Of a DNA stretch of 64,000 nucleotides, positions 1 to 64,000 are shown one piece after another (positions within the stretch are counted from its first letter, which is position 1; each line of letters opens with the position of its first letter). Both the position numbers and the translations under genes were made by a program. The notes below the pieces were generated by a model, which searched no databases, was not told the DNA's origin, and was given only the letters and a program-made list of their open reading frames with translations. The stretch lies in assembly GCA_030390025.1 (NCBI GenBank), contig CM059431.1, positions 123,878,001-123,942,000 on the forward strand, given 5' to 3'. Source of the DNA: Squalus acanthias. Taxonomy: Eukaryota.

Positions 1-214
1 CCTGGAATTCCCTCCCTAATCCTCTCTGCCTCACTACCTCTCGTTCCTACTTTAAGACGCTCCTTAAAACCTACCTCTTTGACCAAGCTTTTGGTCACCT
101 GCCCTAATTTATCCTATGTGGCTCGGTGTCAAATTTTTTGTCTTACAATAGTCCTGTGCAGCACCTTGTGACATTTTACTACGTTAAAGGCGCTATATCA
201 ATACTTGTTGTTGT
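1..214 (+). mobile_element. L2-clade LINE 3' end fragment
   Basis: ctggaattccctccct...cttaaaacctacctctttgacc ORF end followed by a GGCGCTATATCAAT tail typical of L2 3' ends. Confidence 0.6.
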
Positions 215-394
215 AGTCTTTTTGATAGCAAAGATTAAATTAAGTATTTCTGCCTGCAACGTGAATTAGTTGGAACTGTTGTGTATTTACCAAGCAGTAT
301 TGCATGTATAACACATGCTTTTTAAAGGTAAAGCTTACTGTGAGTAATTAGATACATTGTGAAAATTGCACCTTTCTATCCCCAAAGGGTTAGA

Positions 395-566
395 GATCAT
401 AGAATCATAGAAGGTTATGGCACAGAAGGAGGTCATTCGACCCATTGTGTCTGTGCCGGCCGAAAAAGCGCTATCCAGCCTAATCCCACTTTCCAGCTCT
501 TGGTCTGTAGCCCTGTAGGTTGCGGCACTTCAAGTGCATATCCAAGTACTTTTTAAATGTGATGAG
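395..566 (-). mobile_element. CR1 LINE 3' end fragment
   Basis: atcatagaatcatagaa is the reverse complement of the (ATTCTATG)n CR1 tail, followed by CR1-type 3' UTR. Confidence 0.65.
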
Positions 567-2160
567 TGTTGTATATAGGATGATGATATGTCAAGCAATC
601 AGCTAACTCAAAAATTGCCATTTATTTGGAATTACTCTGTGCAAATATTAGCGCACAAGTGCCTCAACACTCTGCTATAACAGTGGCATTGACCTATTTT
701 TAAAGAATAGGTTAATACCTCCTTTAAAATAGCAGGCAGAAGAATTTCATAGGCATGCGTGAAAGTTCTCGTGCACTGATATCCGTGCAGAGTAATCTCA
801 AGGTGTAAGTAGCTTTGGCTAACAGATTAGTAAAGATCAGGAATAAAAAGAAAAAGCCCGAAATGCTAGAAATCATAACAAAAAACAGGAAATGCTGCAA
901 AGTACTTCATTGGTTGTAAAACGTTTTGAGATGTCCAGTGGATGTAAAAGGCACTATATAAATGTAAGTCTTTCTTTCTTTTTTTCTTTCAAATATACAA
1001 AAGGTTCATCGGCATCTGTAAAACAGATTAAAAGGATTTACTGAAGGGTCCACACCCAAAACGATTTTTCTCTTTGCAGGTGCTGATGGATCCACTGTGT
1101 ATTTCCAGTCTTTTCTGTTTTTCAGTAAACAGCACAATAAACATCACTGTTTTCATTCGTAACTTCATTCATACGCGGATGATGCAATTCCAAAGCTATA
1201 ATTGTATCCAATTCTGTAGAAACAGAAAGTGTATATAGTTCAATGGTCCAGATTTTGCTGAGTACCCTGTTAGTTAAACATTTTCCCTCACCCTTCAGCT
1301 CGAAAATGTTTTTCCCTGTAAGTTGTTTGAAGTACGAGTTGATAACAAGGGCAATGGGGCATCTGAGACCTTGGTGAACGACAGGACTAACAGTCTACCT
1401 CCTTAACCAAGGAGATTTAAGGATTGAGAAAGAAACGGAGGAATGATGGAGAAGGAGGGTGAATTAGAGTCAAATCAGGTACAGAAAGAGAAATAAAGGG
1501 GGGAATTTTTTGAAGGGTCAGCGGGCGCGTTCGGTGGAGGGCTGTCAATCCACCACCATGAGACTTTCCCAGATGTCGGGTCTGTCAATGCTGAACTGAC
1601 CTGCCGCACGGCGGCGGGGAAGGCAAATTAGGTCATTATGACCTTGTTTAGAGCCACTTAAAAAGTATTTTGAGCTCACCTTTAAATTTTACGAGGTCAC
1701 CCACGGGATCACCGCTGCTCAGGGAACATTTCAGGTAAGCAGGTCGGATGTTGTGTTACCATGAAATTATCTCTTTACTTGACAGCTGCAAATGTGCTAT
1801 AAAAGCTCCCATCTCACAGCTGTTCACTTTCCAAGCTCAGAAGCTGTTGCTTACTGCATTTGGAAGACAGATTGAGCTTTATGCAGCTTGCAAGTGTTTG
1901 GAGTAAACTCTGTATCCATTGTCACCTCATTGGAACAACCTCTCTCACCATTGACAGATCACTTCTGTCATCTCAACTTCACCTGCCATCTATTACATCA
2001 GCATCGGTGCCCTTGAAAATATCTCACCTTGGTCCTCAGAATCCCACTACGATCAGCCCCAACACCAGTAACACCAGGCACACCAGCAGCACCAACAACA
2101 ACACCAACCTTCTCCGCAATCAACTGATGTTGCACAGGACACAGGGCATCAGCACCTGAC

Positions 2161-2385
2161 TTTTACATCTTGACCTAACATTCATTAGTCAAGGAGACAG
2201 GATGTCTTTTTACTATTTATTAAAACACTGTAAATAGGACATTACATTAAGAACTGTAACAGACAGCCAAACCTCTCTCCATGAGATAGGGGGCAGAACT
2301 CTCCAGAACTTTCCCCCTGAGGCTCCAGCCCCTCCCTCCCTGTATGGCCGGGGGACTGGGTCAAAAGCAATCTCAAAACACAACA
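2161..2385 (-). repeat. Gypsy 3' LTR
   Basis: Direct repeat of 6722-6946; polypurine tract GGGGGAAAGGAG (minus strand, 2386-2397) is adjacent. Confidence 0.95.
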
Positions 2386-4893
2386 CTCCTTTCCCCCAGA
2401 TAAAACCCCTTAGTCCTCCAGACGTCTGGGACGGAATTTAACTCGACTTGAGCGCCGCGGGACAGGCATATTCGGGGTGTCACTGTTAGCCGCAGGAAAA
2501 CCTTCCTCCGTGGTTGATGACTCTATGACACCCTCTGTGGACGCGGCTTCCGTCGTTGTTGCAGGAAGCAGGCCGTCACTGCTTGGCAGAGGTGGCGGAG
2601 ACAATGGTCTAGCCTTTGATGTCTCAGTTACTCTCGCTGGAGTACGACCCCGTAGCTGGACTACGTGGCGTCTGTGTAGCTGGCCATCAGGTGTACGGAC
2701 GCTGTACGACAGGGGACCCGTGGCCTGCTCCACCACGGCAGGCATCCATTTGTCTCCTCCTGTATAGCAACGGGCAAACACAGTCTCTGACGGCTCGAAC
2801 TGCCTGGCGGTGCCCTGGTGCTTCTTAGCCAGCACCTCTTGTTTTGTGTGCATCTCGTCCTTGTAGTCCGGGTGTAGCCGGTCCAGTGCAGTCGCCAGCC
2901 GGCGACCCATCAGCATCTCAGCAGGACTCTTCCCCGTTGCTGAGTTTGGTGTGGTATGCTGTGATAACAGGAACCTGGCCAATCTGGTTTGCCAGTCCCC
3001 CACCGATATCCTCACCAGTGCCTCTTTTGTGGTTTGCACCATCCTCTCTGCCTGCCCATTAGAGGAGGGGTGATAGGGCGCTGTGGTCACGTGGCGGATC
3101 CCGTTTCTGCTTGCAAAAGCCTTGAACTCCGCTGACGTGAAGGCTGCTCCATTGTCTGAAACCAGCACGTCAGGGACCCCATGTGTGGCAAACAGCAAAC
3201 GCAACGTGTTGATCACTGCCCTGGATGTCATGGAGTTCATAATAGTCACCTCCAGCCATTTCGAATGCGAATCCACCACTATTAAAAAGACCTTCCCCTG
3301 AAAAGGCCCTGCAAAGTCAACGTGGAGTCTTGACCATTTACGAGTGGTCCACTCCCAGGGGTGAAGGGGAGCCTTGGGTGGGCTATGGCGGGTCAGCTGA
3401 CATGTCTCACAGCTCTTTACCACCTCCTCCACGTCTTGGTCCAACCCCGGCCACCAGACGTAGCTTCTCGCCAACGCCTTCATGTGCACAATCCCAGGGT
3501 GTGAGTCATGCAGCATTTTCAGCACCTCCTCTCTTGCGGCGGCAGGAACCACCACACGGCTTCCCCAGAGCACGCAGTTCCTGTGTGCAGACATTTCATG
3601 GCGCCTCTGAACGAAGGGCTTGAAACGCTCCTCCTGGACCTCGGAGGGCCAGCCGTGCAGCAGCCAGCGTAGCACCCGTGATAAGACTGGATCCTTCTGT
3701 GTGAGGCTGCCAATCCGCTGGGCATGGAGTGGGGCCTCCGGGACCTGCTCCAGCAGCAGCACCTCCAGGGGTGGTGGCGTCTCAGCCATCGGCCGGTTCA
3801 AAGGCAAGCGACTCAGAGCATCAGCATTAGCCAGCATCTTCCCAGGCCTGTAGCAAAGTTCATAACTGTAGGCCCCCAACATCAGACTCCACCGAAGCAT
3901 ACGCGGTGATATGATCAGGGGCATGGGCTTGGAGTGATGCAGGAGCCCCAAGAGTGGCTTGTGGTCCGTGTAGATGACGAACTGTCTCCCTAACAGGTAC
4001 TGGCTGAACTTCTTTACCCCAAATATGATGGCTAAGGCCTCCTTGTCAATCTGGGCGTAGTTACGTTCTGTTGTTGAGAGTGTTCTTGAGGCAAAACTGA
4101 TAGGCGCCTCCCGGCCATCTGGCTCTATGTGACCCAATAGAGCTCCCAGCCCGTATGGTGAGGCATCACACACCAACACCAATGGTTTGTTTTCATCATA
4201 GTGTGCCAGAACCTTATCTGCTTGTAGCAGTTCCTTTGCCTGTCTGTAGGCTGTTTCATGATCTGAGGTCCAGTTCCACACTGTTGCTTGGTCTAACAGC
4301 CTGTGCAGTGGCTCTAAGATTGTGGCTTTGCCCTTGAGAAAACAACTGTAGAAGTTTAACAGTCCGAGGAATGCCTGCAGTTCGGTCTTGTTCTTGGGGT
4401 TGGGAGCGCTCCTGATAGCCTCCACCTTCTCCGTAGTCGGATGCACACCGTCTTTGTCCACTCGGAATCCCAAGAACTCCACCCCATTGGCAGCGAACAC
4501 ACATTTCTCCTTCTGAAGGCGTAGTCCTACCTCAGCCAGCCGGCGTAGTACTTCCTGCAGCCGCTCATCATGGGCTTCCTGTGTCTTGCCTGTAATCAGT
4601 ATGTCATCCACGTAAGGCTGAACTCCCGGAACACCAGCCAACAGGGTGTCCATGAACCTCTGAAAGATTGCCACAGCCGTCGACACCCCAAACTGCAGCC
4701 TTGCGGCTCGGAAAAGTCCTCTGTGGGTGTTGATTGTCAATAGCTCGGCTGACTTTTCATCCAGGACCAGTTGCTGGTATGCTTGCTTGAGATCCAGCTT
4801 GGTGAACAGGGTGCCTCCAGCCAGTGTTGAAAACAGCTCTGTAACTGTTGGTAAGGGATACACATCTGGTAGCACAGCAGTATTAACCGTACA

Positions 4894-5068
4894 CGATAGC
4901 AAAATACTGCAGATGCTGGAAATCCGAAATAACAACAGAAAACGCTGGAAAAACTCAGCAGGCCAGGCAGCATCCGTGGAGAGAGAAAGAGAGTTGACGT
5001 TTCAGGTCGATGACCTTTCATCAGAACTGGGAAGAGCTGGAAATCAAATAGATTTAAGGCCAGGGTAT
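4894..5068 (-). mobile_element. Penelope-like pLTR fragment with minimal hammerhead motif
   Basis: Same sequence family as 13064, 23361 and 29110; 11-bp TSD ttaaccgtaca (4883-4893, 5069-5079). Confidence 0.85.
4991..5029 (-). ncRNA. Minimal type I hammerhead ribozyme motif (Penelope type)
   Basis: Minus strand reads cAGTT-CTGATGA-a-AGGTC-atc-GACCT-GAAAC-GTC-AACTc: intact core, 5-bp stem II, palindromic AC/GT stem III, GUC cleavage triplet. Confidence 0.8.
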
Positions 5069-6709
5069 TTAACCGTACATCTGTAATCTCCACAGATTCG
5101 CAGGCCCCCATCCTTCTTTGCAATGGGCACGATAGGGGTGGCCCAACGGGAGTTCTTCACTGGTATAAGAACCCCTTGGTTCACCAGCTTATCCAGGGCC
5201 TCATCCACCTTCTTGCGCAACGCAAAAGGAACTGGTCGCGCCTTGAAGAACTTAGGCGCTACCCCTGGGTCCACTTCGATTGAGACTGGCGGTCCCCGAC
5301 AGGCCCCGAGCTCACCAAAAACCTCTTCATAGTTCTCCAACATAGGCATTATGGGCTGTCGCTGTACCGTGTGTACTCCTGTCACTCCAATACCAAGGGG
5401 CGCAAACCAATCTCTGCCCAGCAGGCTTGTGCCCTGCCCCACCACCACATAAAGCGGAAGTGTGTCCTTGACTGCCCGATACTTAACTTTCACATGAATC
5501 ATACCCAGCACTTGGAGTTGGGCTTGGGACCACTGCCGTAGCACGCCACTGACCTGAGCCATCACCGGGGGTTCACTTGGCCACAGCCTATTGTAAGTCT
5601 CTTCACTTATCAACGAACACGCTGAGCCTGAATCCACCTCCATGCCGAGTGGTGCCCCATTCACGATCACATTTGCTGTGTATCCCCACCGTCTGTGGTG
5701 TCGCTGCTCAGCTTCCGTGGTATACACTGTATACTCATCGTTGTCCTCCCGTGTCAGGGTGTGTGTCTGCGATGCTTGTGTTGGCTCTGCTGCAGCAGCC
5801 TGAGCTTTCTTCATGCAGACACGAGCTATGTGTCCTCTTTTCTTACAGAAATGACATACCGCTGACACAAATTTGCATGTAGTGGCACCATGGAGAGCCC
5901 CACAGCGGAAACATTTTCTTCCTGTCTGTTTAGTTGCCTCCCTGTCACTCGCAGCATCAGCTGTGTGTGTGGTCTTGTGCACACCCTCGGCGGCCCGAGG
6001 TGGCGCTGCTTCTATACGTAGCATACCTGTGTTCATCGACGCAGCCTCTGCTGCTAAAGCCTTCTCCTCGGCCAGTCGGAACGTCAGGGCCTTGTCCGCT
6101 AACAGCTGTTTCTGCAATGCCGAGTCCAGCACTCCACACACAATCCGATCACGGAGCATATTATCTAAATGGTCACCAAAATTACAATGTACCGAGCGTT
6201 TCCTCAACTCAGCAATGTACCTTGAAATAGCTTGTCCAGGCTGTTGTTTACAATTGTGAAAATGGAAACGCTGCACAATTTCTGAGGGTTTTGGGTTGAA
6301 ATGTTGCTGCAGTATTTCTATCAAGTCCTTATAATCCACCTCACTAGGTTTACGAGGAACCACCAATGAACGCAGGACAGAGTAAGTAGCCGCTCCGCAT
6401 ACACTGAGCAACACTGAGCGCTTCTTCTCTTCTTTGTCAATATCATTGGCCTCCAAGAAACACCCCAGTCTTTCTGCGTATTCCTCCCATGAACTGTCCT
6501 CATCCCCAGAGAACTCTTCAATACGTCCCAAGGCCGTCATCGTGTTAATGTGCCCTGTCCCTTTAAGATCCACGTGGTCAGAGTTACAATAGCTAAACTC
6601 ACGTTAGTTGCCTGGATGTTATTAGCTGGGTGGCCCGCTCGTCGCAATATCCAATATCAGATTCGTAGGTTCGCGTCTATCTCCGTCCTTCTAGAGAGTC
6701 CGACAACCG

Positions 6710-6720
6710 CCTCGTCGCCA
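6710..6720 (-). promoter_or_regulatory. Gypsy primer-binding site (tRNA-Ser GCT type)
   Basis: TGGCGACGAGG one nucleotide after the 5' LTR; complementary to the ...CCTCGTCG-CCA 3' end of vertebrate tRNA-Ser(GCT). Confidence 0.8.
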
Positions 6721-6721
6721 G

Positions 6722-6946
6722 TTTTACATCTTGACCTAACATTCATTAGTCAAGGAGACAGGATGTCTTTTTACTATTTATTAAAACACTGTAAATAGGA
6801 CATTACATTAAGAACTGTAACAGACAGCCAAACCTCTCTCCATGAGGTAGGGGGCAGAACTCTCCAGAACTTTCCCCCTGAGGCTCCAGCCCCTCCCTCC
6901 CTGTATGGCCGGGGGACTGGGTCAAAAGCAATCTCAAAACACAACA
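6722..6946 (-). repeat. Gypsy 5' LTR
   Basis: Direct repeat of 2161-2385; begins TG and ends AA on the minus strand. Confidence 0.95.
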
Positions 6947-8914
6947 CTGACCATATTGCTGCCGGGAGGCCAGGGATGGCCTCACTATGGCCAGATTAAC
7001 TTCACTTGATGCAGTACACCCAGGCTGCCACATGATGCACCAGGTTGGCAGCACCCCACACCAACACCATAAGCACCTATACAATGCCCAAGCCATTCCT
7101 TTCATACTCATCAGCATTGTGGGAGGTACCGTTATGTCTCACCATTCACTGCAACTCACTAAGACACTTCCAAAGGTGCACACAAATCTGTCCAAGAACG
7201 CAAAGTGTTGAAAATAAAGATTTCAATGTTTGACAGCACATTAACAGAAACTTCACATGAACATTCACTAAAACACCCAGGTGCATACCCTTGTGTGTTG
7301 TTAGTTGGCATGCTTGGACTAGGATGAGGGTGAGTGTGAGGGGTTGCTAATGAGATGGGGAAGTGAGAATGTAGATAGAGAGGGATGGGTGGAGGTGCAA
7401 GGTAAGTTGGTGTTAGTAATGAAGTGCAGGAGTAGGGTAGGGAAGGCAGAGTGATGGGGATGTGATGAGTGGCACAGGAGGATGAAGTTGAGTGTGGCTT
7501 TGCAGTAATGTTTTGTGATCTACTGAAATCATTGAAAGGTTTGTACCACTGCAGCCTGGTCCTCCTGACGACATCCCTGCTTGCGCCCTCCTGTTCAATG
7601 CGCAACCAGGCTACGTTGGTCTCCTGGAGCAGTCTCTTCCACCCATGGGAAGAGAAGAGAACCTCCCTGCGTGCTGTGATTCCCTTCATAAGCATTTGGA
7701 GGGAGTAATGGGAAAGCCTGGGTGCAGCCCTGCATCTCTGTGCAGTACTTGTCAGTGTTTGCAGCACCTCAATGCTGTAGAACACTGACAGTACAACTGT
7801 CAAAATAAATTTGGGCATGGTCGCTTTAAGGAAATTGGCTGATGACGCATCATCGAATGACGTCATCAGACCCGCTTCCTTCACTTGGCCGGGAAACGCA
7901 CTGTGCGGGCTTAACAAGCCCAATCATCGTGAAATCATCTCAAAGAGCGGGCTGGAGGTAGCAGCGAGGTTGGGACCCGCCATCGACCCCGACCGCACCG
8001 AAACCGCCAAGGTTGGGGAAATCGCGGCAAAAGAGATAGAAAGGAAAAGTAAACAAAATAAACAAATTTAAATTAAAAAATGTAAAAATCCTCTAGGAAC
8101 AAGTTATTATCTGCAGAAATGAGACTCCATGATTTCAATTGTTCCCTTTCTGGTCTGAAGAGGTTGAGTGGCATTGCAGCAACATAAATCTCCGCTTTAA
8201 AAAGGTACTCATGCTGTTAAGTAACAGCCCTAACTTTCTGCGGTGAGTTTAATTGGCAATTAATGCACATATGCAGCATTTTTATGAAACTCACTGGTAG
8301 GTTGAGGGTGAGCTGCTGTTTTTACAAGGCTAAGCAACTCATGGCGATTTATAATTCATTGTGTATCTCTTCCTCACCAGGATCTACTGAATGATTTACA
8401 CATTAATAATGGCAAGCGCCTTTAAACTCACCGTTACTTTGGCAGCAAAATCTGGGCCATTATATTTGTGGGACATTTGTTCTCACAACGTACTTTCTAG
8501 TTGGCTCCTACAAGTGCAGCTTTGCAATGACATGACATATCCACCCATGCATATTCACAACAGTGCAACAACCAGTATTATATGGATTTTATACATAGCA
8601 AAGTTAGTAACTAAAACCACTTACTTCAGTCATGTATTTCTATTTTAGATCCAACGCTAAAAGGTTATCACCACAACTCGAGGAAGGAAGAATGTGAATC
8701 TGTAAATTGCAAATCAGTGGTGGTACTGGCCTATTATCTGACCTCTGAATGAAGAAAGAGAGAAAGAAAAGTAAAAAAGAATGACTTAAGATTTATATAA
8801 TGCCTTATCAAGTCTCTCAGAAACTTTGAAGTGGAGTGACTGGTGTTCTGTAGAGAAGCACATCCTAATCATAGTGGCAAATGCCTGTTCCCTGGGTACA
8901 TTCAAAATAAATAT

Positions 8915-9208
8915 GAACATACAAACATAAGAAATAGGAGCAGGAGTCGGCCATTTGACCCTTCGAGCCTGCTCCGCCATTCAATAAGATCATGGTTGAT
9001 CTTCTACCTCAACTCCATTTTCCTGCACTATCCCCATATCCCTTGATTCCCTTAATATCCAAAAATCTATCGATCGCTGTCTTGAATATACTCAACGACT
9101 GAGCCTCCACAGCCCTCTGGGGTAGAGAATTCCAAAGATTCACCACCCTCTGAGTGAAGAAATTTCTCCTCATCTCAGTCCTAAATGGCCGACCCCTTAT
9201 TCTGAGAT
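8915..9208 (-). mobile_element. CR1 LINE 3' fragment
   Basis: acataagaaataggagcaggag tail plus ORF2 C-terminal sequence (ttctctcagagggtggtgaatctttggaattc-like on the minus strand). Confidence 0.75.
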
Positions 9209-9711
9209 GGACCTGTGCCCTGCCCTCTCCAGATGTGCATTTTCTCGTTGTTCACAAAGAAAACTCCAAGGCAGAGGAGGTGGTGCATGAAACATTACTG
9301 CTGATATTCCATTCAGATGTTGGCATTAATATAGAAGAGCTTGGCCAGATGAACTGAAGAGCTCTTTTCCAATCCTGTACAATTTTATGTTCCAAAGGTT
9401 GAGGTGCTGCTGCAGCAGTTGTAATATTCCTGGCATGAAATGGAAGTCTGGGTAAGATACTATCATCCCTTGTAGTGCTGCATTGGCCAAAATTTTGTGA
9501 AGGATTGACATCTTTAGCCATATCGTTACAGAGCTGTAGACAATAGAGTCTGAAATAGTGTAAGCCATCCTCACCATGTCTAATAGTTGTATTTATTTCA
9601 GAGTATTACCCAGGAACAAGCTTCCTTTGCAGCTTGCCAGACAGGGTAGAATACAACTACTACTGCTAACTACTACTATTACCAACACTACAACAGCGAT
9701 GACAATCATAT

Positions 9712-10312
9712 GACAACAACTTGCATTTATGTAGCACCTGTAACACAGCAAAACGTCCCAAGGCGCTTCACGGAGAAATAAGGAAAATAGACACCGTTGC
9801 CAGAGAAGAAACTAGATGGGGCGATTTAAAAAATTGGTCGACGTGGTGGGTTTTAAAGAGAGTCTTAAAGGGAGGAGAGGGAATGCAGAGAGGCAGAGGG
9901 CTTTAAGGAGATAATTCCCAAGAGTGGGCCATAAATAGCTAAAGACATGGCCACCAACAATGGGGAAAAGGGCGATGTACATGAGGCTGGAGTCAGAGGA
10001 ATGGAGAGTTTGGGAGGGCAGCGAAGGTGTAGGGCTAGAGGATAGGGAGAACAAAAATAACAACCACAGCAACAAGAAGGATAAAAATGTTAAACCTGAG
10101 GCATTAGTGGACTGGAAGCCTATGTAGGTTAATGGGGACACATGTGATGGGGAAGCATGACTTGGTGTGGGATAGGATAGGGGCTGGGGAATATTGTGTG
10201 AGCTAAAGTTTATGGAGGGTGGAGGATTAAAGGCTTGCTAGGAAAAAACTGGAGTAACCGAGTCTGGAAGGACAATGAGGGTTTCAGTGACATATGGGCT
10301 AGGGTAGGGGTG
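9712..10312 (-). mobile_element. Old L2-clade LINE 3' fragment
   Basis: caacttgcatttatgtagcacc tail and degenerate ORF end (LHWLPVH..I.FK-like) on the minus strand. Confidence 0.55.
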
Positions 10313-10827
10313 GACGCTCAGCACGGGCCAATTTGCCAGAAGGGTCCTCAAACAGGCACTAGGTGAATGTCAGGGTTGCCTGGAAAATCTGCCTTTACCA
10401 ATATGGCCACGTCCATAACATGGGGCAGATCAGGTGATGGATATTGTGCTCCAAAATTGGTCCTTTTTGCCCTGTTTTCCACCCAGAAAACTGGCACAAA
10501 GAGGACTAATCTCACCGCCCCCCCCCCCGCCCCCCCGCCATGCTTACGTAGTGACATATAGCTCTAATTTGCTTCTTTTGTCATTTAGATTAAAAACTTC
10601 ACTTGATACTTAACACTCGATTTCCAGCCCTTATATAATAAATAAACTATCAACATTATAACATATCTCAGAATTTTTTAAAACTTTATTTCACATTCTA
10701 GTGACTGGATATAATGGTACAAATTACTTTTGGTAAAGGTTGCTTTTAGAGTTTAGTGATATCCATTTGCAGCCATAGTGCCTCAACATGGACGTATACT
10801 TCATAATGCACAACATAGTGCTCATCT

Positions 10828-11299
10828 AGAAAAAGAAAGACTTGCATTTATATAGCGTCTTTAACGGCCACTGCATGTCTCAAAGCACTTTACAGCCAAT
10901 GAAGTACTTTTGAAGTGTAGTCACTGTTGTAATGTGGGAAATGCGGCAGCCAATTTGCACACCGCAAGCTCCCACAAACAGCAATGTGATAATGACCAGA
11001 TCATCTGTTTTTTGTAATGCTGATTGAGGGATAAATATTGGCCAAGATACTGGGGATTACTCCCCTGCTCTTCTTTGAATATTGCCATGGGATGTTTTAC
11101 GTCCACCTGAGAGGGCAGATGGGGCCTCGGTTTAACATCTCATCCAAAAGACAGCACCTCCAGCAATGCAGCACTCCCTCAGCACTGCACTGGAGTGTCA
11201 GCCTAGATTTTTGTGCTTAAGTCCCTGGAGTGGGAACTTGAACCCACAACCTTCTAACTCAGAGGTGAGTGTGCTACCAACTGAGCCACTGGCTGACAC
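10828..11299 (-). mobile_element. tRNA-derived Deu-domain SINE (SacSINE1-like)
   Basis: tRNA-like head (tggctcagttggtagc...gggttcaagt), Deu-domain core and L2-like tail gctatataaatgcaagtctttc; reverse-orientation homologue of 21373-21835. Confidence 0.8.
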
Positions 11300-11565
11300 A
11301 GAAAGGAGCATGTGCTACATAACAAGACAAACATTTACTATTCTGCAAGTACAGGTGGACCTGAGCACAGTCCTCCACATTCACCTCCTGTCTGCTGTTT
11401 ATCCATAGCCACATCAATTTACTTTGAGTGTCATATAATTAAATGGTAAGATTTTATTAACTGTAAAATTTAATGCAAAGCTTGAAGAACTGTCTTTGCA
11501 TTTGAAGTCACCAATAAGCACAGACACAGCAACTGATTCAGGAAACGTTCTTCCTGAATACTCAT

Positions 11566-12325
11566 GGGCCTGGAATTTGCAGTGGGTAATGACGGCGAAC
11601 CCCTCTGAAACTGACCACAACTTCAGGATTTAGCGCATGCGCATCTAAACGTGGAAATCCTGAAGTTGTGGTCAATTATTCACTGCTCCGACACAAGCTG
11701 CGCTATGGACCCCCACCCCCAACCCCCCCAAACATAGCCGGCAATCAATTTAATCAGTGAAATAAGTGAAACGGATGATAACTTGGGCTTTTGCATGCTA
11801 ATGTCGCTGTTAAATACCCCATTAAATGTTAAGCCTTATTGGAATAGGTATAACTGGGGTTTTAAGAGTGTATTGACTGCTAAACAAGCATTACAGCTCT
11901 GATAAACTAATTTTTATATTTGTGGAGAATCAAATTTCTCCATTATGATAAAAATTACAATTTTTTTAAACTTTAAATGTTTTTTCACGTTTGTTCATGA
12001 TATTTCAGCTTCTATCTTATCCCTATGTGAAAGTCCCAATCTTTATTTCGCTCTCTGTAACATTTTTTAAAAGTCCGGATGAAAGCAGTTTTTCATTTCC
12101 CGGTTTGCTGTCTGTGAGAATTCTTCAATGTGATTGGCTGCTTAGACAGCTTGTTGATGTCACTGCAGCTCTTCGCTGGGAATCCCCTATTCACAGCGCA
12201 GCAATCAATTGAATGTTGAAAAAGGCAAACCCCTCATCACAGATATCGCTAGATCTCTGTGGGTAGCTTTCTTCATGGCCAGCGGCGAGCACCTATGCTT
12301 CACCACCGACCGCACAGTCTGGGTC
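11566..12325. mobile_element. Harbinger-type MITE
   Basis: Degenerate TIRs ggcctggaatttgcagt / accgcacagtctgggtc; AT-rich centre; similar to other MITEs in the window. Confidence 0.4.
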
Positions 12326-12699
12326 ATCATGTACTTGTTACAATATCTTTATTACAACCTATTTTCAAGAACCTAGGTATGGACATTGTATAACGTGTAA
12401 ATGACTGAGTCACACAGGACTAATATTTTTGTGATATCATCATATACACTTGTAAGAAAAATAATTGCAGCTTTTCCATTCGTGGAAATATGCTTATTTC
12501 TGTGTAGCACTTTTCACTCCCCCAAATCATTCACATTTATTTAACTTCCTAAAGCAAGTATGACCGAATGTGGGTGATTTCTGCATTACATTTTAGATAC
12601 ATTTGGATAGATAAGGTGAACGTGATTTAAATATTAGCTTGCTTTATCTCTCAGTGAAGCCCATTGTTTCTGCAAATAGAGACTAATATATATGATTGG

Positions 12700-12812
12700 C
12701 TTTTTTTTCATTCATTCATGGAATGCGGGCATTGCTGGCAAGACCAGCATTTATTGCCCATCCTTAATTGCCCTTGAGAAGGTGGTGGTGAGCCGCCTTC
12801 TTGAACTGCTTC
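12700..12812 (-). mobile_element. Non-LTR retroelement 3' end fragment (second copy at ~55718-55892)
   Basis: Two similar copies of cagcatttattgccc..cctaattgcc.ttgagaaggtggtggtgagccgccttcttgaac, each preceded by a T-run; family not determined. Confidence 0.45.
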
Positions 12813-13063
12813 AATTTGTGTGGCTGCACAATCAGATGGGTAATGGGGGATGTCTGTTCCTGATGGATTTTCCTATTTGTGTCAACACCTCTGTCCAGAA
12901 ATTAATTGAGTCAAAAGTTATTTGACGATTAGGACTGGCTGTTTGGTTACCCTGCATATATTAAAATTTCAATCATGGAATAAGCATATTTAATTAGATT
13001 GAGATTTTTGCAGAAAGACAGGACAACTGGTACTCAGACCAACCCACAAGGCATGGCTATAAC

Positions 13064-13254
13064 GATAGCAAAATACTGCGGATGCTGGAAATCTGAAATA
13101 ACAACAGAAAACGCTGGAAAAACTCAGCAGGCCAGGCAGCATCCGTGGAGAGAGAAAGAGAGTTAACGTTTCAGGTCGATGACCTTTCGTCAGTTCTGAC
13201 GAAAGGTCATCGACCTGAAACGTTAACTCTCTTTCTCTCTCCACGGATGCTGCC
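13064..13254. mobile_element. Penelope pLTR fragment with inverted duplication and hammerhead motifs
   Basis: 15-bp TSD aggcatggctataac (13049-13063, 13255-13269); perfect 59-bp inverted repeat 13135-13193 / 13196-13254. Confidence 0.9.
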
Positions 13255-14505
13255 AGGCATGGCTATAACTTGGATTCCTATGTCAATAAATCACAGCTCT
13301 GGTTACTCACCTTCAGTTCTATTCAGAGACCTGACTACTGGATTTAAAATTTGGTCCGAATTTTACGATAGGAATAAAGGTGAGATTATCAGCACTCACT
13401 GCGATTAAGGAGTAAATCGAACAGCAACTTCCAATGTCCGCACATGCACAGTTAAATGCGGAAATCAGGAAGTTGCTGTTGGATTGCCCTGCTCCCCCAT
13501 AAGCTTAGCCACACCGGTAACTCGCCAAGAGATTTGGCATTAAAACACATGAATGGCATGAAGTTGAGATACTTACACACTAGATAGTCACTAAACACTC
13601 CAGAAAAAGTTAGGCCTTGTCCATTCAAAAGTAAGTGATTTTTTAACGGCGTGATATATCTTAATTACTACCAAACAACCTCTCTGTCACTGAAATTTTA
13701 CTTTTACAAGTGTGGAGTCTCATTCCTTCAGATTTTAATTATTATTGGAGATTTAAAAAAAATTAACATCATTTTTATTTTTACTTTTTCTTTATGTCTC
13801 TTTTATCTCACTATCTTAATCCCATCTTTCTTTCCCTCTCTTTGCCCAGAATTTTGACGTTAGACCCGTTGGAGTGGGGGGGCCGGTAGTGCGCGGGAAA
13901 CCCAGAATTCTGGGCGTGTGATGTCATGGGCAGGTTCCCTGCCCGGGTGGGGAACACTGAACAAAAAGCTGCAGTCCCAGGTAGGTGCGAGCCCCGAGCC
14001 AAGGGTGGGGGTTCAGAACAAGGAGGGTGGTCCAATCACTGACCTGTTGGGGAGGGGGGGTCCGATCCCTGATACCGGGGGGGTGGGGGGGGGGGTCCGA
14101 TCAGGGGTGTGTGTCCAGTCACCGAACCCAGGGGGTTCCGATCACTGCTAAGGCAGATGCTGTTGCTGAGTGCATTGTCAGCACAGATTTAGCTTTCAGC
14201 AAAGTCGGGATCCACTGTCACCTCATTGGTACAACCTATCACACCATTGACAGATTGCTTCTGTCATTTTTACTTGACCTGCCATTTATTCCATCAGCAA
14301 GGGTGCCATTTATACTGTCTCACCTTGGTCCTCAGAATCGGACCATGATCAGCCCCAACACCAGCAACACCAGACACACCAGCAGCACCAACAACACCAC
14401 CAACCTTCTCCTCAACCAATTAATGCTGCACAGGACAGAGGGCATCAGCGCAGGGCTGCACCGCGCCGGAGGCGGTAACCCCAACACAGGGTATACAGGC
14501 AGAGG

Positions 14506-15539
14506 ATGAGTTTCCTCAACATGACGGAGCAGCAGTGCCAAAGGAGGCTCAGGCTATCGCGCCAGATTGTCGCAGACATTTGCAGATTGCTGGAGCAAGA
14601 CCTGCAGCCCAGAGGAGCTGGTGGACATGCCTTACCAGTGGCTGTCAAAGTCACCAGCGCCTTCAACTTCTTTGCCTCAGGCTCCTTCCAGGGATCTGCA
14701 GCAGACATTTGTGGCATCTCGCAGTCGGCCGCCCACAGATGCATCACACAGGTCACTGATACCCTGTTTGACAAATCAGTCAATTATATCAACTTTGCTA
14801 CTGATGAAGCAAGTGTTACTGAGTGGGTGCTCGGCTTTGCCGCACTGTCTGGCTTCCCACGGGTGCAGGGCGTCATCGACTGCACACATGTGGCCATCAG
14901 GGCACCCCATCATAACCCAGGAGTCTTTGTCAACCGCAAAGGTTTATACTCCCTCAATGTGCAGCTCATCTGCAACCATAGGAAGATCATCATGCATGGA
15001 GGCACCAAATTCCCTGGCAGTTGTCATGACTCTTTTGTCTTGCGTCAGTCCACCCTCCCTCAGCTCTTCGCTCCTCCAGCAGACTTTCTGGCTGGTTGCT
15101 TGGAGACAAGAGCTATCCACTGAAGACGTGGCTCATGACACCCTTGAGGAGGCCAAGTACTGAGGCTGAGGAGAGATACAATGAAAGCCACATGTCCACC
15201 AGATGTGTCATAGAGCAGACAATAGGCATGTTCAAAATGCGCTTCAGATGCCTTGACAGATCTGGAGGAGCCCTTCAGTATGCACCAGCCAGAGTCTCCA
15301 GATTCATTGTGGTCTGCTGCGCCCTGCACAACAGAGCGCAGCAGCGAGGATTAGCACTGCATGAGGAGCAAGGCTCTGAGCACACAGACTCTTCAGAGGA
15401 GGAGGAGGAGGAGGAGCATCAGCTGGAAGGCAAGGAGGAGGAGGAGCTAGAGGAACCTGCAGGCCAGATCCCACCAGCACCTGAGCACATTGCTGACTGG
15501 GAGGCCAGGGATGGCCTCATCATGGCCAGATTTGCTTAA
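14506..15539 (+). pseudogene. Harbinger DDE transposase (frameshift near 15075)
   Basis: [74 protein letters not shown] and an acidic tail; the true start may lie upstream. Confidence 0.92.
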
Positions 15540-15829
15540 CTTCAGGCACTATACCCATATGGCTGCCATATGCTGTGCCAGGCTCCCAACACCTCACAGC
15601 AACACCATAAAGCATCTTACAGTGACCAGGCCTTTCCTTTCACACTGACCACCATTGCTGGAGGTAACATTATGTCTCACCATTCACTCCAACTCACTAA
15701 GCCACTTCCAAAGTTGCAGACAAAATTGACCGTGACCGGAAAGTGGTGAAAATAAGAATTTTTATCTGTGACATCACATTAACGGAAACGTCACACAAAC
15801 AGTTATTAAAACATCCAAGTGCTTACCCT

Positions 15830-17708
15830 TATGAATCTATTAGTATTTCATCTTTCTCTTCACGTGCTTCTACAAGATGCTACCCCTATGGCTTCAGCAG
15901 AGGTAGAGGCAGCCTACTCACTTCCCTGCTGCGACTGCATAGATACTTTTGGCGGACGTCCTCTGGGTCTTGGAGCCTGTGATGACCCCGCCAAAGTCTG
16001 TTCCTCCTGTGAGTGTGCAGGGGCAGACTTGGCCATCGCGATCCCAGGAGGCAAATGGGGTTCTGACTGAGGGGAAGGCAATGGGGGAGAAGTGTGAGCG
16101 CTTTGAGAGGAGCCCCATTTCCATGTCCACTCTCACCGTCATCCCTCTCATGCGCCACCCGCAAGGAGGTGGAGAGCACCTTGCTGCATAGCAGTGGGGC
16201 CATGAGGACCCAAGTCTACATTTACATCCCTCCTAGACAGGAGGTCTATGAGCGTCTGCCATCTATTCTCCATAGATAGCCATCTATTCTCCATAGATTC
16301 CATGTGCTCCTGTGAGTGGTGCATTAGTTGCTCCATGCAGGTGGCCATCCTTTTCATGGAAAAGCCTACAGTCGCCATCGCCTGCGTCATGGTAGTGCTC
16401 ATGTTGGAGATTGACTCCTCCATTCTCTGCACATTTGCAGACATTACGGTCGCAATACTGTCAAAGCCTCCTGCACTTCTTGCTGCACCTCCAGGATCGC
16501 CCTCTTTCTGGATGGCCCCCGAGGCTGAGTGTCTGCATGCAGCTGAGCAGAGCTGGGAGCATCCTGCGCTCTCCGGTGAGGAGTCTCCACTGCTGTCCCT
16601 GTCTCCACCATCTCCTTTTGCTCACTTGTGACTTGTGAGACACCAGGTGACAACACTACTCTATCTTGCGTGGGAACCACCGAGGTGTGCGTATCTGCGC
16701 TGGTGCTGGGTGCTCTTATGTCTGGTGACGGTGCACCCTCAAAGGTTGGAGGCTCCTCTGAGGAGTCGTCTTCCTCTTCCTCCTGGGCAGTGTGAGGGGG
16801 CTGTTGATGGACCTGTGGGAGAGTAAATAGATGATTTAGAAATGTCATATCAAGAATGGGTAACAATACCATTATGCACATGATGAACATTCAGTGGCTG
16901 CTGGCATCAGTCCCCATCTGAGTGACTGCATATATGCCATGTGGTTGTATGAGATATAATTCTATCACCAGGTTACTGAGATGTCCCCCTCTCTCCGTCT
17001 CCCACTTCCTGCTGCTCTGCGACTCCTGAGACTTCCAGGGCAACCTGCTCTGCTGCAGTTAAGGTGACCAATGATGGAAGGCCACCTCCCGTTCTCTCCC
17101 TTTCCCTCTTATTGTGGGCTCTCTTCTCCTGCAAGGAGGCAAAGAAGAGAAGTTTGAGTGAGAGTGATGAAATGAGTGTAAGGAATGGATGGGTTAGATC
17201 TTTAGAGGGTGACTATGATGGATTGGGGTGGCAATGCAAAATGGCCTCCTTGTGTGTTGTTAGTTGGTTTGATTGCATTAGGATGAGGGTGAGTGTGAGG
17301 GGTGGTTAGTCAGATGGGGAGGTGAGTATGTAGATAAAGAGGGATGGGTGGATATGCAAAGTTAGTTAGTGTGTGTAAGGATGTGCAGGAGCAGGCTTGG
17401 AAATGCAGAGTGATGGGGATGTGATGAGCGACACAGCGGGATGAAGTTGAGTGTGGCTTTACAGTCGCCTTTCCTGATCTAATGAGATCATTGAAGTGTT
17501 TCCGGCATGGCACCCAGGTCCTCCTGACAACATTCCTGCTGTTGACCTCCTCTGCAATCTCCAACCAAGCTCCTTTGGTCTGCTGGGGAGGTCTCTTCCA
17601 CCCATCCGAAGGGAAGAGGACCTCCCGGCATGCTCTCACTCCCTCCACAAGCATATGGAGGGAGTCATCTGTGAATCTGGGTGCAGCCCTCTGCCTCTTT
17701 GCAATCAT
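15830..17708 (-). pseudogene. Harbinger Myb/SANT-like DNA-binding protein, three exons
   Basis: Exon 1 RAAPRFTDDSL..LVE.V....VLF...W.EIAEEVN....RRTW..CRK.FNDL; acceptors ctccttgcag (~17130) and ctctcccacag (~16813); Ser/Glu-rich and coiled-coil exon 3. Confidence 0.8.
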
Positions 17709-18206
17709 GTTTGCAAGTGTTTGGAACACTCCAATGCTGCAGTACAGTGCCTGCACAATCCTAGATAAACCTTCAAATGCAATGTGGCTATGGCTCCTTT
17801 AAATATCTCGGCTGAAAATGCGTCATCGGTGACATCATCAGACCCGCACCATTTAATAGGGCCGAGTAACGCGCAGGGCTGCCTTAATCGGCCCCATTAA
17901 TGGAAAGTCGCTCTCAGGGGCAGAATGGAATCAGGAATGGGGTTGCGACCCGCCACTGTGACCGCCTGCACCCGACCCTCCCAGGTACAGACAATTCCAG
18001 CCTTGCACTTTCTTATGGAAACCACTTTTTTGCTGTGAATGCAAAACAAAAGTATTTGGAAAAGCCTCAAACTTTAACAGCACATCACAGGTACAGATGA
18101 AAACTGATAAAATGAAAAGTTTTGCCAGCTACATCATAGAATAAAATGCTAATTATTTTATTTTTTGATAATACTAATAAAATAATTAATAAAAAAATAT
18201 ATATGT

Positions 18207-19838
18207 GGCCAAGAATTAGCTGAAAAAATAATGGCGTCTGAACAACACAGGCTGTTATTAATGTTCAAATCGGCGAGGAAGAGATACTCTGTGAATTGCG
18301 AATACGCCACAAGTTGCTGGACGATTTGCCCTGCACCACTGTTAGCTTCGTGACAATGCTATCTTGCCTTTATCCTTCCTGTGATTTTCATGAAGTTGCT
18401 TCATTTGCACATTAATTGCCTATTAATCTTGCCACAGAAATTTAAGTCTAGTAGTTAATAGAGTAAGCAACCTTTTAAAAATGTAATAATTGTTACTAAT
18501 TGCCAATCAACTTCTCTTGCCCAGAAAGTTATCAATTAAACATGTGGGGCTGGAATTTACTTACTGAGACAAGTTGGGGGCGGGACAGCTGCCTTCCGGG
18601 TTCTAGTCCCGCCCGCAGCGATGTTCAACGCACAGACGCTATTTTTCCCTGATTGGCCTTGTTAAGCCGCCCTGTGGGCTTGCCAGCCAATTAAGGGAAA
18701 GCTGGTGACAGATGACGTCAGTTGATGATGCTTCATCTGCCGGTTTTCTGAAGGGGACATGAACCATATATTTTTGACAGATGATTTGACAGTGTTTGAC
18801 AGCATTGAGGTGCTGTCAAACACTGACAATCACTGTACAAAGGTGAGCCCTTGCTCCCTGGCTTTCCAATGACTCTCTCCTTAGGATGAAACAGATGGCA
18901 GCTGCAGGTGAGGGTACAGAAGCGATCTGTCACTTCTCCCAATGAGGTGAGGCCACACAAACACTTCAAAGCTTGTCACCTACAGAAAAATTTATACACA
19001 TCAAAAATGACTTTCCCAACATTTCCTTACCTCTGATACTCACCAGTGTCCCATTGCATCCTTCACACCACTTCTGCAGCTGTCATCTATACACAAACAT
19101 TACAACAGACCAACAGCACGCCTCACTTACCCTGGCGGGGTTCCCCGACGTCGGGAAGCCTGCAGCAGAAGTCGCAAAATGGGAAAAAGCCTCTTAACTG
19201 CCTGTTAACTACCTGTTAGCAGGCAGCTAAGTGGCTATAATCCTCTTCCCGCCGGTAGCAGTCGGGTCCCTGTGCAAATCGGGGACCCGATTCCCGGGAA
19301 GATTGGTTGGAGGCGGGTTGGGAGCGGGTTCGGGACCCGCTCCCATTTTTTTTGATTTTCCCAGCAGTCCCGCCTCCAAACCCGCCTCCTCAGGGATGGT
19401 AAAATCCAACCCGTGGAGTCTCATTCCTTCAAGTTGTGAATTGTTGTTGGCGATTTAAAAAATGTCAAATTTTTACATTTTGTTCTTACTTTTCTTTGCT
19501 GTCTTTTCTTTGTGTCTCACTTAATCCAATCTTTCTTTTCCTCTCTTTATTTTTCTTTCTGTCCCTGATTTGAAATTGAATTCACCCACTCTGATTCACC
19601 ATATTTCCCAGTCCTTCCTCTGTTTATTTCTCAATCCTTTAATCTCATTGATTAAGGAGATGCACTGTTTGTCCCATTGTTCACCAAGGTCCCAGATGCC
19701 CTGTTTTCCTCACCTCGCCATTATCAGCTTGCAGTTCCTGCAAATTTGCGGCCAAAATTTTTTAAAACTTAAACATTTACGAATTGTGTAACTAATAGAG
19801 TACGCTGCAAGCTGCCCCGCTCCAGCAAAATCTGGACA
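18207..19838. mobile_element. Harbinger-type MITE containing a nested MITE
   Basis: Ends ggccaagaattagctg / cagcaaaatctggac; homologous to the shell at 1245-8458. Confidence 0.5.
18547..19412. mobile_element. Harbinger-type MITE
   Basis: TIRs gggctggaattta / taaaatccaaccc; 3-bp TSD gtg; removal restores catgtggagtctcattcc of the host MITE. Confidence 0.75.
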
Positions 19839-19890
19839 ATTAATATCAAATCAATAATTGTAATTTGCTGCCGACTTAAGAGAAACCTTT

Positions 19891-20545
19891 TAAGAACATA
19901 AGAACAGGAGTAGCCTATTCAGCACCTCGAGCCTGTTCCTCCATTCAATTAAATCATCGCTCCATTTATCCGCCTCTGATATCCTTTGATACCCTTACCT
20001 AACAAAAATCTAGCGATCTCAGTCTTGAAAGTTTCAATTGATCCAGCATCCAGAGCCTTTTGGGGGAGCAAGTTCCAGATTTCTGCTACCTTTTGTGTGA
20101 AGAACTGCTTCCTGATTTTACTCCATAATGGCCTGGTTATAATTTTAAGATTACGCCCTCTTGCTCTGGATTTCCCCACCAGAAGAAATAGTTTCATCTG
20201 TATCTATCCTATCAAATCTTTTAATAATTTTAAACATCTTGATTAGATCACCCCTCAATCATATATACTCAAGGGGATACAAGCCACATTTATGCAACCT
20301 GTCCTCATCATTTAACCCTTTAAGCCACAGTATAATTCTGGTGAATTTGAGCTGTACCCTCTCCAACACCAGTATATCCTTCCTGAGGTGCAATGACCAG
20401 AACTAAAAGTGATACTCCAGATGAGGTCTGACCAAGGCTCTATACAACTGAAGCATAATTTCCTCCCCTTTGAATTTTAGCCCGCTTGAGATAAAGGACG
20501 ACATTCCATTACCCATTTTGATTGTTTTTTGTACCCGTCCTCCTT
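19891..20545 (-). mobile_element. CR1 LINE 3' fragment
   Basis: taagaacataagaac tail; minus-strand ORF KLF.LVGKSRARG.NLKI...FFTQKV..IWN.LP. Confidence 0.8.
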
Positions 20546-21372
20546 AGTGCTGGAAAATGCAACAGTTGTGCATAAGCATGGCAGAAGTGAACATTTTCAT
20601 ATTTTGTATTTTTGGCCTGGGCAAAAATAATTGCCATTGGTATTGTGATAGATGCAAACATTAATAACCTATGTATGATGACGCCAAATCTGTCCCGTTC
20701 CTTCCTAGAGTAGTGAACCTTGCTGATCTTTGAGAACTGCTGCAGAATTTTGGCTCCAAAAATCAAAAATATTTGGAGATACCATTGCCAAATTTTCTTA
20801 CTGCTTAGAAGAATGTTGACTGATTTTCACAGCTTCTGCCCGGTGGGAATGGTGCTCTGGCTGGACGAACGTGGCCAGTGCGCCACTTACTGCCCCGTTC
20901 CCACTCCCTATGCACACCCCATTTTCTTCAGCACCTTCAGCAGGGTAGTGCATGCACCCACCTATTTGTAATATGCAAATCAGGGTCCTATGCCTGATGT
21001 AGGAAACCAATGCAATTTTAAGATTTCTGGGGGCCAGGAGAAACATAAATGCACCATAATCTTCTGGTCCATTGCCTCAATAGCCTCCCTCCACCAATGA
21101 CCTGTCTGTGAGTGGCCCACCAACTGCTTGCTGGCATTATGGAATTGTGGTCTGGCCCTCAAAGTGACTTGAGCCTCTCAGCAGTGACCTCGGGCATGCT
21201 GCCTGCCCACAGTTAAAATCTACCCCACTGTCTTCAATGGGTGCACCACTATACTAGCAATCTTGATGCTCTAATATCCTCACATGTAAGTACCACGTGA
21301 TAAACCTGTACAAAGACGCCACAAAATATATTCGTCATCAATTTCTGTTTATGTTGTTTCTCCGGGGCTTCA

Positions 21373-21835
21373 GTGTCAGCCGTGGCTCAGTTGGTAGTAC
21401 ACTCATCTCTGAAGTGGAAGGTTGTGGGTTCAAGTCCCACTCCAAAGACCTGAGCACAAAATCTAGGCTGACACTCCAGTGCAGTACTGAGGGAGTGCTG
21501 CACTGTTGGAGGTGCCGTCTTTCAGATGAGACGTTAAACCGAGGCCCTGTCTGCCCTCTCAGGTGGACGTAAAAGATCGCACAGCACTATTCAAAGAAGA
21601 GCAAGGGAGTTCTCCCCAATGTCCTGGCCAATATTAATCCCTCAACCACCATCACAAAAAAAAACAGATGATCTGCTCATTATCACATAGTTGGTTGTGT
21701 GACCTTGCTGTGCACAAATTGGGCCACATTTACTACACTACAACAGAGATTACACTTCAAAAGTACTTCATTGGCTGTAAAGTGCTTAAGGATGTCCTGA
21801 GGTCATGAAAGCCGCTATATAAATGCATGTCTTTC
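21373..21835 (+). mobile_element. tRNA-derived Deu-domain SINE (SacSINE1-like)
   Basis: A box tggctcagttgg, B box ggttcaagtcc, Deu core tgtcctggccaatatt...ccctcaacc and tail cgctatataaatgca. Confidence 0.8.
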
Positions 21836-22909
21836 ATTATTTCTGTGGATCTTCTGCTGAAGTTACGGATTATTGAGAGAACCCCGACGGTAATAAAACC
21901 CCATTAAGAATATATATATTTGGAATGAAGATAAAATAAACTTCAAGAAAATATGTTGCAAGTTTTTTTATCATTTATTCCAACTTTCTACATAGAAATA
22001 TGTACCACTGGAAATTTGCCAGCAATGTAGATTGTTCAACTATTACATAACACATGAGACATTCACATTTTGAAACCCAAAGAGAATTTCCAGCATTTGT
22101 AAGAGGGTGCAATCATTACCTACGTAATAGGTTGAATTTCCTGGGTCTGGGCCAAAGACACTGGATCGCTTCAGTGTGGCCAATATTGGAAAATCAGCTC
22201 GGTGGAGTGCGTACCTGGAAAGATTTTCCTCCATTAATTCAAAAGGCTGAAAATCGGTTGGGTTCCTCTAACATGCTCATTCTGCATTCCTCTGTGTGCT
22301 ATTTTTGGGCAGGCATTAGTTTTTTATAGTTACTGAGTTACCACACAGTTATGATGTATACTATAAAACTTATCACATTTCTGTCTGTATTATTTAACAA
22401 AGTATTATGTATGATAATTGCTGTGTGGATCTCAACATTCTATATCAAATTACATTGAAACTCCTATATCAGGCTTTTTCTATGGGAAATCCCATCACAA
22501 ATGTATCAACATTTAACTGCAAAACCAGTTATGCCTGTAGGTTGTGAGGTGATAGGAGTTTTCAGTATTAAATGCCATGTGGTGTTATAACACAATAGCT
22601 GCCAAATAGTATATTGAGAGCAAATAGTTAAAAAAGCCATTTTAATCTGCATGTAGTTACAGGCTCTGGTCACTGAGTGTCTCTGTATGTTTTTGAAGCT
22701 CCATGAGGTAGCCAGCAGCCAAGTTGCTATAAGAATGTAAAGGAAGTTAAGGATGTATATTGAATGCAAATTTATTGCTTCTTTTAAAAATAATTACAGA
22801 CCTCCCAGATCCCCTTGCACCTCATCCCATCGGCTGACTGTTGTTCAGGGTCCACTATCTGTCAGAAAAAAACAGTTGCCCCAGAACTGCTCCAAAACCT
22901 GTTCCCTCT

Positions 22910-23235
22910 CATGACTGCTCTTCCTCCCTCTTCCTCTCCCCTTCCCTCCTTTCTACACTCCTAATTCCCTTCTCTCTTCCCTCTTCCGTCACTTTTCAAA
23001 CACCCTTCACTCCTACCCTCACTCCTCCTTTCCCCTTCTCCTCCTCTCCACCCTTTCCTGTTCCTCTCCCACCTCCACACTCCCTCATCCTCCTCTCCTT
23101 TCCATCTTTCTCCCCCCTTTCTCGCCTCCCCTTCTCTCCTCCATTTTCCCTTTTCCCTTCTGCTTCCCCATTCTCTCCCTATTACCTTGTCCTCCCCCTC
23201 CTATCTATCTCCTCCCCTCTTTTGCCTGCACCCTC
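22910..23235. repeat. Polypyrimidine (CT-rich) low-complexity tract
   Basis: About 320 bp almost entirely C/T on the plus strand. Confidence 0.85.
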
Positions 23236-23360
23236 TAACCTGCTTGAACTGAATACAGCAGTTTGCCTTGACTCCATGTCTGCATTGGCTTGGGAGATTG
23301 AATAGTAATGCAATAAATATGAGGGGTTATTCGACAATCCAGTGATCCCAATTGGATTGT

Positions 23361-23488
23361 AAAATACTGCGGATGCTAGAAATCCGAAATAACAACAGAA
23401 AACGCTGGAAAAACTCAGCAGGCCAGGCAGCATCCGTGGAGAGAGAAACAGAGTTAACGTTTCAGGTCGAAGACCTTTCGTCAGAACT
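23361..23488 (-). mobile_element. Penelope pLTR fragment with hammerhead motif
   Basis: Minus strand AGTT-CTGACGA-a-AGGTC-ttc-GACCT-GAAAC-GTT-AACT; caattgga on both flanks (probable TSD). Confidence 0.8.
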
Positions 23489-23934
23489 CAATTGGAGTTC
23501 ACTTGCAGGGAATGCGTCTTAGAAAATTATAGGCTGTTTGCCTGAGATTTCCTGAGATGTGTTTTCTGTGAATGCTGGTCCCACTGGGAGATACTGGATC
23601 ATGAAATCACCCCTATTGTAATGTGGTGCTCTTTCCTTTCTCATGCTGTGGTACATGATTTCATCATAGTTAATACATAAGTTTAGTTTATGTCAAAAAT
23701 GGTTGTTGAGCATCTCCATAGTTATATGGGAACATAGGAATGCGCAGGACTGGAAAAGACCATTGGAGTCCCTCCACAGGGCTTCCTTGATCTCCCACTG
23801 TAACTTTGGCTGAATCCCTGGAGTAACGTCGTAAATAACTATTTACACCATTACTCCAGAGTGTCCACTAATCTTCCACCGACGTTACGGCGGGAGATTG
23901 GGAAAGCCTCCGCAGAAATTACAGCCACTTCTTT

Positions 23935-24350
23935 CTTCAAGAAAAAGCTTTCTTTTGAATTTACTAACGCTATCCGCCTCCACTAACTTGCTGAGATATC
24001 TGTTCCACGTATTTACTACCCACCGTGCTAGGTAATTAAATCTAAATTGTCTGTTCCCCTTCCCTTTTCTGAGCTTGAGTATATAGTTCTTGATTACAGC
24101 ATTCATTGTTATGTAAATCAATTATTACAGCTTACTCTATCTAATCCCTTACAATCGTTAAAACTTGATAAGGGCTCCCTGAGCCTTTATCTCTTGAGCA
24201 TAGATCTTCACAGCTTCCTCCATCTCTTTTCAAAATTCAGGTGTCTAACCTTCATATCAGTTTAATTGGAGGTCTCCAAAGCAAAATAGTACAGTAATCA
24301 GAACTCTATGTAGTAATTACAGTGGGGCCAAAACAATGTTCTATACAAGT
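23935..24350 (-). mobile_element. Old CR1-like LINE fragment
   Basis: Minus-strand ...RWVVNTWN..L...VEADSVSKFKRKL, a degenerate CR1 ORF2 C-terminus. Confidence 0.55.
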
Positions 24351-25325
24351 TTGCTACTACCTTTTTGTTATTATGGGACTCGAAATTGGCTATGTTGCGC
24401 CTGTTTTCAGGCATTACGCGGCCTACTAAGGGCCCAATATGGCGGGCAGGAAGTGCGCACACACAAGTGTGCCGATTGGGTAAGCCAAACACGACATGTT
24501 CTTTACCCGCACCTGATGCAGACATTTGACCCTTTGCATATACAATTAAGGGGACTAACGCCTGGTTGAGGTCCCGCTCCAACATTAGTTTGCCCTGAGG
24601 CAGCCTGCGCTATCGCGGCTGCACTCAGGGAAACCAGCCCTACCGAACGCCTGCAATAAAGAAGCTAAGTAACTTAGCTGAATGTGGAGTTGGGAGAAGG
24701 AGGTGTGTTCCTCCCAACCCCACATTAAAGGACCCTCCTGATTTCCGTCGCTCGCAGCCCCAAAATCCCCAACTCCCGATCTCCCACCCCTCTGGCCCCG
24801 AGATGCCCGATTCCTACATTGCTGGCCCCCGCAACTCCCGATCTTCCTGCCCCATGACTCCAGGCCTGCCTCCGCTCATGACCCCATGGCCCCCGACCCA
24901 TACCTGACACATGTTCCCGACCCCCGGCCCAACCCATGGTCCCATGTTGTCTTCCGCCCCCTATCCTCAATTGTACCCCGGACCCACTTACCTGTGGCGC
25001 TAGCAGTGGCCCGATTTTCTGAAGTCATCTCCTCTCTTCAACTGTGGGCTGCAGTGCCACATGAGCTCTATGACAATGAGGTTCAAGGCCCAATATCAGG
25101 GGCACCTCAGACCTTACCATTTTAGGTATATAGCCTGTGCCCCCTGAGCACCCATAACTGGCTGCTCCAGAATTTCTAGACCATATTCCTTCACACTGGC
25201 TAAGTATTTTTAAGGTCTTGTTGCATTTTTAATGCTGTCAAACCACAGTGTTGATGATTTCAATGAGCCATACACCTATACCCCAGATTCTGTGTTGTGT
25301 CCTGTCGTCCACTATCAGTCATATT

Positions 25326-26084
25326 GGCCCGTATTTTCCAATCCCTACGGGTGTGTACGCGCTGTGTACACACCGGTAGGGACATCGGAAATGCCGGTTT
25401 CAGGCATGCCAAGCACATGCACTGAAAACCGGCATTTCCGATCTGTCAAGAATGCTCTTGACAGATCGGATGCCTGCACTAGAAAAGGGCCTCTGCGGGC
25501 GGATAGTTCTGCTTTCTGGAGAACCTCTGCCCGCAGAAAACCCTTAGAAATCTTATGCCTGGTAAAAGCAGGCGTAAGTCCTGCTTTTACCAGCATAAGA
25601 TTTGAAAAAAGTAAAAAAAAAATGTTTTCACTCATTTATCATTTAAAAATACTTTAAAAAAAGGTAAGTTTACTTTTAGCCCGGTAAAAAACTTTAATTA
25701 TTTTTTTCAAAAAATTAAATTTTTGTTTAAAATATTTAATTTATTGTAATTTCAACTCATTTTAAAAATGTGATTATTTAAAACATTTATTTCATGTTTT
25801 ACAGTGTTTTTGGGGTGATCTCCATTCTTATATTTGACAGGTCTATCTGTCAAGTGTATGAAGGGAGATTCCCTTCTTTGATTGGCTCCCCATGGCCCAC
25901 CTGATCCCAGGGATGCTTGCGAACCGCATGCGCCTCTGGGATACGTGGGCCCTGCACACTTGGAGTTGGAGAGGCCCAGGATCGGAACTATACGCAGCTC
26001 GGGAGCCCTCAGGTAAGTCCGTAGATTTTTTTCCAGATCGGAGGCCTCCGCACGCAGGAAGCCTCCGATCGGAAAATACGGCCC
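25326..26084. mobile_element. Harbinger-type MITE
   Basis: TIRs ggcccgtattttccaat / atcggaaaatacggccc (15/17 match); GC-rich ends and AT-rich core. Confidence 0.7.
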
Positions 26085-27489
26085 ACTATGTTTTCCACTC
26101 CACTGCTTATTTCCCTTCTGCAGTCTCATTACCTTCAACAATATATGCTACTTATCAGGCCAGCTCCTCCAAACTATCAACTTCATCAGTAGTATTATAT
26201 CTTCAATGCTACAAGGACAAATTGTAAAGTAGGAATTTTGATTTTGTTTATATTATTGTAGCTGTTTTTTCTTCTACTGTTTGTTACATCATTTGGTTAA
26301 CTGCCAGATTAGAAGCCAGAAGGTTAAAATCAAAAGGGTAAACTGCAAGTACAGATATTGGTTTGAATCCTGGGAGGGTTCACTCAACCTTTGGACCTTC
26401 TGAAGTGGATAAAAGACATGAAATATCTTGGGACTGGGCAGGGATTGTCAGACAATTGCAATATCCCCTTCTCAGCAATGGAAACAGGGGTTGGCAATGG
26501 AAGCGAGGGGTGGGGGTTGGAGGGGGGGCGGTGGTGGTGTTGGGTAGTTTGGTGTTGCAGCCAATTGGCAATTCAGGCCTAATGGAGGTGTACTCTGGTG
26601 GGTAACATGTTTCCTGCCGTCAGTCGCTTGTTGCAGTAAGAAGCAACATTTAAACAGGATTTAATCCTGCCCTTGATCTCATTTCTGCATTTGGTAACAA
26701 TGAAACTGCAGACCCATAGATCAACTTAACAAGATAAGACCATCTGTTTCCCAAAGTTTTAGAAAACAATTACAGGCAGGATCATCCAGATAATGGGCAA
26801 AAAGGCAATCAGAAGAGATTTTCAACACAACACACAGGTAGAGGGGTTCGACAAACAGTGAGAACTGTAAAAGACTTTAGGCAGACATAGGTTAACGGAA
26901 TGACAGAGAGGTGAAAGGTGCAATTTAATACAAATAATTGTAAGTTACTACATTTTGGGAGTAGAAAACAGAAAACAACAGTTCTGCCTTGGGAATACCT
27001 TTCCTGCCAATGGAAAATTAAGACATTAAATGATATAAAGGACAAATAATCATTACTAACTCACACAATAATCAGGTATTTGCTCCTATGACCTATAAAA
27101 GACTAATTATTACAAAGTACAAATTAGCCATCAATAAGCAAACTTTGTTTTGTTATTCTGTTTCCAGTTTTTCTGTCCATAGGTAATGAATGATGCTGTG
27201 GTATGGTTCCACAAACACCAGAAAGCCCTTCTATATTGCACCAAAGTGACCTTCTTCATGCATGAGCAAAATGTTGGTTACTTGACTGTAGGGAATACCA
27301 CTGCTGAGACCAATCTTTTTCTCATCTGCACATACACATGCACATTTCAACAGTGGTAACTGGATAATTATTAGGAACAGGAAGACTAGCTGATTTTTTC
27401 CCTCCCTAGACTAAGGATGCTGAGACTAAATAGAGTGATTTTATTGATAACTCACCTGAGATCAGGGCCCTGAATTTCTGCAGGGATTT

Positions 27490-27624
27490 ACATAAGAACA
27501 TAAGAAATAGAAGCAGGAGTAGGCCATTTGGCCCTTCGAGCCTGCTCCGCCATTCAATAAGACCATGGCTGATCTTCTACCTCATCTCCACTTTCCAGCA
27601 CTATCCCCATATCCCTTGATTCCC
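27490..27624 (-). mobile_element. CR1 3' end fragment
   Basis: Near-identical to 8925-9050. Confidence 0.7.
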
Positions 27625-28435
27625 ATAAAAGTTTTCCTGATCTCCAGCCGTAAGATTGACTGAAAGCCCGGAAACAGCCATTTTTAAAAGATGCAAGAAC
27701 TATAGAGTAGTGATAATGGGGGACTTCAACTTTCCTAATATAGACTGGGATAGTAATAGTGTAAAGGGCAGAGAGGGGGAAGAATTTCTGAAGTGTGTTC
27801 AGGAGAACTTTTTTGATCAGTATGTTTTTGGCCCAACGAGGAAGGAGGCATTGCTGGATCTGGCTCTGGGGAATGAGATAGGTCAAGTGGAGCAAGTGTC
27901 AGAAGGTGAACATTTGGGGAACAGTGGTCAGAGTATCATAAAGTTTAGATTAGCTATGGAAAAGGACAGGGAGCAATCTAGAGTAAAACTATTTAATTGG
28001 AGGAAGGCCAATTTCAGTGGGTCGAGAACAGATCTGGCCCAGGTAAATTGGAATCAAAGATTGGCAGGCAAAACTGTAATCGAACAATGGGCTACCTTTA
28101 AAGAGGAAATAGTTCGGGTACAATCGAGGTACATTCCCACCAGGGGAAAAGGTAGGGCAACTAAAGTCAGAGCTCCCTGGATGACAAAAGAGATAGAGAG
28201 TAAGATGAAGCAGAACAAGAGCACGTATGACAGATGTCAGGTCGAGAATAAATCTGAGAATCAGAAAGTTCGAAGGAGAAGTGAAAAAGAAAATAAGAGG
28301 GGCAAAGAGTGGGTATGAGAATAGAATGGCAGCTAACATAAAAGGTAATCCAAAAGTCCTCTATTGGTATATAAATAATAAGCGGGTCGTAAGAGGAGGG
28401 GTGGGGCCGATTAGGGACCAAAAAGGAGACCTATT

Positions 28436-29105
28436 GTAGGACTTTCTCCGACTACTGTTTTGACCTCGAGAATTACGAATAAGCGTAACAATGACAGATA
28501 AGTTTGTTATAAATAAAATGATCTTTATTCACACTACAGTTTAAAATTCAAGCGTACATAGATTCGCTCTCGGCAATGTCTGTGCCCACAGTTTATTAAT
28601 TCGCTCTGGCAATAAATATGCTCACAGTTTCGTACATAAAAGTACTGTCCCAGCAATTCATATGCTACATAGTTAGCTAAACGTATATAAAAGTATCCCT
28701 GCAATTTATACTAATTCTTGGCACTCCATACGCCCACAGTTCCTCACATAAAAGTACTTCCCAGCAACTTATATGCTAATTCCAGGCGATTCATATCCCA
28801 AGTCAACCGAACATCACTGATGATTCATATTCCAAGTCAACCATACATAAAAGTACTCTTGAACAATATCTATGCTTTATGTCCGACTTTCATACATACA
28901 CTTATACTGGATGATCAGCACGGAAAAAAGTAGTAGGCTGCAAACGTCGACTGCCATTTCACACAGCGCTCTTTGCCTCTTCTCTTCTTCTTCATCTTCT
29001 GAACTTCCCACTTCTGGGTCATCCCTTTATAGTGCCTTCCTGCTGGCCACCCTCGTATATCTTCGTCTGCCTCCCTCTGATATGTCAGTTTCACTCCCAA
29101 CCTTC
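28436..29105 (-). repeat. Possible truncated solo LTR with internal degenerate repeats (cataaaagtact)
   Basis: Abrupt junction with CR1 at tgtagg (CA end on minus strand); minus-strand TATAAA at ~29030 and AATAAA at ~28530; no partner LTR or TSD found. Confidence 0.35.
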
Positions 29106-29109
29106 CCTG

Positions 29110-30812
29110 AATACTGCGGGTGCTGGAAATCTGAAATAACAACAGAAAACACTGGAAAATCTCAGCAGGCCAGGCAGCATCCGTGGAGAGAGAAACAGAG
29201 TTAATGTTTCAGGTCGAAGACCTTTTGTCAGAACTGGAAAAAAGCAGGAAATGGAATAGATTTTACAGCAAGTTTAGGGGCTGGGAAAAGGGGGAGGGGA
29301 TGAAAGAACAAAAGGGAAGGTCAGTGATAGGATAGAAAGCAGGAGAGATTAAGAGACATTGAGAGATATTAAGAGATATTCAAGGCAAGAGGAGATGGCA
29401 ATGGGACAGGTTAAGGAACAAAGGATGGCTTGAGATGAAGTGTGAATTGCGCTGGCAGAATGAAGGACAGCTGCCATGTGGGAGGGAAGAAAAAAAGAGG
29501 CCAAACAAAAAGTGTGGAAAACTAAAAAAAAAAAATATATATATATATATATGTGATAGGGGCCGAGGTTATGATCTGAAATTGTTGAACTCTATGTTGA
29601 GTCCAGAGGGCTCTGGAGTGCCAAATCAAAAGATGAGGTGCTGTTCCTCGAGCTTACGCTGAGCTTCCATGGAACAATGCAAGAGGCCGAGGACGGTGAG
29701 GTCAGAGTGGGAGTGAAGCGGTGAATTGAAGTGACAGGCCACCGGGAGGTGTTCCGCAAATCGAGCACCCAATCTGCATTTGGTCTCCCCAGTGCAGAGG
29801 AGACCACATCGTGAGCAGCGAATACAGTATACTAAATTGCAAGAAGTACAAGTAAATCGCTGTTTCACCTGGAAGGGGTGTTTGGGGCCCTGGACAGTGG
29901 GAAGGGGGGAGGTATAAGGGCATGTGTTGCATCTCCTGCGCTTGCACGGGATGGTGCCGGGCGAAGGGGAAGGGGTGCTGGCGGTGGTAGAGGCGCGGAC
30001 TAGGGTGTCGCGGAGGGAGCGGTGAGGGGAAGATGCGTTTGGTGGTGGGATCGCGCTGGAGGTGGCGGAAATGGCGGAGGATGATCGTTGAATGTGGAGG
30101 CTGGTGGGGTGAAAGGTGAGGACAACGGGAACTCTATCGTGGTTCCGGGAGGGAGGGGCAGGGGTGAGGGCAGAAGTGCGGGAGATAGAACGGACACGGT
30201 TGAGGGCAATCCTCGAGTTGAGGAAAAAGGAAGACATGTTGGAAGCACTGGTATGGAAGGTGGCATCATCAGAGCAGATGCGGTGGAGATGGAGAAACTG
30301 GGAGAATGGAATAGAGTCCTTACAGGAAGCGGGGTGGGAGGAAGTGTAGTCCAGGTAGCTGTGGGAGTCAGGGGGCTTGTAGTGAATGTTTGTCAATAAC
30401 CTAACCCCAGAGATGGAGACGGAGAAGTCGAGGAAGGGAACGGAAGAGTCAGAGATGGACCATGTGAAGGTGAGGGAAGGGTGGAAATTGGAAGCAAAGT
30501 GAATGAAATTTTCTAGTACAGGGCGAGAGCAGGAGACGGCACCGATACAGTCATCAATGTACCGGAAAAAGAGGTGAGGGAGGGGACCCGAGTAGGACTG
30601 GAACAAAGAGTGTTCCACATATCCCACAAAAAGGCAGGCAAAGCTAGGACCCATGCGGGTACCCATAGCAACACCTTTGATTCGTAGGAAATGAGTGGAG
30701 TCAAAGGAGAAGTTGTTCAATGTGAGAACAAGTTCAGCCAGGCGGAGGAGGGTGGTGGTGGATGGGGACTGGTTGGGCCTCTGTTCAAGGAAGAAGTGGA
30801 GCGCCCTCAGGC
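29110..30812 (-). mobile_element. 5'-truncated Penelope-like retroelement
   Basis: RT GVAMGTRMGPSFA, FFRYIDD, PFLD and GIY-YIG domain VYCIRC..CGL...GET.CRL..RF.EH, followed by the pLTR shared with the short fragments. Confidence 0.92.
29590..30810 (-). pseudogene. Penelope RT / GIY-YIG endonuclease C-terminal portion
   Basis: ORF 29626-30720, with internal deletions and compensating frameshifts. Confidence 0.88.
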
Positions 30813-31531
30813 CATCCTAGGACGCTGAGGGAAGTGAAGGAAGAAATCGCGGAGGTACTGGCCATAATCTTCCAATCCTCCTTAGAAACGGGGGTGGTGC
30901 CAGAGGACTGGAGAATTGCAAATGTTACACCCATGTTCAAAAAAGGGTGTAAAAATAAACCCAGCAACTACAGGCCAGTCAGCTTAACCTTGGTAATGGG
31001 GAAGCTTTTAGAAACAATAATCAGGGACTAAATTAACAGTCACTTGTACAAGTGTGGAATAGTTAAGGAAAGTCAGCACGGATTTGTTAAAGTTAAATCG
31101 TGTTTAACCAACTTGATCGAGTTTTTTGATGAGGTAACAGAGAGGGTAATGTGGTTGACGTGGTGTACATGGATTTCCAAAAGGCATTCAGCAAAGTGCC
31201 ACATAATCGGCTTGCCAGCAAAGTTGAAGCCCATGGAATAAAAGGGACAGTGGCAGCATGGATACGAAATTGGCTAAGTGACAGAAAACAGAGAGTTGCG
31301 GTGAACGGTTGTTTTTCAGACTGGAGGAAGTTACACAGTGGTGTTCCCCAGGGGTTGGTACTAGGACCACTGCTTTTCTTGATATATATCAATGACTTGG
31401 ACTTGGATGAACAGGTCACAATTTCAAAATTTACAGATGGCACAAAACTTGAGAGTATAGTGAACAGTGAGGAGGATAATGATAGACTTCAAGAGATAAT
31501 AGACAGGTTGGTGGAATGGGCGAACACGTGG

Positions 31532-33181
31532 TGTAAGGTTTATAAAATTTGCAGATCCCCAACCTAAGGAAAAAGGACTTTGGAACTACCTCAGAGTGAT
31601 AAAAATGCATTTGGGTCTAACATAAGGAATTTAAGACCAAAAACCAAGTTTTGGCATTTTAAAACTATGTCTGGGCCTGTAAAGGGACAAGGAGGTGGGT
31701 TTGACCTCTGTAAAAGCAGTTTTGGTTATTGCAGTTAATTACACTGTCTGGGGAACCGGGATAACCCTACTCACGCCCCAGCACACATTAACATTTGAAC
31801 AATAGATCCTGGGAGAAGACAGTCCCACCCAAAATAACAAGCCCCATCAAACCGATTACAGGGCCCATCAGAAAACTTGCATAATCCAAATCACTCAGGA
31901 CCATTCTTTAGAAAAGACCGAGTCTGGCCTAGAAACCCAAAACATGAAACCAATCATCAGTGATCAGCCAAGGAGATCGACAGGATGCAAACCATCCCAA
32001 AACCATTTGACACTTACAGAGCAGTTACTGGTAACAGGCCCGCCAAAAATCAGACAATGAACTGAGCAGATTTGGCGGGTAGATAAGGCCATGTTCAATT
32101 GGTGAGATTGAAGGCCTGTTAAAAAACCAGTTAACGGGCTAGTAAGTCGTTACCGATTTGCGAGCCCGCCAAAAACCAGACAATGAACTGAGTAGATTTG
32201 GCGGGTAGATAAGGCCTCTTCAATTTAGTATAATTGAAGGCCCCTCAAGCAGTTCAAGGTCGAGCAGTCAGTCGCAACCGGTGGTCATCGGAAGAAGAAG
32301 AAACCAGGAAGAAGAAAACCCGAGCTGGAAGCAAGTCGGCATCGCTCACCACTCAGACACACCTGAGTCCAGCTCGCGAAGATACCACCTCGACGGACCT
32401 CCAACAACGGTCCCAACACAGTAACCCGGAGCAACAAACCAAGAAGACATCGACGGCTCCCCAAGGTCGACTGACACATTAAACAAAGCCTAAAGCCATC
32501 GCGGAAACCAAAGGCCTCACGAAACCAACAACCGCGCATTACCCCCAACTGACCGGGTAATAGCAGGCCACCACGACCACCAACTCCAAGGAAGAAAACC
32601 TGAAGAACTGCAAAGTTTCCACACTACAAACTACTCCTGACTTACCCCTGGGTAAGATTTTCCCCAATGATTCTAAACACTACTGCTAAACCAAAGAAAT
32701 TGGGTACTCACCAGATAAATCCATAATGACATCCTACCGCATCAGTGGACTCGTGAAGACTGATCAGAGACACAGGTGAAGTCCTCTACCACGTACGGGG
32801 TACGGCAGACACTAACCGCCATAAACAGCGAACCCCAAAACCGCGATTTAGCCCAAATGTCAAAGGATTGGTGAGCATTATCCCTGGTCCTTCAAAACCC
32901 AACTTAGCTAGTAAAGTGGGGTTGGGAGGGGTGAAGTATTGTTCTACTGTCATTTCCCTCGCTTGTACCGAAGTGTTCCCCACCTTTAGAGTGTTAAGAG
33001 TGTTGTTATTTGTGTCTTACCTTTTAATAAAGATTGAAGTTCTTTCATCAAGCTCAGTTGTCTGCTGCACCTTTTTATCACAACCCCCAAATAAGTCCAA
33101 GGTCTAGAACCAAGGGAGTGGGAGTGATTCGAACCACTCAGAAGTCAGAGGTAAAGCTGACACAAACCACCACCCCCTACA
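31532..33181 (+). repeat. Outer provirus 5' LTR (1650 bp)
   Basis: Direct repeat of 49904-51554; about 17 mismatches in the first ~270 bp by eye; AATAAA at ~33025. Confidence 0.95.
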
Positions 33182-33183
33182 TA

Positions 33184-35030
33184 ATGGCGACCGTCGCAGG
33201 ACCTTGGCAAAAGGGATGTGATGCAGTGGAAACTGTTTTTGAGGAGAGAACCAAGATGGAGGAAAGGATTTCCTCCTATGTGTTCAAAAAGGTGAACATA
33301 ACTAAGAAGTGGGTACTCAGTCTGCTACGTGCTGAACGTCCAATAGACGCTGCAGCTAAGTGAACTGAGAGCAAAGACCGCAGGAAATCTGTGGAAAAGG
33401 CCATCTGGTTGATCTGCTCCCAGAAACAGATACAATTGTTGGACAAACGTGTAGAGACACTCAAAGCAGAACTGCAGGAGTCTGCTCAGCTGTCTCAAGC
33501 AAGGGCCCTAGCAGGGGAAACATTACTGAATGAGCTAACAGCCCAAGACCAGGAAAGGAGGCAGTAAGTGGAAACGCACAGGAACAGTCAAGAGTAATTT
33601 CAGTGTCAGGTCACCAAAGCAAAAACCAGTGAACTAGCGTTGAGGGAAGAGAACACCTGCCTTGCCAGGCAAGTAAAGAAACTAGAGGAGAGGTTAAGAG
33701 ATGTCCAGGCAGCTTACAAGGAAGCAAGCACAAGGGGGTATGAAGCGGGAGAGCACGGCCCCTGCTAGAAACAAATAGAAAGTTTGAACCTTGCTCTGTC
33801 CAGAGCCAAATGCATGGTATGCCTGTTAAGCCCGGGTACGGCCCGAGTGGACCTGGAAGTGCAGGGGGAAACTGTTTGAACGCCACCTGTGGCGTCGGGG
33901 ATCGACCCGGTTGGGCAGCAGGAAAGAAGGGCGATTTGTGAGGCTGGCAGGGAGTGCACACCACCACCTGTGGCGCCGGGTTTTTACTCGGTTTGGCAGC
34001 AGGCAGGGGTGGGTGAACCAATGCAGGAGAGGTCGGAGCCGGGGCCAATGTGCCCGGTCCGGCAGCAAAAGTTTGGCCCACCTGGCTGTGGTGGGGGTCA
34101 AGGACCCCTTGAAAGCCTATTCGTGGCTCCCCACTGTACCCAACAGCTTAGGGCTATGGTAAGCCACCTGAGTAAGCTCACCCAAAAAGGGGACCCCTCT
34201 GTCCACTTCATGGAAGTGGAACATGCAGCAAGCATCAATGACTGTGATGATGCCTAGATGGCCAAAATGCTCCTGTTCTCACTGGACAGCAAAATCTACC
34301 AGTCCCTCTCCGCAGAGAGTAAAAGCGGGTAGGGTGGATATGCTGCTATCAGAGAGGGAATTCTGGAGGCCATGGGTATGAACGATGGTAGTCCCTTCTC
34401 CCGAGTGGAGAAGACTACACAGCTAGCAGGGGAGACCCCACAGGCTTTTGCAGACCGACTGTGGCCTGTGTACAGGAGTGCCTGTAATGGGGTTCTCGAC
34501 CGGGCTCACCTGAATCAGGACGAGCTGGCCCACTGGCTCCAAAGTCTAGTGGCAAACAGCTTGCCACGGATCAGGGCCAAGGCTGAGCTGTGGTTTGACC
34601 CAAGGGTCCCCCGGGGCACCGAAGAGACAGTGGTCAGACAACTAACCCTGGCTTACCGAACTGGTAGGGGGACAGAAGAGCATCCACCCAAGGGGAAGGT
34701 GCATGAGATAAAACCCAGCCAGGGTAAAAAACAGTGGCACCAGGAAGGGGGTAACCCTTCCGACACGAAGTGTAATTGCTTTGGGTGCGTGAAGAGTGGG
34801 CATTGGAGGAAGGACTGTAGGAATCCATGGAAGGATAATCTAGGAAAGAATTCCCCAGCCCCTGCCCCAAAGGTATAAACCCCGACCTCTCCCCACACGT
34901 TAGACTCGGTCATAGAAGCGATTCGAGCCTTGTTAACTGGCCCAGGAGAGGTAGCCACAGCCATTGGGACAGTAACCCCATCTGCCGCACCAAACACAGA
35001 CTTATGTCTAGAGCCAGCGCAGCCTGTCTA
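33184..35030 (+). pseudogene. gag: Outer gag: N-terminal coiled coil, capsid, one CCHC knuckle
   Basis: One reading frame with 8 in-frame stops; heptad-rich LLDKRVETLKAELQE...QVKKLEERLRDVQ; MHR-like QLAGETPQAFADRLW; CFGCVKSGHWRKDC. Confidence 0.85.
33185..33202 (+). promoter_or_regulatory. Primer-binding site, tRNA-Arg(TCG)-like
   Basis: TGGCGACCGTCGCAGGAC versus TGGCGACCGCGGCAGGAC expected for vertebrate tRNA-Arg(TCG) as I recall it (16/18). Confidence 0.75.
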
Positions 35031-38000
35031 CCTGTCTACCTGTGTCCCCTGGAGTACGACGCTTGGAAGAGGCCACTTGTTAGGATGGAGGTGGAAAAGG
35101 TGAACGGGACTTATCTGTTAGATACTGGAGCTTCCAGCACCATAGTCTATTCAGAGAATCCCACAGTCTCACCTCTGTCTAACGGGGTCCGGTACAGTTT
35201 AGTGGGATTCACAGGTAACGAGCAGGCTGGCTCGTTCTCCATCCCGCTGTCCATTCATTTAGGAACACTCCACACCAAGTGGACCTGTGTCCTGATGAAA
35301 TGGGAGAAAGAGGGAACGGGGATCCTGGGGGCCGACTTTATCACAGGCCACAGAATTTTAGTGGATCTGAGGGACCACTGTCTGTGGGGAGCAGTGGGTA
35401 GAGAGAGAGTGAAGTGACAGTCATCCCAGGGAAACAGGGCAAGGGGACCTTGTGTACCCTAAAACCTAAGGAAGGTTTCGACCTCGAGCAAATGGTCAGT
35501 AACACTCCGGTCGAGTACCAGGCATTTGTGCGAGCACACCTCACAGCATTTGCCACTCACAAGCATGAATGTGGGAGGGTCAACGGGGTCGAGGTTAGTT
35601 TCAGTGGAGACCCCATGATCCGACCACAGAAGCAGTATAACTTCCCCAGGGAGGCGGAAGCAGACATGGAAGCAGCCATGGCTTCCTTAGTAAAGCAGGG
35701 GGTGCTGAGACTGATAGCCACCCATGTAAACTCCCCACTGTGGCCGGTTAGAAAACCGGACAACTCCTGGAGGGCCACAGTGGACTATCAAGTACTCAAC
35801 CGTTACATCCCCGCCTGTGCACCCACGGTGGGAGCTGTTGCTGACCTCATTGGAAGTATCCCAGCATCTGCAACCACCTTCACAGTGCTGGACATTTCCA
35901 ACGGGTTTTGGTCCATCCCTTTAAGAAGGGAGGACCAGTACAAGTTCGCCTTCACGTTTAAAGGCCAACAGTACACCTGGAACTGCCTACCCCAGGGTTT
36001 CCACAATAGCCCCAGCATTTTTCATCAATGCATGGCTAATTGTTTGAAGGGCTTCAACCGGCCCCGGCAGTTGGTACAGTATGTGGATGACCTACTCCTG
36101 TTCACCGATGAAGGAGAGGAACACGGTCCACTACTGGCTGAACTGCTGGAGCTGCTCAGACACGAAGGCTTTAAGGTAAACCCTAAGAAGGTACAGATCG
36201 GTCAACAGGAAGTAAAATTCCTAGGGCTAACTGTGCGCGCAGGGGAAAGGGCCATTGACAGAGCCAGAAGGGAAGCAGTGCAGGAGTTACCAGCCCCCAA
36301 CACAGTCACAGGGGCAAGGTTTTTTCTCGGACTGACTGGGTACTGCAGAGATTTTTTTGAGGATTATGCAGCCACAGCAGCCCCTCTGCTCCGACTCCTA
36401 CACAAGGGTGTAGAGTGGGCTTGGGACGAGGGTTGCGAGGCAGCATTTGTAAGGCTCAAAAAGGATCTGCAGACCGCACCAGCTCTAGGGGCTATTGAGG
36501 GGGAGAAAGAGTTTTTCCTGGAGGTGGCAGCCAGCGGGGACAGTCTGAGTGCTGTGCAGCTCCAAGAGAGGCACGACAGACTGAGACCAGTGTTCTACTA
36601 CTCCAGGATACTCACTAATGTGGAGAAGGGCTACTCCAACTATGAGAGGCACCTCCTCACCACTCAGTGGGCTGTGAAAAGATCATTGATCTTCACAGGC
36701 ACATGTCCCATCACCTGCTCACCCATCACACGCCCACCCAGATGCTCCTAGATGGGAGAATCAAAGATGGGACAGTGAGCAGTGCCCGCATTGCCCGCTG
36801 GACCCTACTTCTCTCCCAGATGGACCTAAGGGTAAAAGGTCTCTGCGAGCCGAGGCTCGCAGCCAATCTGATTTCCCCAGGGAACGCCCACCGGTGTTCC
36901 ATTGAAGGGGTATGGGAAGTCAACATAGGCTTTTGGGCCGGGATACACCCCACAGGCCGCAAAATCTATGTGGATGGTTCGAGTACAGTATCTGCTGGAG
37001 AACGACTCACAGGGTGTGGAGTTTATGACCCAGAGGCGGACATTGCCTTGGCCATTAAACTCCCCAGCACCATGAGCGCCCAGCAGGCTGAACTGTCTGC
37101 GGTGGTGTATGTGGTTACACACCCCGAGAAGTTCCCTACCCCATACACGATTTGCTCGGACAGCATGTTCACATGCAATTCGTGTACGGAGTACCTGGCC
37201 ATCTGGTCCCGTCGCGGATACACCTCCGCTGATGGGAGACCCCTCACCATAAAGCCCCTGTTGGAGAGAATCATGGCAGCAGTGGGGAGGAAGGGAAGGT
37301 CTTTATCCATAAGGTAAAGGCCCACTCTAAGAAAGAGCCCAAGTGGGAAAACAACCACAAGGCAGACAAGCTGGCCAAACAGTGGGCCAGAGAAGGGGTA
37401 TTCTGGGACCAGTACCAAGCGGGTCCAGTAGCAGCAGTCCGGGCAAGGGGAAGCACACAGGTGTAGCTTTGGCTCCGGAATTAAAGCAGGCCCAAACCCA
37501 GGACACAGTCCTCAAGACTGTCCTGAACAGGCTTGAAAAAGGGGAGAAAGTAGAGGGCCCGTACGGCAGAGCAGCCATCACTGTAAAGGAAGGCATGCTG
37601 TTCAGAGGGGAGCAATGGGTAGTGCCGCAGCAGCACCGAAGAGAATTCCTCCAACTGGCCCATGAGGGTCCAGGAGCGGGGCATCCCGGACATAAGACCA
37701 CCTGGCAATGGGTGGAACAGACAGGACGGTGGCCAGGACTCCAGGAAGACATTTGCGAGTTTTGTGCAGGCTGCCTAGTGTGTGCTGCTAACAACCCAGA
37801 CCCCCAGAAAAGGAAGGTGTCCATGGGACACATCAGGAGGGTAGAGGGACCATGGCAGTTGATCCAGGTCGACTACATCGGGCCCCTACCCACCGCCCAG
37901 GGAGGTTTTAAGTACTGCCTAGTCCTGGTTGATGTATTCTCAAAGTGGGTAGAAGCATTCCCATGCCGTACGGCTACTGCATTGGGTACGGCTAGGATCC

Positions 38001-39214
38001 TAGTCAGGGAAATGTTCTCATGGTGGGGACTACCACAGTATGTGGAGTCCGACCAGGGGAGTCATTTTGCTGGGCAGGTTATGCAAGAGACCCTCAGGGT
38101 GCTCGGCATAGAGGGGAAATGGCACGTCGCCCACAACCCGCATTCATTGGGTCCTGTGGAGCGTTTAAACCGTACCATTAAGGAAAGGCTACGGAAGGAA
38201 ACGGGAGACTCATCCAAAAGGTGGGTGGAACTCTTACCGTTGGTTTTAATGGGGATCCGAGCCAGCCAGTCAAAAAGCACGCCGTATTCCCCACACGAGC
38301 TCATGACTGGCAGGGTTATGCGGACCCCCACCCATGTGCTAGCCCCGGTGCTCACGGAAGGGCAGCTCAGTGAGGTGAGCCGGGACAGATTCGTCAGGAA
38401 TCTGTTGGGCCACCTTAAACAGGTCCACTGGCAGGCTGCGAGCAACATGGGAAAACAGCATCGGAGTAACCGATTGCTGCTGGAACCCCGCAGGCACCAC
38501 GAGTGGGAGGTAGGAGACCAGGTCATGGTTAGGAATTTTGCCCGGTTGGGGAGATTCGAACCACTGTACATGGGGCCCTACCACATTGTGGACAAGGCAA
38601 GCCCCATGGTCTATGCCATAAAGATGCCCCGCCGTACAAAGTGGTTTCACATCAACCAGTGTAAGCTGTTTAAACCCGAGAAAAGGGAACAGTCAGCAAA
38701 GGTGGACCACCCCAAAGTTAGAAATCCCCAGCCAGCAGCTGTGGCAGACTCACAGGCTGCAGCGGTGGGGACAGTGGCTTGTAGCACAGGAGGGTACACT
38801 CCACCGATGATGTGGGACTCAGGCACACCCCCAGTGGCCAGAGTCCTGAGAAGGTCTCCTCGCACACCACAGCCTAAACTGCCGTGGTCACCGGTACATC
38901 AGTGGGTCAGCCCAAAAGGGGCTGCAACCTGAAAAGGAGTGCCCAAGGCCAGGGAGCGTTCAAAAGTTAGGGATCCCCAGCCTGCAGCCTCAGGCTGCGA
39001 GGAACCCACAGGACAGGACAGGGACTCAGCAGCCACACCAAAGGGGGTGGTGTGCTGTAGCACAGGAGGGGACACTCCCGGGATTGTCAGGGATTCAGGG
39101 AAACCCTCAGTTGCTCTGAGAAGGACTCTCAGGGTCCTGCTGTACAGGCCACCTTACGCCCAGGCGTACAGGCTGCTCAGAAGCTGCCCAAGGCAAAGGC
39201 CATACAGGGATTGA
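35031..39214 (+). pseudogene. pol: Outer pro-pol (PR, RT, tether, RNase H, IN) with several frameshifts
   Basis: LLDTGA; LDISNGFWSIPL, LPQGFHNSP, YVDD; IYVDGS..SAQQAEL..ICSDS; HEGPGAGH..CLVC, QVDYIG, ESDQGSHF, VERLN, MGPY. Confidence 0.93.
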
Positions 39215-39837
39215 CTTGGCCGTCCAGAGACGGGCGGTGAATATACAGAGTTTTAATGTATTTTAGGTGTTTTACAGTTTGGTAGTTTTTAGGATTTGAA
39301 GGATTCTAGTTTTAAGGTTTTTAGCAAGTAAGTTCGAAGATCTTAAGAATCGATCACCTGTCCAGCCAAAGAACCTTCTCGGGACATGGCTGTCTGTTTT
39401 GTGTGTCCCTACAGAGAGGAAATCAGCATGACAAGGGTTCTGCTCCTGCTCGCCCTGGTAGGGGTGAGCATCAGTGACCGAGGTGACGTGGAGGACTCCC
39501 ACATCTATGGGTGCTCGGGAGAGAGAGCACCGGTCGTCACCGCAGGGGGTGGCGAGCGGGGAGTGGAGGAGCTCGCCATCTACTTCCACGAGGGAAGGTG
39601 GCCAGGGTGGCTGGGGTCCAACTCCACAAGATACTCCAGCCAGACCGGGCTCACGTACAGGGAGGCCTCCCTCCCATGCCCCAGAGTACAGGTCTTTGTC
39701 ACAAGGGTCAGTGTCACCAAGGGGAAGCGTGTGTGCCTTACCTGTAAGGGACAAATTCCCCATAATAGGTGGTGGTGGCTCAGGAAGCTGAGCAGGGACG
39801 CAGGGGACCATACAGCCGACTGGGAAAGATTAGGGAA

Positions 39838-40353
39838 TGAAGTAAGATATTAAAAATTGGATATAACCAGGGCAATTCGGGCATGACTCATTTGCAGAAA
39901 GCCAGGCCTTTAACGAGATTTGTTTCAAGTCACACAACACCTTACAAGCTTTCGGAGTCTACCTCCTTCAACGAGATTTACAGATAGCATTGTATGTAAC
40001 TTTTACAGCCACCCTCGGATAACGAGATCCCCATAAGGCGAGACAGAAATGTTTGCTAACCAAGTAACTTTTAAACCTAATTGGATCTCTGTAAAGGCAA
40101 GACAGAAATATTTGTAAAACGAGTAATGTGTTTTTAGACCTAGCATTGTGTGTAACTTTTAAACCTGATTGGATATAAATATGTGTGTTTTCATTAGCTC
40201 GGTGGAGTTGTACTCATGTAAGCGACATGAGAGGTTCTCCCCAGGCCTGTAATAAACCGTTGTGACTTCAATTACTTGGTCAGTCTTTCTTCCAACAAGC
40301 CAGTAGCGTCGACCTTGTATATCACTGGGTCCGCACTTTGGGAGCTTACATCA
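39838..40353 (+). repeat. Inner provirus 5' LTR
   Basis: Termini TGAAGTAAG...CTTACATCA; TATAAAT 40174; AATAAA 40251. Confidence 0.97.
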
Positions 40354-40355
40354 AT

Positions 40356-40373
40356 TGGCGACGAGGATGGGAT
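40356..40373 (+). promoter_or_regulatory. Primer-binding site, tRNA-Ser(GCT)
   Basis: TGGCGACGAGGATGGGAT is the 18-nt complement of the ATCCCATCCTCGTCG-CCA 3' end. Confidence 0.88.
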
Positions 40374-40604
40374 GCGCGATCTGAACAAAACTCTCGGACA
40401 GCGATAACCTAAGACGGGTGAGTACGTTTAAATTACCACCTGTAAAATTAGAGGTTAATCGCTGGCGAGACGTTAAGTAAGATTGACGTACAAAAGAACT
40501 ATAAAAAGAAAGACACCTTTAATTGAAGGCGGTTAACACTGCCGGACTGCGGTACCGGAAAACAAGGGTTTAGAAACCTGATAGGCCCACGAGGTGCGGC
40601 TCTT

Positions 40605-41040
40605 AAGTAGTAGTTAAAACGGGGAGTTTTAACACGGTGGAGGACGAGTCCTTCTGGCCGAAAAGTAAACTTAGGTAGTAGTTAAAACGGGGAGTTTTAA
40701 CACGGTGGAGGACGAGTCCTTCTGGCCGAAAAGTAAACTTAGGTAGTAGTTAAAACGGGGAGTTTTAACACGGTGGAGGACGAGTCCTTCTGGCCGAAAA
40801 GTAAACTTAAGTAGGAGTTAAAACGGGGAGTTTTAACACGGTGGAGGACGAGTCCTTCTGGCCGAAAAGTAAACTTAAGTAGGAGTTAAAACGGGGAGTT
40901 TTAACACGGTGGAGGACGAGTCCTTCTGGCCGAAAAGTAAACTTAAGTAGTAGTTAAAACGGGGAGTTTTAACACGGTGGAGGGCGAGTCCTTCTGGCCG
41001 AAAAGTAAACTTAGGTAGTAGTTAAAACGGGGAGTTTTTA
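40605..41040 (+). repeat. 68-bp tandem repeat (6 full units plus a partial seventh) in the provirus leader
   Basis: Units start at 40605, 40673, 40741, 40809, 40877, 40945 and 41013; a diverged extra copy lies at ~41093-41155. Confidence 0.97.
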
Positions 41041-41181
41041 AAATAAACAAACAAGGGTTTAGAAACCCGGTAGGCCCACGAGGTGCGGCTCTTAAGAAGT
41101 AGTTAAACAGGTTGTTTTAACACTGGGTGAAGGACAAGTCCTTCTGGCCGAAAAAGAAATAAATAAATAAATAAATAAACT

Positions 41182-42730
41182 ATGGCTAGCAAAGAGGATA
41201 AGGAACCCTGGGGAGACCCAGAGTCTGTAACACGATATGTTTACGACAAGAATAAAAAATTAATTGAGAAAATGAGAAAGGCAGGGTGGAACCAGGACGA
41301 TAAACCAGACACACAAAGGGACTGGTGGAGGAAACAAACCAAAAATAAATTGGAGAAAGCGTGCATTATCGTAGCGGCACGATACGATCGGGAACGTATG
41401 CTCCAGCGCGGAGCCCTTAAAACATATCCAGCAGCTGCAGCCAACCCAAAACCGGGTAACTCCCAGGAAAGGTTATACCTGGAGCTGCCCCAGGGGGGGC
41501 CGACTGGCTGTCCTCCCCCATATACAGGACACCAGTCGGCAGCCCCGGAGCCTGTTCCGATGGCACCAGTGACACTGCAATATAGGCCAGCAATCCCCGC
41601 GGTTCCGGAAATTCCGGCGGCAGGGGGGAATCCGGCCGTCCCGGCAGTACCGGGCAGGCCGGCCACCACAACGTTGACCTACACACCGTTAAGCCTGCAG
41701 GATCGGGTGATTCTCCTCAATGAATTACCAGCCTTAAAACACCGCCAGAATAATCAGACATTCTGGCACAAACTGCGCGAAGTACGCATAAACCATGCCC
41801 TACATAGTATAGATATCGATCAATTGGTACGAGCTAAATGTCCCGAGGAACAGTGGAGATTAGTGCAGGGCAACCACGGAAATGGCCAGTGGGCCACAAA
41901 TACAGGACAGACAATCCAACAATTAAACACTGAGTTCGACCAATTCAAGGCCGCTGTGGAAGCAGCAATGGGACAGGCCCCCGTAAATTGGGCAGCTATA
42001 AGCGGAATCACACAAAAAAAAGGGAGAAAGCGCTATCGATTATGGAAAACGAAAGTGGTCCGCCTTTGAGGGTAACTGTGGGATCCCAGGCCCCTTAAAC
42101 AAAAACAACGCTTGTTTTCTGCAAACATTTAAACAGGGACTAAGTCCAATGCACCAGAATGCAATAAAAATGGGGCTAGTGGTCCACCATAATTGGGAGG
42201 ACTTAATACAGTGGGCGTGCGAAGTAGATAATCAGGTCCAAGAACAAGCCAAACCTAAAATAGCTGCCCTAAGGACGGATAGCGACAATGAGGATGCATT
42301 AAGTGTGGCGGCATGCTTCGGTTGCGGACAGGAGGGCCACATGAAAAGGGATTGCCCGAGGCAACAGAACAAAGGGGATAATCAGACATCTCAGCAAAAG
42401 GCTTCCTGTCATAATTGTGGAAAACCAGGGCATAGGAAACAACAATGTTGGAATAAAGGAGGAGGAAGGGAAGGTCAGGGACCTAGACAGGGAGGAAAAC
42501 CGGGGTCAAGTATTGGAAGGTCAGAGAATAACGAGGAAAGCATGGCGAAACTGATCAGGAAGGGAATGCAAGACTGGGAGGATGACAGAGAAAGAGAAGA
42601 AAGGAAGAGGAGAAAGAGTAGGAAGTATAAGAGAGATGATTCCTCAGACACCTCCGACGAGGAAGACATAGTGGAGCTGACAAGGAAAATGGAAAAACTG
42701 GTCAAACAGATAAAAAAAGGCAACGCCTGA
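41182..42730 (+). CDS. gag: Inner gag with a single +1 lesion in an A8 run at 42014-42021
   Basis: PPPY late domain; removing one A restores MHR QKKGESAIDYGKRKW; two CCHC knuckles CFGCGQEGHMKRDC and CHNCGKPGHRKQQC. Confidence 0.88.
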
Positions 42731-45700
42731 AAGGTAGCGGCCCTCGGAGACCCGGTAAAGGGAGACCCTAGAATGTTTATTGAGGCACTGGTAGGGGGCC
42801 GACAGTGCAGAATGCTCATAGACACCGGGGCAGCAATATCTCTAACAAACGTACCCTTGCCGCGAACCAAGGAAAATATTTTTATATCTGGGATAGGGGG
42901 AGTAAAAATTAAAGCATGGAAAAGTGAGACAGTATTACTAGAATTGGGAAAAATCATTATACCTACATGTTTCTGGATCTGTGAGAATACTGAGGGAACC
43001 ATCCTGGGTATAGACATACTAAGGGAAGTGGGAGTTTTAATAGACCCCAAACAGGATAAGTTGCTATGGCCCGATAACCACAAGGAAGGGAGACATAACT
43101 CAAAGGGATCCAAGACAGCATGTGCCATCAGCGCTATCCAAATAATAGACCCCAAATGGGACGAAAAGGGAGGGTGGGGGGCAATTTGCCACCGATTCCC
43201 CGAACTATGGGCCAAACACAAGCAGGACTGCGGACTGGTTAAGATGAACCCAGTCAGAGTCCCCGGGCCAACCCACCGACCCCATAAACAATATCCCCTA
43301 AAAGTGGAGGCCCAGACAGCCGTACGGAGTATAGTATTGGAACTCGTGAAACAGGGAATTCTGCGAGAAACAGTGTCCGGCACTAACTCTCCAGTATGGC
43401 CCGTAAAGAAACCTGATGCGTCATATCGACTTACAATCGATTACACAGCCTTAAATAAAGTGACCCCAAAGGAATATCCAATTGTAGCAAGCCCAGCTAC
43501 TATCTTTAACGGTTTAAAACCAGAACACAAAATATTCACCGTGTTAGACATCGCAAACGGGTTCTGGTCCATTCCCCTGCATGAGGAATCACAGGAAAAG
43601 TTCGCCTTTACAATAGGCGGCAAACAGTATACATGGACACGGGTCCCACAAGGATTCCATAACAGTCCAGCCATTTTTCACCGCCACATGGCCAGAGCTC
43701 TTGAAGACCTAGACTTAGAGGGTGAAAATAGTACCCTCTTACAATACGTGGATGACCTCCTAATAGCGTCAGAAATGAAAGTGGGACATAAGGGGGCCCT
43801 GGTAAAGGTCTTTTCAACCCTACGGGAGGCGGGTTTTAAAGCAAACCCAGCCAAAGCCCAGGTAGGAAAATTGGAAGTCACATACCTCGGGTATAGGGTC
43901 AGTATGGGAAAAAGGGCTATGCCAGAGGAAAGGAAGGAGGCAATCAGCCAAATGCCAAGGCCCATAAACGTGAGAGGAGTACGACAGGTACTCGGTCTCT
44001 TTAACTTTAGCCGGAACTTTATAGAAGGCTTCTCACACATGGCCGCGCCTCTGTATGAATTAACAAAGGGGGGTAGGGCAGCAGGAGAACCCATCGGGTG
44101 GACATCCACTCAGGAAGAAGCATTTACCAAACTTAAACAAGCCCTGACCGCCGCCCCCGCGTTAGGATTACCTGATCAAGAGAGACCCTATCACATATTC
44201 TGTCACAATCATGATGGACACTATAGCGCCGTAGTAGCCCAGGAGCACGGAGGAAACATGAGATCGGTGGCCTACTATTCCACTAGACGATCCCCCATCG
44301 TGGCAGGTATGCCCCGCTGCGTGGCCGCTATAGACTGTGCCAGATGGTCAGTACAGGTCAGTGAACCGATTATAATGACCGGAGATATTGTACTACACAC
44401 CCAGCACACCCTGGTAGAATTACTTAATACGGGACGACTGAAGTCTGTCTCAAATGCTCGACGAGCAGCCTGGGAGGCGGTACTATTACCCAAAGACAAG
44501 TCAATACAGATAGTCAGGGATATGGGGCAGAACCCAGCCTCCATGATGATCATGGAAGGAGAGGACCACCAATGCATGAATGAGGAAGAGCCAGAAAATG
44601 ACCTAGACAAAATAAAAGAAATACCCTTGGCCGAAGCGGACTTGGAGTTATATGTAGATGGATCCCGAAAATATGTACAGGGAAAGCCGAGGACAGGCTG
44701 GGCGGTGGTAAATGGGGAAGGGATGGTGTTACAAGCCGGAACTCTCCCAGGGGATAAATCTGCCCAGGTCGCAGAACTAACAGCCTTAACGGAAGCCCTG
44801 AAACTGGCTATGGGAAAAAGGGTTAATGTATATACCGACAGCCGCTACGCCTTCGGAATAGTACATGATTATATGGCCGCATGGAGTAGGAGGGGGTACA
44901 TCACCTCTGGGGGAGCCCCCATCCAACACCTGGACGTAGTAAAGTCCTTGGTGAATGCCGCGCGCGGACCAACGGAGTTAGCAGTAATAAAGGTTAAAGC
45001 GCACACCAAAGGAAAAACTCCACAAGAACAAGGTAACAGAGCGGCAGACCTGGCCGCCAAGGTTATGACGGAGGCGCCCTGTGGCAATGTAACACCGATA
45101 GGGGGAGCCCCAGTCCCATTAATACCCCTTGAGTATAATATTGTTAAGTTACATCAAGGCATACCAGAACCTGAGCTGAACATTTGGGAAAAGAAGGGAG
45201 TAATGCTATCCAGAGATAAGGTCTGGAGGAAGGAGGGACGGGTCTGTGCACCGGAGTGTATCCAACAGGAACTAATGAGGTTGTATCACGGACAAGCCCA
45301 TACAGGGGCCAGCCGAATGATAAATAACATAGGCCAATGCTGGTGGTGGCCCGGACTATCAAGCAGTATAAGGAAGTATTGTAAGGATTGCCACATTTGT
45401 GCGCAATGTAACACCGGAAAACCAGTAAAGGTAAAATGGGGTAGACAGCCAAGACCCAAGGGACCCTGGGAGAAACTACAAATAGACTTTACAGGACCAT
45501 TAACCAAAAGCAAAGGAAAAACCTACTGTCTGGTAATAATTGACCAATTCACAAGGTGGGTGGAAGCTTTTGCCACCCGAAACTGTACCGCCAGTACAGT
45601 GGCCCGGATCTTGGCAGAAGAAATAATACCCCGGTGGGGAGTCCCATTACAAATAGATTCAGATAAGGGAACACACTTTACCGGAAAGGTAATGAAAGAG

Positions 45701-46294
45701 GCTTGCGCCCTGTTGGGCGTAAAGCAGAAATTTCATATACCTTACCATCCCGAAAGTTCAGGAATGGTGGAACGAATGAATCGGACCTTAAAACGATCTC
45801 TCACAAAGGCCATTGTGGAGACGGGGCAGGGATGGGCGGAACTGTTACCCACAATCCTAATGAGACTAAGGGCCACACCAAATAGCACCACCGGACTGAC
45901 CCCTTTTGAATTAATGACGGGACGGGCAATGGCGCTTCCCGAAGGAGTAGTGACCGGAGGGGAAGATGTGGGACCTTTAAAGGACAGAATCAGAAGGTTC
46001 ATAAAGCAATTATGTGCGGAACTGCACGGGCTGAGACAGGAGGCTAGAGACCAGCAGATAATCAAGGATCTGGAGAGGGATACCGAGGAACAAAAGAAAG
46101 TCATACCTGGGGTGGGAAGTCAGGTAATGTCTAGAATAATTCCAATAAAACCTGGGTTACGGCCCCGGTGGGAAGGACCCTATTTGGTATTAATGACCAG
46201 CGACACTTGTGCATGCATAGACCTGCACGGCACTGGAAAGGGAAGATGGAAACACTGGACACAATTAAAATTATACAAAGAAGCTGATGAATAA
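42731..46294 (+). CDS. pol: Inner pro-pol (PR-RT-tether-RNase H-IN), uninterrupted and in frame with gag
   Basis: 1173-aa ORF: LIDTGA, LDIANGFWSIPL, PQGFHNSP, YVDD, LYVDGS/AELTAL/YTDSRY, HHCC, D-D-E, WEGPY. Confidence 0.97.
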   Translation, partial: KVAALGDPVKGDPRMFIEALVGGRQCRMLIDTGAAISLTNVPLPRTKENIFISGIGGVKIKAWKSETVLLELGKIIIPTCFWICENTEGTILGIDILREVGVLIDPKQDKLLWPDNHKEGRHNSKGSKTACAISAIQIIDPKWDEKGGWGAICHRFPELWAKHKQDCGLVKMNPVRVPGPTHRPHKQYPLKVEAQTAVRSIVLELVKQGILRETVSGTNSPVWPVKKPDASYRLTIDYTALNKVTPKEYPIVASPATIFNGLKPEHKIFTVLDIANGFWSIPLHEESQEKFAFTIGGKQYTWTRVPQGFHNSPAIFHRHMARALEDLDLEGENSTLLQYVDDLLIASEMKVGHKGALVKVFSTLREAGFKANPAKAQVGKLEVTYLGYRVSMGKRAMPEERKEAISQMPRPINVRGVRQVLGLFNFSRNFIEGFSHMAAPLYELTKGGRAAGEPIGWTSTQEEAFTKLKQALTAAPALGLPDQERPYHIFCHNHDGHYSAVVAQEHGGNMRSVAYYSTRRSPIVAGMPRCVAAIDCARWSVQVSEPIIMTGDIVLHTQHTLVELLNTGRLKSVSNARRAAWEAVLLPKDKSIQIVRDMGQNPASMMIMEGEDHQCMNEEEPENDLDKIKEIPLAEADLELYVDGSRKYVQGKPRTGWAVVNGEGMVLQAGTLPGDKSAQVAELTALTEALKLAMGKRVNVYTDSRYAFGIVHDYMAAWSRRGYITSGGAPIQHLDVVKSLVNAARGPTELAVIKVKAHTKGKTPQEQGNRAADLAAKVMTEAPCGNVTPIGGAPVPLIPLEYNIVKLHQGIPEPELNIWEKKGVMLSRDKVWRKEGRVCAPECIQQELMRLYHGQAHTGASRMINNIGQCWWWPGLSSSIRKYCKDCHICAQCNTGKPVKVKWGRQPRPKGPWEKLQIDFTGPLTKSKGKTYCLVIIDQFTRWVEAFATRNCTASTVARILAEEIIPRWGVPLQIDSDKGTHFTGKVMKEACALLGVKQKFHIPYHPESSGMVERMNRTLKRSLTKAIVETGQGWAELLPTILMRLRATPNSTTGLTPFELMTGRAMALPEGVVTGGEDVGPLKDRIRRFIKQLCAELHGLRQEARDQQIIKDLERDTEEQKKVIPGVGSQVMSRIIPIKPGLRPRWEGPYLVLMTSDTCACIDLHGTGKGRWKHWTQLKLYKEADE

Positions 46295-47159
46295 CCCAGA
46301 AATCATATTGTACAAGGAAAGCAAGGATTATTTGCATAGGGTCCAAAGGGACAGGACATCCTTGTATTCGCGTTAATATGATCCTGTTGCATTATGATAG
46401 TAACATTCTTCGTGGTCTGTATGTTTCAATAGATCTGGGAGACTGGCAAAGTAGTAAGAATGGAATAACTAACTGCTGGTGACGACCAGCCTTGTATTTC
46501 CACAGGACAAATTAGAAGAACGACGGAAGAAGGGACGGCTGACAAAAAGGAAGATAATCAAGTATCTGCTTATATATGGCCTATATAACACCGGAAATGA
46601 TATTTTGGTGATTGGGGGTCAGGATGGTCGGGGACGTTGGGCGCCTCAGTGGTGCAAAGCATAATGATATTCCTCGTGATTGTTATTACAATATACTGTG
46701 TATTCTTGCTGCTCAAAGATTAGGTAAAGCCATGATGGTGTAAGACCCGATCTATAGCCCTAAAATTACAAGGGATGAATTGGACATGGTAATTAATAAC
46801 CAGGCCGGCCAACCGTAAGACGGGAGTGGCAGAAACAGGATTGGTGAGTGATGACAGTCTCGAAAGGACACGTCACGCACCCACCGAGGGAATGGAGGAC
46901 GAGCTCGAACCAGAAGCCCAAACCATTGATGCAGGGCTCTTGGGCCCCGGGGATGGCAACATAGAACCAAGACAAGAAAATAATAAGTCCACATATACCG
47001 CGTGGGGTGAAACCGGCTTATAAATTGGTTTATGTCATACCCATGTATAACCTAGACTGGTAGAAGGCCAGAGAGTGCACGCTCAGGCAGACACCAGGCA
47101 ATAGGAATACATGTTGACCTGTATTGGAACAGTTGTCCAATAGGTCAAAAGGGGGGAAT

Positions 47160-47675
47160 TGAAGTAAGATATTAAAAATTGGATATAACCAGGGCAATTC
47201 GGGCATGACTCATTTGCAGAAAGCCAGGCCTTTAACGAGATTTGTTTCAAGTCACACAACACCTTACAAGCTTTCGGAGTCTACCTCCTTCAACGAGATT
47301 TACAGATAGCATTGTATGTAACTTTTACAGCCACCCTCGGATAACGAGATCCCCATAAGGCGAGACAGAAATGTTTGCTAACCAAGTAACTTTTAAACCT
47401 AATTGGATCTCTGTAAAGGCAAGACAGAAATATTTGTAAAACGAGTAATGTGTTTTTAGACCTAGCATTGTGTGTAACTTTTAAACCTGATTGGATATAA
47501 ATATGTGTGTTTTCATTAGCTCGGTGGAGTTGTACTCATGTAAGCGACATGAGAGGTTCTCCCCAGGCCTGTAATAAACCGTTGTGACTTCAATTACTTG
47601 GTCAGTCTTTCTTCCAACAAGCCAGTAGCGTCGACCTTGTATATCACTGGGTCCGCACTTTGGGAGCTTACATCA
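47160..47675 (+). repeat. Inner provirus 3' LTR
   Basis: Identical by eye to 39838-40353; preceded by the PPT. Confidence 0.97.
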
Positions 47676-49903
47676 GGGAACGACACCTACCAGACAATCA
47701 CAGGGACCCAAGGGGGAGTGAGTGTGTGTTGGGGTAAGTGGTGGGAACCGGAACAGGGAGTCTATGTCTGTATGTGGGGATCAGAGAAAGCCTGCCCCAC
47801 AGGCATATCCATCATCTTCTCCATACAATGGCAAGATGCCGGGGAGGGGATGGGGTGGGATTCTAGCCTACATGCGTGCGCGCTCCCACACTCCCCGACC
47901 CCAGTCAACGCCCCCGAACTAGTAGCCCGCCCCCGAAAGCCCCTGCCCACGACCACGACCTCACGGACAGTAGAAGAGAGGTGTCCTACCACCACCAAGG
48001 GACCAGAAAATGGACTAGTACTAGTACCGACCGAAAAGGTACTCTACCAGGGGGTACACTATGCAGTAGCTTCAGTAATATTAAACCTTACCGAGGTACA
48101 CTTATCTAAATGGTGTCCTAAGGAGACAAAACAGCTATACCAGGCCCTGTTAAAGGAAATGTTTAGAAAATTCTATGAATTCGACTTTAACAACGTGGAC
48201 AAAGCAGAACTGTACAGATTACACCCAGAGCGCACCATGGGCACAGGGAGACAAAGAAGGGGGACCTGGAACGATATTTTCACAACCTATAATGCAGGAT
48301 CCTCAGTAATAAATAGCCAAGATGACATAGAGCTACAAACACAGATAAATGGTCTAAAAACCCAGTTGAGGAAGATCCTAATGGACGGGAACACAGTGGT
48401 AGGCTCAGAGCTACACGAGGACCAAGCTATGACGGTCCATCTAAAAGAGATTATTGCTGAGCTAGAGAGACATGCAAAAACAGTGAATGCACTCATACGA
48501 GAGGACAGGAGTAATTCGGATCAGGCTGCACAGAATGAGGTGTGTGTGCTATACGGGGCATGGTTGCTGGGCGAGGGCCGCAGCAACCTGGAGGATTTAA
48601 AACAAGGTTTAGTCCCCTCCTGGATTAGCAAAAAACACCTCGCAGCCCTCCACCCGTTCAGCAATTCACTGAGCCCGTGTCAGCTCCACCTAGCCTCTGA
48701 AGCCTACCCAGTCCCAGTAGATTGTGGACGTTCCAATCACTCTATCATGGGGATAGTAGTGAGGATGCCAGTCATGGGTGGGACAGCCCGACCCGCACCG
48801 GTATACAGGGTGGAGAACATTGGGATCATTCAAGGGGGTGCACACGTCCATTTCGCAGAGGTCCCACCTTATGTCATAAAGTGGGAGCACGCTATGACAG
48901 GTACTGACAGGTGCCGGAGCCGGGGTTCACACATAATACTGTGTCCCCAGCACTTGTACGCCTACTCCAGATCACAGTGCGGGTTTAAAGCTGCTGGCGC
49001 ACGACCCATCAACTGTACCATGGAGGTAATGGCACAAGGCCATGTTCCCCCACAGGTAGCATTCATAGGGGGTGGGACATATTGTGTCACCACAAGTGCG
49101 CCCCACTACCAGCATGGACAACATTTTTGGTGTCCGGTAAGTGACAGCAGTTTCTGCTTTAAACCCAAGGCAGAAGTTCAAGTGGCCTAGGAATGGATTG
49201 TCCCCATTCCTGAACCCTCAACTGTTCACCTCACTGTAAGGGAAAACATTACCAACCTGCAAAACGATGTCACCTTCTTTGGCTATAAGATTCCTCCTCT
49301 GCCTGAACACCTTACCGTCTTACTAAAAGCTGTGCAGCTTTCACCAAAGCATTTCTACACCCTAGAGCAAAAGACACTCGAGATAGGGGCTGAGATTTCG
49401 GCCATCACGGTTCCAACCTGGTGGGACATTTTTGAAAATATAGAGGTTCCTTCCTGGATTAGGATGGCCTCCCACATCTTAGTGGTTTGCCAGCTCGGGA
49501 TAGTCTTGTACTTACTGTGTACAAAGTGCAAGGGGAAGGACAGAATGCTCCATTCCCGGCCTGAGAAAGCCTGGGAAAAACATTACAATAATGTTTACCA
49601 AGTGTAAAACAAGCCTGAATCGATTCTAAAAATAAAGAAGTTTTGTGATTGTGTGTTATTTACTTTCCATGTATGTATTTTGTTTTTTTCCAAGTGGTGC
49701 AGGGGTGTTGGATCCCTCCGTGCTTGGATGTATATGTATTATTGATTCTTACCTGTATGTATTGGAACACTACACTAAAAAAAGGGGAATGTATGTTTTT
49801 GGGTTTTAGTTCAGGTAATACAGGGGAAGGTTGGCTTTCGAGGATCAGGGATTTTGTCCACCCAGGATGATACTGTAGTGACTTAAAGTATCGCAGGAGG
49901 GAC

Positions 49904-51554
49904 TGGAAGGTTTCCAAAATTTGCAGCACCCCAACCTAAGGAAAAAGGACTTTGGAACTACCTCAGAGTGATAAAATTGCATTTGGGCCTAACCTAAGGA
50001 ATATAAGACCAAAAACCAAATTTTGGCATTTTAAAACTATATCTGGGCCTGTAAAGGGACAAGGAGGTGGGTTCGACCACTGTAAAAGCAGTTTTGGTTA
50101 TTGCAGTTAATTGCACTGTCTGGGGAACCGGGATGACCCTACTCAAGCCCCAGCAGACATTAACATTTGAACAATAGACCCTGGGAGAAGACAGTCCCAC
50201 CCAAAGACAGGCCCCATCAAAACCCGATTACAGGGCCCATCAGAAACATACATATTAAAACCCACTCAGGACCATTCTATAGAAAGACCGAGTCCGGCCT
50301 AGAAACCCAAAACACGAAACCAATCACCAGTGATCAGCCAAGGAGATCGACAGGATGCAAACCATCCCAAAACCCATTTGACACTTACAGAGCAGTTACT
50401 GGTAACAGGCCCGCCAAAATTCAGACAATGAACTGAACAGATTTGGCGGGTAGATGAGGCCATGTTCAATGGGTGAGATTGAAGGCCTGTTAAAAACCCA
50501 GTTAACGCGCTAGTAAGTCGTTACCGATTTACGAGCCCGCCAAAAACCAGACAATGAACTGAGTAGATTTGGCGGGTAGATAAGGCCACTTCAATTTAGT
50601 ATAATTGAAGGCCCATCAATCAGTTCAAGGCAGTTAGTCGCAACTGGTGGTCATCAGAAGAAGAAGAAACCAGGAAGAAGAAAACCCGAGCTGGAAGCGA
50701 GTCGGCATCGCTCACCACTCAGACACACCTGAGTCCAGCTCGTGAAGATACCACCTCGACGGACCTCCAACAACGGTCCCAACAAAGTCACCCGGAGCAA
50801 CAAACCAAGAAGACATCGACGGCTCCACAAGGTCGACCGACACATTAAACAAGGCCTAAAGCCATCGTGGAAACCAAAGGCCTCACGAAACCAACAACCA
50901 CGCATTACCCCCAACTGACCGGGTAATAGCAGGCCACCGCGACCAACAAAGACCAACTCCAGGGAAGAAAACCCGAAGAACTGGAAAGTTTCCACACTAC
51001 AAACTACTCCTGACTTACCCCTGGGTAAGATTTTCCCTAAAGACTCTAAGCCCTACTGCTCAACTAAAGAAATTGGGTACTCACCAGATAAATCCAAAAC
51101 AACATCCTACCGCATCAGCGGACTCGCGAAGACTGACCAGAGACTCAGGTGAAGTCCTCTACCGCGTATGGGGTACGGCAGACACTAACCGCCATAAACA
51201 GCGAACCCCAAAACCGCGATTTAGCCCAACTGTTAAAGGATTGGTGAGCATTATCCCTGGTCCTTCAAAACCTAACTTAGCTAGTAAAGTGGGGTTGGGA
51301 GGGGTGAAGTATTGTTCTACTGTCATTTCCCTCGCTTGTACTGAAGTGTTCCCCACCTTTAGAGTGTTAAGAGTGTTATTATTTGTGTCTTACCTTTTAA
51401 TAAAGATTGAAGTTCTTTCATCAAACTCAGTTGTCTGCTGCACCTTTTTATCACAACCCCCAAATAAGTCCAAGGTCTAGAACCAAGGAAGTGGGAGCGA
51501 TTCGAACCGCTCAAAAGTCAAAGGTAAAGCTGACACAAACCACCACCCCCTACA
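49904..51554 (+). repeat. Outer provirus 3' LTR (1651 bp)
   Basis: Preceded by purine tract aggaggga; ends ccccctaca followed by TSD gtgg. Confidence 0.95.
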
Positions 51555-51675
51555 GTGGCAGCTGAAATTTAACGCAGAAAAGTGCGAAGTGATACATTTT
51601 GACATGAAGAACGAGGAGAGGTAATATAAACTAAAGGGTACAATTCTAAATTGGGTGCATGAACAGAGAGACCTA

Positions 51676-52568
51676 GGGGTAGAAATTAGGTCGCGCCCCA
51701 TTTGGGGCGCAAATATCGTCCGGACGCAAATATTAGCGCCTGGCGCTAATTATCGGCACTGACGGGAAACTTCACTTTTACCGCCCCGGGAGGTGAGTGG
51801 AGCGCTAAAGCAGGCGCTGCACACCTCTCTTAAGGCGCAAAGGCCGAGCAGTGAGGCGCTAACTCGGAGCGCTGGCGAAGCTCATGTAATGTCAGTCAGC
51901 AATGGAACACACACACAATGGCACGGGCCAGTTCTTAAAGGGGATGGTTAATCTTGCTTTCCATCCACATCCTGTTCATTGCTGCCTTGAATCTCGGCCT
52001 GGAGAGACTTGCACATCAAATGTGCTGGAAAGAACAATGGAGAGCACCAGGCAAAGAGCTCAGAGTGCAGCTCCCACGGTCTCTGCTAAATCGATACAAG
52101 GAATGGCAAATCAAAATGAACCTGCAAAGTGCTGCTCAGTACCCAAAACTCCTTCACACAACGTTGAATCTCTCCAGAAGTCTCTCCCTCTCTCTCTCAG
52201 AATGCGTAGTTCAAAAATGCCACCAACAATAAAAGACAGGAAGAGGCCCCCTTTAAATAGCGCCCCCCCCAGCCCCACAGCGATTGATAGCGTTCCAGTC
52301 TTCTGGTCGTTGGAAGCGCCAGGCGGTAAGGCAGGGGGTGCCACTCAATTTCCGCTACGGGGCGCCCCAAGGGCGTTGCACCATGGAATGACGTCACAAT
52401 CTGCGCGCGCAGGTGGTCGCAGCGGTAAGTTTTAGCGCCGCCGCACAATCTCAAGTTAAGTTCTCGAGCGGCGCAAACATCGCTGCGCCCGGGCGTTAGC
52501 GGCTTTGCGCCCCATTAGCGCCCTCTTAAGGCGCTAACGGGTGGCGCAACCAAGTGAATTTTTACCCC
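51676..52568 (-). mobile_element. 893-bp Harbinger MITE, copy 1
   Basis: TIRs ggggtagaaatt / aatttttacccc; TSD cta; reverse orientation relative to copies 2 and 3. Confidence 0.9.
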
Positions 52569-52734
52569 CTAGGGTTATATGTGCACAATTCATTGAAGGT
52601 GGCAGGGCAGGTTGATCAAGCGGTTAAAAAAGCTTATGGGATCCTGAGCTTCATGAATAGCGGTATAGAGTACAAAAGCTTGGAAATTATGATGAACCTG
52701 TATAAAACACTGGTTCAGCCTAAACTGGAGTATT

Positions 52735-53627
52735 GGGGGAAAAATTCAGTTGGTTGCGCCTCCCGTTAGCGCCTTAAGAGGGCGCTAATTGGGCGCAAAG
52801 AGTCTAGCGCCTGGGCACGGCGATGTTTGCGCCGCTCACGAAATTAACTAGACATTTTGCGGCGGCGCTAAACACTACCGCCACGATCTCCTGCGCCCGC
52901 AGATCGTGACGTCAGTCGAGTGCGCAATGCCCCGGTATTGCCCCGGAGCGGATATTGAGTGGCGCCCCCTGCCTTACCGCCTGCTGCTAGCAACGACAGG
53001 TTGAGGGGAGCGTTTTGCAGTCAGGAAGGGACTGGGGGAGCGCTATTTAAAGGTGACCGCTTCCTGCCTTTTATTGTTGGTGACATTTTAGAACCACGCA
53101 TTCTGAGAGAAAGAGAGAGAGACTTCTGGAGAGATTCAACGCTGTGTGAAGGAGTTTTGGGTACTGAGCAGCACTTTGCAGGTTCATTTTGATTTTCCCT
53201 TCCTTGTAACGATTTAGAAGAGACTGTGGGGTCTGCACTCTGAGCTCTTTCCCTGGTACTCTTCATTGTTCTTTCCAGCAGATTTGATGTGCAGGTCTCT
53301 CCAGGCCGAGATTCAAGGCTACAATGAGCAGGATGTGGATGGAAAGCCAAATCAACCCTCCCCTTTAAGAACTGGCCCACGCCATTGTGTGTGTGTTCCA
53401 TTGCTGACTGACATCACATGAGCTTCCCCAGCGCTCTGAGGTAGCGCCTCGCCCCTTCACCTTTGCACCTTAAGACAGGTGTGAAGTGCCTGATTTAGCG
53501 CTCCAATCACCTCCAGGGGCGATAAAAGTCAAGTTTGCAGTCGGTGGCGATAATTAACGCCAGGCGCTAATCTTTGCGCCCGGACGATAATTGCGCCCGA
53601 AATGGGGCGATACTGAATTTCTCCCCC
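52735..53627 (+). mobile_element. 893-bp Harbinger MITE, copy 2
   Basis: TIRs gggggaaaaattcagt / actgaatttctccccc; TSD att. Confidence 0.92.
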
Positions 53628-55022
53628 ATTGTGTCGAATTCTGGTCACCGCACTTTAGGAAGGATGTGAAGGCCTTAGAGAGGGTGCAGAATAGATTTAC
53701 GAAATGATTCCAGGGATGAGGGACTTCAGTTACGTGGATAGACTGGAGAAGCTGGGGTTGTTCGTCTTAGAGCACAGAAGATTGATAGGAGACTTGATAG
53801 AGGTGTTCAAAATCATGAGGACTCTGGACAGAGTAGATAGAGAGAAACTGTTCCCATTGGCAGAAGTGTCGAGAACCAGAGGACACAGATTTAAGGTGAT
53901 TGGCAGAAGAACCAAAGGTGATATGAGGAAAAACTTTTTTACGCAGCGAGTGGTTAGGATCTGGAATGCACTGCCTGAAAGGGTGGTGGAGGCAGACTCA
54001 ATCGTGGCTTTCAAAAGGGAGTGGATAAGTACCTGAAGGAAAAAAATTTGCCGGGCTACGGGGAAAGGACAGGGGTGCAGAGAGCCGGCACGGGCTCGCC
54101 GGCCGAATGGCCTTATTCCGTGCTGTATCCATTCTATGATTCTATGACAGCCATCAGTTTCAACCTAAAAATTTCCGAAATGGATGTTGGAGATCATAGT
54201 GGAAGTTTACTATCTCTCCTTCATCAACTCAGTTTAATTCATATTTTCCCTGTAAATGTTTTTTTCAATATATATAATGGGGCACTACTTTAAACTTTAT
54301 GTCCAGTGACGTTTTTACAATAGTACAAATTATGCTTAGTTTGTTGGAATGAATGCGCTTAATGTGCTTTAAGCGTCCCTAACGTACTAATGTTCTAACC
54401 TGAAAATTCTTCTCCATCTGCAGCAGCAAAACTGCATTCACCAAGGAGAAATAAAATCTCTAAGAAATTGTTCTTCATCAACTGTTTATTGCAAAGCTAG
54501 GTCTGGAGCTGCCATCCTTTGTTTATTCATTGGTCTGGATACCTAATAAGCTAGCAAAATCAATACCAGAACAAGCCAAAAATAAAGATAAAGCCAGTAG
54601 CCATTCTGGACTACAACAAATGCAAAAGAAGAGTCAATCATCTGGATCAGTAGTCAGAATATAATGGATTCAAAGGTGAAAGCCTGAAGAGGTTGAAATT
54701 AATATTATTCCAACTTGGTGATTTGGAACTTCGCAATACGATACTCATACCACTACTGCAACAGAACATGTTATGAAGAAAAACCATTAATATTTCAGAG
54801 AGGTGATTATAAAAGGATCTCTTTTCACAGCAATTTGTGTGGTTTTCTTTCCAGTTCACAACTAGAGGAAGTCCTGCATAATCCATTTATTTTGTCTAAT
54901 GTAATAATGCCAACCAGTCAAAGCAGGAGTAATACATTTGAAGAAATATTCCCCTATAAACAAGCTGATTGTGAATACCAGTTTTGGGAAAGGACTATGT
55001 ACACCTGAGATTAGCTATCCAT

Positions 55023-55315
55023 AGTGGTTAGCACTGTTGCCTCACAGCGCCAGGGACCCGGGTTCGAATCCGGCCCCGGGTGACTGTCTGTGTGGAGTTT
55101 GCACATTCTCCCCGTGTCTGCGTAGGTTTCCTCCGGGTGCTCCGGTTTCCTCCCACAGGCCAAAGATGTGCGGGTTAGGTTGATTTGGCTATGATAAATT
55201 GACCCTTAGTGTTAGGGGGACTAAATACGTGGGGTTACGGGGATAGGGTGGGCTTTGTGTCGGTGCAGGCTCGATGGGCCGAAATGGCCTCTATCTGCAC
55301 TGTGGGGATTCTGTG
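55023..55315 (+). mobile_element. HE1-like V-SINE
   Basis: tRNA head with B box ggttcgaatcc, V-domain tgtgtggagtttgcacattctccccgtgtctgcg...ggtttcctccgggtgctccggtttcctccca and CR1-like tail. Confidence 0.85.
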
Positions 55316-55917
55316 AATATCTGTGAATAGGGAAAGAAGTCCTCCATGCTATGTGTAGCTAAATCATATACCCATTTATAAGATCATATAAATAGAAAAT
55401 TCACCATGCCTTTTTGAGAATGATTTGCACAAGGAATATTGGATGGTAGAGGATAACAGGCCTGACGTAAAGTAACAACACTTTTCACATGAAAATGGAG
55501 TTTGGATTTTTTTGAAAAAAGCACAGAATATATACACTTATCCTGCAACTTCCAGTAGTTTTTGTTTCATTAGCATTCCATCAGAACTACTTCTGCCGAA
55601 TCAAAGCACATATTATTTACATAATGAGCCCAATTTCTATAAACTGTTGGAAAGCACAATTAATAACCTTCAAATGGTATATAGTTTGTTTGGTCCAAAT
55701 CAACAGAGCGGAGTCTTTTTTTTAAAATTCGTTTTTATGGGATGTGGGCGTTGCTGGCAAGGCCAGCATTTATTGCCCAACCCTAATTGCCTTTGAGAAG
55801 GTGGTGGTGAGCCGCCTTCTTGAACGCTGCAGTCCGTGTGGTGAAGGTATTCCCACAGTGCTGTTAGGAGGGAGTTCCAGGATTTTGACCCAGTCTACCA
55901 CCACAATACCTCATTAG

Positions 55918-56812
55918 AGGGGAAAAATTCAGTTGGTTGTGCCTCCCATTAGCGCCTTAAGAGGGTGCTAATGGGGCGCAAAGCAACTAGCGCCCGGGCG
56001 CGGCGATGTTTGCGCCGCTCCCGAAATTAACGAGACATTTTGCGGCAGCACTAAGCACTGCCGCCACGATCTCCTGCGCCGGCAGATCGTGACGTCAGTC
56101 GAGTGCGCAACGCCCCGGTAGCGCCCCGGAGCGGATATTGAGTGGCACCCCCTGCCTTACCACCTGCCGTTAGCAACGACAGGTTGAGGGGAGCGTTTTG
56201 CAGTCAGGAAGGGACTGGGGGAGCGCTATTTAAAGGCGACCGCTTCCTGCCTTTTATTGTTGGTGACATTTTTGAACCGCGCATTCTGAGAGAGAGAGAG
56301 AGAGAGAGTTCTGGAGAGATTCAATGCTGTGTGAAGGAGTTTTGGGTACTGAGCAGCACTTTGCAGGTTCATTTTGATTTTCCCTTCCTTGTATCAATTT
56401 AGAAGAGACTGTGGGGGCTGCACTCTGAGCTCTTTCCCTGGTACTCTCCATTGTTCTTTCCAGCAGATTTGATGTACAGGTCTCTCCAGACCGAGATTCC
56501 AGGCTGCAATGAGCAGGATGTGGATGGAAAGCTAGATCAACCCTCCCCTTTAAGAACTGGCCGGCGCCATTGTGTGTGTGTTCCATTGCTGACTGACATC
56601 ACATGAGCTTCGCCAGCGCTCTGAGGTAGCACCTCGCTCCTCGGCCTTTGCGCCTTAAGACAGTTGTGAAGCGCCTGATTTAGCGCTCCAATCACCTCCA
56701 GGGGCGATAAAAGTCAAGCTTGCAGGCGGAGGCGATAATTAGCGCCAGGCGCTAATTTTTGTGCACAACCGATAATTGCGCCCCAAATGGGGCGATAATG
56801 AATTTCTCCCCC
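55918..56812 (+). mobile_element. 895-bp Harbinger MITE, copy 3
   Basis: Highly similar to 52735-53627; TSD tag. Confidence 0.92.
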
Positions 56813-58314
56813 TAGGTCTCTTCAATAGGACAAAACACATTTTTCAAACTGTACTATAACGCTTCATAATTTTCAAAACAATGATCTGTTGTTGCTTTTA
56901 ATATATATAAAACTATGCATACAACTTGTTGCATATTCAGCAAACCTTTCCCCAGCTCATGGTGCTAATATTTTTTTAAGTTGTTTGTACATTACAGGTG
57001 CTCAGTTTTCTATGCAGTTTCATATGCTAGACCGTTAATGGTTAAATAGTGGTGAATGTGATCACATAGACAAAGTATGTTGTTAATATATAAGAAAATA
57101 TGAAATTGGAAAAGGTCATTTAGTCCATTTATTTCAGTCCTTCTAACTGACTCTATAATCTTGTACAGTAGCACGTGTTGAGAGTATGCATAAGGTAGAA
57201 AGATAAGTCTTGGAGAATTACATTTCATACTGCCTGACATTTGTCAAATCTATGTTATGAGCTATTGTCCTATCCAACTAAAGGAACAGTTGAAAAACAG
57301 ACTTTTTTTTACTTGAAGAGGGAAAATTCAGAAATACTGTTCATTTTTGTTACAATAACGTCACGTGTAAGTGATGTAATGAAGCAATTCAACATGATTT
57401 ACATCCCTGGATCATTTTCCCATGAACAAATGACAAAAAGGTTTTCCAAAAATGGTGTCCTAATAATTTTTTCCCATGGTTCAACTAAATGATTAATGAC
57501 CAATCCCTGCTTGATTATCCACTGCCCAAACCATTGTTTCTCACCCAGCAGCCCATCTTCAACAACTACACAAGATGATCCGCCTCAATCTATCACTACA
57601 CCACCCTCCTCCCCCATGCATCATTCAAACTTTCTATTTTAATAGCCAATTAGTATAATTATCTTCCCAGTTTACATCTTGAGGAGACCTTGATCTATTC
57701 AGCTCCCCATAAATATTACTCAGACAGGAGGTCAAAAATTAATTTTGCGTGAAGCGCTTGAGATGTCCTGAGAGACGTGATAAGCTGTTATATATATTTA
57801 GCATACATGTTTCCACATTAAGGGGAAGAAATTCGGCATGTTAGCGCCTCCCGACAGCGCCTCGGGGGAGCACTAATGGGATGCTAATGGGCTTGCGGCA
57901 GGGCGCAGCGAATCCAACAACACACACGACATTCATCCGGGATTTAGTGCTGCCGATAACATTTCGCACCTATGCTTTAGCGGCTGCCAGATCATGACGT
58001 TGACGCGTGTGGAACGCCCCATTAACGACCCAGATGTAAAATTGACTGCTGCCCCCTGCCTTAGCATCTGGCGTGAACAACGGCAGGAAGAGGAGGCGTG
58101 ATGCAGTCAGATGGCCACTGAAGGAGCGGTATTTAAAGGCATCAACATCCGGTTTGATTTTAGTCGCCACTCAGTACTCAGTTCTCAGTTTGACATAGGG
58201 AAACAGCCGTTTTCAGGGAGGTAAACGTTTATTACTATCAAGAGTGCTCTGTCTGCTAAAAATTTGTCAGTTTCATTGTGCTGAGATTTCGAACTCCTAC
58301 ACTTAGATACGTTA

Positions 58315-59489
58315 ATGGGGGCTATACTGGCACTTGACCTCGCCCTTCAGCATCAACGTCGGACGCAGCGGAGGCAGAGACAAAGATTGGAAAATGTGGC
58401 CAGAGGGAGGAGGGCTAACAGGGCTGTCAACACTCGGCCTTACCGTCCCAGGGTATTCTGGGAGCACTTCGCCTACATAAATTTAACTGAGGAGCAGTGT
58501 CTTAGAAGGCTCTGCTTCAACAAGGAGGTGGTCACAGAGCTCTGCCACCTCCTGCAGCCAGACCTCAAGCCTCAGATCAGGATCACCACGGCTCTCTCAG
58601 TGGCAGTCAAGGTCACCATCGCCATCAATTTCTACGCCAGCAGATCCTTCCAATCTGTAGCAGGAGACCTATCTAACATTTTGCAGTTCACCGTCCATTG
58701 CTGCATCCGGGACGTCACAGAGGTTCTCTACAGAAGGAGAAGAGACTATGTTTCCTTCCCCATGAACAAAGAGAAGCAGGACGAGTGTGCATGTGGCTCT
58801 GCCAGGATAGCGGGCTTCCCCATGGTGCAGGGCGCCATTGACTGCACCCACGTGGCTTAGCGGGCACCCTGCAACAATCCTGAGGTATTCCGTAACCGCA
58901 AAGGTTACCACTCACTTAATGTGTAGTTGGTGTGCGACCATACACAACAAATCCTCACTGTCAATGCCCGCTATCCTGGCAGCAGCCACGATGCCTTCAT
59001 CCTGCGCCAGACCGGTGTTCCAGCACTCTTCCAGCCACCACATCAGCTCACGGCTAGCTGGTCGGAGACAAGGGCTTTCCGCTCTCCACCTGGCTCATGA
59101 CTCCCCTCCGCAACCTCAACACTGCTGCTCAGCACTCATACAATGAGAGCCATGCCACCACCAGGAACATCATCAAGCAGACCATCGGGGTGCTCAAGCA
59201 ATGCCTCCACTGCCTTGACTGCTCGGGAGGAGCCCTCCAGTACTCGGCTGAGCGGGTGTCCCTTTCCGTCGTGGTGTGCTGCATGCTGCACAACTTAGCC
59301 ATCATGAGGGCTGAGCCTTCTCCACCAGGCATAGCGGGACCACCTCAGGAGGAGGAAGTGGGAGAGGAGGAGGACAAGGACAAGGATGAGGACGAGAAGG
59401 AGGAACAGCAGCGAGGGAGGAGGCAGCCACACAATTGGCCTTCTGGAAGGGCAGTCCGTGATCGCCTGATCAGACTGCGGTTCCAATAA
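58315..59489 (+). pseudogene. Harbinger transposase (stops at 58858 and ~58924, frameshift at ~59045)
   Basis: GFPMVQGAIDCTHVA, FRNRKGYHSLNV, YPGSSHDAFIL, GDKG..L.TWLMTP, CCMLHN. Confidence 0.92.
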
Positions 59490-59654
59490 ATTCTACCCCA
59501 AATCCTGGTTGCTGACCACATCCTCATCATTCCATCCATTTCACTTGCCATATCACAGCGCAAAGCTGAAATGAGAGCCACCACAAAATCAGCAACATTC
59601 TATTAATAAATTTATCAACATTCAGTAAACACATATATACAACAACAATATTAA

Positions 59655-61489
59655 CTAATCACCCTTATGCAAACCCTTACTTCCCCTCTTTACAGTGCCT
59701 TTTCCTAATCTACTACTCTTATGTAGTCTGTCCCCAGTGGCTGCAGCAGGGCTGGTGGAAGGCTGCTGCGTGTCGGTGCCAGAGACTACAGATGGCCTTG
59801 CAGGACGACCTCGACCAGCTCTGAGCCTGGAAGGCCTGGCTGGGGCGGCGGCAGTCTGGCCTGGCTGGATGACAGGCAATGGCGGAGTGGCAGTGGTGGG
59901 AGCAGGAATGCTGTCATCCTGAGAGAGGACAGCAGGTTCCTGCTCGACTGACAGACTGCCACTCACCCCGGGCACCACCTCAGCATCCCTGCCAATCTGC
60001 TGGAGCACAGATTGCTGGCCTGCTGTGACACCGTGAGATCCCCGGTGGACTGTGGTGGACCCAGCGATGATGGCAGCATTCAGCGCTTGCGTGGCATCAA
60101 GCTGATACTGCATGAGAGCAGTCTGAGACTCGATGGCAGCAACCATTGTCTGCATTACAGCACTAAGACGTTGCGTGGCTTCCGCCTGTACTGCAATGGA
60201 TGCTACCACATTGCTCATGACACGCGGCATGAGGTCTGCGTCCCCACGGTCTCTCAGGGAGTCCACCATCCTTTGCTCCATGGTTTGCGCAGAGCTCTGT
60301 GCAATGTTGGAGGCAGACTCCTCCACGCTCCTTACCATTGCCAACAAGCTCTCGGGCACCCTTGCCATTGCATCTATAATCTCCGTGTGCATGCTCATCA
60401 CCCTTCTTGTGAACACCTCCACATCGAGGTCCTCATCTGAGTCCTGTGCAGCAGAACTCCCATGAGAACTCACCCTCTGGGAGGTGGCTCCCGAGCTACC
60501 CTTTCCCCCTGGCCTTGCTGCAGCCCGCTCATCCCTGGTGCATCACCCAGTGTAGACCCCTCTACCAAACTTGCCTCTAAAGATCGCGTAGTGCCAGTAT
60601 CTGAGGTGGTGCCTGTGGGTGAGACATGCAGTGATGCGGAGCTTTCTTCCTCCTCCTCTTCTCCCGCCTCACTCTCACTGGGAGGCTCAGGGACAGGCTG
60701 ATCATCTGGTTGCTGATTACCTGAAAATATAAAGGCACAAGACTCACGTTAAGGTGAGGGCAGGGGAGCAGCAAGGGAGCAAGGAATGTAGACAGTATTA
60801 TGAGCTGAAAAGTGGGAAAGGCTTGTGCTGTGAAGGGGAAGTGGGATGAGAGAAGGAGAGGGGATGAACATACCGTTGTTGCCCCCAAGGGGGTCGACGC
60901 CCACCACCTGGTGCCCAATGACTCTCAACACTCGCTCCTCCAGGTCTGTAAGCTGTTGGATGTCCACTTCACCCCTATCTGTTCGTTGCTGTTCCCTCCT
61001 ATTGTGGCCCAGCTTGGCCTGCAAGAGAAAGGAAATTGTGTGAGTGAGTGTGCAGCTATGTGTTTGGGAGATGTGCCTGCCATAGTTGAATAGCTGTGAT
61101 TGTCGGCAAGGTGTGAGATGTGGATGTGAGTTTGAGTAGGTGGAGATTCTTGTTTGGGTGAGTGGTGGGGGTGTGGTGGTTTGTGCAGTGTGTACAGACT
61201 GAGGTTCAGATGTTGGTATGTAGGACTTGTTGAAGCATGTACTCACCCTGACCACCCGAGTGAGGTCGTTGAATTTTTTACAGCACTGTGTGTGGGTCCT
61301 GATGACCACATTGCTGGCCGAGATGTCCTGGACCACTTCCCTCCACATTGCCTTGAAGACCTGGGGCAATGGCCTCCTGCCAGTGGCCGTGAACAGCACT
61401 GCCCTCCTTCTTTTGACTGCCGCGACCAATGCTTCGAATGCCTGGGCGTTGAAACGGCTCTCTCTCTCTCTGGGACTGGGATCAGCCAT
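59655..61489 (-). pseudogene. Harbinger Myb/SANT protein, exons 61489-61247, 61018-60874 and 60720-59655
   Basis: Canonical AGG|GTGAGT, ttgcag|, ACG|GTATGT and tttcag| splice sites; RF....E.LV..V..RR.VLF...W..V.......RT..QC.KKFNDL; one frameshift at ~60475. Confidence 0.85.
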
Positions 61490-62199
61490 GAGGATAAGAG
61501 GTGTAGCTGTTGAGTTGCTTGGAGATCACCTTCAGAGCCAGCAATGTTGAGAATGAGGTTGTGCTGAATGATTGATCCTCCCCTTTAAGAACTGGAAGGA
61601 GCCAGTGTGAATTGGACTGCACCTGAAATTGGTTATCGCTCTGCGGGTAGTGCCCCGCTCTCTGTGTTTAGCGCCCTAAGTTAGGTGATTAGTACTTGAT
61701 TCAGCGCTCCAGTTCTTTCTTGGAGTGCTAACAATCAATTTAGCGGGAGGCCAGAAGGATTAGCACCTGGTGCTAATTCTCCAACTTTTTAAAATTTAGC
61801 GCCCCAACCGGGGCGATACCGAGTTTCTAGCTCTCAATTCCTTGGGTCATCCAATTATTTTGTTCACATCCATTTATGAGCTAGATATTCCTTTATGGTC
61901 TATTTTTAATTCAAGGGCAAAGTGAAGATAGATGTAGAACCTATTGTCTGTGAGTAATATCTTACCATTTTCCTGTGTTTTGGAGTTTGCCGAGAATTCC
62001 TCCTGCTGTCAGAAGTATTAACACGGATACTATGGGTAGCTGCAATTGAGCTTGTTAAGTCACAGTTAAATGCCAATTGAGCTTATCTTCTGTACTTCCA
62101 AGTTCCTAAGTTTTGTCCATTCCTAGCCCATATTTGCATTTTGGACAACAAATGTGAAATGAACTGGCAGTGTTCTGCAAGGGATCAGAAGTATGTTAG

Positions 62200-62960
62200 A
62201 GCTTTGGTGCACGCTATGTTATCGTCTCCATGGCAGCATGGTTGCTGCATTTAATGCCTTGTTATTGAATTATTTTGAGGAGGAGGACAGCCTAGAGACG
62301 GCAGTGGGCAGAGGAGAGGGTGTATCGAACCTGTCAGTAGCCCTGACGCAGCTACCACAATCTCACTGAGGAGCAAGGCTTCAGAAGGCTGGATCACAGC
62401 AGGGAGGCAGTCACTGATTTATGCCACCTTTGCAATTTGTACACCGCTCCTGAACACAATTACTTACAGGAAAGGGTTCGAGTCAGTCAACGTTCAGATG
62501 GTATGAAACCACTGGCAGATGATCATGCATGTTAATCCATGCATTTTTGAGAATCACAGATAATGGACAATTAGTGTGATGATCCTTACTGCCACAATTA
62601 TTGAAAGATGAAATAAGGCTTGAAATTTTATTCATGGGAGACCCTGACTCCCCTCTACCACTCCGGTTAATGACACCTGTGTGGAGCCTTCATATTCCAG
62701 TGGAAAATAACTATAACAAGGTACTTGAACAAACATTGACCATGACATTTGAGATACTGAGACAACTTTGTGGTAATTTAGATCATTCAAGGGGAGCATG
62801 ACAGTATGGGCCAGAGTCACAGTATCATGAATTGTAATAGTAAGTTCCACGCTACACAATTTAGGCATAGATAGAGACCACACCCTGCAAGCAGCTGAGG
62901 AGCATCAAGAAGCTGGAGAGGAGCATGAGGATATGATGTGCTGGAGACCCCAGGAGCAAA
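62200..62960 (+). pseudogene. Highly eroded Harbinger transposase remnant
   Basis: MGDPDSPLPLRLMTPV.....E..YN...TFEIL......LDHSRGA matches the GD.GYPL..WLMTP...LD.SGGA region. Confidence 0.6.
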
Positions 62961-64000
62961 CAAGCCAACATATGATGAGAGATTGGGTCTTGAGGTGCAA
63001 ATTGGCACCACTTTCAGGTGGATAATGCAGACATAACAGTCAACATTCCCCACTAGAAAACAAATTCAATCAAACAGCAAGATTTCCACCAAATCAAGAT
63101 TCTTGACTAGACAGAGTCTCCAGAAAAATCCATATTTCACACAACATGTCAGCAGAACAATTCCTAAAATGAAGGTCCTATTTCCTTCAACCTTTTGTCT
63201 TGTATATGCAACATTATAATTCCCAGTTCTATTGGCTGCTTTCCTGATGAGCACAGGCCAAATCCAACATTACGCTCCCACCACCCTGTTCACATCTTAA
63301 TCCCAACCTCAGAAGATTTTCTACTGCATCAGTGTGTTTTTTAATCTATTTTTCATATGGTGTACACTATTGGCCTCTGAGTGAGATTACTCATTTATTA
63401 TAGTTTGATGAAGCATCATTATTCAGTTCATGGCCATGAGGAACTGGTTGAAACTAATCTAGGGCCCTTACAGTCAGCCGAAGAAATTACCTTTTTATCT
63501 ATCAGTCAAGGCTGAGGTAACCATGCAATGTACTAACATACTTTTTTCACCCAATTTCCTTTTTAATTACTCTGCTATCATTAATGTCAAGTGATACTCC
63601 AAGTGCAAACTAAATATACATACAAACACATCTTGCTGGTGTTGAATCTCACCCAACCACTGCCGCTTGGGAAATTGAGACCTATGTAAATTATTATGTT
63701 CTTAATATTTCCTTAACTTTATTTATCTATCATTAAACTAAGGCAATTGTTCAGAAGCATGTTATATCATAGAATCATACAATCGATATTTGCTAATGAA
63801 ATTGGTTTATAATTGAACACCTTAAAATGTCTTTTTAGCTTTTGTCACACTGTAATACATCGTAGTCTCATTATATCTGGTGAATAGCCCTTCTGCCAAG
63901 CTTCATTTGGCAGTGGGACCATTTACCAGATATAATGAGGCTTGAATAGTGCAGGAGCTGTTTAGGCAGGCATTGATCTTTTCAAGTCAGTTGGGAAGCA

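Follow-up and report, generated by a model that had tools for sequence, protein, structure and literature searches.

A shark endogenous retrovirus envelope that joins a putative immunoglobulin-like head to a paramyxovirus-type fusion module

Results

The window (the whole 64,000-nucleotide stretch of Squalus acanthias DNA that was analysed) contains an env gene from an old, dead member of an elasmobranch endogenous retrovirus family of very high copy number. This single gene probably encoded a putative immunoglobulin (Ig)-like receptor-binding head, a linker and a complete F-type class I fusion machine. In intact sister copies the gene product is a single type I membrane glycoprotein, about 795 residues long.

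An env gene split by a younger provirus

The env gene belongs to the older, outer member of a pair of nested proviruses (Table 1). The outer LTRs are identical at 1557 of 1641 aligned bases (94.9%, local alignment), and the 4-bp sequence GTGG flanks the provirus on both sides. Two frames of its gag region, 33830-34162 and 34333-34878, gave no Pfam match at E≤0.001. Compared with PDB entries, the outer reverse transcriptase (RT) is about as close to MLV-type (E 1.6e-50) as to foamy-virus (E 2.8e-50) enzymes and farther from HIV RT, distances that would be compatible with a deep lineage without placing the RT. The pol of the inner provirus is closest to MLV/XMRV RT-RNase H (E 4.7e-117) and to PFV integrase. 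No env frame is present in the inner provirus, and positions 46295-47159 hold no frame longer than 99 aa.

Residue numbers refer to P0002, a natural sister env ORF. The inner provirus interrupts env between codons L149 and G150, between the predicted C and E strands. The N piece (39428-39832) encodes 135 residues ending in ADWERL, and the C piece, from 47676 to the terminal TAA, starts with GNDTY and encodes 642 residues around one internal TAG (49188-49190). We judged the junction on natural uninterrupted sister ORFs and not on an artificially joined sequence. Twelve sister env ORFs run through it as ADWERLGNDT(Y/H)RT, and the two window pieces adjoin exactly in alignment with them, with no gap and no overlap. 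The nested insertion and in-frame rejoining proposed in a preliminary description of this DNA are thus borne out by the LTRs, the GGGAA duplication and the sister ORFs. Its estimate of about 778 codons with one stop agrees with 135 plus 642 sense codons and one stop, and the insertion does bisect the Ig-like stretch, as it had stated. Because the nested insertion splits this putative domain, ORF-level annotation of the window misses it, which is a practical lesson of this locus. The window env is inactive, with a provirus inside its Ig-like stretch and an internal stop, and the gag and pol of the same outer provirus are also broken.

Table 1. Positions in the window of the two proviruses and of the env features (residue numbers as in P0002).
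Feature	Position	Strand	Basis
Outer provirus 5' LTR	31532..33181	+	Local alignment with 49904-51554; TG...CA ends
Outer leader and degenerate gag region	33182..34838	+	Short open frames only, 110-181 aa
Outer pol, four broken open frames	34839..38932	+	Pfam RVP, RVT_1 + RT_RNaseH_2, RNase_H, rve + Integrase_H2C2
Outer pol, protease frame	34839-35417	+	
Outer pol, RT frame	35402-36751	+	
Outer pol, RNase H frame	36646-37317	+	
Outer pol, integrase frame	37331-38932	+	
env start (ATG 39386 or 39428), signal peptide, pre-Ig part with C43 and C98	39386..39667	+	Translations, sister alignment
Ig-like stretch, N half, predicted strands A-C, ends WERL	39668..39832	+	Pfam Ig_3 at P0002 99-181; strands in both models
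VCLTC	39731-39745	+	Translation
WWW	39770-39778	+	Translation
Target-site duplication GGGAA, left copy, original env bases	39833..39837	+	Sequence
Inner, younger env-less provirus, 7.8 kb	39838..47675	+	LTRs, Pfam domains, flanking duplication
Inner LTRs, 516 bp each	39838-40353, 47160-47675	+	TG...CA ends; no mismatch in aligned stretch
Inner 68-bp tandem repeats	40534-41145	+	Repeat detection
Inner gag	41179-42730	+	Pfam zf-CCHC
Inner pro-pol, 1187 aa open	42731-46294	+	Pfam RVP, RVT_1, RNase_H, rve
Target-site duplication GGGAA, right copy, first five bases of env C piece	47676-47680	+	Sequence
Ig-like stretch, C half, predicted strands E-G	47676..47828	+	Translation; strands in head model
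SVCW	47721-47732	+	Translation
GVYVC	47757-47771	+	Translation
ISIIFS	47805-47822	+	Translation
Pro/Thr-rich linker including C217 and PLPTTTTS	47829..47975	+	Translation; pLDDT 23-39 in both models
F2-like part, starts ERCPTTTKGP, two strands and helix	47976..48260	+	pLDDT 81-90 for P0002 250-320
Furin-type site RQRR, end of F2-like part	48249-48260	+	Translation
F1-like ectodomain: fusion-peptide region, long HRA helix, beta-rich Cys-containing core, HRB helix	48261..49454	+	Foldseek
TM helix (49455-49520), short cytoplasmic tail, TAA (49605-49607)	49455..49607	+	Translation
Outer provirus 3' LTR	49904..51554	+	LTR alignment

The fusion half

P0002 comprises one hydrophobic signal segment (residues 12-31), a head of some 220 residues that contains eight cysteines and has its core at about 95-200, a single furin-like site of the form R-x-[KR]-R (RQRR, 341-344), helices at 347-458 and 695-726, and one TM segment at about 746-770. 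P0002 therefore has a basic cleavage site directly before the fusion-peptide region, along with two helical repeats and a C-terminal TM anchor. The internal TAG of the window env falls in its F1-like ectodomain, which is two residues shorter than in the closest sister ORF. The furin site, heptad-repeat helices, Cys-containing region and TM helix listed in the preliminary description were all recovered in model or sequence, whereas its "mucin-like stalk" is instead a short Pro/Thr-rich linker of about 45 residues.

In a whole-ORF model of a natural sister ORF, pLDDT is 70-95 over residues 250-320 and 430-660. A Foldseek search of the PDB returned 230 matches at E≤0.001, and all matches listed are paramyxo- or pneumovirus F proteins, with hPIV3 F (1ztm) the best at E 8.3e-11 and probability 1.00. 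The model shows the paramyxovirus/pneumovirus F fold in the env fusion half, and the F-type fusion module of the first account is supported by this comparison. The F matches span about 450-530 aligned columns (E 8e-11 to 1e-6) at 10-15% sequence identity. The same F2/F1 fold is seen in 1ztm and in the F proteins of RSV (3rki), Langya virus (8tve), NDV (3maw), PIV5 (2b9b) and Nipah virus (5evm), with one furin-type site before the fusion-peptide region followed by HRA, beta-rich core, HRB and TM. Unlike paramyxovirus F, the shark Env has about 250 residues of head and linker before the F2-like part and is encoded by a retrovirus that has no separate attachment protein.

The best BFVD matches are mononegavirus glycoproteins, baculovirus F (E 9e-12 to 4e-7), WEHV/WDSV Env and paramyxovirus F0. 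Language-model neighbours of the env belong to the Gypsy, Baculo_F and Fusion_gly families at 0.93-0.94, which is a lead only. Neither PF00523 (Fusion_gly) nor PF12259 (Baculo_F) was matched at E≤10 in three sister ORFs or at E≤0.01 in the window env pieces; among the distant relatives, P0037 gives a sub-threshold Baculo_F match (E 0.0011). The gamma type of retroviral Env does not fit: the membrane subunit has an F-type fold, and P0002 contains no CX6CC motif.

The head

The Ig motif of P0002 consists of C120, W130/W131 and E175-x-G177-x-Y179-x-C181, and 60 residues separate C120 from C181. It has the V/I-set pattern of a B-strand Cys, a Trp about 10-15 residues later and [DE]-x-G-x-Y-x-C, with 55-75 residues between the cysteines. 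Its residues lie in VCLTC (C117, C120), WWW (129-131, 9-11 residues after C120) and EQGVYVC (C181); C167 lies in SVCW and, as the preliminary description suggested, might pair with C117. The C-terminal part is spaced V166-x-W168-x-x-W171-x-x-x-E175-x-G177-x-Y179-x-C181. When the head (residues 31-250) was shuffled 200,000 times, 139 of the shuffled sequences had the motif C-x(9-16)-W-x(30-60)-[DEQ]-x-G-x-Y-x-C, defined after the sequence was seen, and 4 had it together with the hydrophobic B-strand pattern. Shuffling the whole ectodomain 50,000 times produced it in 45.

Ig_3 is the sole Pfam family matched in the head, at residues 99-181 (E 0.04, 0.0028 and 0.1 in three sister ORFs). At E≤1 it was matched in 10 of 22 rows (E 0.0027-0.58), and an independent fragment of 56% identity gave E 0.0085; scores are 13.5-18.6 bits, all under the curated cut-off of 30. 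In the head-only model the strands succeed one another as expected for A, B, C, E, F and G. Its pLDDT is 48-72 over residues 111-180, averages 42.5 and nowhere reaches 90, and the whole-ORF model gives the head a pLDDT of 23-56. Foldseek found no match to the head model at E≤0.001, and its weak matches are mostly V domains of antibodies, TCR, CD8 or PD-1 (best E 0.024). In the VIA structure comparison, against a library of one chain per 40% cluster, all 50 matches listed are Ig-type. The head profile matched nothing among PDB sequences at E≤10, and its language-model neighbours score 0.81-0.83, within the chance range.

An Ig-like beta sandwich is thus moderately supported for the head core. 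Of the Ig domain announced in the preliminary description, the C...W...E-x-G-x-Y-x-C motif stands and is rare in shuffles, and the fold stays provisional with Ig_3 below threshold and model confidence low. The head might instead be a Cys/Trp-rich beta domain of its own kind, with a coincidental Ig motif and coincidental weak Ig_3 matches, which AlphaFold, given a shallow alignment, rendered by default as the commonest beta sandwich. Such a domain would explain why every Ig score is below threshold, why the model is of low confidence, why Z is always below 8 in the structure comparison and why no PDB sequence matches. Eight cysteines including a CXXC (C117-L-T-C120), together with Trp runs, are unusual for a plain Ig domain, and the related heads of P0016 and P0026 look Cys-rich and have no Ig match. 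We nevertheless consider coincidence unlikely, given how seldom shuffling produced the full motif with both spacings correct (Trp 10-11 residues on, E-x-G-x-Y-x-C 61 on), the recurrence of Ig_3 and no other family, and the uniformly Ig-type VIA matches listed.

The CXXC of gamma-type retroviral surface subunits (SU) is a thiol-exchange motif. If C117-x-x-C120 worked likewise, controlling a labile bond to the membrane subunit, the B-strand Cys reading would be wrong. CLTC, CLVC or CLSC does occur in every covering sequence except P0023 (CLTF), but the partner CX6CC is missing, the fusion subunit is F-type rather than gamma-type, and C120 stands where the Ig_3 profile expects the B-strand Cys, all of which makes a thiol-exchange role very improbable. 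The receptor-binding domain of gammaretroviral SU is itself an Ig-like beta sandwich with variable loops. The predicted shark surface subunit resembles that of gammaretroviruses in placing a putative beta-sandwich domain at its N terminus, ahead of a Pro-rich linker; unlike in gammaretroviral Env, the fusion subunit is F-type without CX6CC. The gammaretroviral receptor-binding domain is absent among the sequence and structure matches listed for the head.

Origin of the head

We searched 1.84 billion representative sequences for a cellular donor. All 46 hits at E≤0.001 match the Env sequence of the query, and no cellular Ig-superfamily protein among them was matched through the head; the nine hits that cover the head are all Env copies or chimeric gene models containing Env copies. 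Since this search found no cellular donor, the "captured host Ig domain" of the preliminary description is unsupported. Skate and other elasmobranch copies already carry the head, at 56-64% identity, so any capture would be old. Both results count against a recently captured host domain that serves mainly as an immune decoy or modulator and not as a receptor binder, and the provirus has no other receptor-binding candidate. Large DNA viruses do carry host-derived Ig-like decoys, and cellular Ig-superfamily domains typically show a V/I-set-type motif; even so, we regard a recent decoy as improbable.

Five full-length distant relatives (P0015, P0016, P0025, P0038 and P0045) match only from query residue ~237 on, at 20-31% identity, and the F2-like part is the first stretch common to the distant relatives. 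Their sources are the sharks Chiloscyllium and Mustelus and the frogs Pelodytes and Mantella, and P0038 comes from a Logan assembly. In profile comparison the distant relatives' heads showed no similarity to this one (probability 0.2-1.4%), which leaves a common Ig-like ancestor of the heads unsupported. For example, P0015 (Chiloscyllium punctatum GCC29952.1, UniRef A0A401SHR0) shares the F2/F1 core over query residues 239-768 at 27% identity, and its head differs (profile probability 1.4%, no Pfam Ig match at E≤1). Its UniRef name, "Ig-like domain-containing protein", an automatic label, points to an Ig-like domain before the core. Because the relatives keep the F core and differ in their heads, the head looks like an exchangeable module, and on sequence comparison it would fit an exchangeable receptor-binding module. 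Tentatively, it is possible that the head is a true Ig-superfamily domain taken long ago from a vertebrate host, and that related shark and frog lineages later swapped in other heads, of Ig-like or of Cys-rich type, while keeping a single conserved F core. In that case these viruses would form a natural series in which a paramyxovirus-like fusogen gained and exchanged a built-in receptor-binding domain, and changed its host-cell range without a separate attachment protein.

Proposed role and comparison with known F-type envelopes

As the provirus has only one envelope gene, we infer from gene content that this F-type retroviral Env is most likely self-sufficient, with the head as its receptor-binding part. 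Furin cleavage at RQRR would yield a surface subunit, made of the head and the F2-like piece, held to the F1-like membrane subunit. The head would do in cis the job of the separate attachment protein of paramyxoviruses, binding a receptor and setting which cells can be entered.

F-like env proteins of vertebrate retroviruses have so far been described only as fusion machines, with signal peptide, cleavage site, fusion peptide, coiled coil and TM, and the literature searched does not address how such retroviruses attach to cells. In the sections consulted of Wang and Han 2020 (PMC7947760), lokiretrovirus Env is of the paramyxovirus-F kind and has a signal peptide, basic cleavage site, fusion peptide, coiled coil and TM. 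The shark element shares with lokiretroviruses, as presented there, an F-like env of the same layout, a dual RNase H (tether plus RNase H, here RT_RNaseH_2 plus RNase_H) and amphibian hosts among the relatives of its Env. That paper reports a PF00523 match at E 2.2e-7 for lokiretrovirus Env, whereas the shark Env has none, and its text does not contain the words "cartilaginous", "shark", "Chondrichthyes" or "elasmobranch". The follow-up lokiretrovirus paper (PMC9040795) uses "immunoglobulin" 0 times. Errantivirus (Ty3/gypsy) Env and baculovirus F (Ld130) combine attachment and fusion in one polypeptide, as proposed here for the shark Env, according to excerpts of bioRxiv 10.1101/2023.10.26.564294. 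Errantivirus F-type Env, unlike the shark Env, belongs there to invertebrate elements; that paper reports no homologous intact ERVs in vertebrates, and its text contains "Immunoglobulin" and "Ig-like" 0 times.

A single elasmobranch genome holds this family in thousands of copies, at least 12 of them with an open env gene, and relatives occur in other sharks, skates and frogs. Together they are a natural set of one F core with different N-terminal heads. This makes it possible to test what allows an F-type fusogen to function when no attachment protein accompanies it, and how retroviruses exchange their receptor-binding modules.

Sister copies and constraint

A first look at the genome gave 5,315 candidates. 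The 150 matches that were scored all have E≤8.1e-76 and 85-100% identity, and 12 of them contain open frames of at least 799 aa. The genome search for uninterrupted copies that the first account had suggested thus found 12 natural env ORFs, each running from ATG to stop over 790-808 aa. Sister copies retain the conserved C/W/YxC residues, the Ig hallmarks being kept in 27-31 of the 29-31 covering loci, and also in the skate and other elasmobranch sequences of 56-64% identity. Pooled over the 66 pairs of the 12 intact ORFs, dN/dS is 0.34 in the Ig-like stretch versus 0.23-0.25 in the F parts, and the Pro/Thr linker has the highest value of the gene, 0.47.

Organization of the nested proviruses and of the split env

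Two proviruses, one inside the other, occupy the central part of the window (table). The LTR pair of the outer provirus is identical at 1557 of 1641 aligned bases (94.9%). Between these LTRs lie a degenerate gag region, pol in four broken frames (protease; RT with RT_RNaseH_2; RNase H; integrase) and env, 3' of pol. The outer RT is about equally near to MLV-type and foamy RTs. An epsilon- or gamma-like identity of the outer provirus was rejected on the basis of its RT, which resembles that of MLV much less closely than the inner RT does. The encoded proteins have their named relatives in sharks, a sawshark and a skate, which makes the host a cartilaginous fish.

The inner provirus, bracketed by the GGGAA copies, comprises gag frames that encode zinc knuckles and an uninterrupted pro-pol of 1187 aa, which is closest to MLV-type RT (E 4.7e-117) and to PFV integrase; no env frame was found in it. 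Its LTRs show 0 mismatches over 516 bp, and it looks very recent. Judged by these mismatch-free LTRs and the open pro-pol, it is much younger than the outer element hosting the insertion. Its leader, from the 5' LTR to gag, contains a 68-bp unit repeated in tandem about nine times.

Features of the window, in order of position
Feature	Position (strand)	Description
LTR retroelement	2410-7923 (-)	863-aa RT/RNase H/integrase frame; 519-aa frame with weak PNMA (Gag-like) match
Transposase fragment	14479-15123 (+)	DDE_Tnp_4 (Harbinger-type)
Endonuclease fragment	27641-28318 (+)	non-LTR element
Outer provirus LTRs	31532-33181 and 49904-51554	TG...CA ends; GTGG flank on either side
env N piece	39428-39832	135 residues; C-terminal end ...ADWERL
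C-x-x-C of the putative Ig-like B strand	39734-39745	residues 117-120 of P0002; conserved C-x-x-C
GGGAA duplication copies	39833-39837 and 47676-47680	
Inner provirus	39838-47675	two 516-bp LTRs; 5-bp target duplication GGGAA
Inner-provirus leader repeats	40534-41145	
env C piece	start 47676; TAA 49605-49607	starts GNDTY; one internal TAG, 49188-49190
Repeats	51667-56821	long inverted and direct repeats
Transposon remains	60749-61525 (-)	weak Myb/SANT-like match

Natural uninterrupted copies of the env were sought in the genome instead of joining the two pieces artificially. A six-frame search with the N piece gave 5,315 first-look candidates. The 150 that were scored all had E<=8.1e-76 with 85-100% identity; open frames of at least 799 aa were present in 12 of them, and 12 of 12 candidates fetched contained an ATG-to-stop ORF of 790-808 aa. 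When the two window pieces were aligned with these 12 sister ORFs, they abutted exactly, ...WERL being followed directly by GNDT..., which bears out the preliminary description of an env split by a nested provirus with an in-frame junction. The length of ~778 codons with one stop was likewise recovered on translation of the pieces. The closest sister ORF, P0002, whose residue numbers are used below, is 92.6% and 93.8% identical to the two pieces, with one two-residue gap.

Pfam assigned 0 families at E<=0.01 to the window's own env pieces, Rfam and tRNA scans of the whole window gave 0 matches each, and a single-protein scan of IMG/VR viral contigs with Env found no relative.

Structure of the F-type half

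Sequence comparison gave nothing for the fusion half. Neither Fusion_gly nor Baculo_F matched the sister ORFs in Pfam at E<=10, the sole match of a sister ORF to PDB sequences was a chance one (E 1), and the whole-Env profile gave only coiled-coil or TM-like chance matches in the PDB (best E 0.11). We modeled the natural sister ORF P0002 with AlphaFold2 from a 40-row alignment. The model has a mean pLDDT of 55, rising to 70-95 over residues 250-320 and 430-660. A Foldseek search of the PDB returned 230 matches at E<=0.001. Among the matches listed, all are paramyxovirus or pneumovirus F proteins with a probability of 1.00, the best being hPIV3 F (8.3e-11), followed by RSV, Langya, NDV, PIV5, Nipah, Hendra and hMPV. 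The proposed F-type fusion module was thus correct. The best matches in BFVD were arli-, lispi- and other mononegavirus glycoproteins, baculovirus F (Ld130), walleye epsilonretrovirus Env and paramyxovirus F0.

P0002 has a single furin-type site (RQRR, 341-344), helices at 347-458 and 695-726, a beta-rich core containing Cys, and one TM segment. A gamma-type Env was rejected because the CX6CC motif is absent from P0002. The Env proteins of walleye epidermal hyperplasia virus (E 1.5e-9) and walleye dermal sarcoma virus (E 1.2e-7) are significant BFVD neighbors of the model.

A probable Ig-like fold in the head

The ~220 residues after the signal peptide, here called the head, contain C120, then W130/W131, then V166-x-W168-x-x-W171-x-x-x-E175-x-G177-x-Y179-x-C181. 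This arrangement agrees position by position with the canonical E-F strand pattern, and 60 residues separate C120 from C181. A loose form of the motif occurred in 139 of 200,000 shuffles of the head, and in 4 of 200,000 once the hydrophobic pattern of the B strand was also required; as the motif was defined after the fact, these counts are upper-quality hints and not P values.

Ig_3 is the sole Pfam family matched in the head; three sister ORFs gave E 0.04, 0.0028 and 0.1. The match spans residues 99-181, corresponding to positions 2-74 of the 78 in the profile. At E<=1, 10 of 22 rows were matched, and a fragment of separate source with 56% identity gave E 0.0085; every Ig_3 score is under the 30-bit cut-off. 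The head profile found nothing among PDB sequences at E<=10. A model of the head alone (P0002 residues 31-330, 22-row alignment) is poor overall, with a mean pLDDT of 42.5 and values of 48-72 over residues 111-180, and has strands at the positions expected for A, B, C, E, F and G. Its Foldseek matches are weak (best E 0.024, none passing E 0.001) and mostly antibody, TCR, CD8 or PD-1 V domains, the title of several rows being just that of the partner in an antibody complex. Language-model neighbors of the head score 0.81-0.83, within the chance range, and the named ones are all Ig-type. Taken together, the head probably has an Ig-like fold. The Ig-like domain of the preliminary description is retained as probable, and not as secure.

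The C-x-x-C of the putative B strand reads CLTC, with CLVC and CLSC in relatives, and is without a CX6CC partner in the membrane subunit.

Conservation and selection

Conservation was assessed in 31 rows of genomic env loci, representing 29 distinct places, since two places occur twice (L005/L021 and L014/L022). C117, C120, W130 and W131 are kept in all 31 rows, C167 in 28 of the 29 covering rows, and Y179 and C181 in 27 of 29 each. Sister copies thus keep the C/W/YxC residues in at least 27 of 29 covering rows, as expected from the Ig reading. The hallmark residues also persist in sequences from skate and other elasmobranchs that are 56-64% identical.

Pooled over 66 non-independent pairs of the 12 open ORFs, which were chosen for openness, dN/dS was 0.34 both before and within the Ig-like stretch, 0.47 in the linker, 0.23 in the F2-like part and 0.25 in the F1-like part. 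The linker, which has the highest value of the env, is a Pro/Thr-rich stretch of ~45 residues with low pLDDT; its designation as a mucin-like stalk is unsupported. Compared with the other 11 ORFs, L021, the open ORF of the window's subfamily, shows a synonymous divergence of 0.10-0.17 over the head and of 0.35 over both the F2-like and the F1-like part. The low head value suggests recombination between subfamilies (exchange or homogenization), or a nucleotide-level constraint on the head.

Origin of the head

We performed an exhaustive HMMER search with the whole ORF against 1.84 billion representatives. This search revealed 46 hits at E<=0.001. Those covering the head (P0005, P0006, P0011, P0013, P0018, P0022, P0023, P0031 and P0048) are Env copies or gene models fusing an Env fragment with a host gene, and no cellular Ig protein is among them. 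A word-indexed search of the head among shorter proteins gave 4 hits, all ERV copies. The proposal of a captured host Ig domain is therefore unsupported, and a recent capture in particular finds no support in these comparisons; the head may have been captured from a host long ago.

In full-length distant relatives (P0015, from Chiloscyllium; P0016, Mustelus; P0025, Pelodytes; P0045, Mantella; and P0038), the match starts only at query residue ~237. No profile similarity was detected by hhalign between this head and those of six distant relatives (probability 0.2-1.4%). Between the two frog proteins the heads are related (99.1%); P0016 and P0026 likewise have related heads (99.7%), which look Cys-rich. 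Some of the other distant heads give hints of Ig: P0015 is named 'Ig-like domain-containing protein' in UniRef, and P0038 matches V-set (E 0.045). Since the match begins only at ~237 and head profiles are dissimilar, the F core is common to these relatives and the heads vary by lineage.

Four sawshark and horn shark 'host' proteins (P0006, P0007, P0008 and P0037) are chimeric gene models with Env fragments, fused to a zinc-finger protein, a Niban-like protein, a cadherin-related protein and an F-box protein. They are probably annotation artefacts from ERV copies inside or beside genes.

Proposed working of the Env and comparison with described elements

With only one envelope gene in the provirus, receptor binding would have to reside in the Env polypeptide. 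The head and linker are the only part outside the F fold, so the head is most likely the module that binds the receptor in an F-type Env sufficient by itself. Once furin has cut, the head would ride on the F2-like piece. The immune-decoy function also suggested for it is unsupported.

F-like env genes of vertebrate retroviruses are known from lokiretroviruses (PMC7947760), a paper whose text makes no mention of cartilaginous fishes. Ig terms have 0 occurrences in the text of a preprint on F-type errantiviruses (bioRxiv 10.1101/2023.10.26.564294), in the text of the Odin retrotransposon paper (PMC9040795) and in a 2026 structural review. Full-text literature searching did not turn up a retroviral Env of the F-like kind described with an Ig-like head, nor did a literature search find a description of an F-like ERV env in cartilaginous fish; just one paper naming both lokiretrovirus and shark, each separately, was found.

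Other elements in the window

Outside the nested proviruses, the window harbors an LTR retroelement, fragments of a DNA transposon and of a non-LTR element, a stretch with long repeats and further transposon remains, as positioned in the table.

Follow-up and report, generated by a model that had tools for sequence, protein, structure and literature searches.

Yang and Temin are said to have described, in 1994, a double-hairpin encapsidation signal in spleen necrosis virus, formed by two adjacent hairpins in the leader. That double hairpin is present as a single copy, and direct repeats occur in the leaders of ZFERV and SSSV. The dimer-linkage/core encapsidation signal of Moloney murine leukemia virus (MLV; SL-A to SL-D) lies in the pre-gag leader and contains several palindromic hairpins, of which those of 10 and 16 nt convert into extended duplexes that expose UCUG to nucleocapsid (PMC5874298 and PMC13736810, in extract). 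HIV-1 RNAs engineered to carry two dimer signals self-dimerize and are packaged as one copy (PMC3605237 and PMC516451, in extract). In the extracts consulted, packaging or dimer signals of fish or shark retroviruses are nowhere described, and the term "epsilon" gave no hits in those of two reviews. The literature searched, primary reports on ZFERV, SSSV, and the cane-toad endogenous retrovirus (ERV) aside, describes no ERV of a fish or amphibian with a tandem array in its leader, and leader arrays are not mentioned in the extracts of PMC8278194, PMC5210030, PMC4422223, and PMC4977317.

Here we consider a provirus of the shark Squalus acanthias that carries a 68-nt two-hairpin unit in tandem within its leader (Table 1). 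It lies in the 64,000-nt stretch of DNA that we analyzed, referred to as the window.

Table 1. Features of the young provirus and its leader, in window positions
Feature	Position	Strand	Basis
Young ERV, ~7.8 kb	39838-47675	+	LTRs, target-site duplication, ORFs
Target-site duplication GGGAA, 5 bp	39833-39837, matched at 47676-47680	+	repeat comparison
5' LTR, 516 nt, AATAAA at 40251	39838-40353	+	repeat comparison
Primer-binding site (PBS)	40356-40373	+	sequence
Splice-donor-like CGG/GTGAGT, GT at 40418-40419	40415-40423	+	consensus match
Single-copy short palindromes/hairpins upstream of array	40516-40559	+	folding/self-duplex scan
Block A, 5' portion of the older duplication, with two small hairpins predicted	40561-40601	+	sequence comparison, folding
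Six 68-nt units plus 29-nt head	starts 40602, 40670, 40738, 40806, 40874, 40942; head 41010-41038	+	TRF, unit alignment
Hairpin 1 of unit 1, predicted 8-bp AU-rich stem, 5-nt purine loop, local in all folds	40613-40633	+	predicted fold
Hairpin 2 of unit 1, predicted 4-bp + 6-bp stem	40635-40660	+	predicted fold
Block B, repeat of block A with 39 of 41 positions identical	41050-41090	+	sequence comparison
Diverged unit, 8 substitutions and 2 indels versus unit 1	41091-41159	+	sequence comparison
gag, two overlapping frames, 41182-42069 and 42002-42730	41182-42730	+	ORFs, profile match
pro-pol, 1187-aa open frame encoding protease, RT, RNase H, and integrase	42731-46294	+	ORF, domains
Decayed env, open for at most 76 codons, plus polypurine tract	46295-47159	+	ORF scan
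3' LTR	47160-47675	+	repeat comparison

Judged by its sequence, the provirus is very young, and its two LTRs differ at no position over 516 nt. The PBS is one that we take to be of the tRNA-Ser type. The initial annotation placed the array in a retroviral leader, a claim confirmed by the LTRs, the pro-pol frame, and the position of the element in a reverse transcriptase (RT) tree; it also named a splice donor at 40418, which holds as a match to the donor consensus, but use of the donor is only predicted. No ATG occurs between 40373 and 41181, and the array is bounded upstream by the donor-like site and downstream by the start codon of gag. The gag frame is broken at an A-run near 42014-42021, and the zinc knuckles fall in its second part (42002-42730), where two CCHC-type knuckles are visible in the translation, Pfam scored one stretch, and a long charged tail follows. 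The gag gene ends in a TGA (42728-42733, context UGAAAG) in frame with pro; an in-frame UGA between gag and pro is a likeness to SSSV, ZFERV, and the cane-toad ERV, all absent from our RT tree, for which UGA gag-pol readthrough is listed (PMC13517186, in extract). Short direct repeats of 15, 23, 29, and 33 nt in U3 (39907-40174) are enhancer-like. The young provirus sits within an env-like region (frames 39347-39853 and 47553-49190, without a Pfam match) of an older provirus at 31532-51554, whose LTRs (31532-33181 and 49904-51554) are 94.9% alike and whose gag and pol are broken. Elsewhere in the window, the minus strand holds, at 2410-6603, a Gypsy-type element whose pol frame and gag-like frame (the latter with a PNMA hit) are open and, at 29626-30816, a 396-codon open frame without a Pfam match.

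The tandem array spans 40602-41038 with a period of 68, 6.4 copies, 98% matches, and a TRF score of 832, and is the sole long-period array among eight TRF rows in the window. The six units, a count that is that of the assembly sequence, vary at positions 5, 10, and 43 only, and the closing 0.4 unit holds just the head of hairpin 1. On the plus strand the hairpin-1 motif has six exact copies and one partial copy (0.00 expected by chance), and the hairpin-2 motif has five exact copies, one with one change (unit 6), and one with two changes (41129), against a chance expectation of 0.45 at up to three mismatches; TRF and motif counts thus agree with the 6.4 near-identical units first reported. The initial annotation also noted a duplicated 45-bp block. 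The duplication stands, but its length before the unit start is 41 nt, and it is one event with the diverged unit: since block A runs directly into the unit and block B into the diverged unit, they belong to a single older duplication of ~110 nt (40561-40669 and 41050-41159). From the sequence, the array arose later, when the 3' 68 nt of the first of these copies were expanded, and the 98% likeness of the units indicates that the expansion was recent. The diverged unit retains the pseudo-palindrome of hairpin 2 (41129-41144) and its UCUG (41143). An A-rich spacer before block B (41041-41057) is 82% like the A-rich run before the gag ATG (41169-41185), with several AATAAA motifs.

A single unit has a minimum free energy fold that forms both hairpins, at -18.5 kcal/mol (z -2.16; 5 of 200 shuffles were equally good); in the 40610 phase, z is -1.64, and the diverged copy, with a z of -0.82, does not reach significance. 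Folding is more stable on the plus strand than on the minus strand (-18.5 versus -11.4 kcal/mol). We set aside the z of -9.2 for the whole leader as evidence because it reflects repetition. A property absent from the initial annotation is that hairpin 2 is, in these models, a pseudo-palindrome that prefers an extended duplex. Its core in unit 1 (40639-40654) is a 16-nt pseudo-palindrome with a 2-nt center, and at 40653-40656 there is a UCUG, the UG of which is predicted to bulge; with 7-nt arms around so short a center, the innermost pair is possible only with a second copy. The predicted extended duplex has 22 pairs, of which 7 + 7 form the core on either side of a tandem GA or AA mismatch, and the self-duplex is predicted at -32.0 kcal/mol, 12.0 better than two separate hairpins, compared with a gain of 2.2 for hairpin 1. 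Hairpin 2 is the strongest self-duplexing 26-mer of the leader, followed by its diverged copy and then by a 26-mer at 40541, within the upstream single-copy palindromes; the unit and diverged hairpins are predicted to cross-pair at -30.8 kcal/mol. Across the element, ~0.1% of 7,073 windows self-duplex as strongly, four windows elsewhere equal or exceed it, and 6% have a dimer gain equal to or above that of hairpin 2, and none of 47 gag-pol 26-mers (overlapping windows) of similar hairpin energy gains at least 12 kcal/mol.

When the whole leader is folded, hairpin 2 pairs between units with a probability of 0.88 to 0.99, and hairpin 1 stays local. Inter-unit pairing is predicted to stabilize two units by 9.5 kcal/mol and six units by 39 kcal/mol; the six-unit fold runs from -110 kcal/mol (local) to -150 (with inter-unit pairs). 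If long pairs are barred, local hairpins form at 0.99, but at 0.32 in unit 6; kinetics may favor such local hairpins over inter-unit duplexes.

Substitutions were counted by hand (n = 13: eight between unit and diverged unit, three within the array, and two between blocks A and B), and the structure against which they were scored was derived from the very sequences compared. All 13 preserve pairing, 10 being unpaired and 3 being one-sided wobble changes, and no two-sided compensatory change occurs among them. In post hoc tests, a chance of 0.57 to 0.70 per change gives P values of 0.0007 to 0.01 for this tally, but both of the indels fall in stems, and inclusion of these (13 of 15) gives 0.02 to 0.13; unit versus diverged copy alone gives 0.13 to 0.34 in the null model, within chance. 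The diverged copy had been thought to keep both stems, and its substitutions are indeed compatible with pairing, but indels affect both: hairpin 1 has lost 1 nt from its 5' arm, and hairpin 2 has gained 2 nt at its base. The stem-preserving covariation proposed for this pair is weak, given the want of a two-sided change and the P values above. The structure is compatible with the variation without being proved by it. A further leader variant, at 41109 in one contig of sequencing run X19 and outside the 13 counted, is wobble compatible.

The leader resembles that of MLV in its pre-gag position, in its several palindromic hairpins, and in a 16-nt self-complementary hairpin with a predicted extended duplex and UCUG on its 3' side (PMC5874298 and PMC13736810, in extract). 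In contrast to MLV, the shark leader lacks the GACG tetraloop pair, its loops being GGGGA and CGAG (the GACG letters that occur in the unit lie partly in a stem and partly in a loop, and the diverged copy has lost them), and it lacks UCUG-UR-UCUG; its duplex is predicted to expose no new UCUG, with the same bulge in monomer and duplex; its module is present seven times; and the element falls outside the mammalian gamma clade. Without GACG loops or a predicted UCUG switch, the unit as modeled is not an MLV-type signal by membership. UCUG is a common 4-mer, with 17 in 5,113 nt of gag-pol; there is one per unit and one in the diverged copy. The likeness to engineered HIV-1 is that more than one self-complementary dimer element per RNA permits intramolecular pairing (Sakuragi 2001, as given in PMC516451; PMC3605237; both in extract), whereas the HIV-1 repeats reach ~1 kb, are far apart, and carry a proven DIS, and those of the shark leader are natural, 68 nt long, and adjacent, with a predicted dimer role.

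The best solved-structure relative of Pol is MLV RT. In an RT tree of 43 rows, which left out WDSV, ZFERV, and SSSV, the provirus groups with Mustelus and Heterodontus ERVs and two unnamed proteins (support, 99/98), so its closest named relatives are shark ERVs; this group lies within a 15-row clade whose named rows are fish and apart from five mammalian gamma-like rows, and the host element is not in the mammalian gammaretrovirus group of that tree. Scans of viral contigs yielded a single relative (L001), at 33%, with a short leader lacking an array. A metagenome scan yielded six loci, two of them (L002 and L003; Pol identity, 39%) with leaders. These have a similar donor-like motif directly after the PBS, and by eye they show no array and no likeness to the unit; the hairpin-2 pattern had no matches in the metagenome contigs. 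The middle of the leader changes fast between L002 and L003, and it is enclosed in both by a long-range stem from post-donor to pre-gag (588-612 with 953-977 in L002; 97-117 with 507-527 in L003), at least one pair of which, by eye, has apparently changed on both sides. No clear stem of this kind encloses the array in the shark leader. Rfam gave no match, the two hits (E values of 2.9 and 7) being below the gathering score and outside the six units.

The element was found in 20 sequencing runs from 8 studies and 5 organism labels, with at least half of the words in 19 of the 20; one of these runs may be the source sample. Contigs from four runs (X1, X13, X19, and X20; three organism labels) were compared with 40942-41540, which holds 1.4 units and which no contig among those listed spans in full. 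Depth, summed over the listed contigs so that overlaps inflate it and it is not a copy number, was for the full unit versus gag 54 to 58 versus 13 to 15 in X1, 2,940 to 4,735 versus 442 to 1,362 in X13 (of which ~55% was analyzed), 15 to 30 versus 3 to 25 in X19, and 18 to 36 versus 0 to 6 in X20. The rise of the unit above downstream sequence is clear in X1, X13, and X20 and uneven in X19. Single X1 contigs had depths of 32.7 (unit body) and 13.2 (exit and gag), and the X1 depths hint at an average unit number above one and below six. Two X20 contigs (records 29 and 30) and one X1 contig (record 2) run from unit tail through the head, beyond which 6, 6, and 1 letters, respectively, depart from the exit path; these are likely to be tandem unit-to-unit junctions. 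In X19 the displayed loose end at the head continues as a full unit, as do all three listed contigs that cross from block to unit head with a displayed loose end (two in X1 and one in X13). The diverged copy is covered unchanged in X19 record 19 and X20 record 31. At 41356-41539 there is a second gag subfamily, ~87-89% alike, in X1 and X19, with variants shared by X13, and at 41480 all four runs differ from the window letter at full depth, a private change or an assembly error.

With middling confidence, and on the strength of predicted structures, we read the array as an amplified, probably copy-variable dimerization/packaging module of a young shark-type ERV family. Hairpin 2 resembles the MLV dimer elements and is accompanied by UCUG with a bulged UG and by purine-rich linkers, which is why we read the unit as belonging to a dimer/packaging region; a packaging or dimerization role had already been proposed for it, and the proposal is plausible and strengthened by the predicted self-duplex of hairpin 2. 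We infer the function, origin, and copy-number variation of the unit as follows. The 68-nt unit would be one module within the packaging/dimer-linkage region. Its hairpin 2 would act, in unspliced RNA, like the pseudo-palindromic SL-A/SL-B hairpins of MLV, opening so that two copies join in an extended duplex, and this duplex would offer the bulged UG within UCUG, together with the purine-rich linkers, to the zinc knuckles of Gag, while hairpin 1 would remain folded as a spacer or a second Gag site. The older duplication would have given two copies, and template switching in reverse transcription, or unequal crossover, would then have expanded the 68 nt of the first copy in tandem. Unit number probably differs among family members, and extra units would give redundant dimer contacts and Gag sites. 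Against this reading, the leaders of relatives L002 and L003 are free of arrays, and the single-copy palindromes upstream of the array could, from their predicted pairing, be an alternative dimer-initiation site. Direct repeats of 61 to 110 nt are deleted at 5 to 47% per cycle (PMC3187697, in extract), so the persistence of the array across the family hints at retention.

Even without selection, an unstable array would survive in a family that had spread through few rounds of replication. Few rounds explain the persistence equally well, and for this reason a neutral or near-neutral minisatellite, although unlikely in our judgment, keeps a substantial claim. Under this alternative, hairpins pause reverse transcriptase and template switches duplicate and expand the leader segment, leaving extra units, and perhaps the hairpins themselves, without a specific role. 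Stem-loops do raise template switching (PMC3187697, in extract), the units are so alike as to indicate recent expansion, single-unit folds reach z values of only -1.6 to -2.2, structure retention loses significance once indels are counted, and the leader middle turns over fast between L002 and L003; in addition, blocks A and B differ at 2 of 41 positions, and unit and diverged unit differ by 10 changes in 68. Such neutrality fits less well with the preservation of pairing by every substitution, with the fact that hairpin 2, in each of the two old copies, outranks the rest of the leader in predicted self-duplexing, and, weakly, with the raised unit depth in four runs, which is not a copy number, where template switching mostly deletes repeats.

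By analogy with the engineered HIV-1 RNAs, the array might be a selected natural multiplication of a dimer-initiation hairpin, such that one RNA would pass the dimer checkpoint by pairing with itself, or would form multivalent networks; we regard this stronger form of the dimerization reading as improbable. We think it similarly doubtful that the array is an RNA control element, strengthened by multimerization, that acts in export of unspliced RNA, suppression of splicing, or a translation/packaging switch (an IRES or a scanning block). The array is suitably placed, beyond the donor-like site and shortly before gag, the stability of the six-unit fold should obstruct scanning, and Rous sarcoma virus (RSV) exports its RNA via direct repeats; but the export elements named in the extract of PMC12789967 lie in env or the 3' region, in pol, or around src, not in the leader, and our search produced no Rfam match beyond two chance hits and no feature specific to such control.

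A DNA-level enhancer or insulator array of repeated transcription factor sites in the provirus is more remote still. The unit length fits the 50- to 75-bp class of LTR enhancer repeats, which are unstable and variable in copy number (PMC3187697, in extract), and the unit contains an 8-bp inverted repeat. Such repeats act as DNA within U3, however, whereas the array lies 250 nt past an LTR whose U3 has repeats of its own, and it is predicted to be structured as RNA, with the better fold on the plus strand and three stem substitutions that are wobble compatible as RNA only. The earlier speculation about Pol III small-RNA cassettes or tRNA mimics has very little left to recommend it: an A-box pattern matches at 40611, 40655, and their repeats, but that pattern occurs at 1.1 per kb, the first A-box-like site is lost in units 4 and 5, no B-box lies within one mismatch in the leader (two-mismatch matches run at 17 per kb), TTTT occupies unit positions 26 to 29 between the supposed boxes, and ARAGORN found 0 genes and Rfam no match. 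It is scarcely credible that the assembler made the tandem copies. The comparison drew on contigs only, over a stretch with 1.4 units, but the units bear a patterned set of three variants, the two X20 contigs and the X1 contig pass the head with letters unfit for the exit, and in each of the four runs unit depth exceeds that of the sequence downstream. Two further candidates were rejected: a coding unit, given stop codons in all three frames of the 68 nt, and a secondary PBS or tRNA decoy, suggested by a 6-mer that the unit shares with the PBS, since the best pairing reaches -12.7 kcal/mol and 8.7% of windows equal it.

A neutral array would be no more than an unstable leader repeat of the ordinary sort. 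If the self-dimer possibility were true, the env-decayed element might enter particles as a single genome, or win Gag in competition with helper RNAs, and the array would be a tunable packaging-drive repeat in an ERV that is becoming an intracellular retrotransposon. Read as a dimerization/packaging module, the repeated unit offers a short candidate packaging/dimer signal for fish and shark retroviruses. A natural series of unit numbers would show whether extra dimer hairpins help, hurt, or do nothing; they might hurt, in that self-dimers cut the supply of recombination partners. Such a comparison bears on why retroviruses package two genomes.
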